Shown one piece after another: positions 1 through 64,000 of a DNA stretch of 64,000 nucleotides. The DNA comes from Schmidtea polychroa. Its lineage: Eukaryota. Positions within the stretch are counted from its first letter, which is position 1. The number at the start of each line of letters is the position of its first letter. Below the pieces are notes generated by a model, which saw nothing but the letters and a program-made list of their open reading frames with translations, had not been told where the DNA came from and made no database searches. The stretch is from NCBI GenBank assembly GCA_044892525.1, contig CM097885.1, positions 18,912,001-18,976,000 of the forward strand, read 5' to 3'. The position numbers and the translations under genes are program-made.

Positions 1-987
1 CCTAACACAGGGGCTCACCTGCTCACAGGTTCCGACCTGTGTGTACAGCACCAACATGGCTCATTGTCATGGGTACATATGAGGGAAAATTGTCGACAAA
101 TCAACTTGGGTGCCTGGGAAAGAACCGAATCAATTGCACAGTTGCTCCTAGTTACACCACTTGTGGATGGCACACCCTCAGGTACCCAACAAATCCTTCA
201 TATTAGGGACAAAATGAGGAACCGTAGCGAAAGCCAGACCAAAGTCTTCTATATGTAGTCCATAAATCCATACGAATGCTTGACGATTATAATGCATAAG
301 GATGAGTTTGCAATTATCCATCCATTCAATGCATAATGATAGTTAAACGATCTACCAAGGGGCGAATGAATGTTAGAGCACGAAACCAAAAACGCGTCAG
401 GGCATCAAAAAGCCTAGAAATATGACTCAGCTTTAGCTAACCGTCACCCACTCACACACAAGACCAACATCACTCGCGGTGGATGCATAATGGTAAGAAC
501 ATTATATAGTAATATGACAAGAGGTTGTAATGTATAAATTTTAGTCGTTTGCAATAAAATAATCTTCCTTTGCCGTATTCCCAGTAGCTTCAAAGCTTCG
601 CTAAGCACTAAATTTGAACAACCAACAGAGGTGTGGGTGTAAAATATTGTAAATATAATTATATTTATAATAATAAGCAAAATTACTTTAATTTTTAAGA
701 GTGAAACATTTAATACTTTTAAACTAAATTTTATTATTCCGAACTATTAAAATATTCATAAAATTTGACTTTTATGATTTTTTTGAATAAAGATAATAAT
801 TATCCTTAAAAATAAATTTTGAAAAAACTAAAAACTTATTAATTGGAAAATCTTAGGCAAATAAACGATTATTAATAAATTTTAATATTTCAGTAATTAA
901 AATTGTTCGAAAATGCAAATTTTTTAAACTTTGTTTATTTTAGTGTGCTTAAATTAATTTTTTTTGTAAAAATCATTTTTCTAAAGT

Positions 988-1743
988 ATGAGTAATTGGA
1001 AAAATAGTTCCGTTGAAAGTGGAAGCAATCGGAGCAATTCTTCTAATAGATCATTTAAAAATTTTCATAGTCGATCCAGGTCCCAATCACGAAGTGCATC
1101 TATTAATGATAAATATCCACCTCAAAGATCTAAAAGATCTTATTCTCGCTCGCCATCCATAGTGAAACGTAAAGGACGAACTAATAATGAGAATCCTGAA
1201 CCATGTTCATGTATAGGTGTATTTGGATTATCTAAAAGAACTGATGAACGAGAATTGCGAGAAACTTTTGAAAAATTCGGAAGAATAAAAACAGTAACAT
1301 TAATAATGGATAAATATCAACATGAATCGCTTGGCTATGGATTCATTAATTATGAAGATCTTGATTCAGCTACTAGAGCTATTAAAGAAGGAAATGGAAT
1401 GAATATTGATGGTAAAGATATTCGAGTCGATTATAGTATAACTAAAAAAGCTCATACTCCAACTCCTGGAACATATAAAGGCAAAACATCTAACAGGCGT
1501 AATAATGGATTTGATGGAAATAACCGCCGAAGAGATTTTTCTGATAGAAGAAGATCACGATCCAGAAGCTATGATAGAAGGGGATCTAATAGGAGGAGCC
1601 CGCCCAGAAGAAGCCCTCCAAGATACTCATATAGTAAGCCATCTTATAACAGAAATTCTTATAATCGAAGTCCGCCTATGAGAAGTTTCGATAGGAGATC
1701 AAGATCAAGAAGTTATGAAAGGTCAAATAGACGGTATCATTAG
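988..1743 (+). CDS. tra2: Transformer-2-like splicing factor (RS-RRM-RS), intronless
   Basis: Single RRM (CIGVFGLS...GYGFINY...IRVDYS) followed by the TRA2-specific linker ITKKAHTPTPGxYxG, flanked by RS-rich domains. Confidence 0.93.
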   Translation: MSNWKNSSVESGSNRSNSSNRSFKNFHSRSRSQSRSASINDKYPPQRSKRSYSRSPSIVKRKGRTNNENPEPCSCIGVFGLSKRTDERELRETFEKFGRIKTVTLIMDKYQHESLGYGFINYEDLDSATRAIKEGNGMNIDGKDIRVDYSITKKAHTPTPGTYKGKTSNRRNNGFDGNNRRRDFSDRRRSRSRSYDRRGSNRRSPPRRSPPRYSYSKPSYNRNSYNRSPPMRSFDRRSRSRSYERSNRRYH

Positions 1744-3211
1744 TTTATGTAATAAACTTTTCGGATTTATTAACTTTACGTTATTTCATTGAAAAATAAA
1801 CAATGTCGTGATTGCGCCAGCATTTTTATAGTATGAAATTGCTTTTTTATTTTTGTTAGCATGCAGTTCATACTTATTTAATCGATGTAAAGTGGATAAT
1901 AAACCTGAAAGATTTATAAATAGTTTCAATCAATTTTATTCTTCTGGTGCATTATTATTTGTGTGTTATTCCAGCGCTATTTTTGAATTAATTCTGTTTG
2001 CCGGTAATTCTATTTAGTTGTAAGTTAAAGCGTTTTAATTTGTATGTTTTTAGCGTCAATAGAAATCATGGTTCTGGCCTAATTTTATTACTATTGATGT
2101 TTTCAGAATTTTAAATGTTAATAAAGTGTTCTAAATTTCTTTTTTACTTAATTTGTAGTTTTATAATGAATTTTTAAACTTGATATTTATCTTCAAATTT
2201 AGGCTTGTTTTAAACGAGTTTCAAGATTTTGCTCAATTTATCTAATACTTCAATTGTATTTAAGTTAATTTGATAATTAGTGTTATGATAGTTTTTGTTA
2301 AATAAACTTTTGTTAGACTAATTATTTCTCCAAAATTTGTAATTGTAATTATAACGAATTTATTTACATTCGCCTTTTTATATAAATTTGTAATAAGTTA
2401 CTTTATTATTGTGATCGGATTAACAATCAGGTTTCGTTTTTAACAGTGTCATACGAGCTATCGAGCAAGTTCACAAATCCTTATTCTAATAATTTTAAAA
2501 GTTTACAATTTAAAAACTTTCCCTTGTTAGTCTAAACCCTCCGCTAAATTATGATAACCAAACATTTCAAAATTTTCTTTTTAAAGAAATTAGTATTAAA
2601 ATCGTATAATCATGTCAATTGTCCATAGTTTTTATGTGACCATTATTTTTTTATCAAATTGATTACGTAAAACAAATACAAATTTACAATAAGAAAAATG
2701 AAAATTAATTATTTTTGTAATTGTTTGTTGATATTTTTCAATGTATTTTTGTAGTTTTGATTGACTTTACAATATGCTAATTGTCGAAATTGTACGAAAA
2801 TCTTTAAATTAAAATTATTTAAAATTGACTATAATAAATTTTTTAACTTCACTTTTTATTTGTTATCAATGATTTTGTCTAACATTTTTATTAATTTACA
2901 AACTCAATCTAAATTTAATTCTCTAAAATTAACTCTAAAATCAGGAAAATAAATTAAACAAAAATTGATATTTACGATAACCACAATATTTTTTGATTTT
3001 TCTAACTACCCATGACTTCCTATAATTCTTTCTTTTCGCTAAAAATTACCAAAAAAAGAAAAATCCATAAATATTGTTTGTTTAAAATTTTTGATTTGAA
3101 ATTCATTAATCTGGGAATTTAACAAAAAAATTGAAATTTTTATAAATTATCAATTAAAAGATTTCATGTCTGGTGGAATTTTAAATAGTGTTGGGTTTTA
3201 TTTTTACACTA

Positions 3212-4172
3212 CCGTCTTTCCTCGAATAAAAGTACTGGTCCTTCCTTTCAAATAAAAGGACCACTGGACGGTTTATTTGAAAAGAAGGACCGATCCTTTT
3301 ATTCGAGGGAAGTTCAACAACTTTTATATTAGTACAAAATACAGTCAATTTTTCCAATACTAGCGCATATAATTGTAGGACGTTCTGACTTGGTTTTTTG
3401 TTTGTTGGGTAGATGTCATAGATAATTTCAATCTTTTGCTGTCGGGTATATCAATCTGTCAAATTGAAACTGTAATTAAAATAAAAAAAACGTTTATTCA
3501 AAATCACATTTTAAAGTCACATTTGAATTTGATACCAAATGATGAAGCAATGGATTTTTTAGAATAGATAAAGATCTATGGACCAAAAATAGTTAATATT
3601 ATAAAAACAGACACGATTTTTTGTGGGGTATATGATGAAACGGATATCAATGCTATATTAAGATGTGAGTGCACAAGTACACGTTTGGAATTAAAAGCTG
3701 TTTCAATACATGAAAAATGGGAAATAAACTTAATAGAACTAAATGAAGAATATGCCAAAATAAATGAAGTTCTTTATGGAGCGGAAAATAGTTTCAAAAG
3801 ATTAACTTTTGTAAGTTGCCAAGAATACTATGGGTATAAACTTTAAATTTAAAGTTCTATTTTATAACAATGGTTATGTTATTCTTCTTTATTTTGTTAT
3901 ATAATATTATTGTTTTTTTAGCAAATGCAGCTTTATAATTTTTTTAAAATTAATATGTTACATAGTTTGTATCTTGAAATGAATTAATATATTGAAAAAC
4001 GAATGAATAAACTTTATATTTATACTCAATTTACCATTAATTTCAAATTTCAGTCCCATTATTAAATATAAGGAGTAGTCCTTATATTCAATTTTTTTAC
4101 CAACTTTTAAAATATCAATATAAAAAAAGAAATCGAATAGAAGGACCGGTCCCTTTATTCGAGGGAAGACGG
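3212..4172. mobile_element. Non-autonomous Tc1/mariner-pogo-type DNA transposon
   Basis: ~35-bp imperfect TIRs CCGTCTTtCCTCGAATAAA... / ...TTTATTCGAGGGAAGACGG, TA on both flanks, subterminal inverted copy at ~3280-3312; no transposase. Confidence 0.8.
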
Positions 4173-5196
4173 TAGTCGGTTCTCTATGGCTCCTCGTTCT
4201 TATTCAAACAAATAAGTCGAAATCCAACACAGAATAATTTTTTTTGTTTTATTTGTGGCACTGGCGACAGATTCTGTTTCCCAAGATATTTTTCCTTTTT
4301 CATTAAGCCGCCTTTTCCCGACAATTTCGCGATCTTTGACAAGCTGTCAAGATACTGCTTTTTCCCCTATTTTGTTTTTCTGGAATTTGAAATTCCACCT
4401 TCATTTGTACTTCTTAATTAACAATGACCTTTGTTTTAATTTCTTGTTTGTTTTCTTTTATTTGATTTATTTTTCTCATTTTTAATTTCTTTTTACTTCC
4501 GATTTCTTTTCTGAGTTCCCATAGATCGTCCCGTTTGTCATGGCGATCTTCTCCCAAGTAATTTATTTATTTATTATGTTATTTTTCATTTAGGTATCCT
4601 CAACATTTTTAATTTTTCAAAGTTTTGGCATATTATCGATTTGCACATTTAAATTTCTTTCTCCAGATGAACTTCAACAGTTGTTTGAGTATTTATCAAT
4701 GAATATTTTTACTAATTTCCTTACTCTCGATTTGTATGATTCTTATTGAACATAGAAAGCTAAACTATTATTTGAAAGTTATTATTAGTGGGAAAAGTGA
4801 CAACGTTAAGAAATATATTAATGAAAATGTTGATTACAATGATACTGTCAAATAATAATGATTGCTGGGCTAGAACTGATTTCTAGACCTAAAATTCTAA
4901 TTTGTGACTAGGGTGCGTTGGTACATAGCACACAAATAGCAATAAGTTCAGTTAAATATAAAAAAATACACCAAATAAACAATATTAATTAAGAGGAAAA
5001 ACAACAAAAAATATAAACACAGAAATTAAATAAAATGTCTCTAAAGGATTGAAATTTAATTTACTTTGGTTTAAATTGCTTTTTTAAAAACAAACTAATA
5101 AATTAATGTTTTAGAATTATATTCTGATAAAAAGTTATAAATTCTGTTTTTTAAATTCAATTTTTTAAAAGTTTCAAACTTTATAAAAATGAAATA

Positions 5197-6661
5197 CAGG
5201 AATACCTCGCATAGTACGGTTTCGATCAGTACGGTTTCTCTATACTACGGTTTTGAAATTTTCAAAATATGATTGTTTTTAAAATGATTAAATAAAATTT
5301 TCGAAATTTAAAAAAGTTTTTTTAAATTAATTTTTTAGAATTTATTCGTTATTATAAAATCATTCGGCACGTGTTTAATAATTTGTTTTGTTACGTTTAA
5401 TTTCTGGTTTGTAGTTTTAATAAAAAATTGAATAAATAAACCGTAAAAACAGTCACTACGGATACATTCACGATCTCGCGATAATAGATCAAAGTTGTTG
5501 GTTTTATATTTTTAATCGTAGAGTATGTTGACTTTTATATATTTAGATTTTAATTTAAAAAATAAAATGAGTGGCAGAACAAAGTGTAAAAGTGACTCCA
5601 CAACCAAAAAACGCAAATGGCTCACTTTAGAACAGAAACTTCATGAGGAAGGGGCTTCGTTTGCTAAAGTAGGAAAAGAAAGGGTAATGAACGAGGCGTC
5701 AGTTCGGAAAATTGTGAAAAATAAAGATCAATACAAGTCGCAAGGTATAGCTATGGCGTCATATTTGTCAAAAGTGGTAACCAGAATTAGAAGCCCTCGA
5801 ATGGTTAACATGGAGCGACTATTATCTATATGGATAGAAGACCTTAGCCAAAAACATATTCCAATTAGTCAAATGGAAATTCAAGCAAAGGCACTAAGTC
5901 TTTACAAAGACTTGGGGACTAAAGATGAAGTAGAATACCTTGGTTCCAAAACTGGTGAAACCTTTACGGCCAGTCGAGGGTGGTTTTCTCGGTATAAGGA
6001 ACGAACTGGTATTCACAACGTACGTATTGTTGGGGAATCTGCAAGTGCAGATAAAGAGGCGGCTTTAAAATTCTATCCAGAAGAATTATCCAGAATTATA
6101 GAAAAAGGTGGTTACAAAGACGAACAAATATTCAATGTAGACGAGACTGCGTTATTCTGGAAAAAGTTACCAACACGCACTTTTGTAGCAGTGAATGAGA
6201 AGTCATGCCCGGGATATAAAATCTCAAAAGATCGTCTTACACTATTATTGGGTGATAATGCAGCAGGAGATTTAAAACTAAAACCGATGCTTGTATACCG
6301 AGCAGAAAATCCTCGAGCTCTTAAGGGTTTATCAAAAAAATTTTAATATTTTTAAAATGAAATAAATTCTTTTTTTGATTTAGTTGCAATGAATTGGTAT
6401 TGCCGGCTTATAAATTTCAATAAATATATATTTAAATGTACAACTGTGTGAAATATGCTTGTTTTGCTCTTGAATATCAGAAAAATAAAAATACATAACA
6501 AAATATTTTTTGTTTACTAGATTATAATCACGATTTTTAAATTTCTTAATAAGGGTACTAAGACGTAAATTTATTAGCGCCAGAATGCCTCGAATACTCC
6601 GGTTTCAAATAGTACGGCTAAATTCAAGAACCGATTAACCGTACTGTTCGAGGTATTCCTG
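5197..6661 (+). mobile_element. Tigger/pogo DNA transposon, internally deleted
   Basis: 25-bp TIRs CAGGAATACCTCGcAtAGTACGGTT (2 mismatches), TA TSD, truncated transposase inside. Confidence 0.92.
5567..6346 (+). pseudogene. Tigger transposase, C-terminally truncated (CENP-B-type HTH + start of DDE domain)
   Basis: FTASRGWFSRYK, IFNVDETALFWK, KDRLTLLLG..AGDLKLKP..YRAENPRALK; ends before the remaining catalytic Asp residues. Confidence 0.9.
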
Positions 6662-9311
6662 TATAACAAAATCTTAATAAATTTTTCACAAAGTTGTGTT
6701 CACTAATAATAATCAATTCTCTCATTCGAAAGTGATTAAGAACTTGAGAATGGAAATGATGGGTAGTCATTCCAATGTATGTGGCTATACACCCACGACA
6801 TAAATATACATAACCAAGTTCTGAACACAATCTAAGTAAGACTTGAAAAACACTAATAAACAAAAGTTCAAAAAATGGGAATTAAAAACAATCTTCCAAC
6901 ATGGAATACACAACTGCTTGTTAAAAATCTTTACGCAAACTGTATAACATTCCAAATGCGACAATGTAAACCTAAACAGAGGTTGAGATTTTTGGAAATG
7001 ATAAAGATTTTTCTAATTGAAAACTAAGTACTTAGTTACTTATTATGGACTTCTTAGCGTGTAGTTTAGCCATTGAGGTCCTAAATAAGTGGGGGTAAGT
7101 GGCTTAAGAATTTTAGATTTCATTTATAAATTCCTGGAATAGGTATAGTAAATAATTATATGTTAAAATGAATAAAGGGTAGGTTTGGATGAGAAATATG
7201 GCTTAAGTAGTTTAGATTTCATATATAAGTTTCTGAAAGGGAAAAATTTGTCTGATAGAGCAGATTAATGAATAAATCATCAGTGATCACGGAATAACTA
7301 AGTAAACTAAATTGTGAACGGTTCAAATTTTCCAGCATCGTCTGGCAGATAAAACTTTAAAAATTCGTAAAGCATGTAATCAAGATAGTCATATGGATTT
7401 CATTAGTACAAAAGGATAGTTCAGACTTCGAAGAAGTTGAGATAGATTTAGTCGATTGCAAGTTTCAAGACTATTGGTGGCTCTGAATATTTACCAGATT
7501 TAGAATATTGTTTAGGCAGAGATTTCCCTGATAATTTTATCCAAAACTATCTGGTCATTTTAATTTTGATCTGAATTAACTGGATACAATTTTGGAAGTG
7601 CTTTTGTGATCATTTTGAGTCTGGGGTTTTCTCTCCGTTTATGAAGTTCTAATGTTGTGTACGAGTATGTGACTGGATGTAAGTTTAAGTACGTTCTTTA
7701 ATTGAAGAAAACGGTCAATTTAATTCAAATTTGCCTATTTTCGTGGCCACACTGGACTTACTACGATAGGCCCTAGTGTTGTGTTGGTTAACGCTATAGC
7801 AAATAGTACTGTACCGTTGACTAAATTAGTTAATACCACATCAAGCTCATAGAGCCCCGCCGCTCCAGAGGACATTTATCGACGAACCTCGTGGCTTATA
7901 CCACGAAGTCAGTACGACCTCCGGCGACCTCGATCATCATATACGTATAATTGCGTGCTAAGCTGTGGACCTAGTGGCGATGATGATTTTAGTAAATATG
8001 GAACCAGTCGAGGTTGTATGCATGAAGATATCAATGAACACATCGAATCCAGTTACTCCCAAAAACAAAAAAAAACAATAACATTGAAAGCATAAATTAA
8101 ATATTGGTAAAAGTAATACATGGCATTATACAACAAAATATCCCTCACTTGATGAATTCTCGAACTAGTGATCTCAATAAAAATTCAAAAAATTTGGCAT
8201 AGTGTTTTGTGACAAAAATGCGTCGGTATTAATACCTGGTTTTCGTTGTGCGAGTTTGTGTGCATGCATTAGTGCAGTAAAACAAATCCGAATTATTTTT
8301 GTTCTAGAACTTTCTATTTTCAATGTTTATCAATTTTGGTGGTGATTTTTTCGTAATAATTTTTGTTTATTTTTCAAAATTTTATTTTGGAATTATGTTT
8401 TATTAAATTTACCTCCATGATGGATTTAGGCATTTCCAGGACATTGCGTGTTAAATTTAATCTAATTCTTAATTTTTAAATTGTTTTTTGTAATTCTTTT
8501 CTAACATTTTTATATTTTAAACTAAAATATTTATTTTTTATAACTTTTATTAGGTTGTTTTGGCGGCCATGATGGATTTCGTCATTTTTATGGATTGTTC
8601 TGGGTTTTTGGTCGACATTTTCGACAATTTTGTTTACGTGTAACTTTTATGATATTTTTCTTTTTAATTTTTCTAAATTGCCTTTATTCGGATTTGTTTT
8701 CGGTTGTTTTGTTTTTTCGGTTATGTTTGAGTACGATTTTGAGCGAGGTTTTTTTATCTATTATTTTTTTTTATTATTTGCTAGGTTTTATTTTTATTTA
8801 GATGTTTTAAATTTTGTGTCTTGTTCTCTTTATTATTATTGTTTAATTGATGTTTTCATAGGTTTTAATTTTAAATAGACTTAGTGCTCAGCTGCATGTT
8901 GTGTACCGACACATTTTGTCACAAACCTAGTTTTGTGGGTCTAGAAATCAGTTCTAGCCCAACACTTGATCTATAATAATATATTTTAATTCAACTTGGT
9001 ACGGGTGCTTGCGTATATTATTTCGACGCATTTAAACAAACTTAAAATTTTTAAATGTCTAGCCCAACTAGGACATATATAGAGTGAAATCCAGAACGGA
9101 AACGCAAGCCATACTATTGCCCACATTGACCTTGAAACACATTACCATAGGGAAGAGTAAAATTAAAATAATATAAACAATTAAATTGATAAAATATTTT
9201 CAATGCTCCAACAAAAATAGTTTGTGTTTAAATATTTCAATTTAATAAAATATTTCACATAATTATAATATCATTATTTTAATTATATAAAATAATTTTA
9301 ATATTTATCAA

Positions 9312-12311
9312 ATGGTACATTAATAAGACATTAATATAGTGAATTTTTATGTTTATATTAGGAAGATTTTGAAGACGACGAAACATTTATTGATGAACAA
9401 TTTAATCAAGCAATTAAATTTGTACCTACTATAGTTACACGACTAGATGTTAAAACTAAATTACAATTATATGGATTTTATAAACAAGTTTGAAAAAATT
9501 AAAATGAACTCGATTTTAATATTTTATTAGGCTACAGAAGGTCCATGTAATATTCCAAAACCAGGTTTCTTTAGCTTTGAGGCAAAATCAAAATGGTTAT
9601 AAATATTCTATAATAATTGATTTTAAAATTTCTTAGGGAATCGTGGAATGAACTGAAACAAATGAGCATTTTGGAAGCCAGGAAAAAATATGTTGAATTA
9701 CTTAATGAAATTGATGCATTTTGGTATAAAGTATTAAACAAATAATGAATAAAAAGTTGAAATACTTTTAAACGGATTTAGAAAAAAGTTAAAGGTGCAG
9801 TTTTTGTAAGTCGTCCTATATGTGAATTAGAATCGAATGCTGGAGATGAGAAATCCATTTTTGATGTTGTCAAAACCGGTGATTTAACTGAATTGAAAAA
9901 TTTATTGACATTAAATCCATCATTAATTGATATAACGGATGACGAAGTAATTTTAATTTATTGGATTTCAGAGAACGTTAATTCCATTCAAAATAGGGCA
10001 TGAATTTATTACATTGGGCGTCTGACCGAAACCATTGGGAAATTGTAGAATATCTTTTAGTTTCAGGAATAGATGTTAATAAATTAGTAATTATAGTTAA
10101 CATATTTTGATTTTGATTTGGTTTTCTTCTAGGATTCAATGAATCAGTCAGCTTTGATTTACGGTAATAAATTTTCAAATTGATTTTTTTAAATTTCTGC
10201 ACGGTAAAGCTGAAATGAAAATAATTTTAATACAAAAATGTCTGTTTTCTCTTACCATTTATCGCCTACCTAACTCAATTAAGCTAACAGAATTCATTAT
10301 TAAAATAAAGGCAAAATTTCATTAGATTTAAAAATTTAGAATTAATAAATCTAAATAACAATAAAATATGTCAAATGGTTGGTAGGCAACGCATTTCGTT
10401 AAGATTAAATATAATCTAGTTCATATAGATTGCAAATTTATATTAGCATTTTAATAATGAGTTTATAGCTTATATATACAACTTGTTTTATAATATTTCA
10501 AATAGATTATTTAATTTAATTTTTGTATTAACATTAAAAAATTCGGGTAGCTTGTCAATAAAATATGTCAAATCGGTAGTTAATAATAAAATATAGTTCA
10601 TTTAGACTACAAATTTATATTCTCAGGTCAATAAAGATCGGAAAGTATAACTAGTGATTTATAACGAAATTTTAATTTATATATTTTTGACTATATAATT
10701 TTTACTTTGCAATAAAATTTAAAAATCTAGCATATAGTAATATAGGTCAATTTGTTGATAGGTTACGCATTATTTGAATAAGTTGGTATAGATTTATTTT
10801 AGAATTTCTACACAGCATTTGTTACCATAATTTTTGGGTTTGTATCTATAAATAATTAATATTATAAATAAAGGAAATTGGATAATTGCAAATAGTATCT
10901 ATGGTAATATTAATTTTTGAAAATATTAATCTAATCTACTTTTTATTTAAATTCTTTATTAAAATGATCGGATTATGTGTAGGATAATCAAATAATTTTG
11001 GAAAAATACTGTGACAATAGAATTTTTTTATTTCAATTTCTGAGAATACGGATTTTATGTACGACTTTCGGTAATTAATGCATCAGTTCTTGATAAAGTT
11101 TGCTTCTTTTTAAGCAAACATCTTATTACTTCTCCAAAACAGTGATTCGAGTGAATGGAGATGTTATGTTTACCATTGTCTAAAGAAATTATTCTGTTCC
11201 GTACTTTGAAGAATTGTCATTTATTTGCATGTTGATAGAAATATATATCCGATTTTTATGAGAAATAATTGTGATACAAATTTTTGAAAATGTCTTTCTT
11301 CAAATAAATTTAAATTCTATTTGCTATTATGTGCTGTTTTCAATTTATGCAAATATTAAGAGCAGCAACAGCATATTAAAGCTGATGGTCAGACAATTAA
11401 TAGGAAGGTCGACGGAGATGGATTTACGTCTATCTCAGATATCCCATTTTCGTTCAACCGAATCCTCTTGAAGATCTTACTGTTTAACATAATTAGGAAT
11501 CATTCATTTAGCAAGATCTTGTTTCCATGATTAAAAAATTCTTTTTCATCAATTACTTTTGATTAAAAACCTGAAAAAGTTCAAATTTTAAACTGGTAAA
11601 ATACAAAGAAAATATTTTATTTTAATTCATAATGTTTGAAACCCATTATAAACATAAGTTTTCTGGTATAAAAATTAAAATATTAATTTTACTTTATCCA
11701 ATGTTGTGTAATGTTGTCTTTCCAGAATCATTAAAATTTATGTAAAATTAACAACTGTGGCGGACAAAACCGCCTAATCGAAGAGATTAATTATGCGTAA
11801 TAAAAAGATTTAAATACATTTATAAGTTCTACTAATTCATAATATCACCATTACAAATTTATAACAGAATAATTAAATTAATATTCAAGGTTTTTGCTTA
11901 GAATGTCTTTGAATTTTTTAAAGTATTTATTTCATCAAATGGAATTTCAAAAAAATCACAGTTGATTATATTAAAACATCTTTTAAGATTCGTGTTCTAA
12001 TATTTTTTATTTAAAATTTTACTTTATATTAATAGTGAAAATTTTATATAATTAAAATTTACGGGCTTGTTCGATAAAGTAAGAACTAAAATTTGAAATT
12101 TGAAAAAAATGTAAGTTGAATTGAAAATTATCATGAAAATATTTCTATTTTGATTTTTCATAATTTAAATTATTCAGGTGCTGCTGCTAATAATTTAAAA
12201 ACTGTCGAAATTTTATTGAAATATAATCCAGATCGTGAAATAAAAGATGAAGATGGACTTACAGCAGCAGAATTGACGACTGATTATAAAATTAAAAAGC
12301 TTTTGTTATGA
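9312..12311 (+). CDS. ACBD6: Acyl-CoA-binding domain + ankyrin repeat protein (ACBD6-like), 8 exons
   Basis: Manual GT-AG splicing gives M|EDFEDD...LQLYGFYKQ|ATEGPCNIPKPGFFSFEAKSKW|ESWNELKQMS..EARKKYVELL (ACBP), then ankyrin repeats GMNLLHWASDRNH and DSMNQSALIYGAAANN...DEDGLTAAEL. Introns ~40-50 nt except the last (~2 kb). Confidence 0.88.
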
Positions 12312-12437
12312 AATAAAAATTTGATTTTTTAGATATTATTTATTCTAAAAAAAGATTTAAATTTAATAAAAAAATTGTTTAAATAATTAGTTTGTTATAA
12401 ATTAAAATTTTTCAATTAATATTTAAAGAATCATTTG

Positions 12438-13242
12438 ATGTCTGCTAGAATTCACAAATATAACAAGGAAGCTCCAACTGAATTGGAATTGCAAATTGCA
12501 AGCGTATGTAAATTAGTTAATTAAAAAAATTATTTTAGTATTTATTTAGTTCATTAATGAATTGCAAAGTACAAATGACATGAAAGATGTTTTGAGCGAA
12601 TTAATGATTACTGGAGCTAAAGTAAGAAATAATACTTTTTATGCATAAAATCATTTTTGATTCATCAATTTTGAATATTTATGCTATAGTAATACTAAAC
12701 ATTCGCAACTTCTAACCTTTATTTTGAAGTTGATAAAGTTTAGATACATTCTTTAAATATTTTAATATTAAATTATTATAACCATTATTATCAATATTTA
12801 TTATTAGGAATGTGAAGTTAGTGGTAAAAAAGCAATCATTGTCTATGTTCCAATTAACCAGCAAAAACTTTATCAAAAGATTCACACCAGATTCATTCGA
12901 GAATTGGAAAAGAAATTCAGTGGAAAGCATGTATTCATCTGTGCTTATAGAACTATTCTTCCCAAACCATCAAAGAATAGCAAGAACAAGTTGAAACAAA
13001 AAAGACCAATTTCAAGAACTCTAACATCAGTTCACGATAACATTTTGTCTGATTTGGTTTTCCCTGCTGAAATCATTGGAAAACGTATCAGATATTCAGT
13101 CGATGGTAAAAGATTGATTAAATGCCATTTGGAAAAGGCTCAACAGTTCAACATTGAACACAAGATTGATACTGTTGCCAGTTTGTATAAACAACTTACT
13201 GGTAAAGATGTTGCTTTTGATTTCCCAGAATGGAACTTGTAA
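12438..13242 (+). CDS. RPS7: 40S ribosomal protein S7 (eS7), 3 exons
   Basis: Exons ~12438-12503, ~12550-12621, 12808-13242; motifs [59 protein letters not shown]. Confidence 0.95.
12641..12751 (+). ncRNA. Intronic box H/ACA snoRNA (predicted)
   Basis: Hairpin 1 (GCATAAA/TTTATGC, ATTCA/TGAAT), H box ATAGTA 12686-12691, hairpin 2 (CTAAAC/GTTTAG, CAACTTC/GAAGTTG with internal pocket), ACA 12746-12748; lies in an enlarged intron of a ribosomal protein gene. Confidence 0.75.
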
Positions 13243-13899
13243 TTTGATGAATAAAAAATTGGATCTATATATTTTTTTAATTTAATTGGCAGTGTAGATA
13301 GAGATAGCTATTTGGAATTATACGTAATTTGATTTTATCGATTAGTTTATCGAATTTAATAATGGGCAAAATCTTTATTATTATAAAGATTACATTAGTT
13401 AAATTAAGATCGTAAAATAATTAATTTCAATCCGTAACATTTTGGTATTTTCGTTTTTGTATGAAATTTAATATTATATGCCAGCAAATGTATAGAACAA
13501 CCTGGATTTTTATATAATTTTTAATTGATTAATATAAACAATGATCACTGAGGAGGGTGATGGCATTTACTGTGTCTTTCTACATATATAAATTGTAATT
13601 TCACGAGAACGGTTTCTGAGAACTATCTCCCTGTGTACCGACATTCTACTGTACATTAGTAATATAATTTAAGCTGATAAAATTACAAAAAACAATTATT
13701 TTTCAGGAGATTATGAAAAAGATAATTTGAAAAATTAACACATAAAATAATTATTGTACGAAAATACAGATTACTTCTCTAATTTGCTTATAATTGGTCA
13801 CTCAGCGTTTTTCAAACTTGAAACATACAAGACATTATGATAATTTATTCAACATATTTCTTCCCTGTTACTGGGTGATCAAAGCTACGGGCTTTAAAA

Positions 13900-14900
13900 A
13901 GTTAGTAACATAGGTTACACGTCACAATCTTTTCGCAGGTTGTCTAGATCGAAATCTTTCACTACAGTCCACCATGACAGCTAGACTGATGGCACTACTC
14001 ACAGTCATTGATACTTTGTTGGTGGCGGCTAATCGACTATCTTCCTCAACTTGCCTTAACTTTTTCCTTCTAGTACGTTCTGAACGATATAGCTGGTGCC
14101 TCTTATGGCGGATTATTTGATTATAACAATTACAAATTTTATGACCGATTACTGCCGGAGGCGCTGGGGAAACGGTGTCCTGCGGAACTGTTGTTACTGA
14201 CACATAACTAGTGCCCGTGATTATCACTTAGTCCCTAGGGTAAAAAGACTGTCAGTTCCCTTTACCCTTGACTGGCATTAGTCTCAAGTCTCCATAAATT
14301 TGTTTAAATTTGGTGATTTCATTTACAAATAATTTATTTTCTTTTTGTTCCTGACCGATTGATACATTGTATGAACTTGGAAGTGTTTTAGTACCTTCTG
14401 TGTCTCTTTTAAGCGATTATTTCTTTGTTTTTGATTGTCCCTATCATATGTAGAATTCTTGTGTGGGATTGTGAAATGTCCAAAATGTGTCGGCACCAAT
14501 AATTTTACCTCACTCCTCCACTCGAGCTGGGACACTCGATACCATCCTGCTACGGAAGTGCTGGTCAAAAATTCGCCTATCCTTCTCCCGTTTATGTTTT
14601 CCTCCTGCATTTTTTAAAATTATGTACAAAGTAAATAATTTATTGCATCACACATCTCTCATACTCATGCTGGGAGTTGTAAAGATTGATTTATCGTCTT
14701 CGCCCACTCAATTAATTTACTATTAATTATCGCATTCAAAGCACTAGGCCCTATATTTATAAAAGTTTCCCTGTACTCAACTGGCGTTCCACATACCTAA
14801 AGTAAACAGTTTCTTTTTAACATCAAAGTTATTCGAACTACCCAGGGTCATAGTTTTGTAACATCCTGGCGACACAAATTAAACGGACAAAACCCTTTGA
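13900..14900 (-). mobile_element. Possible degenerate retroelement relic
   Basis: GC-richer than flanks; fragment AGWYRV...VPTHFGHF loosely resembles Gypsy RT. Boundaries unclear. Confidence 0.25.
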
Positions 14901-16308
14901 AGTAACGTGCGTAAACAACATAATAATAGCGTAGAGTGTATAACACAAATAAATAGAATTTACCAGTTTGGTTGAAAATAGAACAGTTTCAAATGTGTAA
15001 TTTATCAGAGTAAATATTTTATTAAAATTTTCTAATGTATTAGAATAGATGTTTCCCTTAGAATGACCTCGAGCATTTGTATATTTTTAAGGTGATTATT
15101 GCACCAAGTTCTATAAAAACTCCTTTGAAAATTAAAATTTAATACTTTTGAGTCTTAGTCATTTGGTATAAGGACTTGAATAATGGGATTTAAAATTTTA
15201 TTCTATTGAATTCTTTATAAACGTCACAAAATAAAAATAATACTGCAGGTACCGTAAAATATTTTTCACGAATTTAAGACCCCAAAATACCTTAAAAACC
15301 ATTAAATTTATTGTGACGTAACGTCACGGACGTTAGACTAATTTTAATGAGTGAAATTATTACGTGAAAACGATTAACTACAAAAGAGCTTACCAAGTCA
15401 TCAGGATAATTAAATTTGATCTGCAGCGTCGTTGACCGTGTAAGATCAGTGTCACCCTTTCTAGTCTTTTTGCCTTCCATTATTTTCTTGTTGGCAGTTG
15501 GTGTGATATACTAATATTTAGGATATACTAAACGAATTGAATCTATCATGTCAGATTTCTGAATTATGACATGTTCAAATTTAAAAATTTTTTTAAAAAC
15601 TCGAAAATAAATTTCAGCCTCGAATTTCGGGACCTCTACTGAAGGCGTGTAATTTTAAAATGCTAAAAGAATTAAAATAGTTTTTAAAAGTGAAAAAACA
15701 ATTAGTTAAAATATTTCCAATTAGACAGCCTCATCAACTTCTTTTTTTTTATTTTCTGTTTTTTTTCTGCTATATTTAATCACTCACAAACACCAAACTA
15801 ATTTTATTAAGCTAATTTTTTGTATCTTGCAGAAAATTAATTAACGCTAAATTCTATCAAGATGTTTCAAATTAAATTCTTTGAGTAACTTTTGCGTTTT
15901 TGTAAAAATATTTTGATCCACCGTTACAATTGATGTCTTTTGTTTTCATCATGTAAGTAGTTTTGTCTGTATGTATATTGAAGAGCTCTGAAACTTTAGG
16001 TAGAAATTAAAAATAACGAGAAATTTGACGAAAAAATTTTAGTAAATTTATTAATGTAATTATGTTTAACATACTAATTATAATTGAAATCGTGTTTTTA
16101 TAAAAGAAAAATTTATGAATAATGTATATACGGCATATATAGTTGTTATTATTATATTATAAATTACCAAAATAAAAAATGGATGTGTTTAAATAAAGTA
16201 AAAAAGTACTTATTTTTAATTAAACATTTTCCTAGAAGGCTTGTTATTTTAGTATTGCATAACAATATAATTACATAAATTTACAACAAAATTGACTATC
16301 ATTTAGTA

Positions 16309-16663
16309 CAGTGGTTCCCAACCTGGGGGCGATTTCCCCAAGTGGGTGAATTTGATTATTTGGGAGGCGATAAATACATGGGGGCGATGGGTATTCAAAT
16401 GGTATTAATTTTTTGTTCTTAAAAAATCTGTAAAGGAATGTAGATTTTAACCTTTTTCTATTTTATTTAAGAGTTACCGGATAAAACCGGCTTGGTTGTT
16501 TTTTATACGGTAATAAAATTGTTTAAAATAATAAAACTATATTATTATTTACACTTTACTTGAAATTAAAATAATGGCATTCAATGAAAATGAAATGGGA
16601 AGCGATGGGTAACAGTAAGCTTCCAGAAAAGGTCGATGAGCCAAAAAAGGTTGAGAACCACTG
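16309..16663. mobile_element. hAT-family MITE
   Basis: TIRs CAGTGGTTCcCAACCT / AGGTTGaGAACCACTG with perfect 8-bp TSD ATTTAGTA. Confidence 0.92.
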
Positions 16664-17359
16664 ATTTAGTATCTTGAGTATCATACAAAAATGCTGATTT
16701 GAAACTCTTCTTAATAGTAAATTTTACTTCCATGAATTAGACATTTACATTGGAATTAAATCATTCAAAAGTATTCTAATTCCACCAAATTTAGTTTTTT
16801 CGTACTGATTCCATAGAAACCATTAAGAAGTTAATATCCTAAGATAAGATTATACTTCTTTAAACCAAAATGCATCAACTGTTTGAAGCAATCCAATAAG
16901 ACCCCTTGTTTATATTTAGATCTTTATGATGTATTTACTTATTCTAATTCTATAATTAATAAAGTATATCACAATATTTTAATAATTAGAATTAAACTTA
17001 TTAAAATAAAACTTTGCTAGAGCAGCTGACTGTGAAAGCGAGCATCGAGGATAAAAACTCTTGTTCTGAATATGATATTTCTTTCTAACTACAAAGTCCA
17101 TTTACAATCACGCTCTCATGTCGATCAGCTGTTGTGCTTCTCTTTAATCTTCTTCAAATCATGGACCGTTCCATGATCTTCCGCCTGCAACTGCTCGTAC
17201 TACTCGATCCTTTGGTTCAGTTTCTTAACATAATCAGGACGGAACCAAGTCAATTACATTCGCTTACATCTTCACACCAGCTCTTCCGCTCTAGGAGATT
17301 GTTTGATCGCTGTGGCCGTGAACCGATCTACGTCTATCTGTAATTAATAATTAAATGAT

Positions 17360-18811
17360 AGTAGGTAGTTATGTGCACTCTAGATCCAGATACCCCCCCT
17401 GTTTTTTTTAAAAATTTTTTTTAAAAGACCCCCCATAATTTTTTTTTAAAGACCCCCCTTTTTTTTAATTTTATTTTTTTGTTTTAATCATCGATTACGT
17501 AATAATTTTATTTTTTGTTTTAATCATCGATTACATAAAATTTTTGTTTTAATTATTGATTACGTAATATTTTAATTTGTTTTAATTACCGATTATGTAA
17601 CAATTTAAAAAATTTTTAAAACGTTGATTACGTCATTGATTTTAATTTTTTATAAGAATTTCTTATGTCATTATACTTGAAATTTAATTCTCTGTTAAAT
17701 GAGACTATGATGTAATCAAAATTCTGAAATTTCATTTTTAGTACACCATTTTTTAAATTTACACATCTTTTTAAACAAATTGAGATATGTTCACTCAAAC
17801 AATATATAGATAGAATTTTAATCTCTATAAAATGACATCATTATTTACTTCAAATTCATAATCATAACACCTTAAATAATGTATTTTTCAGCCAACTTTT
17901 ACATACACACATATTTTCAACTTTTAAAAAATACAAATTATTCATCTATACTTAACTCATAGTAAATAATTATATTAAAAGACATATTAAAAGATGTATT
18001 AAAAACTAAACATTTATTAAAATCCCAGAGAAATTCGAGCACTATCTAATTTCCAAATCGGTGATATGACATCTTTCTCATCCATTTTATATCCCTGTAT
18101 TGAAATATTTACAAACCAGCTTTCCCCATCTTTATATTCAATTTCTTCAAAGGCATCATGAAAACGAGAATTTTGATTGTTGATGATTATATTTCCATTG
18201 CAACTTAGATTCTTATTGATTTTCCCCAACACTTTATTTACTGCAACAACATCTTCTTTTGTTATATGAGCAATGAAACTTGAATATTGCGACTTGATCA
18301 ATTTGACTGCATTTGAGAATTTATATGGAATTTCGTCTACCAAGAAATATATCTTATGGTTATGATACATTTGTACTGGTTTCACATCATTCTTGGCATG
18401 CTTCGTCTCAGTTTTTTTCTTAATTGGGCTTGTTTCTTTCAATAAATTAGAAAATGTTTTCTCACCAAAAACGTTCTTCTTGGATTGCATTTTTTAAAAA
18501 TAATGACTATGATGTCATTTTATCTCTCTTTTATACTTGTGTATAACCAATCAAATTAATGCATTTGTATTGCAAACAACATGCATGTGTCATTGACCTT
18601 CGTGTGTGACCTTTGTATGTGACCTTTACCTTTGTGACCTTTGTATGTGAGTCATACATGGTTTGCATATGTATTGCAGATGTATTGCAAATTAGTTAAT
18701 TAAAACGTGTACTAATTAGTGTGATATTAAAAATATTATACTAATACATGTAACATAAAAATACTATAACAACATAAAAATAGTGTACTATCACCAGTAA
18801 CAATATAAAAT
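17360..18811. repeat. Left terminal inverted repeat of the Maverick (~1.45 kb)
   Basis: Near-identical reverse complement of ~35240-36660. Confidence 0.95.
18017..18490 (-). CDS. 157-aa protein encoded within left TIR (unknown; possibly OB-fold SSB-like)
   Basis: Intact ORF duplicated at 35561-36034 with 3 aa differences. Confidence 0.75.
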   Translation of the reverse strand: MQSKKNVFGEKTFSNLLKETSPIKKKTETKHAKNDVKPVQMYHNHKIYFLVDEIPYKFSNAVKLIKSQYSSFIAHITKEDVVAVNKVLGKINKNLSCNGNIIINNQNSRFHDAFEEIEYKDGESWFVNISIQGYKMDEKDVISPIWKLDSARISLGF

Positions 18812-18844
18812 TAAAAACACAGTATTATAATAACTAAACATTTA

Positions 18845-19030
18845 TTAGTGATCTACAATTAATGAAAAGTGAGCTTTTCTCAACTCTTTTCTTAATATCC
18901 ATATATTATACTTCTTCTCTCTATCAATACATCCTTCGCATTTGTATGGGCATACTGATGGCTTGCTGCTGTCAACAGGGTCAAGATCGTCTTCTAACGT
19001 CCTCAAGTGATCAAACAAGACCACATTCAA
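18845..19030 (-). CDS. Small Maverick ORF with CxxxCxxC motif
   Basis: CPYKCEGC; packed head-to-tail with neighbours and followed by AATAAA on the minus strand. Confidence 0.35.
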   Translation of the reverse strand: MNVVLFDHLRTLEDDLDPVDSSKPSVCPYKCEGCIDREKKYNIWILRKELRKAHFSLIVDH

Positions 19031-19323
19031 ATCTATTCAGGTAGACATCCATATTCTGAATGGAATAATCTCTTGTGCCCAATAGATTAGATCCTTTAAA
19101 ATATTCGGATATAATTCCCCCATTTTCCCAATCAGAATCTGTATCATTTTTTCTAAAACATTTAAAATTATAAATATAAAAAGCAATAATCAAAATATAC
19201 CATTTACAGTTAAATTTGACATTCTCAACTAGTACTAAATAAATGATTAAACTGTTATTGTATATATACTTATTTCGATACACACCATCAACCATTTGGA
19301 TTCATGCATGGACGATTGTAACT

Positions 19324-20289
19324 TTAGTTTAGGAAAAATTTTAAAAATTCCATGTCATCAATTACTGATTTAATATCTTTAATAATTTTATAAACAAGTA
19401 AATGGTAATCCAATGTCTTTATACCGAGTATAACTACTTTACCACTATTGAATATGTTAACACACATTGGATTGTATTTTATATATCTTAATGCCGGAAA
19501 TATTTCTGGTTCGTAAATACATTTAATATACTTTGATAAATCATTTAAAATAACATTTGATTCAATATCAGCAGTAACTGTAATCGATTGAATTTGTAAA
19601 TCCTTGATTTCATATTTTAAATCTTCAACTTTGATCGATTTTTTACATCCCATTATTCGACATTTACCTGACTTGAAAAATATTATTGTATGTTTACCGC
19701 TTCTGTCAACAATTTGTTGATATATTTCATGTCAGAAAATGCTCGTTCACAAATATATGTACTATCAAACATAGAAATTAATTTTAAGCCCAAATCGCGC
19801 AATTTTGGATATTTGTCGTTTGGAAACATTTTGAATAAATTTACCCCTGTCTCCAGCCTTGATTTAAAAAATTCGTTAGCTTGCAATTCACATAATTCCA
19901 TTATATATTTAATATCGGTTTCTTCAACGTCGATGGTAGTCGGATTATTAAATAATTTTAGTTCTGGTTTAATTGCAAGTTCATTACAACACTCGAAGTG
20001 CACCAAATTGTTGTTAATCAAACGTAACTTATTGCGGAATCCGATGATATGGCTTACCAGATGACTTATGTTTTGGTCTTTGCCTTGCAAGTTTTTGTTC
20101 AAAACATTCAAATATTCGGTAATATCTGCTAAAAATGCTAATGAAATTAAAAATTATTCGACATTTACCTGACTTGAAAAATATTATTGTATGTTTACCG
20201 CTTCTGTCAACAATTTGTTGTGGTTTACCTTTTGGAAATTCCATATGAGATACATCAAATCTACCTTTATAATTTATATTACTAATCAT
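19324..20289 (-). pseudogene. TATA-binding-protein-like gene (154 aa when restored), interrupted by an insertion
   Basis: N-half TIIFFKSGKCRIMGCK and C-half YEPEIFPALRY...VNIFNSGKVVILG match the two TBP repeats (YEPELFPGLIY...LIFVSGKVVLTG). Removing 501 bp restores one ORF. Confidence 0.8.
19720..20152 (-). mobile_element. Fragment of hAT (Charlie/GTF2IRD2-like) transposase inserted in the TBP-like gene
   Basis: LNKNLQGK..., KYPKLRDLGLKLISMFDSTYICERAFSDMK (hAT dimerisation motif); flanked by a 68-bp direct duplication 19652-19719 / 20153-20220. Confidence 0.85.
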
Positions 20290-20374
20290 ATTTTTTCAAA
20301 TAATTTTTCATCAAGTAAACTGATGAATTAAAACAAATATAAACAATATTAATATATATAACTAATTTTTTAAA

Positions 20375-20998
20375 ATGGAATTAAGAAATGATGCTGTTTA
20401 TCAAATTGTAGGTCCAAGCGGTAGCGGTAAAACTTTATTTGTTTGTAAATTATTACAATCAAAAATGTTCAAGTCAAAATTCAATAAAATTTATTGGCAT
20501 AGGGGTGCTGATGACGAACATGGTTTGACGCAAGAACAATTCTGTAAATTAAAAATGACAATAATAAAAGGATTTGATAAAAACTGGTCATCTAGATTAC
20601 AACAGGGTGATGTAATTATTATTGATGATTTATATCAAGAAGCTAACAAAGAAAAAGATTTTAATAATTTATTTACAAAAATATCTCGACATCAAGGTGT
20701 AACAGTTATTTTTATAACACAAAATCTGTTTCATCAGGGCGGGAGTCATCGAACTCGGAACTTGAATGTTCAATATCTTGTTATTTTCAAAAATCCGAGG
20801 GATGCAACTGTTATTGATTTCATTGCAGGACAAGCATATCCAAACAATCGTAACTTTCTAATTGAATCATTTCAAGATGCAACCAAAATACCCCATGGAT
20901 ATTTATTCTTTGATTTTACTCAGCAATGCATGGATGATGTACGTATTAGGACAGATATTTTTAATAAAGATGGTGTAACAGTTTATAAACAAAATTAA
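20375..20998 (+). CDS. Maverick DNA-packaging ATPase (A32/FtsK-like)
   Basis: Walker A GPSGSGKT, Walker B IIIDD, SRHQGVTVIFITQNLF, FKNPRD, PHGYLFFD. Confidence 0.93.
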   Translation: MELRNDAVYQIVGPSGSGKTLFVCKLLQSKMFKSKFNKIYWHRGADDEHGLTQEQFCKLKMTIIKGFDKNWSSRLQQGDVIIIDDLYQEANKEKDFNNLFTKISRHQGVTVIFITQNLFHQGGSHRTRNLNVQYLVIFKNPRDATVIDFIAGQAYPNNRNFLIESFQDATKIPHGYLFFDFTQQCMDDVRIRTDIFNKDGVTVYKQN

Positions 20999-21022
20999 AT
21001 TATGAATCTATTATAATAAAAA

Positions 21023-21199
21023 ATGGGGTTCAAGAAAGTTTTAATTAAACATGATAATCAATTAGTCAAAGTGAATAATGTCAAGAAACGTGTAAAGAAA
21101 CATGTAAAGAATTCTATAAAAAAGATAGTAAAGAATTCTGTAAAGAAAACGTTGAAGAAAAGATCAATCAAAACACCTAAAAAATGGATTAAATTATAA
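21023..21199 (+). CDS. 58-aa lysine-rich peptide (possible DNA-condensing core protein)
   Basis: MGFKKVLIK...VKKRVKKHVKNSIKKIVKNSVKKTLKKRSIKTPKKWIKL; fills the gap between two viral genes; below the ORF-track cut-off. Confidence 0.55.
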   Translation: MGFKKVLIKHDNQLVKVNNVKKRVKKHVKNSIKKIVKNSVKKTLKKRSIKTPKKWIKL

Positions 21200-21232
21200 A
21201 CAAAGTTAAACGATAAAAAATAAATTTCAATA

Positions 21233-21565
21233 ATGAAATTACAACGTAGTATACCATATTTTAATGCATTGATAAAAGCACCACTCATGAAAAGAACAAG
21301 TATTTTACAGTCATTCCCACAATTTGTTGTGGACGATTTGCTTGAAATTATTGTTAATGTTGTGCGTGGCAATGTTGACATTAGTAAAGCGAAAAAACCT
21401 GTATTGCAAAACCATAAAAAATCACTTTTATCTTTAGTAAATATAAAAAATAAACGTATAATGCGAAAAATTATGTACAAACAGAAAGGGGGGTTTATAT
21501 CAACTTTGATACCAATCGCATTATCTTTATTAGGTGGATCTGGTTTATTAGGTGAGCCTTCATAA
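21233..21565 (+). CDS. Maverick small core-like protein with GG|F hydrophobic tail
   Basis: C-terminal QKGGFISTLIPIALSLLGG resembles adenoviral-protease-cleaved pX-like tails seen in Polintons. Confidence 0.7.
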   Translation: MKLQRSIPYFNALIKAPLMKRTSILQSFPQFVVDDLLEIIVNVVRGNVDISKAKKPVLQNHKKSLLSLVNIKNKRIMRKIMYKQKGGFISTLIPIALSLLGGSGLLGEPS

Positions 21566-21663
21566 ACGTTAAATTATTTTAATATCATCATCATAAACAA
21601 TGGGTCAATTACCTATGGGACATTTACCAAACCTTATTCTAAATTTTAAATCATCGTGTTGTA

Positions 21664-22683
21664 ATGGAGAAGATATGGACAAACCCAAAAGATCCAGCCG
21701 GTTTCGGTGGAGTCGAAAAGTTAAAGAAAAAAGTACCCAAATCAAAAAAGGAGACTCAAAAATGGTTGTCAAGTCAACTGGCATACAGTTTAAACAAGCC
21801 AATGTTGAAACGGTTTCCCACAAGAGCATATAAAACATATGGTATTAATGATTTATGGCAAATGGACTTAATGGAAATAATTCCATTTTCTAAAATTAAT
21901 AAGGGTTACAAATATATTTTGACATGTATTGATGTCTTTAGTAGATTTGCTCGAGCTATACCATTGAAAACCAAATCTGCTAGTGAAATGGCTGTTGCAA
22001 TAAAAACAATGTTTAAAAACGGTAAACCAGATAATTTACAAACTGATTTGGGTAAAGAATTTTATAATAGCAAAGTTAAAGAAAATCTAAAGGGAATAAA
22101 TCATTACTCTGTTTTTTCACAATTCAAAGCTGCTCATGTGGAAAGGTTTAATAGAACATTAAGAGATCGATTGAAAAAATATTTTGTACATCAAGGTAAC
22201 AAAACCTGGATAAATGTTTTACCGAAAATAATTCATAGTTACAATCATTCCGAACATGGAGGTCTAAATGGTATGAGACAGATTGATGTAACATCTAAAA
22301 ATAGTATGAAAATATTATTATCACAGCAAGATGTAACAAAAATTAAGAAACCTAAATATAAAGTTGGTGATCATGTTAGAATAAGTAAAATATCGGCTTC
22401 ACCATTCATTAAAAATTTTGACAACAACTGGAGTGACGAAGTCTTTCAAATATCGAAGATTAATACGAAACAGACTCCCGTTATGTATGTTATTAAAGAT
22501 ATTGATAATAATGAAATCCAGGGTAAATTTTACGAACAGGAACTGCAAGTTATTCCGACACCATCTGTCTTTAGAATTGAAAAAATTCTTAAATCAAAAT
22601 ATAAAGGTAAGGATAAACAATAATACGTCAAATGGCATGGATATCAAAACCCAACTTGGATATCAGCATCTCAAATTGAATGA
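21664..22683 (+). pseudogene. Maverick retroviral-type integrase with C-terminal chromodomain (premature TAA at 22621)
   Basis: WQMDL, CIDVFSRFA, LQTDLGKEF, VERFNRTL, GKFYEQEL; frame continues after the stop as YVKWHGYQNPTWI. Confidence 0.92.
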
Positions 22684-22719
22684 ATAGAAACAGTTTTTTC
22701 ACTATTTTACCAAGCAATA
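22680..22719 (+). pseudogene. First 13 codons of probable minor capsid (penton) gene, cut by LTR insertion
   Basis: MNRNSFFTILPSN matches the FxxxLPSN N-terminus typical of Polinton minor capsid proteins and follows the integrase. Confidence 0.6.
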
Positions 22720-23534
22720 TGTTCATTTTTAAAGTCAATATCGCGAACAATGATTTTATTTTTGGATAACAATTTGTCCAGGTCTATAATCGAAGATACC
22801 GCCATCATTGAACATCCTAATGGCCGCCTTGGTGCCGATTGGGAATGGAATTGAGCCATATCCGCCATAGAACGCCATATCCTGTCGCAAGGCATTTCAT
22901 ATCCATGTTTATATCTAAATCGAGCTGCTTCCATTTGTGCACGACATACTTGAGATCGACAATCAGGGATCATACCAATCATAACGCCTCCAGTACTTTC
23001 AGTAATATTAAACAATCTCGTAGCTGAACTCATCTCAATCATTTTATCGGGAACTTTTCCTTTCGCATATACAACAATAATTCCATCTAAATCAATAGTT
23101 CTGATTTTAAAGTCAACTCCAATTGTGCTTCTGCATTGTTCAGTATAAGTATCATCTTCCAATTCGGGATTCATTTGATTATTGGCAACGTCCGGTTTCG
23201 AAACAAATTGTTAATTCCAATTATAATCACAAAAAACTTCTAGAACCAAATAACGAAACTTCTCCCAGTAAAACAATTTCACCAAAAAATTTTTAATTCC
23301 ACTAAAATCCTTTTAAAGCAATTAATCCAGCAAAATCAATTTAATTTACCAACCATTAATTTCTCTCGCGTTTGCGTGCGCACACCCACAAGAATCGGTC
23401 TAACCAGACCGCGCACACAGACGTGAACACAAAAAGCCAAACAACACCCACAACTATATGCGTCTGTGTGCGCCCACAGCCAACAACACAAGGATAGTAA
23501 AAGGCGCACACAGACCCGAACATCGAATTAAACA
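22720..23534 (-). repeat. 3' LTR of element 1 (815 bp) containing Rab1/PSMA6 chimeric ORF
   Basis: 22720-23291 matches 29407-29978; I saw one substitution (23032/29719). ORF starts at 23174. Confidence 0.93.
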
Positions 23535-26500
23535 TCCTCCCCCCTTGACACTTTGGTGTCAATCTCACATCCCCATTAACTTCTCCTTCTTTTGTGATCA
23601 AGCATAATTTAGATATGCATCTTAATACCTCCTTTCCTTCACATTTTATCCTCATCACGCGTAGCTTTCCGTCTTCTCCCGGTATCACTTCGATTACTCT
23701 CCCCATTGGCCACTTCCCATACTCATTCCTTTTGTCTAAAACCCACACTGTTGACCCTGTCTTGACATCATCTTCTATCTTATTCCATTTCGCCCTTTGC
23801 CGCCAGCACGGGACCAATTCTTTCATCCATCGCCGCCAGAAGTGCTCGGTTAACTCCTGAATTCGTCTCCACCGAAACATCGTACATGACATTTTCTTCA
23901 CTTCTATATTTTCCACAGCTTCTCCTTTCCAACCGGCAATTAATAAATGATTTGGAGTTAGCACAGCGTCTTCCTTACTGTCTACTGCCTGAACCACTAA
24001 GGGCCGAGAATTTATCAACATTTCAGCCCTTGTCAAAACATTTCCCAATTCTTCGTCGGTCACATCTGCACTTGTCAGTAAGGCATTCATAGCTCGCTTT
24101 GCCGATTTGATCATGGACTCAAAAACTCCCCCAAAATGCGGTGCTGATGGAGGATTGAAGATCCAACTACATTGATGCTTCGACAACTCTCTTTGAGTTT
24201 TATAGTTGTCGATTACAAAATTCTTTACTGTAGAAGTGGCGCCTATGAAATTTGTGCCATTGTCTGAGATCATCAATTTTGGCATCCCCCGCCTCGCTGC
24301 AAACCTCATAAACGGTCGAATGAATGAGTCTGTGTCCAACCCATATGCCATTTCAATATGCACCGCCCGTGACTTTAAACATACGAATAGGCAAATGTAC
24401 CTTTTATTTCTCACCTTTCCTCTGCCTACTTTAGTTTCAAACGGTCCTGCAAAATCTACTGCCGAGTGAACAAAGGCTCTAAAAGGTTCTGAAACTCTGA
24501 ACGCCGGTAACGGTGCCATTATTTGACTCATTCCTTTAGCTTTTCTTTTTCTACACATTCCGCAATCTGTCTCACATTGTTTGATCATTACTTTGGCCTT
24601 CAAAATCCAATATTTTTCGTTCAACACACTTAAGACATGTTGAGTTCCTGCATAATGGCTCAAACTTTCATGGCAATCTTTGATGATTAGTCTGGTGACC
24701 CAACTCTTGTCCGATAGAATTATTGGATATTTTGTCTCCCATGGTAAATTCTTTGCATGAATTATGCGGCTATTACTTCGTAACACAGTCATCTCATCTA
24801 AAACTGGTGTCAACTTTAACAAACGGCTTCTGATATCTACCCTTTCATTCTTGATAAGTCGTGCCAGGTCCTCAGAGAAAAACTTCGCCTGCTCTCCTTT
24901 AATTACATTGAGTTCCATTCTTTTAAGCTCCTCAGTTGTCAGTTGCCCTGTGGTTCTTTGGGACTGTGTCGTTCTCGTGTTCAAAATAAATCGCTCCACC
25001 CAGGCCCGCACCCTGATCAATCTCTGCCATGAGGAAAAGGTTTCTACTTTGAAACAGTCCGTGTTCCCTATTCGTCTTTGCCCATCTACACACGCCATCA
25101 TTGTTATTCCCTTTCGCAACTCCTTTGTTACACTGGATTGGTTTAACTCCGTCGCTGGCCAATTTCCCATTGGTTCTAGTAGAAATTTCGGTCCCTCCCA
25201 CCACATGGTGCTGTTTATCAAATCCGATGCCGATAATCCTCTTGTGATCAAATCCGATGGATTTTCACTTGTTGGAACATAATGCCATTGCCCAGGTTTG
25301 GTCATTTCTTGAATGAACCCAATTCGATTAGCTACGAATGGCTTGAATAGTCTCGAATAATTTCGAACCCAATGTATTACGTCTTTACTATCGGACCAGA
25401 ACCATATCTCACTCATCGGTTTCCCGAGCACTTCTGAAACCCGTCTTGCTAATTTAACTCCAGTACACGCGGCCATTAATTCCAACCTTGGTATACTTAT
25501 AATTTGCACTGGAGCTACCTTTGCCCTTGACGCAATTAACACACTTTTAGGTCCCACCATAGTTTCTTCCCGTAGATATATAGCTGACCCATATGCGGTG
25601 CTTGACGCATCGGAGAAGACATGTAATTGCCATTCATTTTTCATTTGAGTCCTTAAACATCTCGCAATTCGCAGATCTCCGAAATTATTTGTGTCCTCTA
25701 CCCACTTGTGTATTTCTTTATTCAACTTTGGAGGTAGCTTTTCGTCCCAATCAAGCCCTGACAACCACAACTTCTGAATAATCTTTTTCCCTATGATTAT
25801 GAATGGGCCTAACAGTCCCAATGGATCAAAGATTCTTGCCACTATGCTCAATACCTTTCTTTTCGATAAACATTCCTCATTCGGCAGATCTACTTGAAAA
25901 CTAAATTCATCGTCTTCCGAGTACCATTTCAAACCTAGGGTCTTGACGGCCATTGTCGTTTCCTTTTCAATATTCAGTGTTTTAGCTCGTTCTTCAATTG
26001 GGATTGTCGCCATAATTCTTTCCGAGTTGGACAGCCATTTTCTAGGCCGCATTCCGGCATTGCCCCAAACTGTTTCTAGCCCCTCTTTCAGCCTCATTCC
26101 TTCTTCTTCAGAATCAACAGAGTCCATGGTGTCGTCCATATACGTAGACTTGCAAATAGATTCTGTCACTTTTGGGTAGTCCTTTTCAAATTTCTTTGCA
26201 TTCTCTTGCGCGACTAGCTGGGCAAGGAATGGAGATGCATTAAGACCAAACACTAACCGATTAAACTCATACTTAATAATTTTCCCCCCAGTTGACCATA
26301 AAAATCGATGATATTTCCTGTCTTCAAGAGCCATTCTTATTTGCAGATACATTTCTGCTATATCACAAACAACAGCTACGGAAAATCGACGAAAACGAAT
26401 TAAAATATCAAAAACTTCATTTTGTAATTTTGGGCCAACTTCCACCATATCATTAAGTCCCACCCCATTACACCTGGCTGCCGCATCAAACACAATACGC

Positions 26501-27146
26501 ACTTTCGTGGTGTCCTTATCTCTTCTAACCACGGGAAAGTGTGGTAATATCCATTCCGAATCTCCAGGCATCATTTTCTCTTTTACAATACTTATATAAT
26601 CTTTTTTCAGGTAACCATTCAAAATATCCTGATACTCAGTTCGTAAGTCTTCCTTTTCAAGCCTCTTGTCCAAACTTCGCAGTCGACTTTCTGCCATTTT
26701 TTCACTATTGGGCAAAGCTGTTGGTGACTCTTTCCATGGCACTCTTACCTCGAAATGTCCGTCTACTTTCTTCATCTCAGATTTGGTTTTCTCATAAATC
26801 GCTTGGTCTTTCACTGCAAATATATTTTCCTTTAAGCCGCTATCATCAATTTCCCAAAATCGCTCCATCTGTCGTTGCAAATCCTCGCCATTACCGAAGA
26901 ACGTTCGTATGAAATTGCTTTGATGGTTCCAAGTTCTTCCCACCGAGGTTCTTCCCACACATGTCAAGCCAAGTGGCGTTAAACGGGCAATCGGTTCATC
27001 CAACTTACCATCGATTTCTTTGAGTGCTCGTTGAAGCGTTAAATAATCCGCGCCAATTAACACTTCAACTGCCTGTCTCTCGTCTAGCATCGGAAAATGG
27101 ATGCCCTTCAGGTGAGTCCACTTATGTTTTTCTCTGGCCCAATTTA
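23356..27146 (-). CDS. BEL/Pao Pol (end of protease region, RT, RNase H, integrase)
   Basis: KVRIVFDAAA, CDIAEMYLQI, FGLNASPFLA, YMDD, FSDASSTAYG, IPRLELMAA, VDFAGP, SDNGTNF, GGVFESMIK. Separated from gag by a 1-nt frameshift near 27150. Confidence 0.95.
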
Positions 27147-29861
27147 CTACCTCATTTCTCCCGTGATATTTGTTACGGCCAGTGCGTTGAAGTTTTTCGT
27201 CAATCGGCCGTCATTACTAATTAACTTCATGGTCACTGGAGTAGCCATCATTTGTTGGACATTACCTCCGATAACCCCTATCGGTGTCCTCTTTTCCACC
27301 CCTTTTAACCCAAGCTCCTTTAAAATTCTTAGATTGATGTAGCTTACTGAGCTTGCATCATCTAACAGTGCATTGACTTTTATTTTCTTGTTCCCATTTT
27401 CCAGGTAGATTGGAATTGTTCTTAAACTAAGGTAAGGTCTTAGGTTTTTCTCGTTCATCCCTTTCTGGGTCAGCATCGTGTTGTTACCTTTTTCACTCTC
27501 CTCACTAATTTGTCTTTCATGTAATAATTCGTTGTGCCTTTGCTTACATCCGGTAACCTTGCAGAAAGATTCTTTACGACATTCCTTGGCCATGTGATTT
27601 CTTTTGAAGTAATTCCTGCACAGTTTCTTTTCTTCGATGACTTTCTTCCTTTTAGGAATTGTGAGTTGCTTGAACTTGTCACATTGGTCTAGGTAATGTT
27701 GACCACCACAGTGTACACACTCTGATCTATAGCCGTTAGAGTTATTCACCTGTATAACTGTTCCACTTTTAACTCTGCCATCTGGTTGCCCCGTAAAATG
27801 CGTCCGACCTCCAGGATTGAATCTTTCTCTTCCCCTAGACACCCCTTCTACTCTTGACCCATCATAAGCCCTGGTGCTTGGTTTAGTCCCATACACAACC
27901 TCGTTAGTGGACCTTAGGATCTCCGCTTCTTGTTGTATCCATCTTCTCAAATCCTCTATTGTCTCCCGCAATTCCTTTTCTATTTTGTCTTTTTTCCATT
28001 TATACACAAGATTCGTCGTTAACTTGCCCAAACACTTTTGAAAAAGATAGCCAGTCTTTAACTCGGATTCTTTCCCAGTGGATTTAAATCGCACGGTGAC
28101 CGTTTCTAATAATCCAACAAATGAGTCTAGATCCTTCAAATCTCCTTCTCGAATTGGCCTGAACTGTTCCATCTCCTCTAACATTGATAAATATATCCTT
28201 TCATCCCCACCATATCGCCTATCCAACTTCTCTTTTGCCATTTGATAAGCCTCTGCCGAATATCCAAGATTTTCAATTAACTTTAATGGCTCTCCGTGAA
28301 GGTACTTGTGCAGGTGAAACATCTTTTCAACCTCATCACCTTCCGCTTCGTCAACACATGCAGTAAAAGCTGCTTTCCATGGTTCGTAATCTTTCATCTT
28401 GCCTTCAAAAACAGGGATTGTAATTTTCTGTAGACTTTCCAGTTTTCTTTTATGCCCGGAATTATTCTTCTTGATGGTATCATCATTCACATTTTCCTTC
28501 TCTTCCATAAAAGATTGATTTGCTTTTCTTTCCATCAATGCCCCAATTATTTGATGTTTTTCCTCGATCTCTTGCAGGTCTTTATCTAAGATTGCAGTGA
28601 TGTCCAATCTTTGCAATTTTTTACTGATTGTTCTCAGATCCCCTAATTCTTCATCTAGACTCTCCTTTTGATCTTCATATTCCGCCAACCATTCGCTAAC
28701 ATCCTTCCCATTTATATCATTGAGAATCTTGTTTCTTAATCTCGTTAATTTTCCTTTTTTCATTCTCTTTTTCCACAGTCCTTCTTCTAAAATCTCTTCG
28801 TCATTGCCCCCGCACAGCCTGAGTGACAAATGAAGTGTCGACCCTACTTGTATCCTATAATCATTCAATCTTCTTTTATTTTCTAACTGCTTTCCTGCGT
28901 ATACTAACATTTGATAATTTTCCGGAATTCCTTCTTTGTCCTGGATTTTTCCTTTTATCTTTTCAATTGTGTCCTTCCATTTAACGTCCAGAGTAATTGT
29001 CTTACCAGTAAGAGTTTTGACAAATATTTGACTTTCCCATCGCAACTCAAAACCCATTACCCCGCTCGCCCTCACCCTTGACTCAGCTCTGTTATTTACC
29101 CTGTTCCCCTGGCTTCCCCCTTTAAAAGAGTGCTGGGGCCCATAGCAGCACTTTCCCACGCTCGGTAGGGAAGGGAGGATGTTTAATTTTACAAAAGTAT
29201 TATAATATATACATAATATGCGTGACCACAAACAAGATTCTTTATAATACATATTAATTACCAAAATATTATTAATTACAAAAATATTATTAAACACATA
29301 ATAAACATAATATTTACATAATATATATAAAACCAAAAAAGACATTTTATAATACATATTAATTACCTTGTTCCGGCTGGCTAGCCGGAACCACGCTCTG
29401 CTACCATGTTCATTTTTAAAGTCAATATCGCGAACAATGATTTTATTTTTGGATAACAATTTGTCCAGGTCTATAATCGAAGATACCGCCATCATTGAAC
29501 ATCCTAATGGCCGCCTTGGTGCCGATTGGGAATGGAATTGAGCCATATCCGCCATAGAACGCCATATCCTGTCGCAAGGCATTTCATATCCATGTTTATA
29601 TCTAAATCGAGCTGCTTCCATTTGTGCACGACATACTTGAGATCGACAATCAGGGATCATACCAATCATAACGCCTCCAGTACTTTCAGTAATATTAAAC
29701 AATCTCGTAGCTGAACTCGTCTCAATCATTTTATCGGGAACTTTTCCTTTCGCATATACAACAATAATTCCATCTAAATCAATAGTTCTGATTTTAAAGT
29801 CAACTCCAATTGTGCTTCTGCATTGTTCAGTATAAGTATCATCTTCCAATTCGGGATTCAT
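27147..29861 (-). CDS. LTR-initiated polyprotein: host-derived leader - ubiquitin - Gag - aspartic protease
   Basis: Rab1 and PSMA6 fragments, read-through of the PBS ([14 protein letters not shown]), ubiquitin 28806-29033 ending LRLCGG, Pao-type Gag (IPVFEG..YEPW), Cys/His knuckles, protease ALLDDASS. Confidence 0.88.
29389..29406 (-). promoter_or_regulatory. Primer-binding site complementary to initiator tRNA-Met 3' end
   Basis: TGGTAGCAGAGCGTGGTT directly after the LTR's CA; metazoan tRNA-iMet ends ...CTCTGCTACCA. Confidence 0.85.
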
Positions 29862-29978
29862 TTGATTATTGGCAACGTCCGGTTTCGAAACAAATTGTTA
29901 ATTCCAATTATAATCACAAAAAACTTCTAGAACCAAATAACGAAACTTCTCCCAGTAAAACAATTTCACCAAAAAATT
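29407..29978 (-). repeat. 5' LTR of element 1, lacking ~243 bp of U3
   Basis: Identity to the 3' LTR stops at 29978; no terminal TG or TSD. Confidence 0.9.
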
Positions 29979-29991
29979 CTTATTAATAAAA

Positions 29992-30411
29992 ATGTCTTGT
30001 TATTTTATTGACTTTGTTGGTTATAATGATTATGCTGGTGGAATAATTATTAAAGAATTATGTATTATGAATGTAAATAATATTTTACGCCCAAAGTATT
30101 GGTTATTTAATGATTTACCATTTTGGGCTGGACGTGAAAATTCAGATCGATTGGAATGGTATGAAGGTGAAGATTTGTTTTGTCTAACATGTATATTGAG
30201 AGATGTAGAAGATACAAGTGGAATTTTCTATGTCACTGATCAAGATAAACTTACAGTTTTGAAAAATTATTTCCCAAATTTAAGATTAATAAAATATTCA
30301 ATCCAATTATCAGAATATTTTCCTGATAATATCTTGTGTCCTTACCGTGATCATTCTAATTGTGCTTACAAAAATTGTTTAATTGCTGTGTTAGATTATT
30401 TAAAAAATTAA
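29992..30411 (+). CDS. Maverick accessory protein, RNase H/3'-5' exonuclease-like with C-terminal Cys/His cluster
   Basis: FIDFVGY...IIKELCI at the N-terminus, CPYRDHSNCAYKNC at the C-terminus. Confidence 0.55.
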   Translation: MSCYFIDFVGYNDYAGGIIIKELCIMNVNNILRPKYWLFNDLPFWAGRENSDRLEWYEGEDLFCLTCILRDVEDTSGIFYVTDQDKLTVLKNYFPNLRLIKYSIQLSEYFPDNILCPYRDHSNCAYKNCLIAVLDYLKN

Positions 30412-30731
30412 TAAAGTTTTTGATTAAAAATTATATTATTATTAATTTTGTTATTATTACTCATATGCATTAAGATTGCAGTTTAAATGCATGATTAATC
30501 ATGTTCTCTTAGTTTGTGTTAAATTTTTATTTTGTAATGTGTGTAAGTTTTGCTTCCCAATGTGTGAAAAGTATTTCACATTGTGTGTAAATTATATTTC
30601 ATAGTGCGTGTGCATGTAATACTCTCAATTTCTATTGGGTGAATAAATATTACGCAATTTATGATATATAAAGCAATGTTTAAAAATATACCATCACTTT
30701 TTTATATACCTAAAATTTTAAACTCAACAAA

Positions 30732-31100
30732 ATGTCAAGAAATAATCAAGGAAGCCAAAGCGGAAACAGTGTCAAGAATGGCAAGATTTATTTATTTGTC
30801 ATTATTATAATTTATAGGTCTTCATCGTAATTTCAACAAAAGTTCTAACAATAACAGTGAAAACATGCCAAATGGTATTTCGTTATTATTATTATTAAAT
30901 TTATAATTATTTATTCTTTTTAGATTTTATTATAAACAACATGAATGGATGCATTATAAATGGACGAAATATGAACGAGTCAAGTACAAATAACAATAAT
31001 AATGGTAACAATTTGATTGCGCGCTGTACTGCATATGGAAAAAATGATTGCAAAATATCAAAAAGAAAATTTAAATGTAAGATTTTTAATGAATTTTTAT
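30732..31100 (+). CDS. Spliced Asn-rich exons upstream of pPolB (possible 5' extension)
   Basis: TATATAAA at ~30665; exons 30732-30780, 30818-30874, 30924-...; phase-1 GC-AG and GT-AG introns of 37 and 49 nt keep the frame open. Confidence 0.45.
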
Positions 31101-31182
31101 AAGGTTTTATTAAAAGATTTATTAATGTTTTTATTTTAATAATAATTAATACTTTAAATACAATAACTATAATATAGTACTT

Positions 31183-31186
<4 letters not shown>

Positions 31187-31253
<67 letters not shown>
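31187..31253. repeat. (AAT)n microsatellite
   Basis: About 22 perfect units. Confidence 0.95.
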
Positions 31254-31254
<1 letters not shown>

Positions 31255-31334
31255 TCTTAAACCTTTGATTTCATTCAGGCTCAAAATATCAAAATTATTG
31301 TAATAGTTCATTACATGATGATTGTGATTTCATA

Positions 31335-34300
31335 ATGGAAAAATATTACAAACATAGCCATAATCATACCATCTTTTTTATTTGCCCTGTTTGTATGAAC
31401 CCCGAGACTGTAACATATATGGAGTTTTATCATCAACATAGGGATCATTTAACTCAGTATAATTTAAAGAAAAAAGACCTTATTAATTTATTAAAAAATA
31501 ATATTTCCAATACCTATAATCCCGCTATAAATCTTAATAATGTTACTACAAGTACTAATAATATGTCTAATGTAAATAATAATAAAAGAAAAATTAATTT
31601 ACCTAATCTAAAACCCTCTAAATTTCAGACACTGATGATGAGGTCGGTCATGCCTTTGATAGTTAACTCTTATTCACTTTTTAATAATAATAATGATAAT
31701 AATAATAATAATACTTCTATTACATCAACTTCTACAGAAGTCATTATTAATCAACAAGGTGGTTCACTTGAACCTGAAACCATATTCGATTTAAATAAAA
31801 CACACGCAGAAGTTAAAATGGATGTTTCATCCTTAAATTTAAAAACAGTTTCGATCCCTACTCAGTTAATAAATGAATTAAATAAAGTTTCATCCGAGAT
31901 GGGTTCAATAAAAATTCAATTTTGTTTGAAAGTGGAATTTGTAAAAGATGAAGAATTTCAATCATTCGTTATTTCAAATTCTGCTAGATCCATGAGTGAT
32001 ACCTTCTTAGAAGATGGTATTGATTTATTAAATGAAAAAATAATTAAAGTTAACGAAAAGGGAAGCAACTGGGTTATACATAAAATTGAATATATTAGTT
32101 TTATAATAACAAAATATTCGCAAATATCCAGATTAACTGGCCGTGGATATATTTCTACACCAGAAACATTATTAAATAAAAAATGTACTGTTAATATTAA
32201 AAATACAAATGATGAATGCTTCCTATATAGTATTTTATCTATTTTGAAATATAATAGTATTAGTACCAATAGATCTAAGCCATATAATTATAATACTTCG
32301 GAATTAAAATTCGATCCTGCAGATCTCCCTATGCGCCTTTGTAATATTTCTAAATTTGAATTCCAAAACCCTGGTTTATCGATAAATATTTTAACTTATA
32401 ACGAAAATATATTAAATGATGTTAAGAATACTGAAGAAGTTATGAAACATCCTTATGTTGACATAATTTATCGATCTAAAGTTATTGGGGGGACAACAAT
32501 TAATTTAATTTTGTTAGAAGATTCTGACACATATCATTACATAGGTATTACTAATCTTGATAGACTTTTGAATTGTAACGATTCTAGTGTAACTGCTGTT
32601 AGGATTTGTAGTAAATGGTGTCCGAGATGCTTAAATGGTTTTCGAAATCCTAATTCTTTCATGAGACACAAGGGTTTGTGTGATAAAAATCAGTTAGGGA
32701 CCACTCTCTTTACATTACTCGAAGATAAATATCTTAGTTTTACAAATTGGTTAAAGATTGTCACTCCTCCATTTGTTATTTATGCCGACTTTGAGGCAAT
32801 TTTACCTAAAGATAATAAATACCATCAAAAAAATTTACCAATCTCAGCTGGTTTTGTTTTTATAAATAATTTTACAGGGGATAAATTTTATAAAAGTTTT
32901 ATAGGATTGGATTGTGTTGAACAGTTTCTTCATGAACTTGAAGAAATTGGTAAGCAAATAGTGGCTCCATATTTTGAAACACGATATAGGAAAATGATGT
33001 TTTTTAATAGTATTGACAAAATAAACTTTTCTTCGGCTGTAAATTGTCATTTGTGTAAGAAAACTTTAGTAAATCCAGTAAGAGATCATGACCATTTTTC
33101 GGGTAAATATTTAGGTGCAGCTTGCTCAACTTGTAATCTTTCTCGAAGAATTAGACCGGTTTTACCAGTTATTTTTCATAACTTGAGAGGATATGATCTC
33201 CATCATATTCTCAAAATTGGCTTAGGTAAATTTAAATCATGGAATATTAATTGTATTTCTATAACTAGTGAAAAAGTTTTAAGTTTATATGCAAGAATTG
33301 ATGGATTAACTATAAAATTTATCGATTCTTGTCAATTTATTAACGATTCCTTAAAAAATGCTGTACAAACATTAACTACATTTCCATTGACTAATTCTGA
33401 ATTTAACGGAGTAATTGTTAATAGTAAAGGCATATTCCCATATGATTTTGCAACTAGTTTAGAAGTGTTTCAGGGAACTCCCCAATTACCACCAATTTGG
33501 GATGGTGTTACTGAAGTAGAATATGATATGGCTCAGCGCATTTGAGATGAACATAATTGTAATTCACTTTTGGATTACATGATGATATATTTAAAATTAG
33601 ATGTCTTTTTACTTGCGGATTATTTCCAACAGTTTAGAGCAAAATCAATAGCTCATAACAGATTGGAACCCTTAAACTTTTTAGGCATTCCCGGTATGTC
33701 ATGGAACTCTGCACTCATGACTTTAGATCATCCAATTGAGTTGATCCAAGACATGGAGATTTATAATTTCTTTGAGGGTGGGATTCGAGGGAGATTAACA
33801 TTTGTTAATAAACATTACGTAAAATCAGATGAAAACACAGAGTTGCTCTATATAGATATTAACAACCTATATGGTTGGGCACTTAGTCAGAAACTACCAG
33901 ATGGTAATTTTAAGTGGATTAACGATGAAATAAAATTAAATAAAATTTTAGACGATTGTATGAATGTTGACTTGGAATTACTCACATTCGGTTATACTGT
34001 TGAAGTCGATTTGGAAATTCCAGAATCGATTCATGTTAAGCTTGACGATTTCCCTGTTGCAGCTGAAAAGATGTGTACACCAGGATCCAAAGTGGAGAAG
34101 TTGATGCTTACCCACTATCCTAAAAAGAATTATGTAGTTCATTGGAGACTTCTCCAGCTTTATCTAAATATTGGGGTAAAGGTCACTAAGATTCATCGCG
34201 CTATACAATTTTAACAGTCATCAATATTTAAAAATTATATAGATACTAACACACAACTTAGGGCATCATCAACAAACACATTAGATAAAAATTATTTTAA

Positions 34301-35120
34301 ACTATTAAACAACAGTCTATACGGTAAGACTGTTGAAAACCTAAAGAAACGAATTAATTTAAGACTTTGCAATTCAGCCCAAAAGGTTTTAACATATTGT
34401 TCTAAACCTAATTTCAAAAGGACTACTAAAATCGATGACGACTTAATATCTGTTATATTAAGAAAAGATTTAATATGTTTAAATAGACCAAGTTATATTG
34501 GTCAATCAGTTTTGGATTTATCAAAACTTCGTATGTACCAACTTCAGTACATTGATTTAGAAAAATATCGTATAGAATTTAATTGTAAAATTAATATAGT
34601 TGCTGGGGATACAGATTCGTTCTTTTTGGAAATTAAAAATTGCAAATTAAATTCTCTTTTACCCGCAATGATAAGGGATAATTTATTAGATACCTCTAAT
34701 TACGAGCCAACACATTCATTATATTCAAAAAACCTTGACTCTGTAATAGGGAAATTTAAAGATGAAAGCAAGGGTCTTGGATATGATGAATGGATATTTT
34801 TAAGACCAAAATGTTATAGCATGAAGGGTAGTAAGGGATGTATGAAAGCGAAGGGGGTCACAATGAAAGATACTGGACTAACTCATCAGTCGTATCTGAA
34901 TTGTTATAATAATAATGAGATTTATACAGTACCACAATTTAGGATAACGAGTAAAAACCATCAACTTTTCAGTATTAAAAATAATAAGAGGGCTTTAACT
35001 AATGCTGACGATAAGCGCAATTGGGTACTTAAAAATAAAAGTTATGCGTATGGTCATTATAGGGGGGGGGTGGTATGGTTATGGCTGATGATTCTGATGA
35101 AGAAATGTTGCTGCCCATAG
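31335..35120 (+). pseudogene. Protein-primed family B DNA polymerase (pPolB) with two in-frame stops
   Basis: YADFE exonuclease, RDHDHFSGKYLGAACSTCNL EndoVII-like insert, FHNLRGYD, YIDINNLYG, KLLNNSLYGK, GDTDS, GKFKDE, PKCYS. The three ORF-track pieces share one frame, with stops at 33543 and 34212. Confidence 0.95.
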
Positions 35121-35239
35121 TTGATCCAGATGAAGATTTGCTATATCATCCTCATTTTCCGAATGATGATGGTTGTCAATTAATAAATTTTATGATATAA
35201 AAAAAATTTGTTTTCATTCTATTTTTAAGCGTTACAAAA

Positions 35240-36660
35240 TTTTTATATTGTTACTTGTGATAGTACACTATTTTTATGTTGTTATAGTATTTTTATGTTA
35301 CATGTATTAGTATAATATTTTTAATATCACACTAATTAGTACACGTTTTAATTAACTAATTTGCAATACATCTGCAATACATATGCAAACCATGTATGAC
35401 TCACATACAAAGGTCACAAAGGTAAAGGCCACATACAAAGGTCACACACGAAGGTCAATGACACATGCATGTTGTTTGCAATACAAATGCATTAATTTGA
35501 TTGGTTATACACAAGTATAAAAGAGAGATAAAATGACATCATAGTCATTATTTTTAAAAAATGCAATCCAAGAAGAACGTTTTTGGTGAGAAAACATTTT
35601 CTAATTTATTGAAAGAAACAAGCCCAATTAAGAAAATAACTGAGACGAAGCATGCCAAGAATGATGTGAAACCAGTACAAATGTATCATAACCATAAGAT
35701 ATATTTCTTGGTAGACGAAATTCCATATAAATTCTCAAATGCAGTCAAATTGATCAAGTCGCAATATTCAAGTTTCATTGCTCATATAACAAAAGAAGAT
35801 GTTGTTGCAGTAAATAAAGTGTTGGGGAAAATCAATAAGAATCTAAGTTGCAATGGAAATATAATCATCAACAATCGAAATTCTCGTTTTCATGATGGCT
35901 TTGAAGAAATTGAATATAAAGATGGGGAAAGCTGGTTTGTAAATATTTCAATACAGGGATATAAAATGGATGAGAAAGATGTCATATCACCGATTTGGAA
36001 ATTAGATAGTGCTCGAATTTCTCTGGGATTTTAATAAATGTTTAGTTTTTAATACATCTTTTAATATGTCTTTTAATATAATTATTTACTATGAGTTAAG
36101 TATAGATGAATAATTTGTATTTTTTAAAAGTTGAAAATATGTGTGTATGTAAAAGTTGGCTGAAAAATACATTGTTTAAGGTGTTATGATTATGAATTTG
36201 AAGTAAATAATGATGTCATTTTATAGAGATTAAAATTCTATCTATATATTGTTTGAGTGAACATATCTCAATTTGTTTAAAAAGATGTGTAAATTTAAAA
36301 ATGGTGTACTAAAAATGAAATTTCAGAATTTTGATTACATCATAGTCTCATTTAACAGAGAATTAAATTTCAAGTATAATGACATAAGAAATTCTTATAA
36401 AAAATTAAAATCAATGACGTAATCAACGTTTTAAAAAATTTTAAAATTGTTACATAATCGGTAATTAAAGAAAATCACAATATTACGTAATCAATAATTA
36501 AAACAAAAATTTTACGTAATCGATGATTAAAACAAAAAAATAAAATTATTACGTAATCGATGATTAAAACAAAAAATAAAATTAAAAAAAAATTATGGGG
36601 GGGGGTCTTTTAAAAAAAACAGGGGGGTATCTGGATCTAGAGTGCACATAACTACCTACT
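35240..36660. repeat. Right terminal inverted repeat of the Maverick
   Basis: Reverse complement of 17360-18811. Confidence 0.95.
35561..36034 (+). CDS. 157-aa protein in right TIR (second copy)
   Basis: Near-identical to 18017-18490. Confidence 0.75.
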   Translation: MQSKKNVFGEKTFSNLLKETSPIKKITETKHAKNDVKPVQMYHNHKIYFLVDEIPYKFSNAVKLIKSQYSSFIAHITKEDVVAVNKVLGKINKNLSCNGNIIINNRNSRFHDGFEEIEYKDGESWFVNISIQGYKMDEKDVISPIWKLDSARISLGF

Positions 36661-36758
36661 AATGATAATTCAGGGACTATTTTTATATTTGAAAATTCAA
36701 TCATTTTTTTAAATATATACATCGCAGCAACAGGCTTAAGTTATTATTTGATTGTTTA

Positions 36759-36761
<3 letters not shown>

Positions 36762-36850
<89 letters not shown>

Positions 36851-36866
36851 TTTTATTATTATTATT
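36762..36866. repeat. (AAT)n followed by (ATT)n, self-complementary microsatellite
   Basis: Repeat orientation flips at ~36791. Confidence 0.9.
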
Positions 36867-37449
36867 AAAAAATTTAAAATGGAAAATAAAGTTTTAAATC
36901 CTTTATTTATTTTTTACAAACCCAAGAAAATTTTAAAATTAAATTAAAAAAATTCTAGAATTTCATTTTCTGTTACTTCCATCATAAAATCAACACATTC
37001 ATGGATTCAGCTAATTAATTTAGAGAGGACATATAAAAGCAATTTATTTAAAGACAGGATCTAATTAATTTAACATAATATCGAAATTAATATTTAAAAT
37101 AGAATTTTTTTTCAATTTATTGCCTCAAAACAAACAGATTTTCAATTTTTCAAAAGTAATAATATAATTTATTGGCTAAAATAAAAATCTTTATTGGAAA
37201 AATGTAAAAATGAAACTTTCAAGTTTGCATAAAAGACAATAAAAGATACCGAATATAAATTGAAGAATCCTTTTAATCCGCGCGTTGTTTTATTGCTTTA
37301 AATGAATTTTTTGACCTCTTATTGACCTTTGTGAACCTTGTTTTCCATTCACCAATGATTAGATGTGCAAATAGAGTGGCTTCAAGACGACTAGACTGCT
37401 TTATTGGTCTCTCGTTTACTTAGCTTGTCAAAAGAATAAAAAGAATATT

Positions 37450-39024
37450 ATTATGGGCCCCAGTAATTTGTTTAGATGCAGATAAAGAATGCTCAAACAC
37501 CCGGAAGTTATGATATTCAAAAGGAATCAGCAACTCATTTAGCCTTTTCACTACGAAATGGGATGCAAGTATTCATTAAAACCCTCACAGAAAATGATTA
37601 CTCTTGAAGTTGAGTCTAGTGATACCTTTAAAATTATAAAATTTCATATATAAAATAAAAAATGTATTTCACCTCATCAACAAAGCATAATTTTCTCAGG
37701 TAGATAATTAGAAGATGAAAGTAAAATACTGGATTATAAAATTCAAAAAGATTCAACTTTACATTTAGTTTTACTGCTAAAGTGAGGTAGTGGGGAAGAA
37801 GGTTTAAAGAATTAAATGCTCAAGATGTCATCAAAGGTGTCATTACCGCATCACCAGATTGAAAAACCAATTAAAGTTGGACATGAAAAACAAGAATGCC
37901 AACCAGGTTTACGAAAAATATGGTAATGAATTTGAGACAGTGTCCGACTGGCTCAAGAATTTGAAGGATACCGTAGAGAATTTAGGAAAAATAGTTAAGA
38001 AATTGAAATATGAACTGAGTGAGCAAATTGATCACAGTAAGAATCACAAGACAGGATTATCTATGAATTTAAGCACGAGACAGAATATGTTCTAACCTTA
38101 GAAAAAATGAAGAAGTAAAAAGTTGAAAGAATATACCTTTTAAAGATCTACCTTCGATCGGGCGTGCAGAAACTTTCTTTATGATTTCAAAGCTTTTAGG
38201 CCAATTAGAACAAGGAAAAACTATAAACATAATCCATTTTAACAGAAACCTTGATTGTTAGGTTAGAGGCCATGGAAAGGAGCGCTGAATTGGATCGTGG
38301 CTTCATTCACAAAAGATTAATCCAGAAGATGACGAAATGAATGCAAGATGAATCAGCTATTGCATTAAAGAATTGCAGATAAAGTAAAGAAGATGGAGTC
38401 GAGAATTTGCAAAACTGGTTGTAAGAAAAATTACAGAGAATGATATTAATCGAAGAGATCAAACAAAACAGACTATTATAAAAGTCATATGATGAGAAGA
38501 ATCTCGAAAGATCTTCCTATTCAGAATCAAGGTCTCATTTAGTTTTAGATGAAACATAAAAATAATGTAGAATGTTTTTATTAAGCGGAGACCGCTTGAA
38601 AAAGAATTTCTAACATCTTCAAAGGTACAGTAAAAAATCAAAAGTACGGAATTGATGAAAAATCACCATCTGGATGACTGCAGCAGAGATAAATACCTTT
38701 TATTGCTTTTAATACTTGAGATAAAAGGTATTCAAAACCGAGTCATAAAATCCGTCTGTATTTTTGAGTATTTCAGAAAATTATTTGGACCTACGGGAGA
38801 AATTGAATAAGCCTAGGAAAGTCCTCGTTAAACTAGAAAATGGAAACAGGCACATTATAGAAAATTCCTTGTTGAATGATGCCTGTAGGATAAGTTGCCT
38901 CAGTGATCGTGCAGCAGCAAAACTTAATTTTAAAGGAAAGAAAATCACCACACCAATAAAAGTCGTTAGTGAAAAAATTAATGGTAACTGCGATCCTATT
39001 GTAAGATTGACACCTCTGGGCTAG
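37450..39024 (+). mobile_element. Degenerate BEL/Pao relic (element 3) with tandem ubiquitin - Gag - protease remnants
   Basis: [37 protein letters not shown]...LDYKIQKDSTLHLVL (37509-37790, with stops and a frameshift); protease remnant LENGN..SLLNDACRIS and PIVRLTPLG matching elements 1 and 2. Confidence 0.8.
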
Positions 39025-39941
39025 AGCTTTGGTGAAGGACCAGCGGTAGGAAAGGTGTAAATATATTTGTTGATAAAAGAAATTAGTTAGAGGACCTAAC
39101 GATCATCATATAGCAGCTGTTAAAAAGGAATTATTTTCAGTTAATGAAGTCAATGAAGGATTCATGCCATGAAGCTATTGAAAGAGGAAAGAAGAAAATT
39201 GATGAATTTGTCAATAAAAAAAAGAAAAATAAAATTAAAAGGTTAAATAAATGGAAACAAAACGGTAAAACGGAGGCAGTTGAACAAATAGAAAGAATAA
39301 TTACTCAGTTGCAAAATACTACAAGAAAATTAAAAGATTTAGGAAATTGTTACGCTGTATAACTTAACCATAGAGAATGCGACAAAACTAAAAAATGCAC
39401 AAAAAGATGTTTGACTCAATACTAATACCCTTCCAAATATTATATATTTGGTTGCATTAAGAATTAAATTATTGCATTCTAAGGCAACCGAACTTATTCA
39501 GACATCCAAATGAAAAAAAGTATTTGTCAAAATCAAGGAAAAATAAATGAAGCATGGAACAACCTAAAGTACAAAATCGGAAAGTTACAAAATTGGATTG
39601 AAGTTACAAAAGATTGAATTTTAATATATTGTGTAAATTTCTAATTTTTTCTTGTATTTAATAACAATATTATATAAACTTTCCAAAGTGCGGGGCTAGG
39701 TGCGGTTGCACCTTCGTACACCCTATCAAGCCGGCTTTGTTCTAATGGGTTCTTCAAAGTTTCCTTATACAGCATATATAACACGTATATACATTGACGA
39801 TAACATAATAACTATATATAATTATAACACGTATATACCTAAGAGTTCATAACACTACGAAGGAGAATTGAGAAATCAGCAGAAAAATGAACAAGAGATT
39901 TCGTTTTAATTATTGAAACAAAGATTACGAGGAGTCAATGT

Positions 39942-40660
39942 CAGAGCTGTAGCTAGGGAAAATGGCGCCCGGGGCGAGATTGAAATTTAGTACTCCTGTT
40001 GCCAAAAGAATCCACCACTCCCATTAATTATGTACTTACAGGAATGGAATTGGTCTTGAAGAGTCAAATTAAGATGCAAAGCTATACAATGCTTAACCAA
40101 ACTTATATTATAACGAAAACCAATTAATTATAAATATTTATTATACATGTGTATATACATTAATATTGAAAATTTATTTACTCCGTATTTATTAAACCTG
40201 AGTTCAGAGTTTTGATCATTAAGTTTCTATTAAGGTTACTATTATAATATATTTGAAAAGATCAAGTGATCAACTTTAACATTTAATATTGAATTCTAAA
40301 TAAAAGAAATTAAAGATAAATTAAATTAAAGATTATCATCAATTGTCCTTCCTTCTTTCAAACGATTTTCAAGATCTTTCCAGGCTAAGTAGCATTTTCT
40401 ATGTTCAAAACTGTTTTCATGATCAGCCACCTTCGGATTTAGTAGCCCGTTTGCAAAAACATTTAGATAGACCAGCAAAAAAGTGTTGTTTTAGTTTAAC
40501 TTTTGAAAACAGTAAACATGGAAAGCAGATTATAAAAATTTTAATATGAAAAAAAGATAGAAAAGCAAAAAAAATTTAAATGATTATTTCACAGTTTTGG
40601 CGCACTTCGACTCGGCGCCCGGGCGGTCGCCCCATTCGCCACCTCCTAGCTACGGCTCTG
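39942..40660 (-). mobile_element. Non-autonomous hAT (Tip100-like) element
   Basis: TIRs CAGAGCtGTAGCTAGG / CCTAGCTACgGCTCTG; minus-strand remnant WKDLENRLKEGRTID; TSD only partly conserved. Confidence 0.75.
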
Positions 40661-41680
40661 GTCAGTACCAACAATTTTAATAGCATGATTCATAGCATTT
40701 GGAAATATCCGTTACTAAAACACACTGTATTCAAAATGAAAGAAAAAAAATAAAAATAGATCAATATTCGAATTTAAAGAAAAAATTTAAACGAAATGTT
40801 TTAGTTATGTCAGTAAAAGTTTCGAAGAAGAAAAGTTTTATAATTTTTACAAAATTGACAACTAATTATTTTTCTTTCTAATTTTTACTAATAAAAAAAG
40901 AAACAACATTATCAATTTTCTGCGAGACTTTATTTAGTAAAACAATCGGTAATAATTTTTTGAAAATTAAAAATTTAGTAGTGATTAATATTTCAGTGGT
41001 GTAATTATCATGAGAGTTTGTTTTAATGAATCTTTCGTCTTCCTCTCTATATGGTACACTTGTTTGCTCCATACTGGGAAACTCTCACATCGAACTGTCA
41101 GTAAGGACCGATTAAATTTTAATTATAAATATTCATTAACTAAAATACTTTTCTGAATTTATTAACAACAAATGTGTGAAGGAAGTTTCGATAAATGAAA
41201 AGAAAATATACATAGGAAAATTTATGTAATTATTTATTTTTGTTTATATAATTAAATTAGATGTTAATTAATTAAACTATTAATAATTTTTATTTTGGAC
41301 AAATACATCAAAAAACGTTTTAAACTGATTAATTTAAAAAAATGTTTAATTTTAACAATTTTCTCTGATTATGTTAAATTTTAAAAATCATATTTTTCGT
41401 AATTTATTAAAAAGTTGGTATAAGTACTCGTCATACAACAGTTGTATTGGTGTTTTGATTAATAATAATTAAACTGCATGTACTTCATAAATATTTTTGA
41501 TTATTCCATGTGCTTTACTTTTATATTTATGTGAAGTTTTTTAAGTTAATTTTCAATTAAAGTTTAATTAATTAATGAATTAATTAATTAAACTTAATAT
41601 ACAGTTAACATAAAATATATCTTTACAGAAAAAATATAGTAATTAATATATTTGCGTATGAAATGCAATGTAATTTCCAA

Positions 41681-42207
41681 ATAATAATTTATAATAAATT
41701 AATTAAATAACCAGGTCACTATGATCTTGATATTTGATGACTGATGTGGGAATATTTGTGTGTAATGAAGTGAAATATGTGTGTATCTGATCTGTATCAA
41801 TAATATCACTTAAAATAATAATACTGAATTTTCTAGATTATTCTTCTAACGTGACGACCACGCCAGGATTTCAGAACTATATCAAACAACTAAATCAATT
41901 ACTAACAGACGGAGATTTTGAAATTTTATTTTTGATGATAATAATTTATAAATAATAATTTATAATAAATTAATTAAATAACCAGGTCACTATGATCTTG
42001 ATATTTGATGACTGATGTGGGAATATTTGTGTGTAATGAAGTGAAATATGTGTGTATCTGATCTGTATCAATAATATCACTTAAAATAATAATACTGAAT
42101 TTTCTAGATTATTCTTCTAACGTGACGACCACGCCAGGATTTCAGAACTATATCAAACAACTAAATCAATTACTAACAGACAGAGATTTTGAAATTTTTA
42201 TTTTTGA
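41681..42207. repeat. Near-perfect tandem duplication, period 271 bp
   Basis: CCAGGTCACTATGATC... at 41711 and 41982. Confidence 0.92.
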
Positions 42208-42479
42208 ATTGAAGAGATTTAAAAAATCAGTCAACTTATCAACTTAAATTGTTTAAGAGCTTCAGAAATTATTACTAGTACTTCTTAATGAAACTCAGTG
42301 CTGATCTAATTAAAAACTTGTTTTTATTTATCTTCATCCAGATTTGCATTGTATTTAACTACCAACTATTTTGGTAAATTCATTTTTCAACACTAAGAGT
42401 TATTATTAAAAATTAATAATATCTTGATACCTAGCCGTTTATACAATAAAAATTCCAATAAAAATTCCAAATAAAAATG

Positions 42480-42713
42480 CACACATCCGTTCGGTCAATT
42501 CTCCAAACATAGTCCACGTCTGTATGCGCACACCAAAATGGTATCAAATTTAATCACAACGCGCACACAGACGCAATAAAAATGACAAAAAAACGACGCC
42601 GTCCGCGCCTGTGTGCTTGACACAACAACCATCACAACCCCACACAGACGCGAGGCCGAATCCACACTGCCAGTCAGAGGGAGAAGTCATTCCCCCTCTG
42701 ACTGGTCGAAACA
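42480..42713 (-). mobile_element. LTR remnant (U3 end) related to element 2
   Basis: Minus strand starts TGTTTCGACCAGTCAGAGGGGG like element 2 LTRs; carries CGTCTGTGTGCGC motifs. Distal end not located. Confidence 0.8.
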
Positions 42714-44034
42714 ATATCCTTATTATTTTTTTTATTATTATTATTATTAAAGTGATGATTACTTGGTAGCAGCATTAATTGAAATTGAAAAGAACTATCT
42801 TATAGTGGAAATTTTTTTCATTTTTACTAAATAAATTATTCACAGCAAAAGGCTTAAATTATCATTTAATTGTTTTAATATTATTATTATTATTATTATG
42901 AAAGTAAGGTACTATGCAGTACTATGCAGGAAACGCAAAATTTTCGCGCCAATCAACTTCATTGCATGCTTTACCTGATAAACTGAATATCATATTGCTT
43001 GCCTTTTAGCTTGGTCACAGAAAATCTGTTAACTTGCAAACATAGCATAGGAAAAATCATATTCACCTCTGCGCACTAATAAAAATTAGTCCATGCACAG
43101 AAACTATTTTCAAGCTCATCCGATTACTTTTAGCATTGAGTTTTCAAAGTAAGGATAAAATATATTTTGTACATTGTTTAATACAAAACTCACTTTCATC
43201 ATGCATTTTTAATATAAGATTTAAAAAATTAAGCAACTTTTCAAATTTTAAATTTTTTAAAAGTAAAAATAAATGACTTAATTAAAAATTAAATTCATGT
43301 TTAAAAAAAAGAATTTTTTCTAAAAATGTTAAAATTAAAAATGAATTTTAATCTTTGAATTTTAAACTTATGAATTTATATTAAAATATTTTTTTAAATA
43401 AATGAATTTTGTATTGTACAACTGAAAAGTTGAATTATTTCAATTTTAGTATAGTTTTCATTCGTATTTTTATTGTATTTAAATGTTTTCGTAGGTGAAT
43501 ATTGCGATTATGGAATAATCCAGCTCTAATACTAACATTCAAAAGCTCAATTCAGACCAATGAAACGTATTCAGAATTTGTTTAATTGTCCAATCAGAGT
43601 TCTTTTCAAAATTTCATCAAAAGTATGGATAACAAATATTAGGTAATACATAACTTCTATATATAGTTTTTCTCATAATGTAATTAATTAAAAAAATATG
43701 AAAAGTAGAGTGTATAATTTGAGTAGCACGCACTTTTACATAGAAAAAAATTCTTAAGGGTTACAAAATGGAATGAGAATTATTTAAATAATTTTTAAAT
43801 AATTTTTCATTGGTCCAAATAATTTATTGATTTTAAAAATTAAAAAAGAAATAATTTTTTGATCTATGAAATCAGTATGTTGATGGAAAGGTTATCTTTT
43901 ATAACAAAAAGGTCTCGAAAGCTGATGTTTAAAAGTATCATGCAGAATTGTCTCATGAAGAGTCCAATTATTTTGTATTTACTAGTTTTGTTTTGATATG
44001 TTCATTGAGTCGAATGCATTACATTTTAGATATT

Positions 44035-44278
44035 GGTAGCGTTAAAGAATATGGGGGGGCAATTAAATATTAATTAATTAATATTTCAAAAAATTTAAAA
44101 AATATTGATAATAATAATAATAATAATATACCATTGTGACATGTTGAGTGTGACCAGTACCCTTGCGACCAATACCTATAGGGGGACAAAATATCTTATC
44201 GGATAAACTCTTTTTTAAATATAAATTAATTAATATCTAATTGCCCCCCCCCCCCCCCCCCAATTCTTTACTATTACC
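44035..44278. mobile_element. Small MITE with ~45-bp imperfect TIRs
   Basis: GGTAgcgTtAAAGAAT..G(n)CAATTA.ATATTAATTAAT mirrored at the right end; TSD not clear. Confidence 0.6.
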
Positions 44279-44863
44279 TAATTTTTAATTAATTTTTATT
44301 ATGATCAGCTATAAGATATGAAACTTTTCAATATATTTAAATTATTATACTCTCAAAAGTAATTATAAAATTATTACAACTCAAATTTCCTCAATTAGAA
44401 GACTATTTAAAAAATTATTTGTACTTTGGTTAATAATTTAAACAAAATAGTCCATGTACTCGGTACAGCTGAAATGATATTTCGTCTAACAAATAATTTA
44501 CATTATAAATGAACAGCTATTAACAGATGGAGAAGTTATTTAATCATATGAATATTTATTTCACTGATTATGAATGTTGAGGCATTATTAAACATGTTTC
44601 ACTGAATATTTCATGGGAATTATAATGAAATTCTCATTAATGGGAAAATTTCTTTTCAACACATGCATTAACATCCTTTATTCTTTTTAATTTACAATTT
44701 ACTTGATTTGGAACTTCATGAACAACGATATAAGAACGCTTTTAGGAATTTCTATTGCATCTTTATTTACTCTTTCTAACATAATAATTTCAATTATAAA
44801 TATTTTAAGGATAATTCATTAAAATTATTATTTTTAGAAATATTTTATAATAATAAAGTACAA

Positions 44864-45050
44864 TCTCTCTATATATAAAAAAAGCTAAGGGTCCCCTCCA
44901 ACCGAATTTTACTTTTTTTTATTTATTTATTTTTATTTATTTATTTATTTTTTTATTTTTTAAAATTTTTTTCCTGGATATTAACTTTAACATTAACCCC
45001 ACGTTCTAACGGGGTTGCTGAAGCGAAGTGAACAGGGGCAGAGCCCCTAG
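44864..45050 (+). mobile_element. Short non-autonomous Helitron
   Basis: A|TCTCTCTATATATAAA 5' end, GC-rich hairpin GGGGCAGAGCCCC, CTAG|T 3' end, no TSD. Confidence 0.75.
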
Positions 45051-45572
45051 TTTTATAAAAGAACATAAAATAAAATAAGTCAATGAATACAAACAAACAA
45101 AATATATGCACATAATTTAAACACAAATACACAAACTTGAAAATAGACAAAATATATAAGAATTTCAACAATGTTTATAACATCTAATAAGGTAAATTAA
45201 AAAAATAATTATTAAAAATACACCTAAACTTCGATTTGTGTCGTTAATTGGGACCGTTGAAAGACGACGCAAAACGAAATCATTTATCGTATGTTTTTAT
45301 ACCAGTTTTTCATTAATTGGTATCTTGTAGTAAATTTAATGAAAAAAAAATTTTAATAATAAAAACATGTTTTTATGTCATAAGTGTATGAATATTAACA
45401 AAAACTTTAATTCATTATAAATTAAAACAGTACATTAAATAAAAAAACTTAAAAAATTATTAAATTAAAACAAAAGTTCGCTAAATTCATAAAAATTATA
45501 ATTTTTAGATTTAACTTTTTTTTAAAATAAATAAATTTGTTTAAAATCCTTAATTTATATAGTTATTATATC

Positions 45573-45878
45573 CAGCGGTGAGCTATGCATGTCCCGTGGG
45601 GGCTCGCAGATGCCTTTGTTAATTTTTTAAAAATTTTGCGAGCCCCTTGTTGTTCTTTCAACTGTGATTTTGCGCTTCACTTCAAATTAAAATTTCTATT
45701 GTTTTAATGGGAAAACGTAAAATATAGAACTTTTTTTTCGTAAAATCAAAAAAATTTTCTGGACGCTTTTATATTTTACTAAAAAAGCAAATTCGGAAAA
45801 AAGCATTTTTTTTTCTGGACGAAAAACACCTAATTTTTTTTGCGAGCCAATTGTTGTTTTTTTCACAGCTCACCACTG
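45573..45878. mobile_element. hAT-family MITE
   Basis: TIRs CAGcGGTGAGCT / AGCTCACCaCTG, perfect 8-bp TSD ATTATATC. Confidence 0.9.
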
Positions 45879-47135
45879 ATTATATCCCACCTGATGATGA
45901 CAGAAAAACTGTCGAAATATATCGTGAAAAGAAATTCACAATTCGTCTTTCGATCAACATATTTCACACTATAGATGTTTCTGAAAACCATTCACTATAA
46001 AAAATTTTTCCAAATACAATTTCAGCTGGCGACTTCTTAATAGTTATTTGAAAAGGTCTTATAATTTATAAACATAAAAAATTTGAGGAAAACACATAGA
46101 AAAAATAGAGATAAGAATCTAAAAAATAATATTAACCCATTTCCCCCAAGATGTTGTAAAATATATAAATATTTAAAGAATAATACGAAATACAAAAAAC
46201 TTTAGTTTAAAATTACTGTTACTTACTTTAAATATTAATAAATACAAAAGAAATTTAATAAATTAATAATTTTCCGAAAAACAATCTTGAAATATTTACA
46301 AAAAATATAAATTGTCAGTTATAAACATTAAAGAGCTTGGATAATAATTTCCTGTTTTTATGAAATTAAAATACAAGCTCTAAAAGTTATCTTTAAAAAG
46401 TTATTTATCTGGAAACCATTCCAAAAATGATTGATATCAATATTAATAATTCAAGCATTAGATGCACACATTAATTACTACACCCGTTTGTATGGAATAA
46501 AACTTCTATAATATAAAAAAATCAATAAAGTTATTTTATCAAGAATTGCAAAATTACCTGTGTCTAAAAATTGAGTGCATGGAATAAAAATTTGTAAATA
46601 GAAATTTAAGTGGTAGAAAAAATAAATTGAACACTCAAACACCACACATAGTAAAATATCCATGTAAACTTTCGATACGTAAAATAGTTCATGGATTAAA
46701 AACTTTTAAAAAATGTATTATTCGGAAAAAAGCGACAGATTAAAACTGAGAAAATTAAATATCGCTGAACTCAATTAAAAAAAATATGACTTATCGAGAA
46801 AGAATAATTCTAATTAATATTGAAATTTTTAATAGAAAGACAATAATTAATTACATTAAAAGTTACACATTAGAATTATTTAATTAAAGAATTATTAACT
46901 AAGGAATTATTAAATAAAAGTCAAATGATAAAATAGTCAATACATAAATTAAATATAAATATAAATTAATTTTACTCATGCATTGAGTCAATCTAACACA
47001 CTGCAAAAATTTTATCGAGCAGAACCGAGCATAATTCATTATTCAATCAAACATTTTAGAAATTTGAGTTTTTGACTTCAATAATTTAATCTATAAATAT
47101 TTCATATACTAACACAATAAATTTATACCTGTGAC

Positions 47136-47369
47136 CAGCAATGGCGAACCTTTTTGACACAATTTAATATATTTTTTGAAAATATCAATCTACGGGTCAA
47201 GTATTATTTTAGTTATGATTTTATTTATTATATATTAATTAAATATATATTCGAATACATTCGTATGATTATTATTTTATAATTAAAAAAAACAAAACTA
47301 CTTGTGGGCCACTTGAATTCGTTGCGTTGGTCAATGTCTGACCCGTGAGTCATAGGTTCGCCGTCGCTG
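47136..47369. mobile_element. hAT-family MITE (older)
   Basis: TIRs CAGCaAtGGCGAACCT / AGGTTCGCCgTcGCTG; decayed TSD. Confidence 0.7.
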
Positions 47370-47496
47370 CCGGTAATTTTTCCAAAAATATTTAAATCGA
47401 ACTTTGATAAATACTTTAGTTTTTTTCAATTTTCAACAATTGAGATCACATTTTATTATAATTTCTCACAGGTTCTTCATTATTTTTATGTTTTTC

Positions 47497-47707
47497 TTTA
47501 ATGAGTTTAATAATATATTGTTTTATTTAATGTTGATGCTTTTTATGTACTGATGAATAGTTCGAGCACTTACATTTAATTGACATAAACTTTTATATTT
47601 TTGCAGTATATCCTTGTACTATTTAATGAGTTTTTAATAATATATTGTTTTATCTAATGTTGATGCTTTTTATGTACTGATGAACATTTCGAGCACTTAC
47701 ATTTAAT

Positions 47708-47793
<86 letters not shown>

Positions 47794-47812
47794 CAGTATA
47801 TCCTTGTACTAA
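47497..47812. repeat. Tandem duplication (~125 bp) with (TA)n expansion in the second copy
   Basis: Repeated TTAATGAGTTT..TGTTGATGCTTTTTATGTACTGATGAA..GCAGTATATCCTTGTACTA; (TA)~40 at 47710-47791. Confidence 0.9.
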
Positions 47813-48326
47813 ATTCTTTATTTTGATCCGTTCTTATTCAGATATTACATAGATTTGTGATAAGTTATGTCTCGCTGTCTTTTAGTTGAGGAATTTACTC
47901 TTATAAATGTGGAAGAAAATGCTATATCGATAAGTTCTTAAATTCTTTAAACACCTTTTCGTTGCAAACATTCCACTAAAGTTTTCTTTCCATAGCCTAA
48001 GGATCTTGAAAACAGTAAATATAATCTGTCAGAATTTGTCGTTTTGAAAATTGTAATTTTATGTGATTTATTGTGACTTATTTCACCAAATCATTTATGA
48101 AGTTTAAGTTTATAATTAAATAATAAGTTGATTCTAACTTATTTATTTTCATTACGACTATAGATAAAAAATTTATATTATGTAACACACATTTTCAAGT
48201 GTTACACCTAATTCCGAAATATGAGTTTCTATAATCTAGAAAAATATAGATATAGTTATAGTATAGAAACACACAAACTTACATGTGTGCAAAAATATAT
48301 TGTTTCAAAACTTAAAAATTTTTATA

Positions 48327-50499
48327 CACCTAATTCCACATGTTAAAAGTCTCTATAATACATGTTGGTGTGTTCATCAGTTGATGACTCACCATTTATG
48401 AGAGAGTTTATTTCATTTTTCATTTCAATTCAATTTTATTTTATGATTTTAGAAGTAAGTCTTTTAAATTTAAGTATATTTTAAGACTTGAATTTTGATT
48501 TTATATAATTATGAGATCATTATTCAAGCTCTTAAATATTACTTGTAATCAGCATTTATAATATAAAATATTGATAATTAAATTTCAGGTGTTTTTTAGG
48601 TATTTTATGACATGTTATGAATTTGGAATTATTTCAATAAAACGTAAGTTAGATATATTTTTAACTAAAAAGAAATAAAATAATCACCAAACACATTTAT
48701 TTTTTTAAGACATTTAGGCGTATATGGATAAAATTGTTTTTTAAGTTTTTGTTATCTTCTTTCTCCAGCTCATTTTTAATAGCCTCTTTGACGATGTAGT
48801 CGGATTTTGTCATTTTCTGAAATAAGTTATTAAAATTTACGATTTTCGAATTTTTTTCTTCAATTCCAAAGATGTCGATGGAACTTGTTGATTATCTTCA
48901 CACAACGACGTTTGACTAGAAATATCTGATATGCTGTAAAATATTTTAATTATTTGTAATTAAATAAAAAAATTCTTACATTGTCAGATCCTCACCTTCG
49001 CAAAATGGAAGCGTTTCCAAAGAAATATCTGAAAATCTAAAGAAATATTAACTTCAAAAATATTTTATAAATAGATCTTACGATTTTTTGTCGTCCTTTT
49101 CTCGAAAACTCAAAGTTGAGTTGTCAGATTCAAATTCCAAATTTTTTCAGCCATGAATTTTAATAATTTTAAATTAATGATATGTTAACAGTATGTTAAT
49201 GACTTTCTACTTTCGGAATAAAAAAAGCTATATTAAATTTACGTGTATTTCATATTATGTGTGCTGTGTTTGTATGTAAAATTATGTTTCTGTCACTTTC
49301 TCAATTCCTATAATAAAACTTTTAACATTCGGAACATTAAATTTTTGCACACAGGTAAGTTTGTGTGTTGCTATAGTATAATTTTATCGATTATTTTTTT
49401 TAGATTATAGAAACTTTTGTTGAGGTCTGTAAATTAAAATTAAAAAATTTAAATAAAATTTAGGATAATAATTCAAATGGAAAGTAAGCGAGGAAAAAAG
49501 GCAAATAAAAGCGGGATCGTGCACAGAATCAATAGTAAAGGAAAGTGTGATGGAAACAGTATGAGAAAATGCAAAAAGCAATTACGAAAGGCAAGAATCC
49601 GGAAATCCGAGAAAAATCAATAAATGGAAAAATTATCGAAATCGAATGGGAAAAACGGGACAGGTATAGATTAGCTAATGGTCAACAAGATGATGGTTAG
49701 GGATTTATCAGAAAAGGGTTAGGAAGGGTCGAAAAACATTCAAACGTATGAAAACAGAAAACGTTAATTAATTAATTAATTGGCTAATGGGAAACCCGAG
49801 CTAATGGGAAACCCGAGCCAATGGAGAACCCGAGAGATAAAGGAAACCCGAGCTGGGTAAACAAGAAGAAAGGCAAACAAAAGGAAGATTTGGGCCCATT
49901 AGTTTGACACAATGATTAATGGGAAAAGAGTAAGGAGAAGATAGCGCGCGTAGGAAGACCGGTAGGGCCATTAATTATCTGGATTCGTTGGACCATTATG
50001 AGTGACAGCCGAAGCAAACACGTAGGAGAAAATGTCAAACGAAAGATTGGCTCGGCAATAACCATTTGTCATCCTGATTTCGAGGAGTATATAAGCAAAG
50101 GGAAAATCAGAGAAAATCGGCATTCTGCCTCAGCTAGGGTTCGAAGAATTAGACTGTAGGAAAAGTGGTAAACGAATTAGGGAAGTAGGGAAAAGAAGAA
50201 ATAGAATTAAGAATACGGAAAGGCGAAAAGAGATCAAACCAAACCGAAACCGAGGAAAACGAGAGTCAACAGAACTAAAGGATCAAAAGGTGAATATTGT
50301 TTGTTTGCAAAGCATCAACGCCGAGCGGAGAATCGTATAAAACTTTGATTGGTAATTGTAGAGTGATAATAATTTGTGAACCTGTTGTTTCAATATACGT
50401 TGGGTCGTTCATTGTTTTAATTTAAAGAACACCAGGAGTCAGAGAGAACCGACTTGAAATAATCCAAAACCCAATACTTTTATATTCTGGATTTAGGTG
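48327..50499 (-). mobile_element. Second copy of the same Tc1-like family inserted in opposite orientation
   Basis: CACCTAATTCC...ATTTAGGTG with TA flanks; body is a diverged reverse complement of 50501-50700 and 53013-53900. Confidence 0.8.
49418..50476 (+). mobile_element. Solo LTR (~1.06 kb, Gypsy-like 4-bp TSD)
   Basis: TGTTG...CAAtA termini, TSD CTTT, TATA box (TATATAAG ~50088), CTAATGGGAAACCCGAG tandem repeats; splits the TIR of the inner Tc1 copy. Confidence 0.8.
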
Positions 50500-50701
50500 T
50501 ATAGGAATTGAGAAAGTGACAAAAAATAATTTTACATACAAACACAGCACAGATAGTAAAAAATACATCCAAATTTTTTATAGCGCTTTTCCTTCCGAAA
50601 CTTAAAAGTAATTAACATATTGTGAACATATTATTATTTTTAATATATTAAAAAATAATTGGGAAAAAACTTTTGATCTAGAATCGGACAACTCTACTTT
50701 G

Positions 50702-53003
50702 TAGGGTTTCTGAAAAACCGAGATTTTAAAAAACCGCGGTTTTCGGTTATGAATTAAAAAAAACCGCTGTTAACCGGGGTTTCTCGGTTTTTAAATTATG
50801 TTTGAAATTATGAATTTCAAAACATCAAACCATTTTTCAAAAGTCTTTTTCGTGGTTTTTGATAGTAAAAAAGCGATAGTGAATATTTTTAAAAATATTT
50901 AATTATATTTATTATAGGTGAGACAAAAATTAAACTTTATTATAGTAAAACTTGCTTTTTAATTGTCTATCTATCTGATAAACGATCGATCTGATAAACG
51001 CGATCGTATCTTTGTACAAAAATTGATACAAATTGAAAATACTCTTTCAACGTCAGTTGATGTTGGCTTTATCGAGAGTAATGCATCGTAAACATTTTGC
51101 AAATTTTCTGTTCTTTTTCCTGTGTTCTTATAAAGTATAAACTCTTGCTTGAGACACTTAAATTCATCTCGAATAAAATTTGGAATAGTGACTCTTTCCT
51201 TCTGCAAAAGTAATTTAAGTTCACCTTTAAGTGAAGTTGACACTATTTCTTGTGGTTCTTTAATAATCTCAATCAACGACGCCAAAAAGACGAGAAGCCA
51301 ATTTTCCAGAATAGTTAATTGTATTTTTAGATGGTATATTTGTTGGATCTTTCAGACATCGCAATAAATCCATTACTTCATCATTCAATCTTTCATCAGT
51401 TCTTTTTCTTAAATTCTCATACAACTCAATACTAATGGTATCGTCAATATTATGAATTCAATCACCTTGTAAGCTGTGATTGATGTAGAATCTTCACGGC
51501 GTAAAACTTCCACCGCCAGTTTTATTGGACCTATTGAACTTTGAAGTGAAGTTAATGCATCAAAATCTAATTTGTTTATTATATGAAGTGCATTTAGTTC
51601 AGCAAATGTATCAAAAAGGCAGATTTTAGTTTGAATAAGAGGATCAGTCATATTAGGAATTGAGTTCCATCTGTGTTTAATATCAAGATGCAATTCAATT
51701 TCTCGACCAAACTCAGCGAAAACCTTTGTTTGAAAATGGAGAATTATTGATATATTTTACTACCTTGCGGGAATTTTTCAGCACTTCATGAAAGTCAATT
51801 TCATCATCACACTGTTCATCATTTACCACTTCCAAATCCAAATTTGTATCAAAACAGTCAGACTCATCCGTATCATCAGAATCGTTTACTGAAGAGTTTG
51901 AAAAATTGTTTCTCTTTTTAAAAAGTGTGTCAGTTACGGCTAAATGAATACCATGATTCAAGCAATATAGTCCGATGATGTTAATTAAGCGCATAAATTT
52001 CTTGTTTTCAGCAGCCCCATCTTGAGACGATCCAACAACATCTTTTTCAAAGGTCACTCCAAAGGAATTCAAATGTTGTGTAACAATATCCACCATTGAA
52101 TCAGTAGGGCAAGATCCAAATATGTGAATTATACCTGTTTTATAGGTTTTCATGATTTTCCGCCGTGAAGATTTATGCCAAAGAATCTCCTGCCCCGTTT
52201 TGTTGTGTTTCATCTCTTTCTCAATTTTGTTTTTGATTTCATTTGTCATTTTACATTTTTATCTTCATAATCGTCAAGAAGTAGCTTCATTACATTAGAT
52301 TCATTAGCTGGCAGATTAAATCCATCTTTTTCTATGGAAGAACGAATAAAATGATTGCGTGTAATTGCTCTAATTGAAATTCAATCAGTTGCGAGATCAG
52401 AAATAATTTCCTTCAATGTTTTTCTTTCAACATAGTCCAATATTGTCTTGACTTTTTTTACTGGAACTGGCTCATTATTTTCACAACCTTGATTTATTAT
52501 AACATCAATTCCGTGCTTGTTTTTAAGATGAGATCGTAACGAAGAAGTACTTCCGCCAGAACATTTAATTGCGTTTCCGCATCGATAACAAATTGCTTCA
52601 ATCTCTTTCGTGACGGCATTTTTACGTTTAACTGCATAATTCCAAACCGATGACACTGGTGATGACATATTTATGGGCTGAAATGTGTATAAACTTTATT
52701 TAAGTGAAATATAAACTTACTCTACACTAAAATTTCCAATTTCGGGAATATTTTGGAAAAAGGAAAATGGCACTTTTTGGTAACTTATTTTTTTCAAAAA
52801 ACAAACTATCGTTTAAAATCTAAAATTTCTTTCAATAATTGTAACATAAAATCACGTATAAGATGTAATTTTAATTAAATATTAAATTAATTGATTGCAA
52901 TGATAAAATGATTATAAATAATATAATCGATTAACCGGTTTAATAAAACCGCAGTTTTCGGTTTCAATTATTTTTAAAAAATTCGCGGTTAACCGAAACA
53001 ATA
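50702..53003 (-). mobile_element. hAT transposon with 9-bp TSD
   Basis: TAGGGTTTC...GAAACaaTA termini, TCTACTTTG on both sides, subterminal AACCG/CGGTT repeats. Confidence 0.88.
50960..52668 (-). pseudogene. hAT transposase with BED zinc finger, multiply frameshifted
   Basis: SSVWNY..AICYRC..GGSTSSLRSHLKNKH, QDGAA, CLNHGIHLAV, LDIKHRWNS, PTSTDVERVFS..RSRLSD. Confidence 0.9.
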
Positions 53004-54494
53004 TCTACTTTGAGCTGTAAAGAATCTAATTATAAAATAATTTTAAATCTAATATTTCTTTAGATTTTCAGATATTTGTCTGAAAACGCTGCCTTTTTGC
53101 GAAGGTGAAGATCTAGCAATGTAAGATTTATTCATTAAATTACAAATGATTAAAATATTTTACAGTATATTAAATATTTCTCTGAAAACGCTGCCTTTGT
53201 GTGGAGGTAAAATTTCAAATATTGAGAAAGGTCCTTCGACATCTTTGAATTTGCAGAAAAAATTTTGAAAATCGTAAATTTTAATAACTTATTTAAAAAA
53301 AAATTATTTTCATAGAATTACAAAACATGACGAAATTCGACTAATTAATGGGTTTGAAAATGTTGAAAATTACGAAGAATTTGGAAGATTACTTAGAATC
53401 ACCAAAAAATAGATTGGAACAATAATTTACAGATATATAAAAATATGGAAAAATTTGTTAATGGGAAAAGAGGTAGCAGAAAACAAATTATTTCAGAAGA
53501 ACAGGTAAATAATCTGTTGGATTTCGTAGAATCCAATTTTTATGCATCTTTGGAAGAAATGAGAATTGTGTTTGGAGATTACTTTATTTATTTATAGTTA
53601 AAAATATATCTGACTTACATTATATCCAAATAATTCCAAATAATTTCATAAAATTTCATAAACATCCTAAAAAAACCTGAAAATTAATTAAAAATAATTT
53701 ATAATACAAATGTTGACTAAATGTAATATTTATATAAAATCAAAACTCAAGCCTTAAAATTTACTCAAAATTAAAAACCTTACTTGAAAACCATTTATAA
53801 AATTGAATAAATGAAGTAAATAACTTCATTTTCTCATAAATGGTGAGTCACCTCAACAGTAACGTGTATTATAGAAACTCTTATATTTCGGAATTAGGTG
53901 TATATATAATAATATTATAAAATAACGCCTGATAAATACAGTGAAAAAAAATTGTGTTACATCAGAATATAAATTTTTGATCAACAGTCGTAATGAAAAT
54001 AAATGAAATGTTATAGAAACATAAACGTATCAAAGATGAACAAAAAAGTAAATAATTTTACTGATAATTTTAATTTAAGTAAATAACTTGCCACTTAAAA
54101 CTTCATAAAAAGAAAATTTATCAAAATTGTTAAATATTGAAAATATGTCGCTCAGTAATTTTCCCAATTACACAAGTGATGAATTTCATCACGAGAGTAA
54201 AATGTTTTAAATTTTTAACAAATAAATTATTTAAATGAAAATAAAACAATTTATTATAATCTTTATTGATTTTGTGTGATATTTCCTTGACAAAAAATTA
54301 AAAAAATGCAAATCAGGATTTATTGAAAAAATTAAATATTTGAAAATTTATGCTTTTTTTAGAAATAAAATAATTATTTCTGTAAATTAATTAAAATCGA
54401 GATAAACGGATATCTTTCATTAACTATATTTTATGAACAAGTAGATAAAACGGATATTTTTATTTAATTTTGAAAAAATATATTTATTTTTTTA

Positions 54495-54495
54495 C

Positions 54496-54556
<61 letters not shown>

Positions 54557-54628
54557 ATTATTATTATTATAATTATAATAATTATTATTATTATCATTAT
54601 TATAATTATAATAATTATTATTATTATA
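54495..54628. repeat. (ATT)n microsatellite, degenerate at 3' end
   Basis: Direct inspection. Confidence 0.9.
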
Positions 54629-56670
54629 CAATGAAAATAATTGTTATCATGATACGAAACTTAATTTCGATTTTTTAGATGATGAATTCCAAGTTTTCCA
54701 TAACCATTCGAAACGGAAATTCTTTTGATATGTCTTTATTATAAATTCTCTGAATGGCTTCTATAGAATTTATGATAACACGTTCTTTAATTAGCATTAA
54801 CTTGTTTGGATAGATGCAGGTAAATATTATAATATTTATTGACTAATTTCAATGACATATTCATAAGTAGCTAAGAGTAACTTAATATTTAGAATTAAAT
54901 TACATAAACATTAAAACAATTAAATAAAACACACGGTAAATTTCACTAATTCACTAGAAAAGTAATAATAAAAAACATTTTTTGTCTTCATTCTCAAACG
55001 ACAGCAGATCAATTTTTAAAATTTAGACATTTGTTTAAATTTATAGAATTTATTGATATATAATTTTATTAAAATGAAAATAAAATAAATTGAAAATAAT
55101 CTATCAACGGTGAAGAAAATAAAGTATTTTTCATGGTAAAATAAAAATTCTTATTTCTTATTGTAAAATGATAAATTTAGGATCTAAAATTTATTCAAGC
55201 ATCAAAGGATGCTGTTAGCCCAGGGCGCTTAAATATCATCGCACAACCCCGATTTCTGCACTTTTTAATTAAAATAATCTAATCTGATGAAAGAAAATAG
55301 AAAGAAAACAGTTAAAATAAATCAATTTTATTGTCCAATTGAAAAAATCTGAAAATTCTTTCCGGGAAACATTTATGTATATTCAATAAAGCGATTTAAA
55401 TATCACTAATTTCAAGTGTAAATAAAAATTTATTTTTTCTTTTATCTTTTGAAATAAGAAATCATGTTAAATAAAAAAATCTCCATTGTAAATTTAATTT
55501 CATAGCCTGCAAATCAACTGTCACAAAACATTTATGAAATGACAGAATAAAACAGGCCTACATTTATTTTATCCCACCATGTTCCCACAAAAATTAAATT
55601 TAGGAAGGTAATTTTATTTTTCATTAAATTATCATTTTCATTCCAATGGAAATTAATTACTCAATTAAATTAATTAATTAATCAACTAATTAACATTAAG
55701 CGTAGAGGCGGCAAATGAATTTTCATTCCAATGGAGTCTGGAAAATGTGATAATTGATGATAGTGTAATAAAATCTGACAATTGAAATGCATGATAAATT
55801 ACATTATTAAATTAATACTACTTTTCTTTAGAGAAGCAGTTTCCAAACTTTTTCATTCCAAGATCGGTAAATGGTGTAAAATTATTTTTCCGAACCGGAG
55901 ATATAAGAAAAACAAGAAAGTATATGACAAAATTAAATATATATTCAAATATATTTATTATATATTGATAAATTCCGATAAATATTTTGTTTTAATTACC
56001 TGTAATGTTGATAATGGTTTCCCACACGGATATGGCTGTACGTTGTAAAATAACTTAATATTAATTTCACAGGTTTAGCGCTAAGCTCTGGATATTCGTT
56101 CTTCATAAAAATCCAAATGTGCATCGAAATAGCTAATTTCAATTTTGATAGCAGAAGGTAACTTTATTAAACCTTGTTTAATGTTCGAAAGGAACATATT
56201 TGTTCTGATAAACTCGATCTGGTATTGTGCATCATATTCTTTCGAAGCATCAACTAAAAGTCTCCGACTTGATTCATCAAATAGTAATAACTCATCTTCG
56301 GGAATAACGGCAAGCATAAATTCCAATTTGTAGAGATTCATGTCCCAATTTCCATGCTTCTGCTACAATTTTATTGTTCTAAGATATAGAAATTCATCTT
56401 TGGATAATGGATCAACTATCCTTTTAAAGTCAATAATGTCTGAAACTTCAACTGATTTGACTTTATTAAACTTCATTTGATCAAGATTTAATTTCCATAC
56501 GATTACATAACCACATAAATCCGCACTTACAAGGAATGAGTTAATTTCGTTATTGATTCTGAATGTCCATATAATATATCAATTGGCTTGACATCTTCTA
56601 AACTCCATGCAATTATAGTATCATTCATTCCACCAGTGAAGCAACTCTCGATTTATTGTCCCAAACTAAT

Positions 56671-57443
56671 TGTTTCAACCAGCCAGAGGGGATTGCCTCT
56701 GACTGGCATTTATTTGGCTTTTTCTATCGCGTCTGTGTGCGCGGTCTGGTTAGACCGATTCTTGTTGGTGTGCGCACACAGACGTGAGAAGTAGGTTTTG
56801 ATTGTTGTAATTTTTTATAAATTGTAGTTTGTTTTAGAAATTATTGATTCGACGAATTGTTGGAATTAAATAAGATTTGGTTTGTTTAAAACGGGATTGG
56901 TGGAGGATTTTTGAATCGAAATTTGGAGTGTTAAAGTTCCTTTGTTAAAATGGCTTCAGGTGTGAAATGTGATCCTTCAGTTGAAGAATATCTTAACAAC
57001 TTTAAATTAATCGTATCGATTGTCACGGAACTTTCACAGTCGTTGCCATAATTTTTCATGATTATGCATGGGATCGAGTCTTCTAAATTCACAGATAAGT
57101 TCGTCAATAAAAGCAACGATATTGTATTATGCATTCGTGAGGAAATAACATTGAATCATGCTATGTCGGATCTTTCAAATCGATTTGTTTGCAAAACGGA
57201 AATCAGAAATTATTTCATTGAAGAATTATCCAACCGATTTTCTCAGTTGTCCGAAGTAAAACATTTGGTTAAGTCGAAGTTTGAAATCGCGCGTGTGCTT
57301 CGACGGAAACAGCTACTGGATAAGATGGCATTATCTGATGATATCGAAATGGACAAGACATCATTCAAACCTGATCGACGTGGCCCTGTAGAGGCGGAAA
57401 ATAAAATCTTGAAAATTGTCAATCGTTTTTTTGGAATAAAACA
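56671..57443 (+). repeat. 5' LTR of element 2 (773 bp)
   Basis: Matches 60930-61704; I count ~5 substitutions and 2 single-base indels. Confidence 0.95.
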
Positions 57444-59941
57444 TGGTAGCAGAGCGTGGTTCCGGCTAGCCAGCCGGAACAAGGTATTATTGAGATTTTT
57501 TAGGAATGATATTTGTATGTATTATATTTTATTTACATGTGATAATTTTGAAACATTTCCCCTAGGGCCTGCCCTCCCTAACCCCATTAGAGGTGGATTG
57601 GCGCGGGTATTTGTCAACATATTAACAGGGAAGACAATTACTCGAAGTTGAATCTAGTGACACGATAGAAAATGTTAAAGCGAAAATACAAGATAAAGAA
57701 GGTAGTCAACCTGACCAGCAACGATTAATTTGCGCGGGAAAACAATTAGAAGATGAGCGAACATTATCTGATTATAATAGTCAAAAGGAGTCTACTTTGC
57801 GTTTAGTTTTGCGATTGAGGGGTGGAATGCAAATATTCGTGAAGACATTGACAGGAAAAACAATAACTTTGGAAGTAGAATCAAGTGATACTATTGAGAA
57901 TGTAAAGGCTAAAATTCAAGAAAAAGAAGGGATACCCCCAGGGCGGCAAAAACTTAATTTTGCCGGGAAAGTATTAAAAGATGGCTTAACGTTATTAGAT
58001 TATAACGTTAGGAAAGAAGCCACGGTACATCTGGTTTTGGGGCTGGCAGGGGGAAGTCCAGTATCAGATGCGGAGTTCGAGGCAGGTTACAAGAGACGAA
58101 CCGGGTGAAAGATTTCGTTAGGGCGTCTACGTAACCGGGTCTTAGGAGATGGATCGGACCCTGGGTAAGAACAAAGGAGAATGGAGGCATACGAAGATAA
58201 GTATGAGGAAGTCATAAACGAATTGGAGGAGCTGAGAAATAATGCTCGGAAGTTAGGGCGGGAGAATGAAGAAAAGGAAATTGAGGCAGATCTGAAACGG
58301 TTAGAAGCGGATTTCAGCAGAATCGGTGATCTGGTCCTCACGCAGAAGGAAGAGAGTTTTAGAGTAGAGTCGCGGAAGGGCACAGAAAAATCATTTAGGA
58401 GCGAAGAGCCCAATGAGAAACAGAAGTGCATAATGGGTTTGAAACTCTTGCAGCTGCCGATCTTTAATGGAAAGGTAATGGAATATCCTGGATGGAGGGC
58501 AATTGTGAGAGCCTGCATCGAGGACACGGATGAGCCGAGTGAGAGAAAGTACTTGTACCTGAGACAGTACTTAGAAGGGAAGCCGCTGCAATTAATTGCC
58601 TATATTGGATATGGGTCGCAGGCTTTCGAGGCGGCGATGAAATTACTTGATGAAAGGTATGGGGGACCAGAAAGGTCCTATTCCATGATGCTGGATGCGG
58701 TGCAGAGGTTCTTCCCAGTGAGGCTCAACGTCTTGGAGGACCTAGAGCGGTTTAAAGAGCTGCTAGGAAACCTCACCCTGAATTTCAAAGAACAGAAGAG
58801 GGAAGGCGAGTTGAACAACGGAATGTTGTATCACCAACTGCTGAAGAAGCTGCCAGAGACCATGCTGATTCAGTGATCACGCCATTGTGATTCGGGGAGA
58901 GAAGGAAATGTACAAACGCTAGCCGAGTGGATCAAAACGGAAGCGAATAGGCATCGGCAAGCAATGAGCATTCTGTTTGGAGAAGGGCGGACAAAAGGTA
59001 GAACTGTCGCCCCAACAACTAACTTCGGAAATGCGAATAGGGGCACGAATTTTACGGATAGTAGGAGAAAGATAGAGGTTAGCAGTGCTCGAAAAAAGGA
59101 ACCAATTTGTGTGAAATGTGGTTCCGAACATTATTTAAATCAATGTTCAGAGTTTCTAAAGTTGAATATTAAGGAACGAAATGAGTTTGTGACCACGAAG
59201 CGGCTTTGTTACAATTGTCTTACAACAGCTCACATGGTTAGAGAATGCGAAAAACCGAGCTTTTGTAAGGACAGAGATTGTACTCGAAAGCATCACAATT
59301 TGCTCCATGGCTCAGAGAATAAAGTTGATGGAGATCAAGAGCCGAGCAATGAGAACACATCAATGATGACGGTTCAAGATAGCCAGAGTCAGAAGATGTA
59401 TGTTCCTTTACGAACGATTACAGCAAAGTTGATTAATAAAGGAAAGGAGATCAAGATCAACGTATTGCTAGACGACGCAAGCAATGTTAGCTATATTAGC
59501 GATTGGGCGGCGCAAGAACTGGGGTTGGGAGGACAGTGTCAAAGCACTCCAGTTGGCGTGATTGGTGGACAATCACAAATGTTGGAAACGAAGCCAGTAA
59601 CGGTATTATTGGCAAGTAACAATAACAATTTAAAGGTAAATTTGAACGTCCTGGTGGTAAAAAAGGTCACTGGAGACCTGGAAATGTGTAACTGGAGGAA
59701 GTTATCGACGAAATGGAAGCATCTGCGATATATAAACTTCCCGGTTATGAATACAAGGACGCAGATTGATGTATTGATTGGTTCTGATTACCCATATTTA
59801 CATCGATCTATTCGCGAAGTAACAGGAGCAAAGCATGAACCAATTGCAAGGTTGACGCCCCTCGGATGGACATGTCTTGGTAGGATTGCAAGAAATCAAG
59901 CTCCAAGATGTTCGCATTTGGCTCAGAGTTATTTTGCGTAA
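56950..59941 (+). pseudogene. LTR-initiated leader - di-ubiquitin - Gag - protease, disrupted
   Basis: MASGVKCDPSVEEYLNNFKL start (stop at 57049), frame continues through PBS to [18 protein letters not shown]; Ub1 ~57601-57826 (frameshift ~57642), Ub2 57827-58054; Gag with frameshift/stops ~58105, 58166, 58874; CxxC..H..C knuckles; VLLDDASN. Confidence 0.85.
57444..57461 (+). promoter_or_regulatory. Primer-binding site (tRNA-iMet)
   Basis: TGGTAGCAGAGCGTGGTT, identical to element 1. Confidence 0.85.
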
Positions 59942-60888
59942 CGGAAATGTTAAACGACGGAGAAATGATTATTCATGATGTAGATAATTCTGAAGAAATG
60001 GATTATATTAAAGAATGTGATGAAAATGATGAAACACATGAAAACAAAAATGCTAGCGAAGATGGAGATAGTGAAAGCAATGAATGTGATAATTTACAAT
60101 CTAACGATATTATAAATCAAGAGGAAATAGAGCAAAATCGAGTCAATGAAAACGAGAATAAGTATTCTGAATTTGTAAAAAATAATACTGAACTATTAGA
60201 CAACGATTTTGATAAAGGAGACCAAGTTACAGCAGATGAATTAGAAAGTATTGTCAAAAGTCACAATCAAGAAGAAAATCTTGAAAGTAAATATAATGAA
60301 ACTGAAGTAGATGTGTCAGACAAGAATGAAAGTCATAATAGTCATTTAGGCACAGATGTTGTCGACATTAATGTTATCGAAAGACCGAATTCTTTGGTAG
60401 TAGATAATTTTCAAAACATGGAAGACGTAGTTAATGTTCAAGCGGATTCTGCTTCCTCAGAAAATCATTTAGAAACTGATCGAATTATGCCAGATTCTGA
60501 GAGCAATGACAGTGATCTTAGTGTCGACATTGTTAAAGATCATACATCCGACACAGCTAAAGATTCTGAACAAAATACATTTACTCAACCAACGTCTGCT
60601 TTAGATGATATCATTGAAGACTATTCACCTGGTTCCCCTTCATTAAATGAAATGCAACAGGGAAAAGTGGGGACTATTGAATTGGCGAAAAATGAAGAAA
60701 GAGGAATGGAGATATTGCACCTAAGCAAAATGAACAGTGACAGGGGCTTGGTCAAGTATGGCGATGGTGGGAGGACAATCCACCATGATGTATCAAGAAA
60801 GGTGCGTGGTGTGGCGGCCTACACCATAGAAAGATGGGTGTGTGAGGGGTATTGGAGAGAGGCAAAAAGAAAGGTTCCCCTGAAGTAA
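59938..60888 (+). CDS. Acidic low-complexity ORF replacing pol in element 2 (likely captured)
   Basis: Over 300 open codons rich in D/E/N/S with AT-rich codons, starting where RT should begin. Confidence 0.55.
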   Translation, partial: VTEMLNDGEMIIHDVDNSEEMDYIKECDENDETHENKNASEDGDSESNECDNLQSNDIINQEEIEQNRVNENENKYSEFVKNNTELLDNDFDKGDQVTADELESIVKSHNQEENLESKYNETEVDVSDKNESHNSHLGTDVVDINVIERPNSLVVDNFQNMEDVVNVQADSASSENHLETDRIMPDSESNDSDLSVDIVKDHTSDTAKDSEQNTFTQPTSALDDIIEDYSPGSPSLNEMQQGKVGTIELAKNEERGMEILHLSKMNSDRGLVKYGDGGRTIHHDVSRKVRGVAAYTIERWVCEGYWREAKRKVPLK

Positions 60889-60929
60889 TTGGGTGGTTGA
60901 TCCGCTAGAAGGGATCAAGGAGGGGGAAA

Positions 60930-61704
60930 TGTTTCGACCCGTCAGAGGGGGATTGCCTCTGACTGGCATTTATTTGGCTTTTTCTATCGCGTCTGTGTGC
61001 GCGGTCTGGTTAGACCGATTCTTGTTGGTGTGCGCACACAGACGCGAGAAGTAGGTTTTGATTGTTGTAATTTTTTATAAATTGTAGTTTGTTTTAGAAA
61101 TTATTGATTCGACGAATTGTTGGAATTAAATAAGATTTGGTTTGTTTAAAACGGGATTGGTGGAGGATTTTTGAATCGAAATTTGGAGTGTTAAAGTTCC
61201 TTTGTTAAAATGGCTTCAGGTGTTAAATGTGATCCTTCAGTTGAAGAATATCTTAACAACTTTAAATTAATCGTATCGATTGTCACGGAACTTTCACAGT
61301 CGTTGCCATAATTTTTCATGATTATGCATGGGATCGAGTCTTCTAAATTCACAGATAAGTTCGTCAATAAAAGCAACGATATTGTATTATGCATTCGTGA
61401 GGAAATAACATTGAATCATGCTATGTCGGATCTTTCAAATCGATTTGTTTGCAAAACGGAAATCAGAAATTATTTCATTGAAGAATTATCCAACCGATTT
61501 TCTCAGTTGTCCGAAGTAAAACATTTGGTTAAGTCGAAGTTTGAAATCGCGCGTGTGCTTCGACGGAAACAGCTACTGGATAAGATGGCATTATCTGATG
61601 ATATCGAAATGGACAAGACATCATTCAAACCTGATCGACGTGGCCCTGTAGAGGCGGAAAATAAAATCTTGAAAATTGTCAATCGTTTTTTTTGGAATAA
61701 AACA
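60930..61704 (+). repeat. 3' LTR of element 2 (775 bp)
   Basis: Follows PPT AAGGAGGGGGAAA; ends AAACA. Confidence 0.95.
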
Positions 61705-64000
61705 CTACTGATAAAACAACATTCAAATGACCACTCAAAACAAATTCATCATATTCATTATCCTTAGCATTTTTAAATTCCATATCATTTTCCATTTCGA
61801 AATTAATCATCAACGAATTTAAAAATTTTTATTTTCAAAAAATCCACAAAACTTACAAAATTTAAACAAGTCCCTTTTTCCAACAAAACTTCTAATACTT
61901 CATAAAACTCCAAAAAATTTTCAGCCAAAAAAAATATCAACCAATCATAAATTCCAAAATTACACTGTTTGCGTCTGTGTGCTCATACAAAAAAACAAGC
62001 CCATCTCCAAATCCAACGCGCACACAGACGCGAATTAACGTCAGGATTGACCAAACCTCTTTTCTATAAATTTTTGTTTCAATTTATTGAATTTAATTTC
62101 TAGTTAAGACATTATTGGATCTTGAAAAAAGCAGTGCCTAAAATTTGTGAATATCAAAAAAACATAGATATATTTACTGATTCATAGTCAAGCTTTTTAT
62201 TCTCTTAATTAAACATATCTTTTGACAAGACATTATTGAGACATCTTAAACATTTCAAAAACTTCAACAAATTTTTAAATAGTTTGGAACTTATTTCCGT
62301 AACAGCATAATAGTTGTGATCTTGTGATAAAAATAAAACTTATGAAGCGGAGTTTCTTATTCTGATCAAGAACACGAAGAATTGAATCCTCAACTCTTTC
62401 CTACTTTTCCTTTCTGTTTCCCTCTGCAATATTTTAATAAGATTAAATTCAAGTTGAATTTAAATTTCATAATTTTAAAATCGAAATTAACAATTGACCC
62501 CAAAGCATTTTTGAAATGTTCATTGTAGTCGTTAAATTTTGGTTCAATACAATTGAAAACGAATAAAAAGTGAAATATTCGGCGGTTTCAAATTTTTATA
62601 GATAAAAAATCGATCTATAGTTGTAATGAAAATAAATGACATATTTATAAATGACAACGAAAACAAATAAAATTCAATAACTACATCTCTATAAATAAAT
62701 ACTGATTGTTAATAAATTTTTGACCTTGTTGAGATAATTTCTTTCTCGAATTAATCTGATACATGATTCGTTTTACTCATTAAATATCCTTTGCCTTTGT
62801 TTTTTTTAATTTCTTACCATCGTTCATAATATTAAATAAACGAAAAGATTGCATGCAAAAAGGATCAAATGTCTAGAAATCCTAAAAAAAACATTACATT
62901 AAGTCTGAGAGGCTGTTGAATGTAATTAAAAGATTTGCAGATCGTAGCGGGTAAATATCATAAATGCATTGAAGCGTGATCTTGTTGTTGAGAAAAACTC
63001 TTTGAATATCATTTTTCAATACAACCGAAATCAATAAAAAAATTTTTTTGCAAATAAATTTGACTTAGACTTTTAAATTTATTATTCTAAAATAATTTTT
63101 ATAATATTAATTAATCTTTTAAAATTAATAATTTAAAATATAAATTAAAAAATTTATAAAAGATTTTTTTTTATTTATTCAAATGGATTTGTTTCGTGAT
63201 TGCATCACTGTCTCGAGAAAAGTTAAAACAAAAATTGGAATTTCTTCAAATTTTGCCAGACTTCGACGATTGTTATTACTGTAATTGTGATCACAGATTT
63301 TCTTTTATCTAACCAGTTTTAGTTGACAGGAAAATGACTAAATTTATTACATAAGATTAAATCTCTCATGACAAATTTACACGTTAAAATATTAAATCAA
63401 ACGTCAAATTTGGGAATTTTTCAAAAAAATAATAAATTCATTAAGATTTAAATTGTAAAAATTAATATTATTAAAAAATTAAATTTATTGAAAAAATACT
63501 AAACATTTTTTTATAAGCTGCGAGGAGAATTTGTCTCACAATTACAGCCATTTTTGGTGATCTATATGAAATTTCAAACAAACACTTGAAAAGGCAATAC
63601 CGAAAATTTGTGTTCAATAAATACAAATATTATTCTAACACCCGAAAAAAGAAATTGAAAATATTGATTGTAATAAACTTTACTTTATAATAATGATAAT
63701 AACAATAATAATAATTATAAAAAACACTATTATAATAATATCTTAATAATTTTATATTTTAATAATTATTATCCAAACCAATTAAATAATAAACTTTTCC
63801 ATAAAATCCAATTCTTCGGAGTAAAAATAAAATTTTTTTTTAATTTTCATAATTCATTTGAGATTATTGAAAAATATGAACAAAATCTGACTATGATTTG
63901 TAAAACACAAAAAATAATCTTAAAATCCCCAAAGAATAGAAACCATAATTTTCATAACATATTTGAGTTTATGATAATATATAAAATATAAATGCAAACA

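Follow-up and report, generated by a model that had tools for sequence, protein, structure and literature searches.

A trimmed TBP-like protein of a widespread Maverick group and its candidate late-promoter box

The sequences assembled here make it likely that a Maverick gene for a trimmed protein with the fold of TATA-binding protein (TBP), with an altered DNA face, supplies the element's own late-promoter factor, acting through a YATAAAC box before the packaging, integrase and capsid genes. On sequence grounds this Maverick gene is real, conserved and lineage-wide, its promoter correlate is both strong and specific, and it probably represents a variant of viral late-gene control. The gene lies in a Maverick (Polinton) that extends from 17360 to 36660 of the window, the 64,000-nt stretch of Schmidtea polychroa DNA that was analysed. 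The element has terminal inverted repeats (TIRs) of ~1.4 kb with AG-type termini and a 6-bp target-site duplication, AATGAT, and it holds a protein-primed DNA polymerase B (pPolB) broken by stops, an rve integrase and an A32 ATPase, all of them Maverick/Polinton traits. The TIRs and the genes discussed first are as follows.

17360..18810: left TIR, starting AGTAGG, with the target-site duplication AATGAT just before it (17354-17359)
18017..18490, - strand: 157-aa ORF inside the TIR, with a second copy at 35561-36034 on the + strand
20375..20998, + strand: A32-like packaging ATPase, 207 aa
22719..29982, - strand: LTR retrotransposon with 577-bp LTRs, 99.7% identical; DUF1759
29992..30411, + strand: 139-aa ORF (ORF139), conserved across this Maverick group
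31269..35120, + strand: DNA polymerase B, protein-primed, spread over three frames with stops between
35241..36660: right TIR, ending CCTACT, with AATGAT just after it (36661-36666)

Compared with the sister copy L114, the window element is missing ~3 kb that hold a putative minor capsid gene, a pX-like gene, a putative major capsid gene and a protease gene, and the LTR retrotransposon, presumably of BEL/Pao type, stands in that place; capsid and protease genes are absent from the window copy. The repeated ends of this retrotransposon contain a proteasome-subunit fragment, and its long ORF consists of a ubiquitin domain followed by DUF1759. The protease of L114 has a Peptidase_C5 match (E 1e-4), and the 407-aa and 338-aa ORFs, which have no Pfam match, are taken by us to be the major and the minor capsid protein on size and gene order. 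The integrase is 319 aa long in the window versus 339 aa in L114. The 157-aa TIR ORF is possibly a ssDNA-binding protein, its only pointer being an atlas lead at score 0.86, and in one sister copy a TATA plus initiator lies upstream of it; an atlas search with the 139-aa neighbour returned unnamed clusters. A coding piece of host ribosomal protein S7e (12808-13242, + strand) lies ~4 kb to the left of the Maverick.

The TBP-family gene occupies 19324-20289 on the - strand, with its start codon at 20289, and in the window it is split into two parts.

19324..19719, - strand: 3' part of the TBP-like gene, with the C-terminal repeat, the stirrup E-x-E and two Phe; one copy of a 68-nt repeat stands at its beginning
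19720..20152: internal piece of a hAT (Spin-doc type) transposase, 433 bp, high-copy
20153..20289, - strand: 5' part of the TBP-like gene; the other 68-nt copy forms its end

The window copy of the gene is dead, and all protein analyses used natural uninterrupted copies in place of the window gene. The interruption is confined to the window, being absent from 31/31 sister loci (L002-L032). Identical 68-nt copies (19652-19719 and 20153-20220) bracket the hAT piece; across 19652-20220 it shows no transposon ends, an internal loss of ~100 bp and the 68-nt duplication on both sides, an arrangement that fits repair-templated insertion rather than transposition.

A preliminary description of the locus had proposed a TBP-like gene of 154 aa without an N-terminal extension, divergent from the ATPase, and each of these statements has been borne out. 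Pfam PF00352 matches the natural 135-aa 3' frame of the window gene (E 1e-15), matches to this family score 56-58 bits against a cut-off of 22.9, the modelled fold is that of TBP with TBPs as Foldseek matches, the length and the missing extension are seen on natural uninterrupted sister copies, and the ATPase ATG at 20375 lies head-to-head with the gene across an 85-bp spacer. Intact sister copies, which the same description had proposed to look for, were found: 150 of 4003 own-genome candidates were scored, with open frames in most, and the whole 154-aa frame is present in 19/19 of the best-scoring sister loci fetched, a choice by score that is biased to intact copies. The gene falls into at least five subfamilies with 60-67% identity to the window's own, head-to-head with the ATPase wherever an ATPase is present, and 20 further own-genome loci, examined for other TBP versions paired with other boxes, yielded only known subfamilies among the matches listed. 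Its dN/dS is 0.11-0.34 in nine of ten subfamily pairs, the tenth being saturated, and these values are rough because dS is at least 1; the ATPase gives 0.05-0.11 for comparison. Judged by these ratios, the TBP-like gene is under purifying selection across five subfamilies.

Beyond the own genome, 88 homologues were recovered from 107 candidates, mostly 144-165 aa long, and a wider TBP-like family is present among the best 150 representatives. Eighty of 82 metagenome loci were retained. At least one Maverick core gene lies beside the TBP gene in 41/80, a further 19/80 have only the 157-aa or the 139-aa neighbour, and 20/80, mostly short contigs, have neither. Three of these 20 (L111-L113) look like cellular TBPs and were left out as family members. 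The statement that TBP lies outside the core Maverick genes holds for the eight vertebrate core genes given in the available text of PMC8097293 and PMC8502044. As far as these loci reach, the TBP-like gene is a lineage-wide trait of a widespread Maverick group and not peculiar to the window element.

An AlphaFold2 model of the natural copy L004, made with a 78-sequence alignment, has a pLDDT of 95.7 and a pTM of 0.84 and predicts the strands of both repeats as a two-repeat, ten-stranded saddle with a complete C-terminal repeat. Foldseek returned 44 PDB matches at E<=0.001, with TBPs as those listed (TMq 0.58-0.69), so that the structure prediction proposed earlier as a check on the fold gave a TBP saddle; viral TBP homologues in BFVD also matched, with E down to 3e-8. 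The earlier claim that both TBP repeats are present stands for the strands of the beta-saddle and has to be amended elsewhere, since Pfam detects a single repeat and, in the model of the short form, the N-terminal repeat keeps its strands and lacks both long helices, where canonical TBP has two helices per repeat. The spacing from N69 to F99 is 19 residues versus 30 normally, and the second helix region is 21 versus 34. Relatives of 165-173 aa keep the canonical spacing, and a model of the long relative L096 (pLDDT 94.7, TMq 0.74-0.83) predicts both helices. Because longer relatives retain both helices, the N-terminal shrinkage looks derived.

A phylogeny against host TBPs, another check that had been suggested, separated the element-type rows from all 7 host rows. 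The tree (52 rows, 169 columns, one archaeal row as root, without giant-virus or herpesvirus TBPs) places 34 element-type proteins in one clade (100/99), apart from 7 host paralogues and 10 other cellular rows, and a 20-row clade holding the short forms (99/95) nests within it. The idea that the element captured a host TBP paralogue recently was rejected, as the element clade excludes every host row. These clades and the nested position of the short forms suggest that the gene is old in the Maverick lineage and shrank later.

The DNA-binding face of this protein is both conserved and unusual. Face residues were counted over 78 proteins in yeast numbering, assigned by a fixed offset from canonical P0143 and by alignments, and the residue types at these positions agree with Table 1 of PMC12529657. 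N69 (76), F116 (77), F190 (78) and F207 (78) are kept, as are P191 in 65/78 and the canonical stirrup glutamates E186 (75/78) and E188 (77/78), which contact TFIIB according to the available text of PMC10005294. The replacements are F99>P, V71>N and V122>R (each 77/78) and T124>M (78/78); N159>S (77/78), V161>T (73/78), I194>R (77/78), V203>C (78/78) and L205>N (78/78) are also found. Three of the four canonical intercalating Phe are thereby retained, F99 is lost, and eight further face positions carry substitutions, mostly polar. Among 45 relatives that are longer and more distant, Pro, Arg and Met never change, Thr and Asn are found in 44/45, and the I194 and V203 positions vary. According to the available text of PMC1636458, the altered specificity of TBPm3 lies at I194, V203 and L205, and it is the N-proximal repeat of TBP that touches the box in its 3' half. 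The N-terminal repeat is also the more remodelled half here, and the half of the box that it would contact holds the C by which the box deviates. A face so conserved yet so different points to a different DNA target. DNA bending might be weaker without F99, a point against the proposal; the herpesvirus protein ORF24 needs all four Phe, as described in the available text of PMC12529657.

A candidate for that target lies before the element genes. The window contains the following boxes and spacer elements.

20338..20345, + strand: TATAAACA box, predicted late promoter, 37 nt before the ATPase ATG; conserved spacer element
20353..20361: TATATATAA, not conserved
20984..21199, + strand: TATAAACA box at 20984, followed at 39 nt by a 58-aa basic ORF (21023-21199)
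21195..21565, + strand: TATAAACA box at 21195, followed at 38 nt by a 110-aa ORF
21561..21833, + strand: CATAAACG box at 21561, followed at 39 nt by a 77-aa MG...CC ORF that overlaps the integrase start
21592..22623, + strand: CATAAACA box at 21592, followed at 72 nt by the rve integrase

Four consecutive ORFs of the window each have a box ahead of them, at 37, 39, 38 and 39 nt (box starts 20338, 20984, 21195 and 21561), and that of the integrase (21592) is at 72 nt. ORF139 has a box in sister copies and none in the window. The 110-aa ORF, which we assume to be pVII/PZ-like and name so here, gives in a sister copy a weak adenovirus pX-like C-terminal match (E 0.084). The small MG/CC ORF (21600-21833, + strand, in the window; 2171 onward in L114; also in other subfamilies) has a start conserved across subfamilies and a frame different from that of the integrase, and is possibly a lipid-modified virion peptide.

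For element genes of own-genome and metagenome loci, as much as 130 nt of sequence ahead of the start codon was collected, rows being dropped if they had no start codon near the expected place or lacked 100 nt upstream. Near-copies were removed (ATPase 61 to 25, TBP 97 to 50), which leaves sets that are not phylogenetically independent, and the box was scored in the 100 nt before the ATG against 200 shuffles. On the sense strand YATAAAC precedes 23/25 ATPase, 10/10 pVII-like, 12/16 integrase, 9/9 major capsid, 6/11 minor capsid, 6/8 pX-like, 4/6 protease and 9/12 ORF139 genes; on the antisense strand it occurs in none of these sets, the shuffled means are 0.2-1.2, and 0/200 shuffles match the observed counts. 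A de novo 6-mer count likewise puts ATAAAC first (71/83 versus 7.0 expected). The box typically starts 33-45 nt ahead of the ATG, and mostly 32-42 nt ahead for the ATPase (22/24), pVII-like and ORF139 genes. Those of the integrase, pX-like and protease genes are further away (53-129 nt), often within coding sequence, which counts against the proposal. A non-canonical box before morphogenesis and integrase genes is a trait shared with viral TBP (vTBP) systems, the term 'late' being assigned here from gene function. L140, which has a TBP gene, carries AATAAAC 38 nt before its ATPase. Elements with short-form and with long-form TBPs both have the box, and it therefore appears to track the DNA-face signature, not the helix loss.

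The TBP genes themselves are arranged otherwise. YATAAAC precedes 0/50 of them; upstream lie TATAWAW (30/50, shuffled 12.9) and TCAYT (37/50, shuffled 16.8), often 28-32 nt apart, and TATAWAW is not enriched before the box-bearing genes. The TBP gene of the window's own subfamily is not preceded by a TATA-initiator pair with canonical spacing, which counts against the proposal. The TATATATAA noted early on in the spacer is indeed present at 20353-20361 and fails as a conserved signal: as an ATPase promoter it was rejected, occurring in 1/25 ATPase upstream regions against a shuffled mean of 0.5. Read on the - strand, it may be the TATA box of the TBP gene, ~70 nt before the ATG.

Several other observations concern these upstream regions. 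TBP genes without TATA (L046, L052, L057, L073, L075, L076, L079, L082) often have TTGTTTTA(A/C)T upstream, a word that is repeated in TIR subrepeats at 17476-17614 of the window. TTGTTT occurs upstream of 19/50 TBP genes versus 4.3 expected, some instances being the ATPase box read backwards. Metagenomic Mavericks carry tRNA-Ile(GAT) between the TBP and ATPase genes and one tRNA-Cys (L090 3449-3523, L096 5515-5586; 2/16 loci scanned). The long-form locus L096 also has a KilA-N gene and a parvovirus-type phospholipase A2 gene (7142-7999 and 9086-9484), and a box stands 36 nt before the phospholipase ATG.

The box might be no promoter at all. TATAAA and CATAAA are variant poly(A) signals, and the motif could instead be the upstream gene's stop codon or a by-product of Ile-Asn-Lys coding; several boxes do overlap the preceding gene's stop codon or coding end, and the motif is found at 9/50 TBP 3' ends that are not closely followed by an ATPase. 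We regard this explanation as very unlikely: the distance to the ATPase stays the same with a divergent neighbour, an unrelated one or a tRNA gene, it is set by the downstream ATG (32-42 nt in 22/24 ATPase cases), and only 1/14 ORF139 3' ends carry the motif where TBP comes next. Contigs of four runs were compared with sister L114 as a view of expression: those of run X1 covered all 30 bins, as DNA would, and the sole poly(A) loose end in run X2 coincided with a genomic A-run.

Mavericks without a detected TBP gene offer a comparison. The box is absent before 23/23 genes of such elements (10 + 13): 0/10 genes tallied in a second, distant Maverick family of the same genome, with no TBP match between its TIRs, and 0/13 in three partial, GC-richer contigs without a TBP match, in which a TBP gene could lie beyond the contig. 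Contig L143, outside this tally and without a TBP match, has CATAAAC 39 nt before its integrase ATG, which counts against the proposal. Viral contigs scanned with ATPase and capsid queries yielded no same-clade Maverick lacking TBP, a TBP scan gave one weak non-family match, and 12/12 further own-genome ATPase loci have a TBP gene, whole or broken. Since no close TBP-less relative was found, box and TBP gene are confounded with ancestry, and the TBP-less controls are few, distant and weak. The second family (L133-L138; G000:C2:142512000-142541900, C3:9769000-9798900) is abundant, with 345-bp TIRs and a 430-aa double-jelly-roll capsid, and by inspection TAAA or AAAA stands immediately before most of its start codons, a pattern that recalls the poxvirus late TAAATG.

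A host factor could also read the box, whether Forkhead, host TBP or a paralogue, with the element TBP doing other work such as titrating TFIIB from host genes. ATAAACA fits the Forkhead pattern RYMAAYA, L143 has its single box at a fitting distance without a TBP match, and the conserved stirrup glutamates are what a TFIIB decoy would need. The host has at least seven TBP-like loci and tandem intronless TFIIB paralogues of ~301 aa, to which 13 matches are listed in clusters on two contigs (L117-L124 and L185-L187 for both kinds of gene). We nevertheless judge this reading unlikely. Box strand and distance are strict; the optimal Forkhead site GTAAACA occurs in 1/83 regions and its reverse TGTTTAY in 0/83, and position 8 of the box is G or T in 7/58. 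The TBP-less Maverick family of the same host does without the box, as do 4/4 host single-exon genes checked. A DNA face that is altered and yet near-invariant would be of no need to a decoy, and in the available text of PMC1636458 yeast TBPm3 disfavours a C towards the end of the box.

In the mechanism that we prefer, host TFIID and Pol II would transcribe the early genes, the TBP gene included, from ordinary TATA-plus-initiator promoters. The element TBP would then bind YATAAAC, a site whose C at position 7 would make it a poor one for host TBP, and through its conserved C-terminal stirrup it would bring in host TFIIB and Pol II to turn on the packaging, integrase and capsid genes. TFIIA, Mot1/BTAF1, TAF1 and Brf1 are partners at the N-terminal helix surface of TBP, and loss of those helices would free the element TBP from host partners gripping that surface. 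Binding, TFIIB recruitment, timing and escape from host regulators are the parts of this scheme that we infer; the redirection of host Pol II to late promoters, as first suggested in the preliminary description, is supported indirectly by the late-gene-specific box, the changed but conserved face and the kept TFIIB-stirrup glutamates. Normal Pol II spacing from the ATPase-type boxes would leave a 5' leader of only ~5-8 nt, and this counts against the proposal. For the fullest version, in which a large animal Maverick lineage has a one-gene early-to-late switch consisting of the smallest known TBP, which reads YATAAAC, lacks the host-regulator surfaces and plugs into TFIIB and Pol II, we would put the chances at about even.

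The element TBP might instead bind the box to repress transcription, or to serve replication or packaging, and not as an activator that recruits Pol II. Having lost F99 and both N-terminal helices, it could occupy DNA without a full initiation complex, and nothing that the element encodes was identified as a counterpart of the partners of herpesvirus ORF24. Such a role strikes us as quite improbable, given that the TFIIB-contact glutamates are kept in 75/78 and 77/78 proteins and that the box lies at a TATA-like distance from start codons, in place of an ordinary TATA.

An activating role of the element TBP would bear on how Mavericks live. Maverick virions were unobserved as of the available text of PMC8097293, and gene control in Mavericks/Polintons is essentially undescribed in the portion of the literature that was searched; a dedicated promoter factor, together with a box ahead of each particle gene, speaks for a viral cycle that runs in stages over passive transposition. 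The single protein and its 7-bp site form a testable pair, and the family offers a putative natural altered-specificity TBP and a series, running from full-length proteins to ones without the helices, that shows how much of TBP can be done without. If the proposal is true, the pair would be an orthogonal TBP/TATA system evolved independently of herpesviruses, and the box alone would predict unannotated virion genes. Searches of literature that leaves out most subscription journals brought up no account of a Maverick TBP family or of a YATAAAC box. A term search found neither TBP nor TATA in the main texts of PMC8097293, PMC11161782 and 10.64898/2026.06.19.733378; the available main texts of PMC8097293 and PMC8502044 describe neither the structure of a TBP family nor a promoter box; 'TBP' occurs in the available text of PMC8502044 only within a figure legend on MELD viruses (preprint 10.1101/697771), and one of its supplementary files gave no TBP match.

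Placed among known systems, the window element resembles the Mavericks, Polintons and adintoviruses of PMC8097293 and PMC8502044, as far as their available text describes them, in its TIRs, 6-bp target-site duplication, AGT-type ends, pPolB, rve integrase and ATPase, and its group probably in protease and capsid genes. Cellular TBPs are the best sequence and structure matches of the Maverick protein, and with the cellular family (TBP/TRF, archaeal TBP) it shares the beta-saddle, the YEPE.FP stirrup, three of four Phe, N69 and P191; it differs in its ~22-27% identity, an N-terminal repeat shorter by ~11 and ~13 residues, nine DNA-face substitutions and a clade of its own. Poxvirus TBP/TFIIB-like factors and giant-virus TBPs are likewise viral TBP folds linked to stage-specific promoter recognition, but they serve a virus-encoded multisubunit RNA polymerase, according to the available text of PMC12917281. 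The Maverick stretches analysed showed neither such a polymerase nor a gene for TFIIB, and viral TBP homologues from giant viruses and BFVD have 8-22% identity to the Maverick TBP.

The closest functional parallel is the herpesvirus vTBP, exemplified by KSHV ORF24 in the available text of PMC12529657, where a nuclear virus that lacks an RNA polymerase of its own encodes a TBP fold and a non-canonical TATA-like box precedes the late genes, TATT in herpesviruses versus YATAAAC in Mavericks. In both proteins V122, T124, V161 and L205 are replaced, with polar residues in ORF24 (Table 1 of the same paper). ORF24, however, is 752 aa long, has separate domains binding Pol II and ORF34, works in a six-protein complex and has all four Phe, whereas the Maverick TBP is a bare saddle of 145-170 aa that lacks F99 and keeps the TFIIB stirrup. 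With 154 aa and a TBP fold only, the Maverick protein is, on model evidence and in a comparison at fold level only, outside the herpesvirus vTBP family (ORF24/BcRF1/UL87). By analogy it may nonetheless work like a herpesvirus vTBP, and a minimal early-to-late switch resembling the vTBP/TATT system is the best reading of the Maverick gene and its box.

Follow-up and report, generated by a model that had tools for sequence, protein, structure and literature searches.

Captured host gene pieces in the LTRs of a Schmidtea polychroa BEL/Pao element form the front of a ubiquitin-Gag reading frame

The window that we analyzed, a stretch of 64,000 nucleotides from Schmidtea polychroa (contig CM097885.1), carries inside the 3' LTR of a BEL/Pao element an open reading frame on the reverse strand (23174..22707) in which pieces of two host genes, Rab1 and the proteasome subunit alpha-6 (PSMA6), are fused, raising the questions of how host coding sequence entered an LTR and why it is still open. 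An earlier note, made from the letters alone, had read this frame as a Rab1 N-terminus joined to PSMA6, and our searches agree with that translation and do recover the donors: Pfam returned a Proteasome match (E 4e-18), and among PDB sequences PSMA6 ranked first (5e-27) and Rab1A/B matched over residues 6-34 (1.5e-6). We propose that the mosaic is the stop-free front of a leader-ubiquitin-Gag frame, that it probably arose by template-switch captures, and that it is probably insulated by host deubiquitinases that would free Gag; we are far more certain of the capture and the shared frame than of the cleavage. The features of the element are as follows.

22719..23534 (-), 3' LTR of 816 bp (TG...CA), with full-length matches elsewhere in the genome at 92-99%
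22719..22760 (-), the element's own LTR end: AATAAA, short U5 and att
22760..23060 (-), PSMA6 (proteasome alpha-6) fragment with host intron 2 spliced out
23066..23174 (-), three remaining blocks of Rab1 coding sequence, with the spliced exon 3/4 junction inside
23175..23230 (-), captured Rab1 5' UTR in the 3' LTR copy, by alignment to exon 1 of the host gene
23535..23546 (-), polypurine tract, read in the sequence; the same tract precedes the 3' LTRs of sister copies
23359..27210 (-), pol: RT, Peptidase_A17 domain, integrase and DUF5641
27147..28805 (-), Gag (DUF1759, zinc-knuckle-like Cys/His motifs) and aspartic protease (weak Asp_protease_2 match, E 0.019)
28806..29030 (-), diverged ubiquitin that abuts Gag and ends in LSLRLCGG (PF00240, 2e-22)
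29031..29387 (-), AT-rich linker, in frame and near-neutral
29388..29405 (-), primer-binding site, within the open frame
29406..29982 (-), 5' LTR remnant carrying the same Rab1 and PSMA6 mosaic, its first 239 bp gone

The element belongs to BEL/Pao, possibly to the Flow superfamily. It has a DUF1759 Gag, Peptidase_A17, RT, an integrase in last place (PR-RT-RH-IN) and DUF5641, and its termini comprise TG...CA LTRs, a primer site (which we take to be of the initiator-Met tRNA type), a polypurine tract and, in sister copies L095, L097 and L099, 5-bp target duplications. An ATG at 29861 in the 5' LTR opens a frame that runs through the LTR end, primer site, linker and ubiquitin into Gag and protease, spanning 916 codons from stop to stop. 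In the window copy, pol is offset from the gag frame near 27150-27210; in sister copies gag and pol form a single long ORF. Stop-free frames of at least 1,900 codons were found at 11 of 110 Peptidase_A17 matches, and four of these, with 2,189-2,238 codons, must therefore include the LTR leader, as the distance from primer site to pol end amounts to about 1,960 codons.

The element is nested in a Maverick/Polinton-like element (17359-36661) with 1.45-kb inverted repeats (17359-18810 and 35241-36661), an A32-like ATPase (20366-20998), an rve integrase (21643-22623) and DNA polymerase B pieces (31269-35120); a deletion in the middle of this surrounding element may have taken the first 239 bp of the 5' LTR with it. 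Elsewhere in the window lie an ORF with an RRM domain and a piece of a Tc5/pogo-type transposase (985-1743 and 5522-6346), as well as a second, internally deleted BEL element of the other of the family's two Gag lineages (56668-61704, forward strand; LTRs 99% alike). This second element has two ubiquitins before Gag, the first of them frameshifted, and its LTR holds a coding piece whose start we take to be cofilin-like, together with another coding piece.

Both donors reside in the same genome (781 Mb, AT-rich, four large contigs), Rab1 at locus L125 and PSMA6 at L175. The host Rab1 gene was recovered by protein comparison, a degenerate Rab1 pattern having given no match in the genome, and one further search returned Rab proteins only. 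Among candidates for PSMA6, twelve Proteasome_A_N loci turned out to be other alpha-subunit-like copies, and further gene candidates were intron-less, LTR-like PSMA6 copies. We also came across many decayed intron-less copies of the 5' end of another proteasome alpha-subunit (L083-L091, L093, L094), which as far as checked lie outside this LTR family and possibly have a different mobile element as carrier.

Alignment to the host loci supports the earlier proposal of serial capture of spliced host mRNA. Introns are absent from the LTR at the Rab1 exon 3/4 junction and at the PSMA6 intron-2 junction, and one host locus beats its paralog: the older LTR L073 follows Rab1 through its successive exons, at 94-95% on the three gap-free exon blocks, versus 79-80% for paralog L126. 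About 55 nt of Rab1 5' UTR are retained upstream of the ATG in the window LTR. The earlier note's contrast between intron-less pieces and intron-rich donors holds for Rab1 and PSMA6 but not for SNF8, the captured part of which, found in sister LTRs, is 98% identical to the single-exon host ORF L043. The SNF8 capture begins at about residue 104 and is thus an internal coding piece without UTR. The window PSMA6 fragment shares 250 of 295 nt and 72 of 96 amino acids with the host gene. The short stretch that had been taken for a third capture combines the tail of PSMA6 with the AATAAA/U5/att terminus that belongs to the element itself.

The Rab1 part of the window corresponds to residues 1-110 shortened by deletions of 69, 87 and 66 nt, which removed the P-loop and switch II. 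The P-loop segment is indeed missing, as first noticed, but its loss is only one of three in-frame deletions, all of which postdate capture, because longer forms persist in other copies: L014 and others hold an intermediate piece, and L073, L076 and L080-L082 hold the full one. Skipping of exon 2 was rejected as the cause of P-loop loss, given that it would create an in-frame stop and that older LTRs hold the full segment. Candidates for the suggested junction microhomology were found: 4-nt shared words (CAGA, ATGG, TATG) flank the three deletions, and an imperfect one (CAAA/GAAAA) lies at the Rab1-PSMA6 joint. In the LTRs of L076, L078, L079 and L082, Rab1 residues 1-110, PSMA6 and a piece of methionine sulfoxide reductase B (SelR) stand in series.

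The presence of the mosaic in both LTRs, which differ at 2 of the 577 bases that they have in common, had been ascribed to propagation by reverse transcription, and sister copies bear this out: in eight copies with two LTRs, the LTRs are 98.5-99.9% identical, and at least three of these copies show 5-bp target duplications. Element copies and PSMA6-bearing LTRs (L114-L119, L149-L152) also recur every 58 kb or so at about 15.55-16.06 Mb of G000 C1, in a large tandem duplication.

Within the family, we surveyed 90 of 100 listed sites out of 223 genomic matches to the exact primer-site pattern, a sample of copies of common ancestry that leans toward well-kept ones. In 65 of the 90 copies, the Gag frame is stop-free for at least 300 nt upstream of the primer site, compared with 0, 1, 0, 0 and 0 copies for the other five frames, although the frames are non-independent owing to shared LTR-end stops. 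Ubiquitin follows the primer site in 84 copies, and none lies within 1,500 nt of it in the other six. Two Gag lineages, 33% identical, account for 50 and 30 copies (10 unassigned), and both begin right after the ubiquitin GG. In search of a control we examined 20 loci, none of which yielded a clean ubiquitin-less BEL element that has both LTRs and a primer site. An AATAAA begins 20-59 nt ahead of the LTR terminus in 83 of the 90 copies, any other 40-nt bin reaching at most 11; the captures lie upstream of it and therefore most likely in a long R region.

Pfam was run on all ORFs of at least 40 aa in six frames of 27 leader representatives (36 ORFs in the Gag frame, 169 in the others). Matches in the Gag frame comprised EAP30/SNF8, Proteasome, DSPc, TCP-1, Ras, Adaptin_N and Cofilin, the last below cut-off. 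Off-frame host matches occurred in 2 of the 27, both in sense orientation (LIM and Ras in L219, Adaptin_N in L215), and this six-frame search gave no antisense host-domain match. Four off-frame matches on the L233 antisense repeat, near or below cut-off, were taken as repeat artefacts, and hAT and RT_RNaseH matches in leader regions were read as flanking DNA. Copies L147, L154, L157, L205 and L233 have long stop-free leaders, parts of which are without a Pfam match above cut-off.

The leaders turn over rapidly, the 90 copies falling into 48 leader clusters, and one and the same leader, 97-99.5% identical over about 600 nt, stands before both Gag lineages (L154/L183/L214 versus L160/L204), which points to LTR exchange between families. 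Such turnover and sharing, together with the retained Rab1 UTR and ATG, would suit a benefit at the RNA level, in which host-like 5' ends make translation more efficient or hide the transcript from piRNA/siRNA silencing and the frame is a side condition. However, the internal gag-pol would be left unmasked, and several captures are, like that of SNF8, internal coding pieces without UTR. We thus regard an RNA-level benefit as quite unlikely to be the explanation by itself; it is compatible with insulation by ubiquitin and may add to it.

The earlier note had treated the kept frame as a mark of template switching. This reasoning is not supported, as template switching favors no frame; the open frame persists because the mosaic forms the N-terminus of a ubiquitin-Gag-Pol ORF. 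To determine what is retained in captured sequence, we scored changes against the host CDS in 39, 141 and 49 distinct regions of captured Rab1, PSMA6 and SNF8, respectively, excluding two-copy and multi-hit classes. Changes in single copies comprised 203 nonsynonymous, 54 synonymous and 17 stop changes, and those common to at least three copies comprised 136, 51 and 1. Stops are therefore depleted among shared changes (1 versus 17, p 0.002), and the ratio of nonsynonymous to synonymous changes is unshifted (p 0.14). Shared pN/pS was 0.56 for Rab1, 0.79 for PSMA6 and 1.17 for SNF8, and the window PSMA6 piece has a dN/dS of 0.5 relative to the host (28 nonsynonymous, 14 synonymous). Propagated amino-acid changes in the captures are thus near-neutral and stops are purged, with the PSMA6 dN/dS and the shared ratios of 0.56 and 0.79 leaving room for weak constraint.

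Joints were compared across 152 distinct chains, with indels matched by position. Those present in at least two copies kept the frame in 11 of 15 cases (p 0.002), versus 11 of 23 single-copy joints. Among shared joints of at least 9 nt or between genes, all 10 were in frame (p 1.7e-5), the 9-nt threshold being post hoc, picked after an earlier indel tally by size; four small shared indels shift the frame. Against strict frame keeping, too, the distance from primer site to ubiquitin was divisible by three in only 10 of the 14 shared lengths, and in 10 of 24 single lengths. These patterns bear on the idea that the pieces are neutral passengers whose frame is intact merely through youth. The full copies are young, as their LTR identities indicate, and host identity in some LTR blocks is as high as 98%, yet the window PSMA6 piece is about 15% diverged and still stop-free. 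The purge of stops among propagated changes only and the in-frame large joints refute neutral passage as a full account, and we give it next to no weight.

The same data speak to the notion that the mosaic peptides are host-manipulating effectors, for example fragments of Rab1, the proteasome or ESCRT-II with a dominant-negative action. Many donors belong to the proteostasis or trafficking machinery, and the PSMA6 piece persists in many subfamilies with the dN/dS given above. Against an effector role, the P-loop and switch II of Rab1 are deleted, all four changed codons of the longest Rab1 block are nonsynonymous, the nonsynonymous-to-synonymous ratio is alike in shared and single changes, and donors are freely swapped, abundant housekeeping mRNAs being expected as donors anyway. 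We consider effector peptides very unlikely.

What is conserved is the ubiquitin. Element ubiquitins are 70-80% identical to host ubiquitin, and the Gag-proximal ones of the two lineages gave dN/dS values of 0.14 and 0.15 against host polyubiquitin. Their shared pN/pS (0.27 and 0.11) resembles that of Gag (0.20 and 0.10), compared with 0.68 for the linker and 0.45 for the upstream ubiquitin of lineage B, so that the Gag-proximal ubiquitin appears to be under purifying selection. Both Gag-proximal ubiquitins keep L71, L73, G75 and G76; their GG is substituted in single copies only, and the upstream lineage B ubiquitin is without GG in three copies (RGV). I44 and R74 are changed in both lineages and R72 also in lineage B (I44V/V70S and I44N; R74C and R72G/R74A). 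The Ile44 patch is the site used by ubiquitin receptors, and Arg74 and Arg72 help many deubiquitinases bind. A single-sequence AlphaFold model of ubiquitin and the Gag start had a mean pLDDT of 50.7.

We then turned to relatives outside this genome. A protein query with ubiquitin plus Gag returned only polyubiquitin-like proteins among the 120 matches listed. Outside Gag relatives numbered 156, namely, the 6 best of one search, none of which had ubiquitin, and the 150 best from a representative library. Ubiquitin lies directly before Gag in 6 of these 156 best matches, ending LRLRGG in two and LKLRGG, LRLKGG, LNLYGG and LKEG in one each; hence five of the six end in GG, and P0263 ends in EG. 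In P0312, the Gag of which is 34% identical to that of the window, an HSP90 piece (E 1e-11) stands upstream in frame, followed by ubiquitin and a BEL Gag.

We read the ubiquitin as a probable processing signal because of its purifying selection, the L-x-L-x-G-G exactly at the Gag start, and the partial loss of the Ile44 patch and Arg74 in two lineages. Cleavage may nonetheless be slow or absent, because Arg74, and in lineage B also Arg72, is changed, and Gag might start without the leader, because in-frame Met codons sit in the linker just upstream of ubiquitin. These features are also what one would expect if capture and frame selection proceeded in the same way and the ubiquitin were not cut by the host, remaining instead on Gag as a domain that serves folding, stability or trafficking, or being removed by the element protease, with Gag tolerating the leader or starting at a linker Met; purifying selection suits any retained function. 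On the other hand, an uncut ubiquitin would have no need of the GG that both local lineages and five of six outside relatives keep where Gag begins, the receptor-binding patch is altered, and an internal Gag start alone would not purge stops from the LTR part. We therefore consider an uncleaved ubiquitin unlikely.

Under the preferred explanation, insulation by a cleaved ubiquitin, the captured pieces, lying upstream of AATAAA, would sit in a long R at the 5' end of the element RNA, the part copied first from the primer site. During first-strand synthesis, the reverse transcriptase may switch to co-packaged mRNAs at short shared words, which would insert host sequence, at times with 5' UTR and ATG, into R and hence into both LTRs; later switches would remove or replace parts of it. 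Translation would start from the captured ATG, and spread would be limited to versions with a frame into Gag, consistent with the selection pattern, in which leader amino acids drift almost freely. Host deubiquitinases would then cut after the di-glycine of the Gag-proximal ubiquitin and free Gag.

More broadly, and with slightly less than even confidence, we suggest that an old BEL/Pao clade carries a fixed, cleavable but signaling-dead ubiquitin before Gag, and that this made its R region a self-renewing, frame-filtered exon-shuffling cassette. Such a cassette would draw on the transcripts of the host at large, move modules from one family to another although the two are only 33% alike, and leave behind, as solo LTRs, hundreds of in-frame chimeric ORFs with a promoter attached; the HSP90-ubiquitin-Gag protein would be the same design in another genome. 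LTR elements that capture genes are usually crippled by it, whereas in this coding-complete family captures in the LTRs are the rule, with a clear selection signature in which frame is kept, amino acids are free and ubiquitin is conserved. If the ubiquitin is an insulator, a retrotransposon would here be making natural use of the ubiquitin-fusion trick, with a counterpart in cytopathic pestiviruses; insulation would likely explain how new host genes are swapped in without the family dying, and template switching between element and host mRNA would be observable over many dated events. In practical terms, annotation will mistake these LTRs for hundreds of paralogs of Rab1, PSMA6 or SNF8, and the LTRs could confound RNAi and read mapping in the host animal.

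Our literature search, which covered few subscription journals and no Repbase Reports, returned no account of this BEL/Pao family or of ubiquitin-Gag retrotransposons. Capture by template switching is already known; the variant here is that captures lie in the LTR, in frame with ubiquitin-Gag. In Tan et al. 2016 (PMC5131818), LTR-mediated retroposition in animals captures partial spliced mRNAs at short shared words, yields multi-gene chimeras (one by the Pao element BATUMI) that pass through further copying rounds, and replaces part of the internal ORFs, giving a non-autonomous element. The pieces described here resemble those retrocopies in their intron loss relative to the parental gene and in candidate short words at switch points, but they lie inside the LTR of elements that retain gag-pol, and they are fused to Gag via ubiquitin and selected for frame. 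The BEL/Pao elements of de la Chaux and Wagner 2011 (PMC3118150) share the domain set and order of our element; that study reported two divergent families (54% similar) in a planarian, and here too there are two divergent lineages; the word ubiquitin is absent from the main text of that paper, whereas our element has ubiquitin before Gag. The planarian giant elements Burro/GYPSM1 (reviewed in PMC6431247) are likewise LTR elements with host-like domains in their polyprotein, but they are Gypsy-type, exceed 30 kb and hold stable internal domains instead of exchangeable LTR-borne leaders. Finally, in cytopathic BVDV CP Rit (PMC8310069), a ubiquitin captured from the host, with a second host fragment upstream of it, lies directly before a viral protein in the polyprotein, and host hydrolases cut there to give an authentic N-terminus. 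Here too a ubiquitin ends in GG right before the next protein, with another host fragment upstream; in contrast to those sporadic RNA-virus recombinants, for which cleavage has been demonstrated, this arrangement belongs to a retrotransposon clade that has long retained its ubiquitin and in which cleavage is probable.

What the first reader, a model, noticed from the sequence alone, without database searches (positions are those of the whole stretch)
56950..57443. Element 2 LTR has different cargo starting with a cofilin/ADF-like N-terminus
MASGVKCDPSVEEYLNNFKL resembles the ADF/cofilin start (MASGVxV...), again beginning at what looks like a host initiator Met. It continues in the same frame, past one TAA present in both LTRs, into unidentified coding-like pieces. 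The position (between shared U3 core and PBS) equals that of the Rab1/PSMA6 cargo, suggesting an exchangeable cassette.
Basis: partly seen in the sequence, partly recalled or inferred. Interest (0 to 1): 0.72.

Follow-up and report, generated by a model that had tools for sequence, protein, structure and literature searches.

The report
Retrotransposon LTR borrows cofilin start codon
The terminal repeats of a jumping gene in this animal genome carry the first 20 codons of a cofilin gene joined to other gene-like scraps, and the element family likely uses this borrowed start to translate through to a ubiquitin-tagged capsid protein.

Summary
Confirmed. Both LTRs of a young, pol-less BEL/Pao element hold an ORF from ATG 56950 with one stop. 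A 302-nt contig from a probable RNA run fits 56942-57009 (4 differences), then continues in frame as QHRFQYVIFG, in gap-free register with published ADF/cofilins. The donor is therefore a cofilin gene, probably the host mRNA's 5' end. This ATG is the first in the LTR (0 in 279 nt; 0 of 2000 shuffles as low), and the frame runs through the PBS into the start of ubiquitin-Gag. The stop is private to this copy's lineage. The cargo is a mosaic: a second, unidentified piece overlaps the cofilin piece by 7 nt, and other contigs join the cofilin start to other spacers and cargo, also in a second organism. Likely mechanism: template switching onto co-packaged mRNAs builds a disposable leader that supplies Gag's start codon and is cut off at ubiquitin's Gly-Gly. 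Translation, cleavage and RNA-level capture are inferred. The scan already saw this architecture elsewhere in this genome with other cargo; my paper searches did not find it.

The parts
56671..57443 (+). 5' LTR of element 2 (TG...CA, 773 nt)
   Evidence: 7 differences in 775 columns to the 3' LTR; flank CTAAT at 56666-56670
60930..61704 (+). 3' LTR with the same cargo and the same stop (61309-61311)
   Evidence: flank CTACT at 61705-61709 (4 of 5 match to the left flank)
56679..56787 (+). Two predicted hairpins; the second (56727-56787) is the core shared with element 1 and two other units in the window
   Evidence: fold; motif hits; 89-90% over 81 nt to element 1
56790..56949 (+). T-rich, C-poor, ATG-free leader; its last part likely derives from the cofilin 5' UTR
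   Evidence: loose ends before 56940-56942 resemble 56910-56941 by eye
56934..57009 (+). Cofilin/ADF-derived piece: end of 5' leader, ATG 56950 and codons 1-20
   Evidence: contig X16 record fits 56942-57009 with 4 differences and continues as QHRFQYVIFG; register with Table I of PMC2132522
57003..57331 (+). Middle cargo piece, donor unidentified; overlaps the cofilin piece by 7 nt (57003-57009); holds the stop at 57049-57051
   Evidence: X12 contigs of 2181 and 1643 nt fit its two ends and run on into other sequence; no database match
57332..57443 (+). Tail of the LTR ORF with AATAAA at 57400; variable among sister contigs
   Evidence: weak likeness to element 1's tail (37 of 2000 shuffles, region chosen after looking)
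57444..57461 (+). Primer-binding site, read through in frame; likely complementary to initiator tRNA-Met (recalled)
   Evidence: 47 nt identical to element 1 at 57440-57486; no tRNA gene in the window to test against
57601..58054 (+). Two ubiquitin units, each ending in Gly-Gly; the first begins in the frame of the LTR ORF and has a frame break near 57640
   Evidence: Pfam PF00240, E 9e-50; frames
58055..59941 (+). BEL/Pao-type gag and protease, broken by stops (58106-58108, 58166-58168, 58874-58876)
   Evidence: DUF1759 E 3e-8, DUF1758 below cut-off; 36% identity over 638 columns to element 1
59884..60888 (+). Acidic low-complexity ORF where RT, RNase H and integrase would be; unassigned
   Evidence: no Pfam family; no match to element 1 pol
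60908..60929 (+). Polypurine tract
   Evidence: sequence

Best explanation
Both LTRs of this pol-less BEL/Pao element carry a mosaic ORF that begins with the 5' leader end, start codon and first 20 codons of a cofilin gene, likely captured from host mRNA by template switching and likely used by intact sisters as the translation start of a leader-ubiquitin-Gag polyprotein. Shown: the cofilin origin, the mosaic junctions, the first-ATG position and the frame through the PBS into ubiquitin. Inferred: reverse transcriptase, copying from the PBS towards the 5' end, jumps onto co-packaged mRNAs at short matches (7 nt at the one junction seen from both sides), so that new pieces end up in both LTRs. 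Selection keeps an AUG-free leader, one start codon and an open frame. Host deubiquitinases would cut after Gly-Gly and free Gag, which makes the leader's content largely interchangeable. This copy cannot make that polyprotein; as the stop is in both LTRs it predates insertion, so the copy was likely mobilised in trans.
For: Contig fit and cofilin continuation: 8 of 28 and 9 of 28 residues identical without gaps to the yeast and Acanthamoeba rows of PMC2132522 Table I (hand count). Summed depth over the cofilin piece is 48,486 in X8 and 556 in X16, against 14-745 and 0-27 over 57036-57431 and 92,124 and 1,191 over ubiquitin (depth is a poor expression measure). First ATG: 0 in 279 nt, shuffle mean 5.5, 0 of 2000; 58 of 2550 window stretches are ATG-free. 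Open frame: 1 stop in 230 codons from ATG to ubiquitin (0 of 2000 shuffles); element 1 has 0 in 150 and 0 in 126 (0 of 2000 each). Other records differ from this copy at the stop codon (X1: 21 contigs, 132,925 of 133,285 summed depth; X8, X12, X5 likewise), and X1 contigs carry an indel at the 57640 break. Modularity: X1 joints link the hairpin core to the cofilin start across other spacers; an X16 contig joins codons 1-15 to other open-frame sequence; organism B holds the cofilin start in three upstream contexts; ENA proteins P0006/P0007 fuse EAP30 to a proteasome-alpha piece 83%/77% identical to element 1's. Precedents: PMC5131818 (median 6-bp microsimilarity), PMC8310069 (ubiquitin as processing signal), PMC5454406 (Ty1 GAG starts before the PBS).
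Against: No record spans LTR-PBS-ubiquitin, and no translation or cleavage data exist. The runs are contigs whose RNA status is a guess. Only 30 of the 136 letters beyond 57009 were shown, and DNA contigs also carry longer cofilin pieces, so the deep contig could be a repeat transcript rather than the host mRNA. Intron loss was not shown. In the contigs an in-frame ATG lies six codons upstream of the cofilin ATG (hand reading), so the donor's true start is not fixed. One of 11 junction groups has an in-frame stop. Element 1's leader has an upstream ATG near its hairpin. The middle piece's donor is unknown.
Confidence: 0.7

Rival explanations
1. The cofilin N-terminus is kept for its own protein function: the released leader would expose a Ser3 peptide that acts as a decoy for LIM kinase or Slingshot and alters actin dynamics in the host cell.
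For: The 16-residue N-terminal ADF/cofilin 'S3 peptide' is a competitive LIMK1 inhibitor (PMC2064427 passages). Sister junctions fall at codons 15-20 or later, and the piece recurs in two organisms.
Against: Element 1 and P0006 do without it. Capture of 5' ends of abundant mRNAs gives the same pattern. No selection test on the codons was possible.
Confidence: 0.1
2. The cargo acts at the RNA level (camouflage from, or a source of, small RNAs matching host genes); the open frame is a relic of recent capture.
For: Pieces are 94-97% identical to other contigs, so some are young; one X16 contig suggests an antisense, polyadenylated RNA over the leader.
Against: Recent capture does not explain open frames across junctions or in the PBS-to-ubiquitin linkers (0 stops in 66 and 126 codons), nor an ATG-free leader.
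Confidence: 0.08
3. Capture was at the DNA level or by 5' transduction: an element inserted next to the cofilin gene took over its promoter and first exon, and the hairpin core is a host promoter motif.
For: The piece is a gene's 5' end; the intron test was inconclusive; a WD40-like unit in the window has the same hairpin-leader-ATG layout.
Against: Several unrelated donors with short overlaps fit repeated template switching better. Element 1's cargo is an intron-free 124-residue match to PSMA6. The hairpin sits at LTR starts in three of four units in the window.
Confidence: 0.09
4. Ordinary LTR DNA with a chance resemblance to cofilin.
For: No protein search of the piece alone finds cofilin.
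Against: The independent contig continues beyond the LTR piece with the cofilin first beta-strand pattern, in register; 20 residues are too few for those searches.
Confidence: 0.02

Closest known systems
LTR-mediated retroposition in metazoans (Tan et al. 2016, PMC5131818; abstract and passages), with yeast Ty and maize Bs1 as cited there
   Same: Partial mRNA pieces, several donors in one chimera, short matches at junctions, non-autonomous spread.
   Different: There the retrocopy replaces part of the internal ORFs; here the pieces sit inside both LTRs, supply the first ATG and are in frame with Gag.
BEL/Pao (Belpaoviridae) LTR retrotransposons (PMC3118150, passages)
   Same: DUF1759 gag, protease, TG...CA LTRs, PBS, PPT, 5-bp target duplication; element 1 has Peptidase_A17, RT and DUF5641.
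   Different: Ubiquitin before Gag, host-derived ORF inside the LTR; element 2 lacks RT and integrase.
Ubiquitin insertions in cytopathogenic pestiviruses, e.g. BVDV CP Rit (PMC8310069, passages)
   Same: Captured cellular ubiquitin, preceded by another host fragment, in frame before a viral protein; there host hydrolases release the protein.
   Different: RNA virus, sporadic insertions; here a multi-copy retrotransposon layout, and cleavage is not shown.
Ty1 TIPIRT leader (PMC5454406, passages)
   Same: GAG starts upstream of the PBS (53-nt 5' UTR, PBS at 95-104) and reads through it.
   Different: Ty1's upstream coding part is short and its own; here 165 codons of variable foreign mosaic.
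Burro/GYPSM1 giant gypsy elements of planarians (PMC6431247, passages)
   Same: Flatworm LTR elements with host-like domains in the polyprotein.
   Different: Other superfamily; cargo is internal and fixed, not in the LTR.

Membership tests
ADF/cofilin (donor gene) | N-terminal (M)ASGV with Ser3 | tested here: met
   first five residues equal the human row of Table I
ADF/cofilin (donor gene) | Helix ending in N-x-x-K-L, then an aromatic/aliphatic strand ending in F, at the family's spacing | tested here: met
   codons 16-20 plus the contig's loose end, gap-free to yeast (8 of 28) and Acanthamoeba (9 of 28); hand comparison
ADF/cofilin (donor gene) | Complete ADF-H domain (Pfam Cofilin_ADF) in the donor | not testable with these tools
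   only 30 letters of the continuation are shown
ADF/cofilin (the LTR ORF itself) | Complete ADF-H domain | tested here: not met
   only 20 codons; no Pfam family for P0003; it is a fragment, not a cofilin
BEL/Pao LTR retrotransposon | Paired TG...CA LTRs, PBS, PPT, target duplication | tested here: met
   target duplication 4 of 5
BEL/Pao LTR retrotransposon | Pao-type gag and protease | tested here: met
   DUF1759 above cut-off, DUF1758 below; 36% to element 1 Gag
BEL/Pao LTR retrotransposon | RT-RNase H-integrase of Pao type (autonomous member) | tested here: not met
   absent in element 2, present in element 1; element 2 is a non-autonomous derivative
LTR-mediated retrocopy (Tan et al.) | Short sequence match at the fusion point | tested here: met
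   7-nt overlap 57003-57009; one junction only, no chance model run
LTR-mediated retrocopy (Tan et al.) | Intron loss relative to the parental gene | tested here: inconclusive
   no intron-like loose end at the ATG among 20 rows shown, 22 hidden; host locus not identified
LTR-mediated retrocopy (Tan et al.) | Retrocopy replaces part of the internal ORFs | tested here: not met
   cargo is inside both LTRs
Ubiquitin processing signal (pestivirus type) | Ubiquitin ending in Gly-Gly directly before the downstream protein | tested here: met
   in both elements
Ubiquitin processing signal (pestivirus type) | Cleavage by host hydrolases | not testable with these tools
   needs protein data

The most novel reading that the evidence does not exclude
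A flatworm BEL/Pao lineage has outsourced its translation start: its LTR is a shuffling platform that repeatedly captures the 5' ends of abundant host mRNAs (cofilin here, a Rab1-like start in element 1) by template switching within a very long R region, and a downstream ubiquitin uncouples the captured leader from Gag. The cofilin start has spread across several subfamilies and at least two species, possibly because it gives a strong initiation site and a Ser3 kinase-decoy peptide.
Probability: 0.45. Interest if true: 0.8.

Novelty: new variant of a known kind. Interest (0 to 1): 0.6.

Why it matters
Gene capture by LTR elements is normally described as internal cargo that disables the element. 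Here the captured pieces sit in the LTR, apparently under selection for frame and start codon, which would make capture part of how the family expresses Gag. It would be a natural exon-shuffling engine producing many chimeric leaders, and it gives a direct test of template switching at mRNA 5' ends. In practice, many-copy near-identical fragments of cofilin and other housekeeping genes can confound read mapping, RNAi design and small-RNA analysis in this host.

Tried and rejected
Protein searches for the cargo found nothing usable: Pfam 0 families; PDB sequences best E 0.043-0.044 to calcium-channel beta subunits and 0.049 to KIT ligand, treated as chance, none for the 20-mer and one designed protein for the 33-mer; 0 of 27 and 0 of 219 candidates in the 5.8-billion set; 0 at E 0.001 among 1.84 billion; Atlas scores 0.86 and 0.87, below a lead. 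The idea that the middle piece is a diverged PSMA6, prompted by loose ends before 57003 reading like element 1's KGKVPDK, was not supported: 560 of 3000 shuffles, HMM 531 of 2000, hhalign E 0.16 on the tail only; tail against P0004 15 of 3000 but against P0005 525 of 3000. A ubiquitin-like reading failed too (662 of 3000). Rfam: one chance match, E 0.78. No whole genome was held, so copies could not be counted. No RNA holder is on record as RNA. X12 has no cover on the cofilin piece and X13 none on 57014-57241; such holes prove nothing. One X16 loose end (before 57244) looks like a library adapter (recalled) and was dropped from the junction count. PMC2120733 gave no passage.

Full report
Setting. 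The host is an animal (RPS7 best matches metazoan chains), probably a flatworm: element 1's proteasome piece matched two cestode proteins best, and earlier scan notes call the genome planarian (not checked by me). No whole genome was held.

The element. Element 2 spans 56671-61704 (5034 nt): two LTRs with 7 differences in 775 columns, flanks CTAAT/CTACT, a PBS at 57444, two ubiquitin units, a Pao-type gag and protease broken by stops, an acidic ORF instead of RT and integrase, and a polypurine tract. It is a young non-autonomous BEL/Pao derivative. Element 1 (22719-29977, minus strand) is a relative with full pol; their Gags are 34-36% identical, and they share an 80-nt hairpin core and 47 nt around the PBS.

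ATG 56950 opens a frame with one stop in 164 codons to the LTR end (other frames 9 and 16; 1 of 2000 shuffles as low). The frame goes on through the PBS for 66 more codons without a stop (19 of 2000) into the first residues of ubiquitin, where it breaks near 57640. Element 1's equivalent frame is fully open (0 stops in 150 and in 126 codons, 0 of 2000 each). ATG 56950 is the first ATG of the LTR, with an in-frame stop just upstream: 0 ATG in 279 nt against a shuffle mean of 5.5 (0 of 2000); 58 of 2550 window stretches of that length are ATG-free. Element 1's leader is less clean: 1 ATG in 191 nt (88 of 2000).

The donor is cofilin. Protein searches with the piece alone found nothing. Laying public contigs did. 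In run X16 (RNA is a guess) a 302-nt contig fits 56942-57009 with 4 differences, then leaves; its next 30 letters read QHRFQYVIFG in frame (hand translation, phase). X8, X1 and X13 show the same continuation. Codons 3-20 followed by this continuation fall without gaps on the yeast (8 of 28 identical) and Acanthamoeba (9 of 28) rows of Table I in PMC2132522, and the first five residues equal the human row (hand count). Summed depth over the piece is 48,486 in X8 and 556 in X16, the same order as over ubiquitin (92,124 and 1,191) and far above the rest of the cargo (14-745 and 0-27). This fits an abundant host mRNA, but the tool warns that contig depth measures expression poorly, X8 and X16 belong to one study, and DNA contigs also carry longer cofilin pieces. 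So 'cofilin gene' is firm and 'host mRNA contig' is likely. The intron test was inconclusive: no intron-like loose end at the ATG among 20 rows shown (22 hidden), and I could not single out the host locus.

The stop is not shared. Records covering 57049-57051 differ from this copy in that codon: X1 21 contigs (132,925 of 133,285 summed depth), X8 and X12 one contig each, X5 5,467 of 5,490. X1 contigs also carry an indel at the 57640 break. As the stop is in both LTRs, it arose before this insertion, so a defective template was likely copied in trans.

The cargo is a mosaic. A second piece starts at 57003, overlapping the cofilin piece by 7 nt. In X12, contigs of 2181 nt (depth 12.3) and 1643 nt (depth 14.1) fit its left and right ends (57003-57040, 57196-57331) and run on into other sequence, so it may be an internal part of a longer transcript; its donor stays unidentified, and a PSMA6 reading failed its tests. 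Three X1 joints link the hairpin core to the cofilin start across other spacers; an X16 contig joins codons 1-15 to 244 other letters; organism B (X13) holds the cofilin start with three upstream contexts. Of 11 groups of loose ends inside the ORF, 10 are open in the LTR frame and 1 has a stop (hand reading of the rows shown: 24 and 20 shown, 175 and 22 hidden; one adapter-like row dropped). With 6-10 codons each this is weak support. From another source, ENA proteins P0006/P0007 fuse an EAP30/Vps36 piece (E 2e-9) to a proteasome-alpha piece 83% and 77% identical to element 1's; their DNA could not be seen, so their LTR origin is inferred.

Mechanism. Shown: cofilin origin, position in both LTRs, first-ATG status, frame continuity, modular junctions. 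Inferred: capture by template switching onto co-packaged mRNA, as modelled in PMC5131818 (abstract and passages; median 6-bp matches, several donors per chimera). An AATAAA 43 and 41 nt before the LTR end in elements 2 and 1 suggests a long R region holding the cargo; minus-strand synthesis would then cross it first, and a jump onto an mRNA's 5' end would be copied into both LTRs. Translation from the captured ATG would give leader-ubiquitin-Gag, and cleavage after Gly-Gly, as for pestivirus insertions (PMC8310069 passages), would free Gag and make the leader interchangeable. Ty1 gives a precedent for GAG starting before the PBS (PMC5454406 passages). Rivals: a Ser3 kinase-decoy role (PMC2064427 passages), an RNA-level role, DNA-level capture.

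Novelty. Gene capture by LTR elements is known; the passages I read place it in the internal region, and a 2026 plant review mentions only another retrotransposon's sequence entering an LTR (PMC13317346 passages). Passages of PMC6431247, PMC3118150 and PMC11410931 did not describe this layout. Searches turned up no paper on host-gene mosaics in BEL/Pao LTRs read into ubiquitin-Gag (listings only; the library lacks most subscription journals, and supplements were not read). What this finding adds is a donor traced to its 5' end, a junction overlap, and recurrence in a second organism. Verdict: real, a new variant of a known kind, interest 0.6.

Noticed in passing
window 62053-61705 and 56670-56175 (-): Element 2 is inserted into an intron-free, broken WD40-like ORF (Pfam E 0.12 only) with the same hairpin, T-rich leader and ATG 176 nt downstream. 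TG...CA ends with a perfect 5-bp repeat (one of 3 such hits) suggest a solo LTR with another cargo.
   Followed up: partly
window 42712-about 42096 (-): LTR-like unit starting like element 2's LTR, with two hairpin cores and decayed cargo; overlaps a 271-nt tandem duplication.
   Followed up: partly
window 22719-29977 (-): Element 1: very young (1 difference in 572 LTR columns), LTR ORF open into ubiquitin-Gag; its 5' LTR lacks the hairpin-bearing start. It sits inside a Polinton-like element (inverted repeats 17506-18810 and 35241-36544, DNA polymerase B, ATPase, integrase).
   Followed up: partly
window 37540-39020 (+): Third, heavily decayed ubiquitin-gag-protease remnant.
   Followed up: no
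P0006, P0007 (ENA): Chimeric ORFs joining an EAP30/Vps36-family piece to a proteasome-alpha piece like element 1's; they share DIVLC with element 2's middle piece (E 0.42, possibly chance).
   Followed up: partly
window 56832-56899, X16 contig: Minus-strand contig with a poly(T) loose end: possible antisense polyadenylated RNA over the leader, or a priming artefact.
   Followed up: no
loose ends before 56940-56942 (X8, X16, X13): By hand reading, the contigs have an in-frame ATG six codons upstream of the cofilin ATG, in both organisms; this LTR lacks it.
   Followed up: no
window 59884-60888 (+): 334-codon open acidic ORF (D 11%, E 13%, N 10%) in place of pol; open despite breaks elsewhere in the element.
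   Followed up: partly
window 56676-56683: Three of the seven LTR differences cluster in the first 13 bases of the LTR.
   Followed up: no
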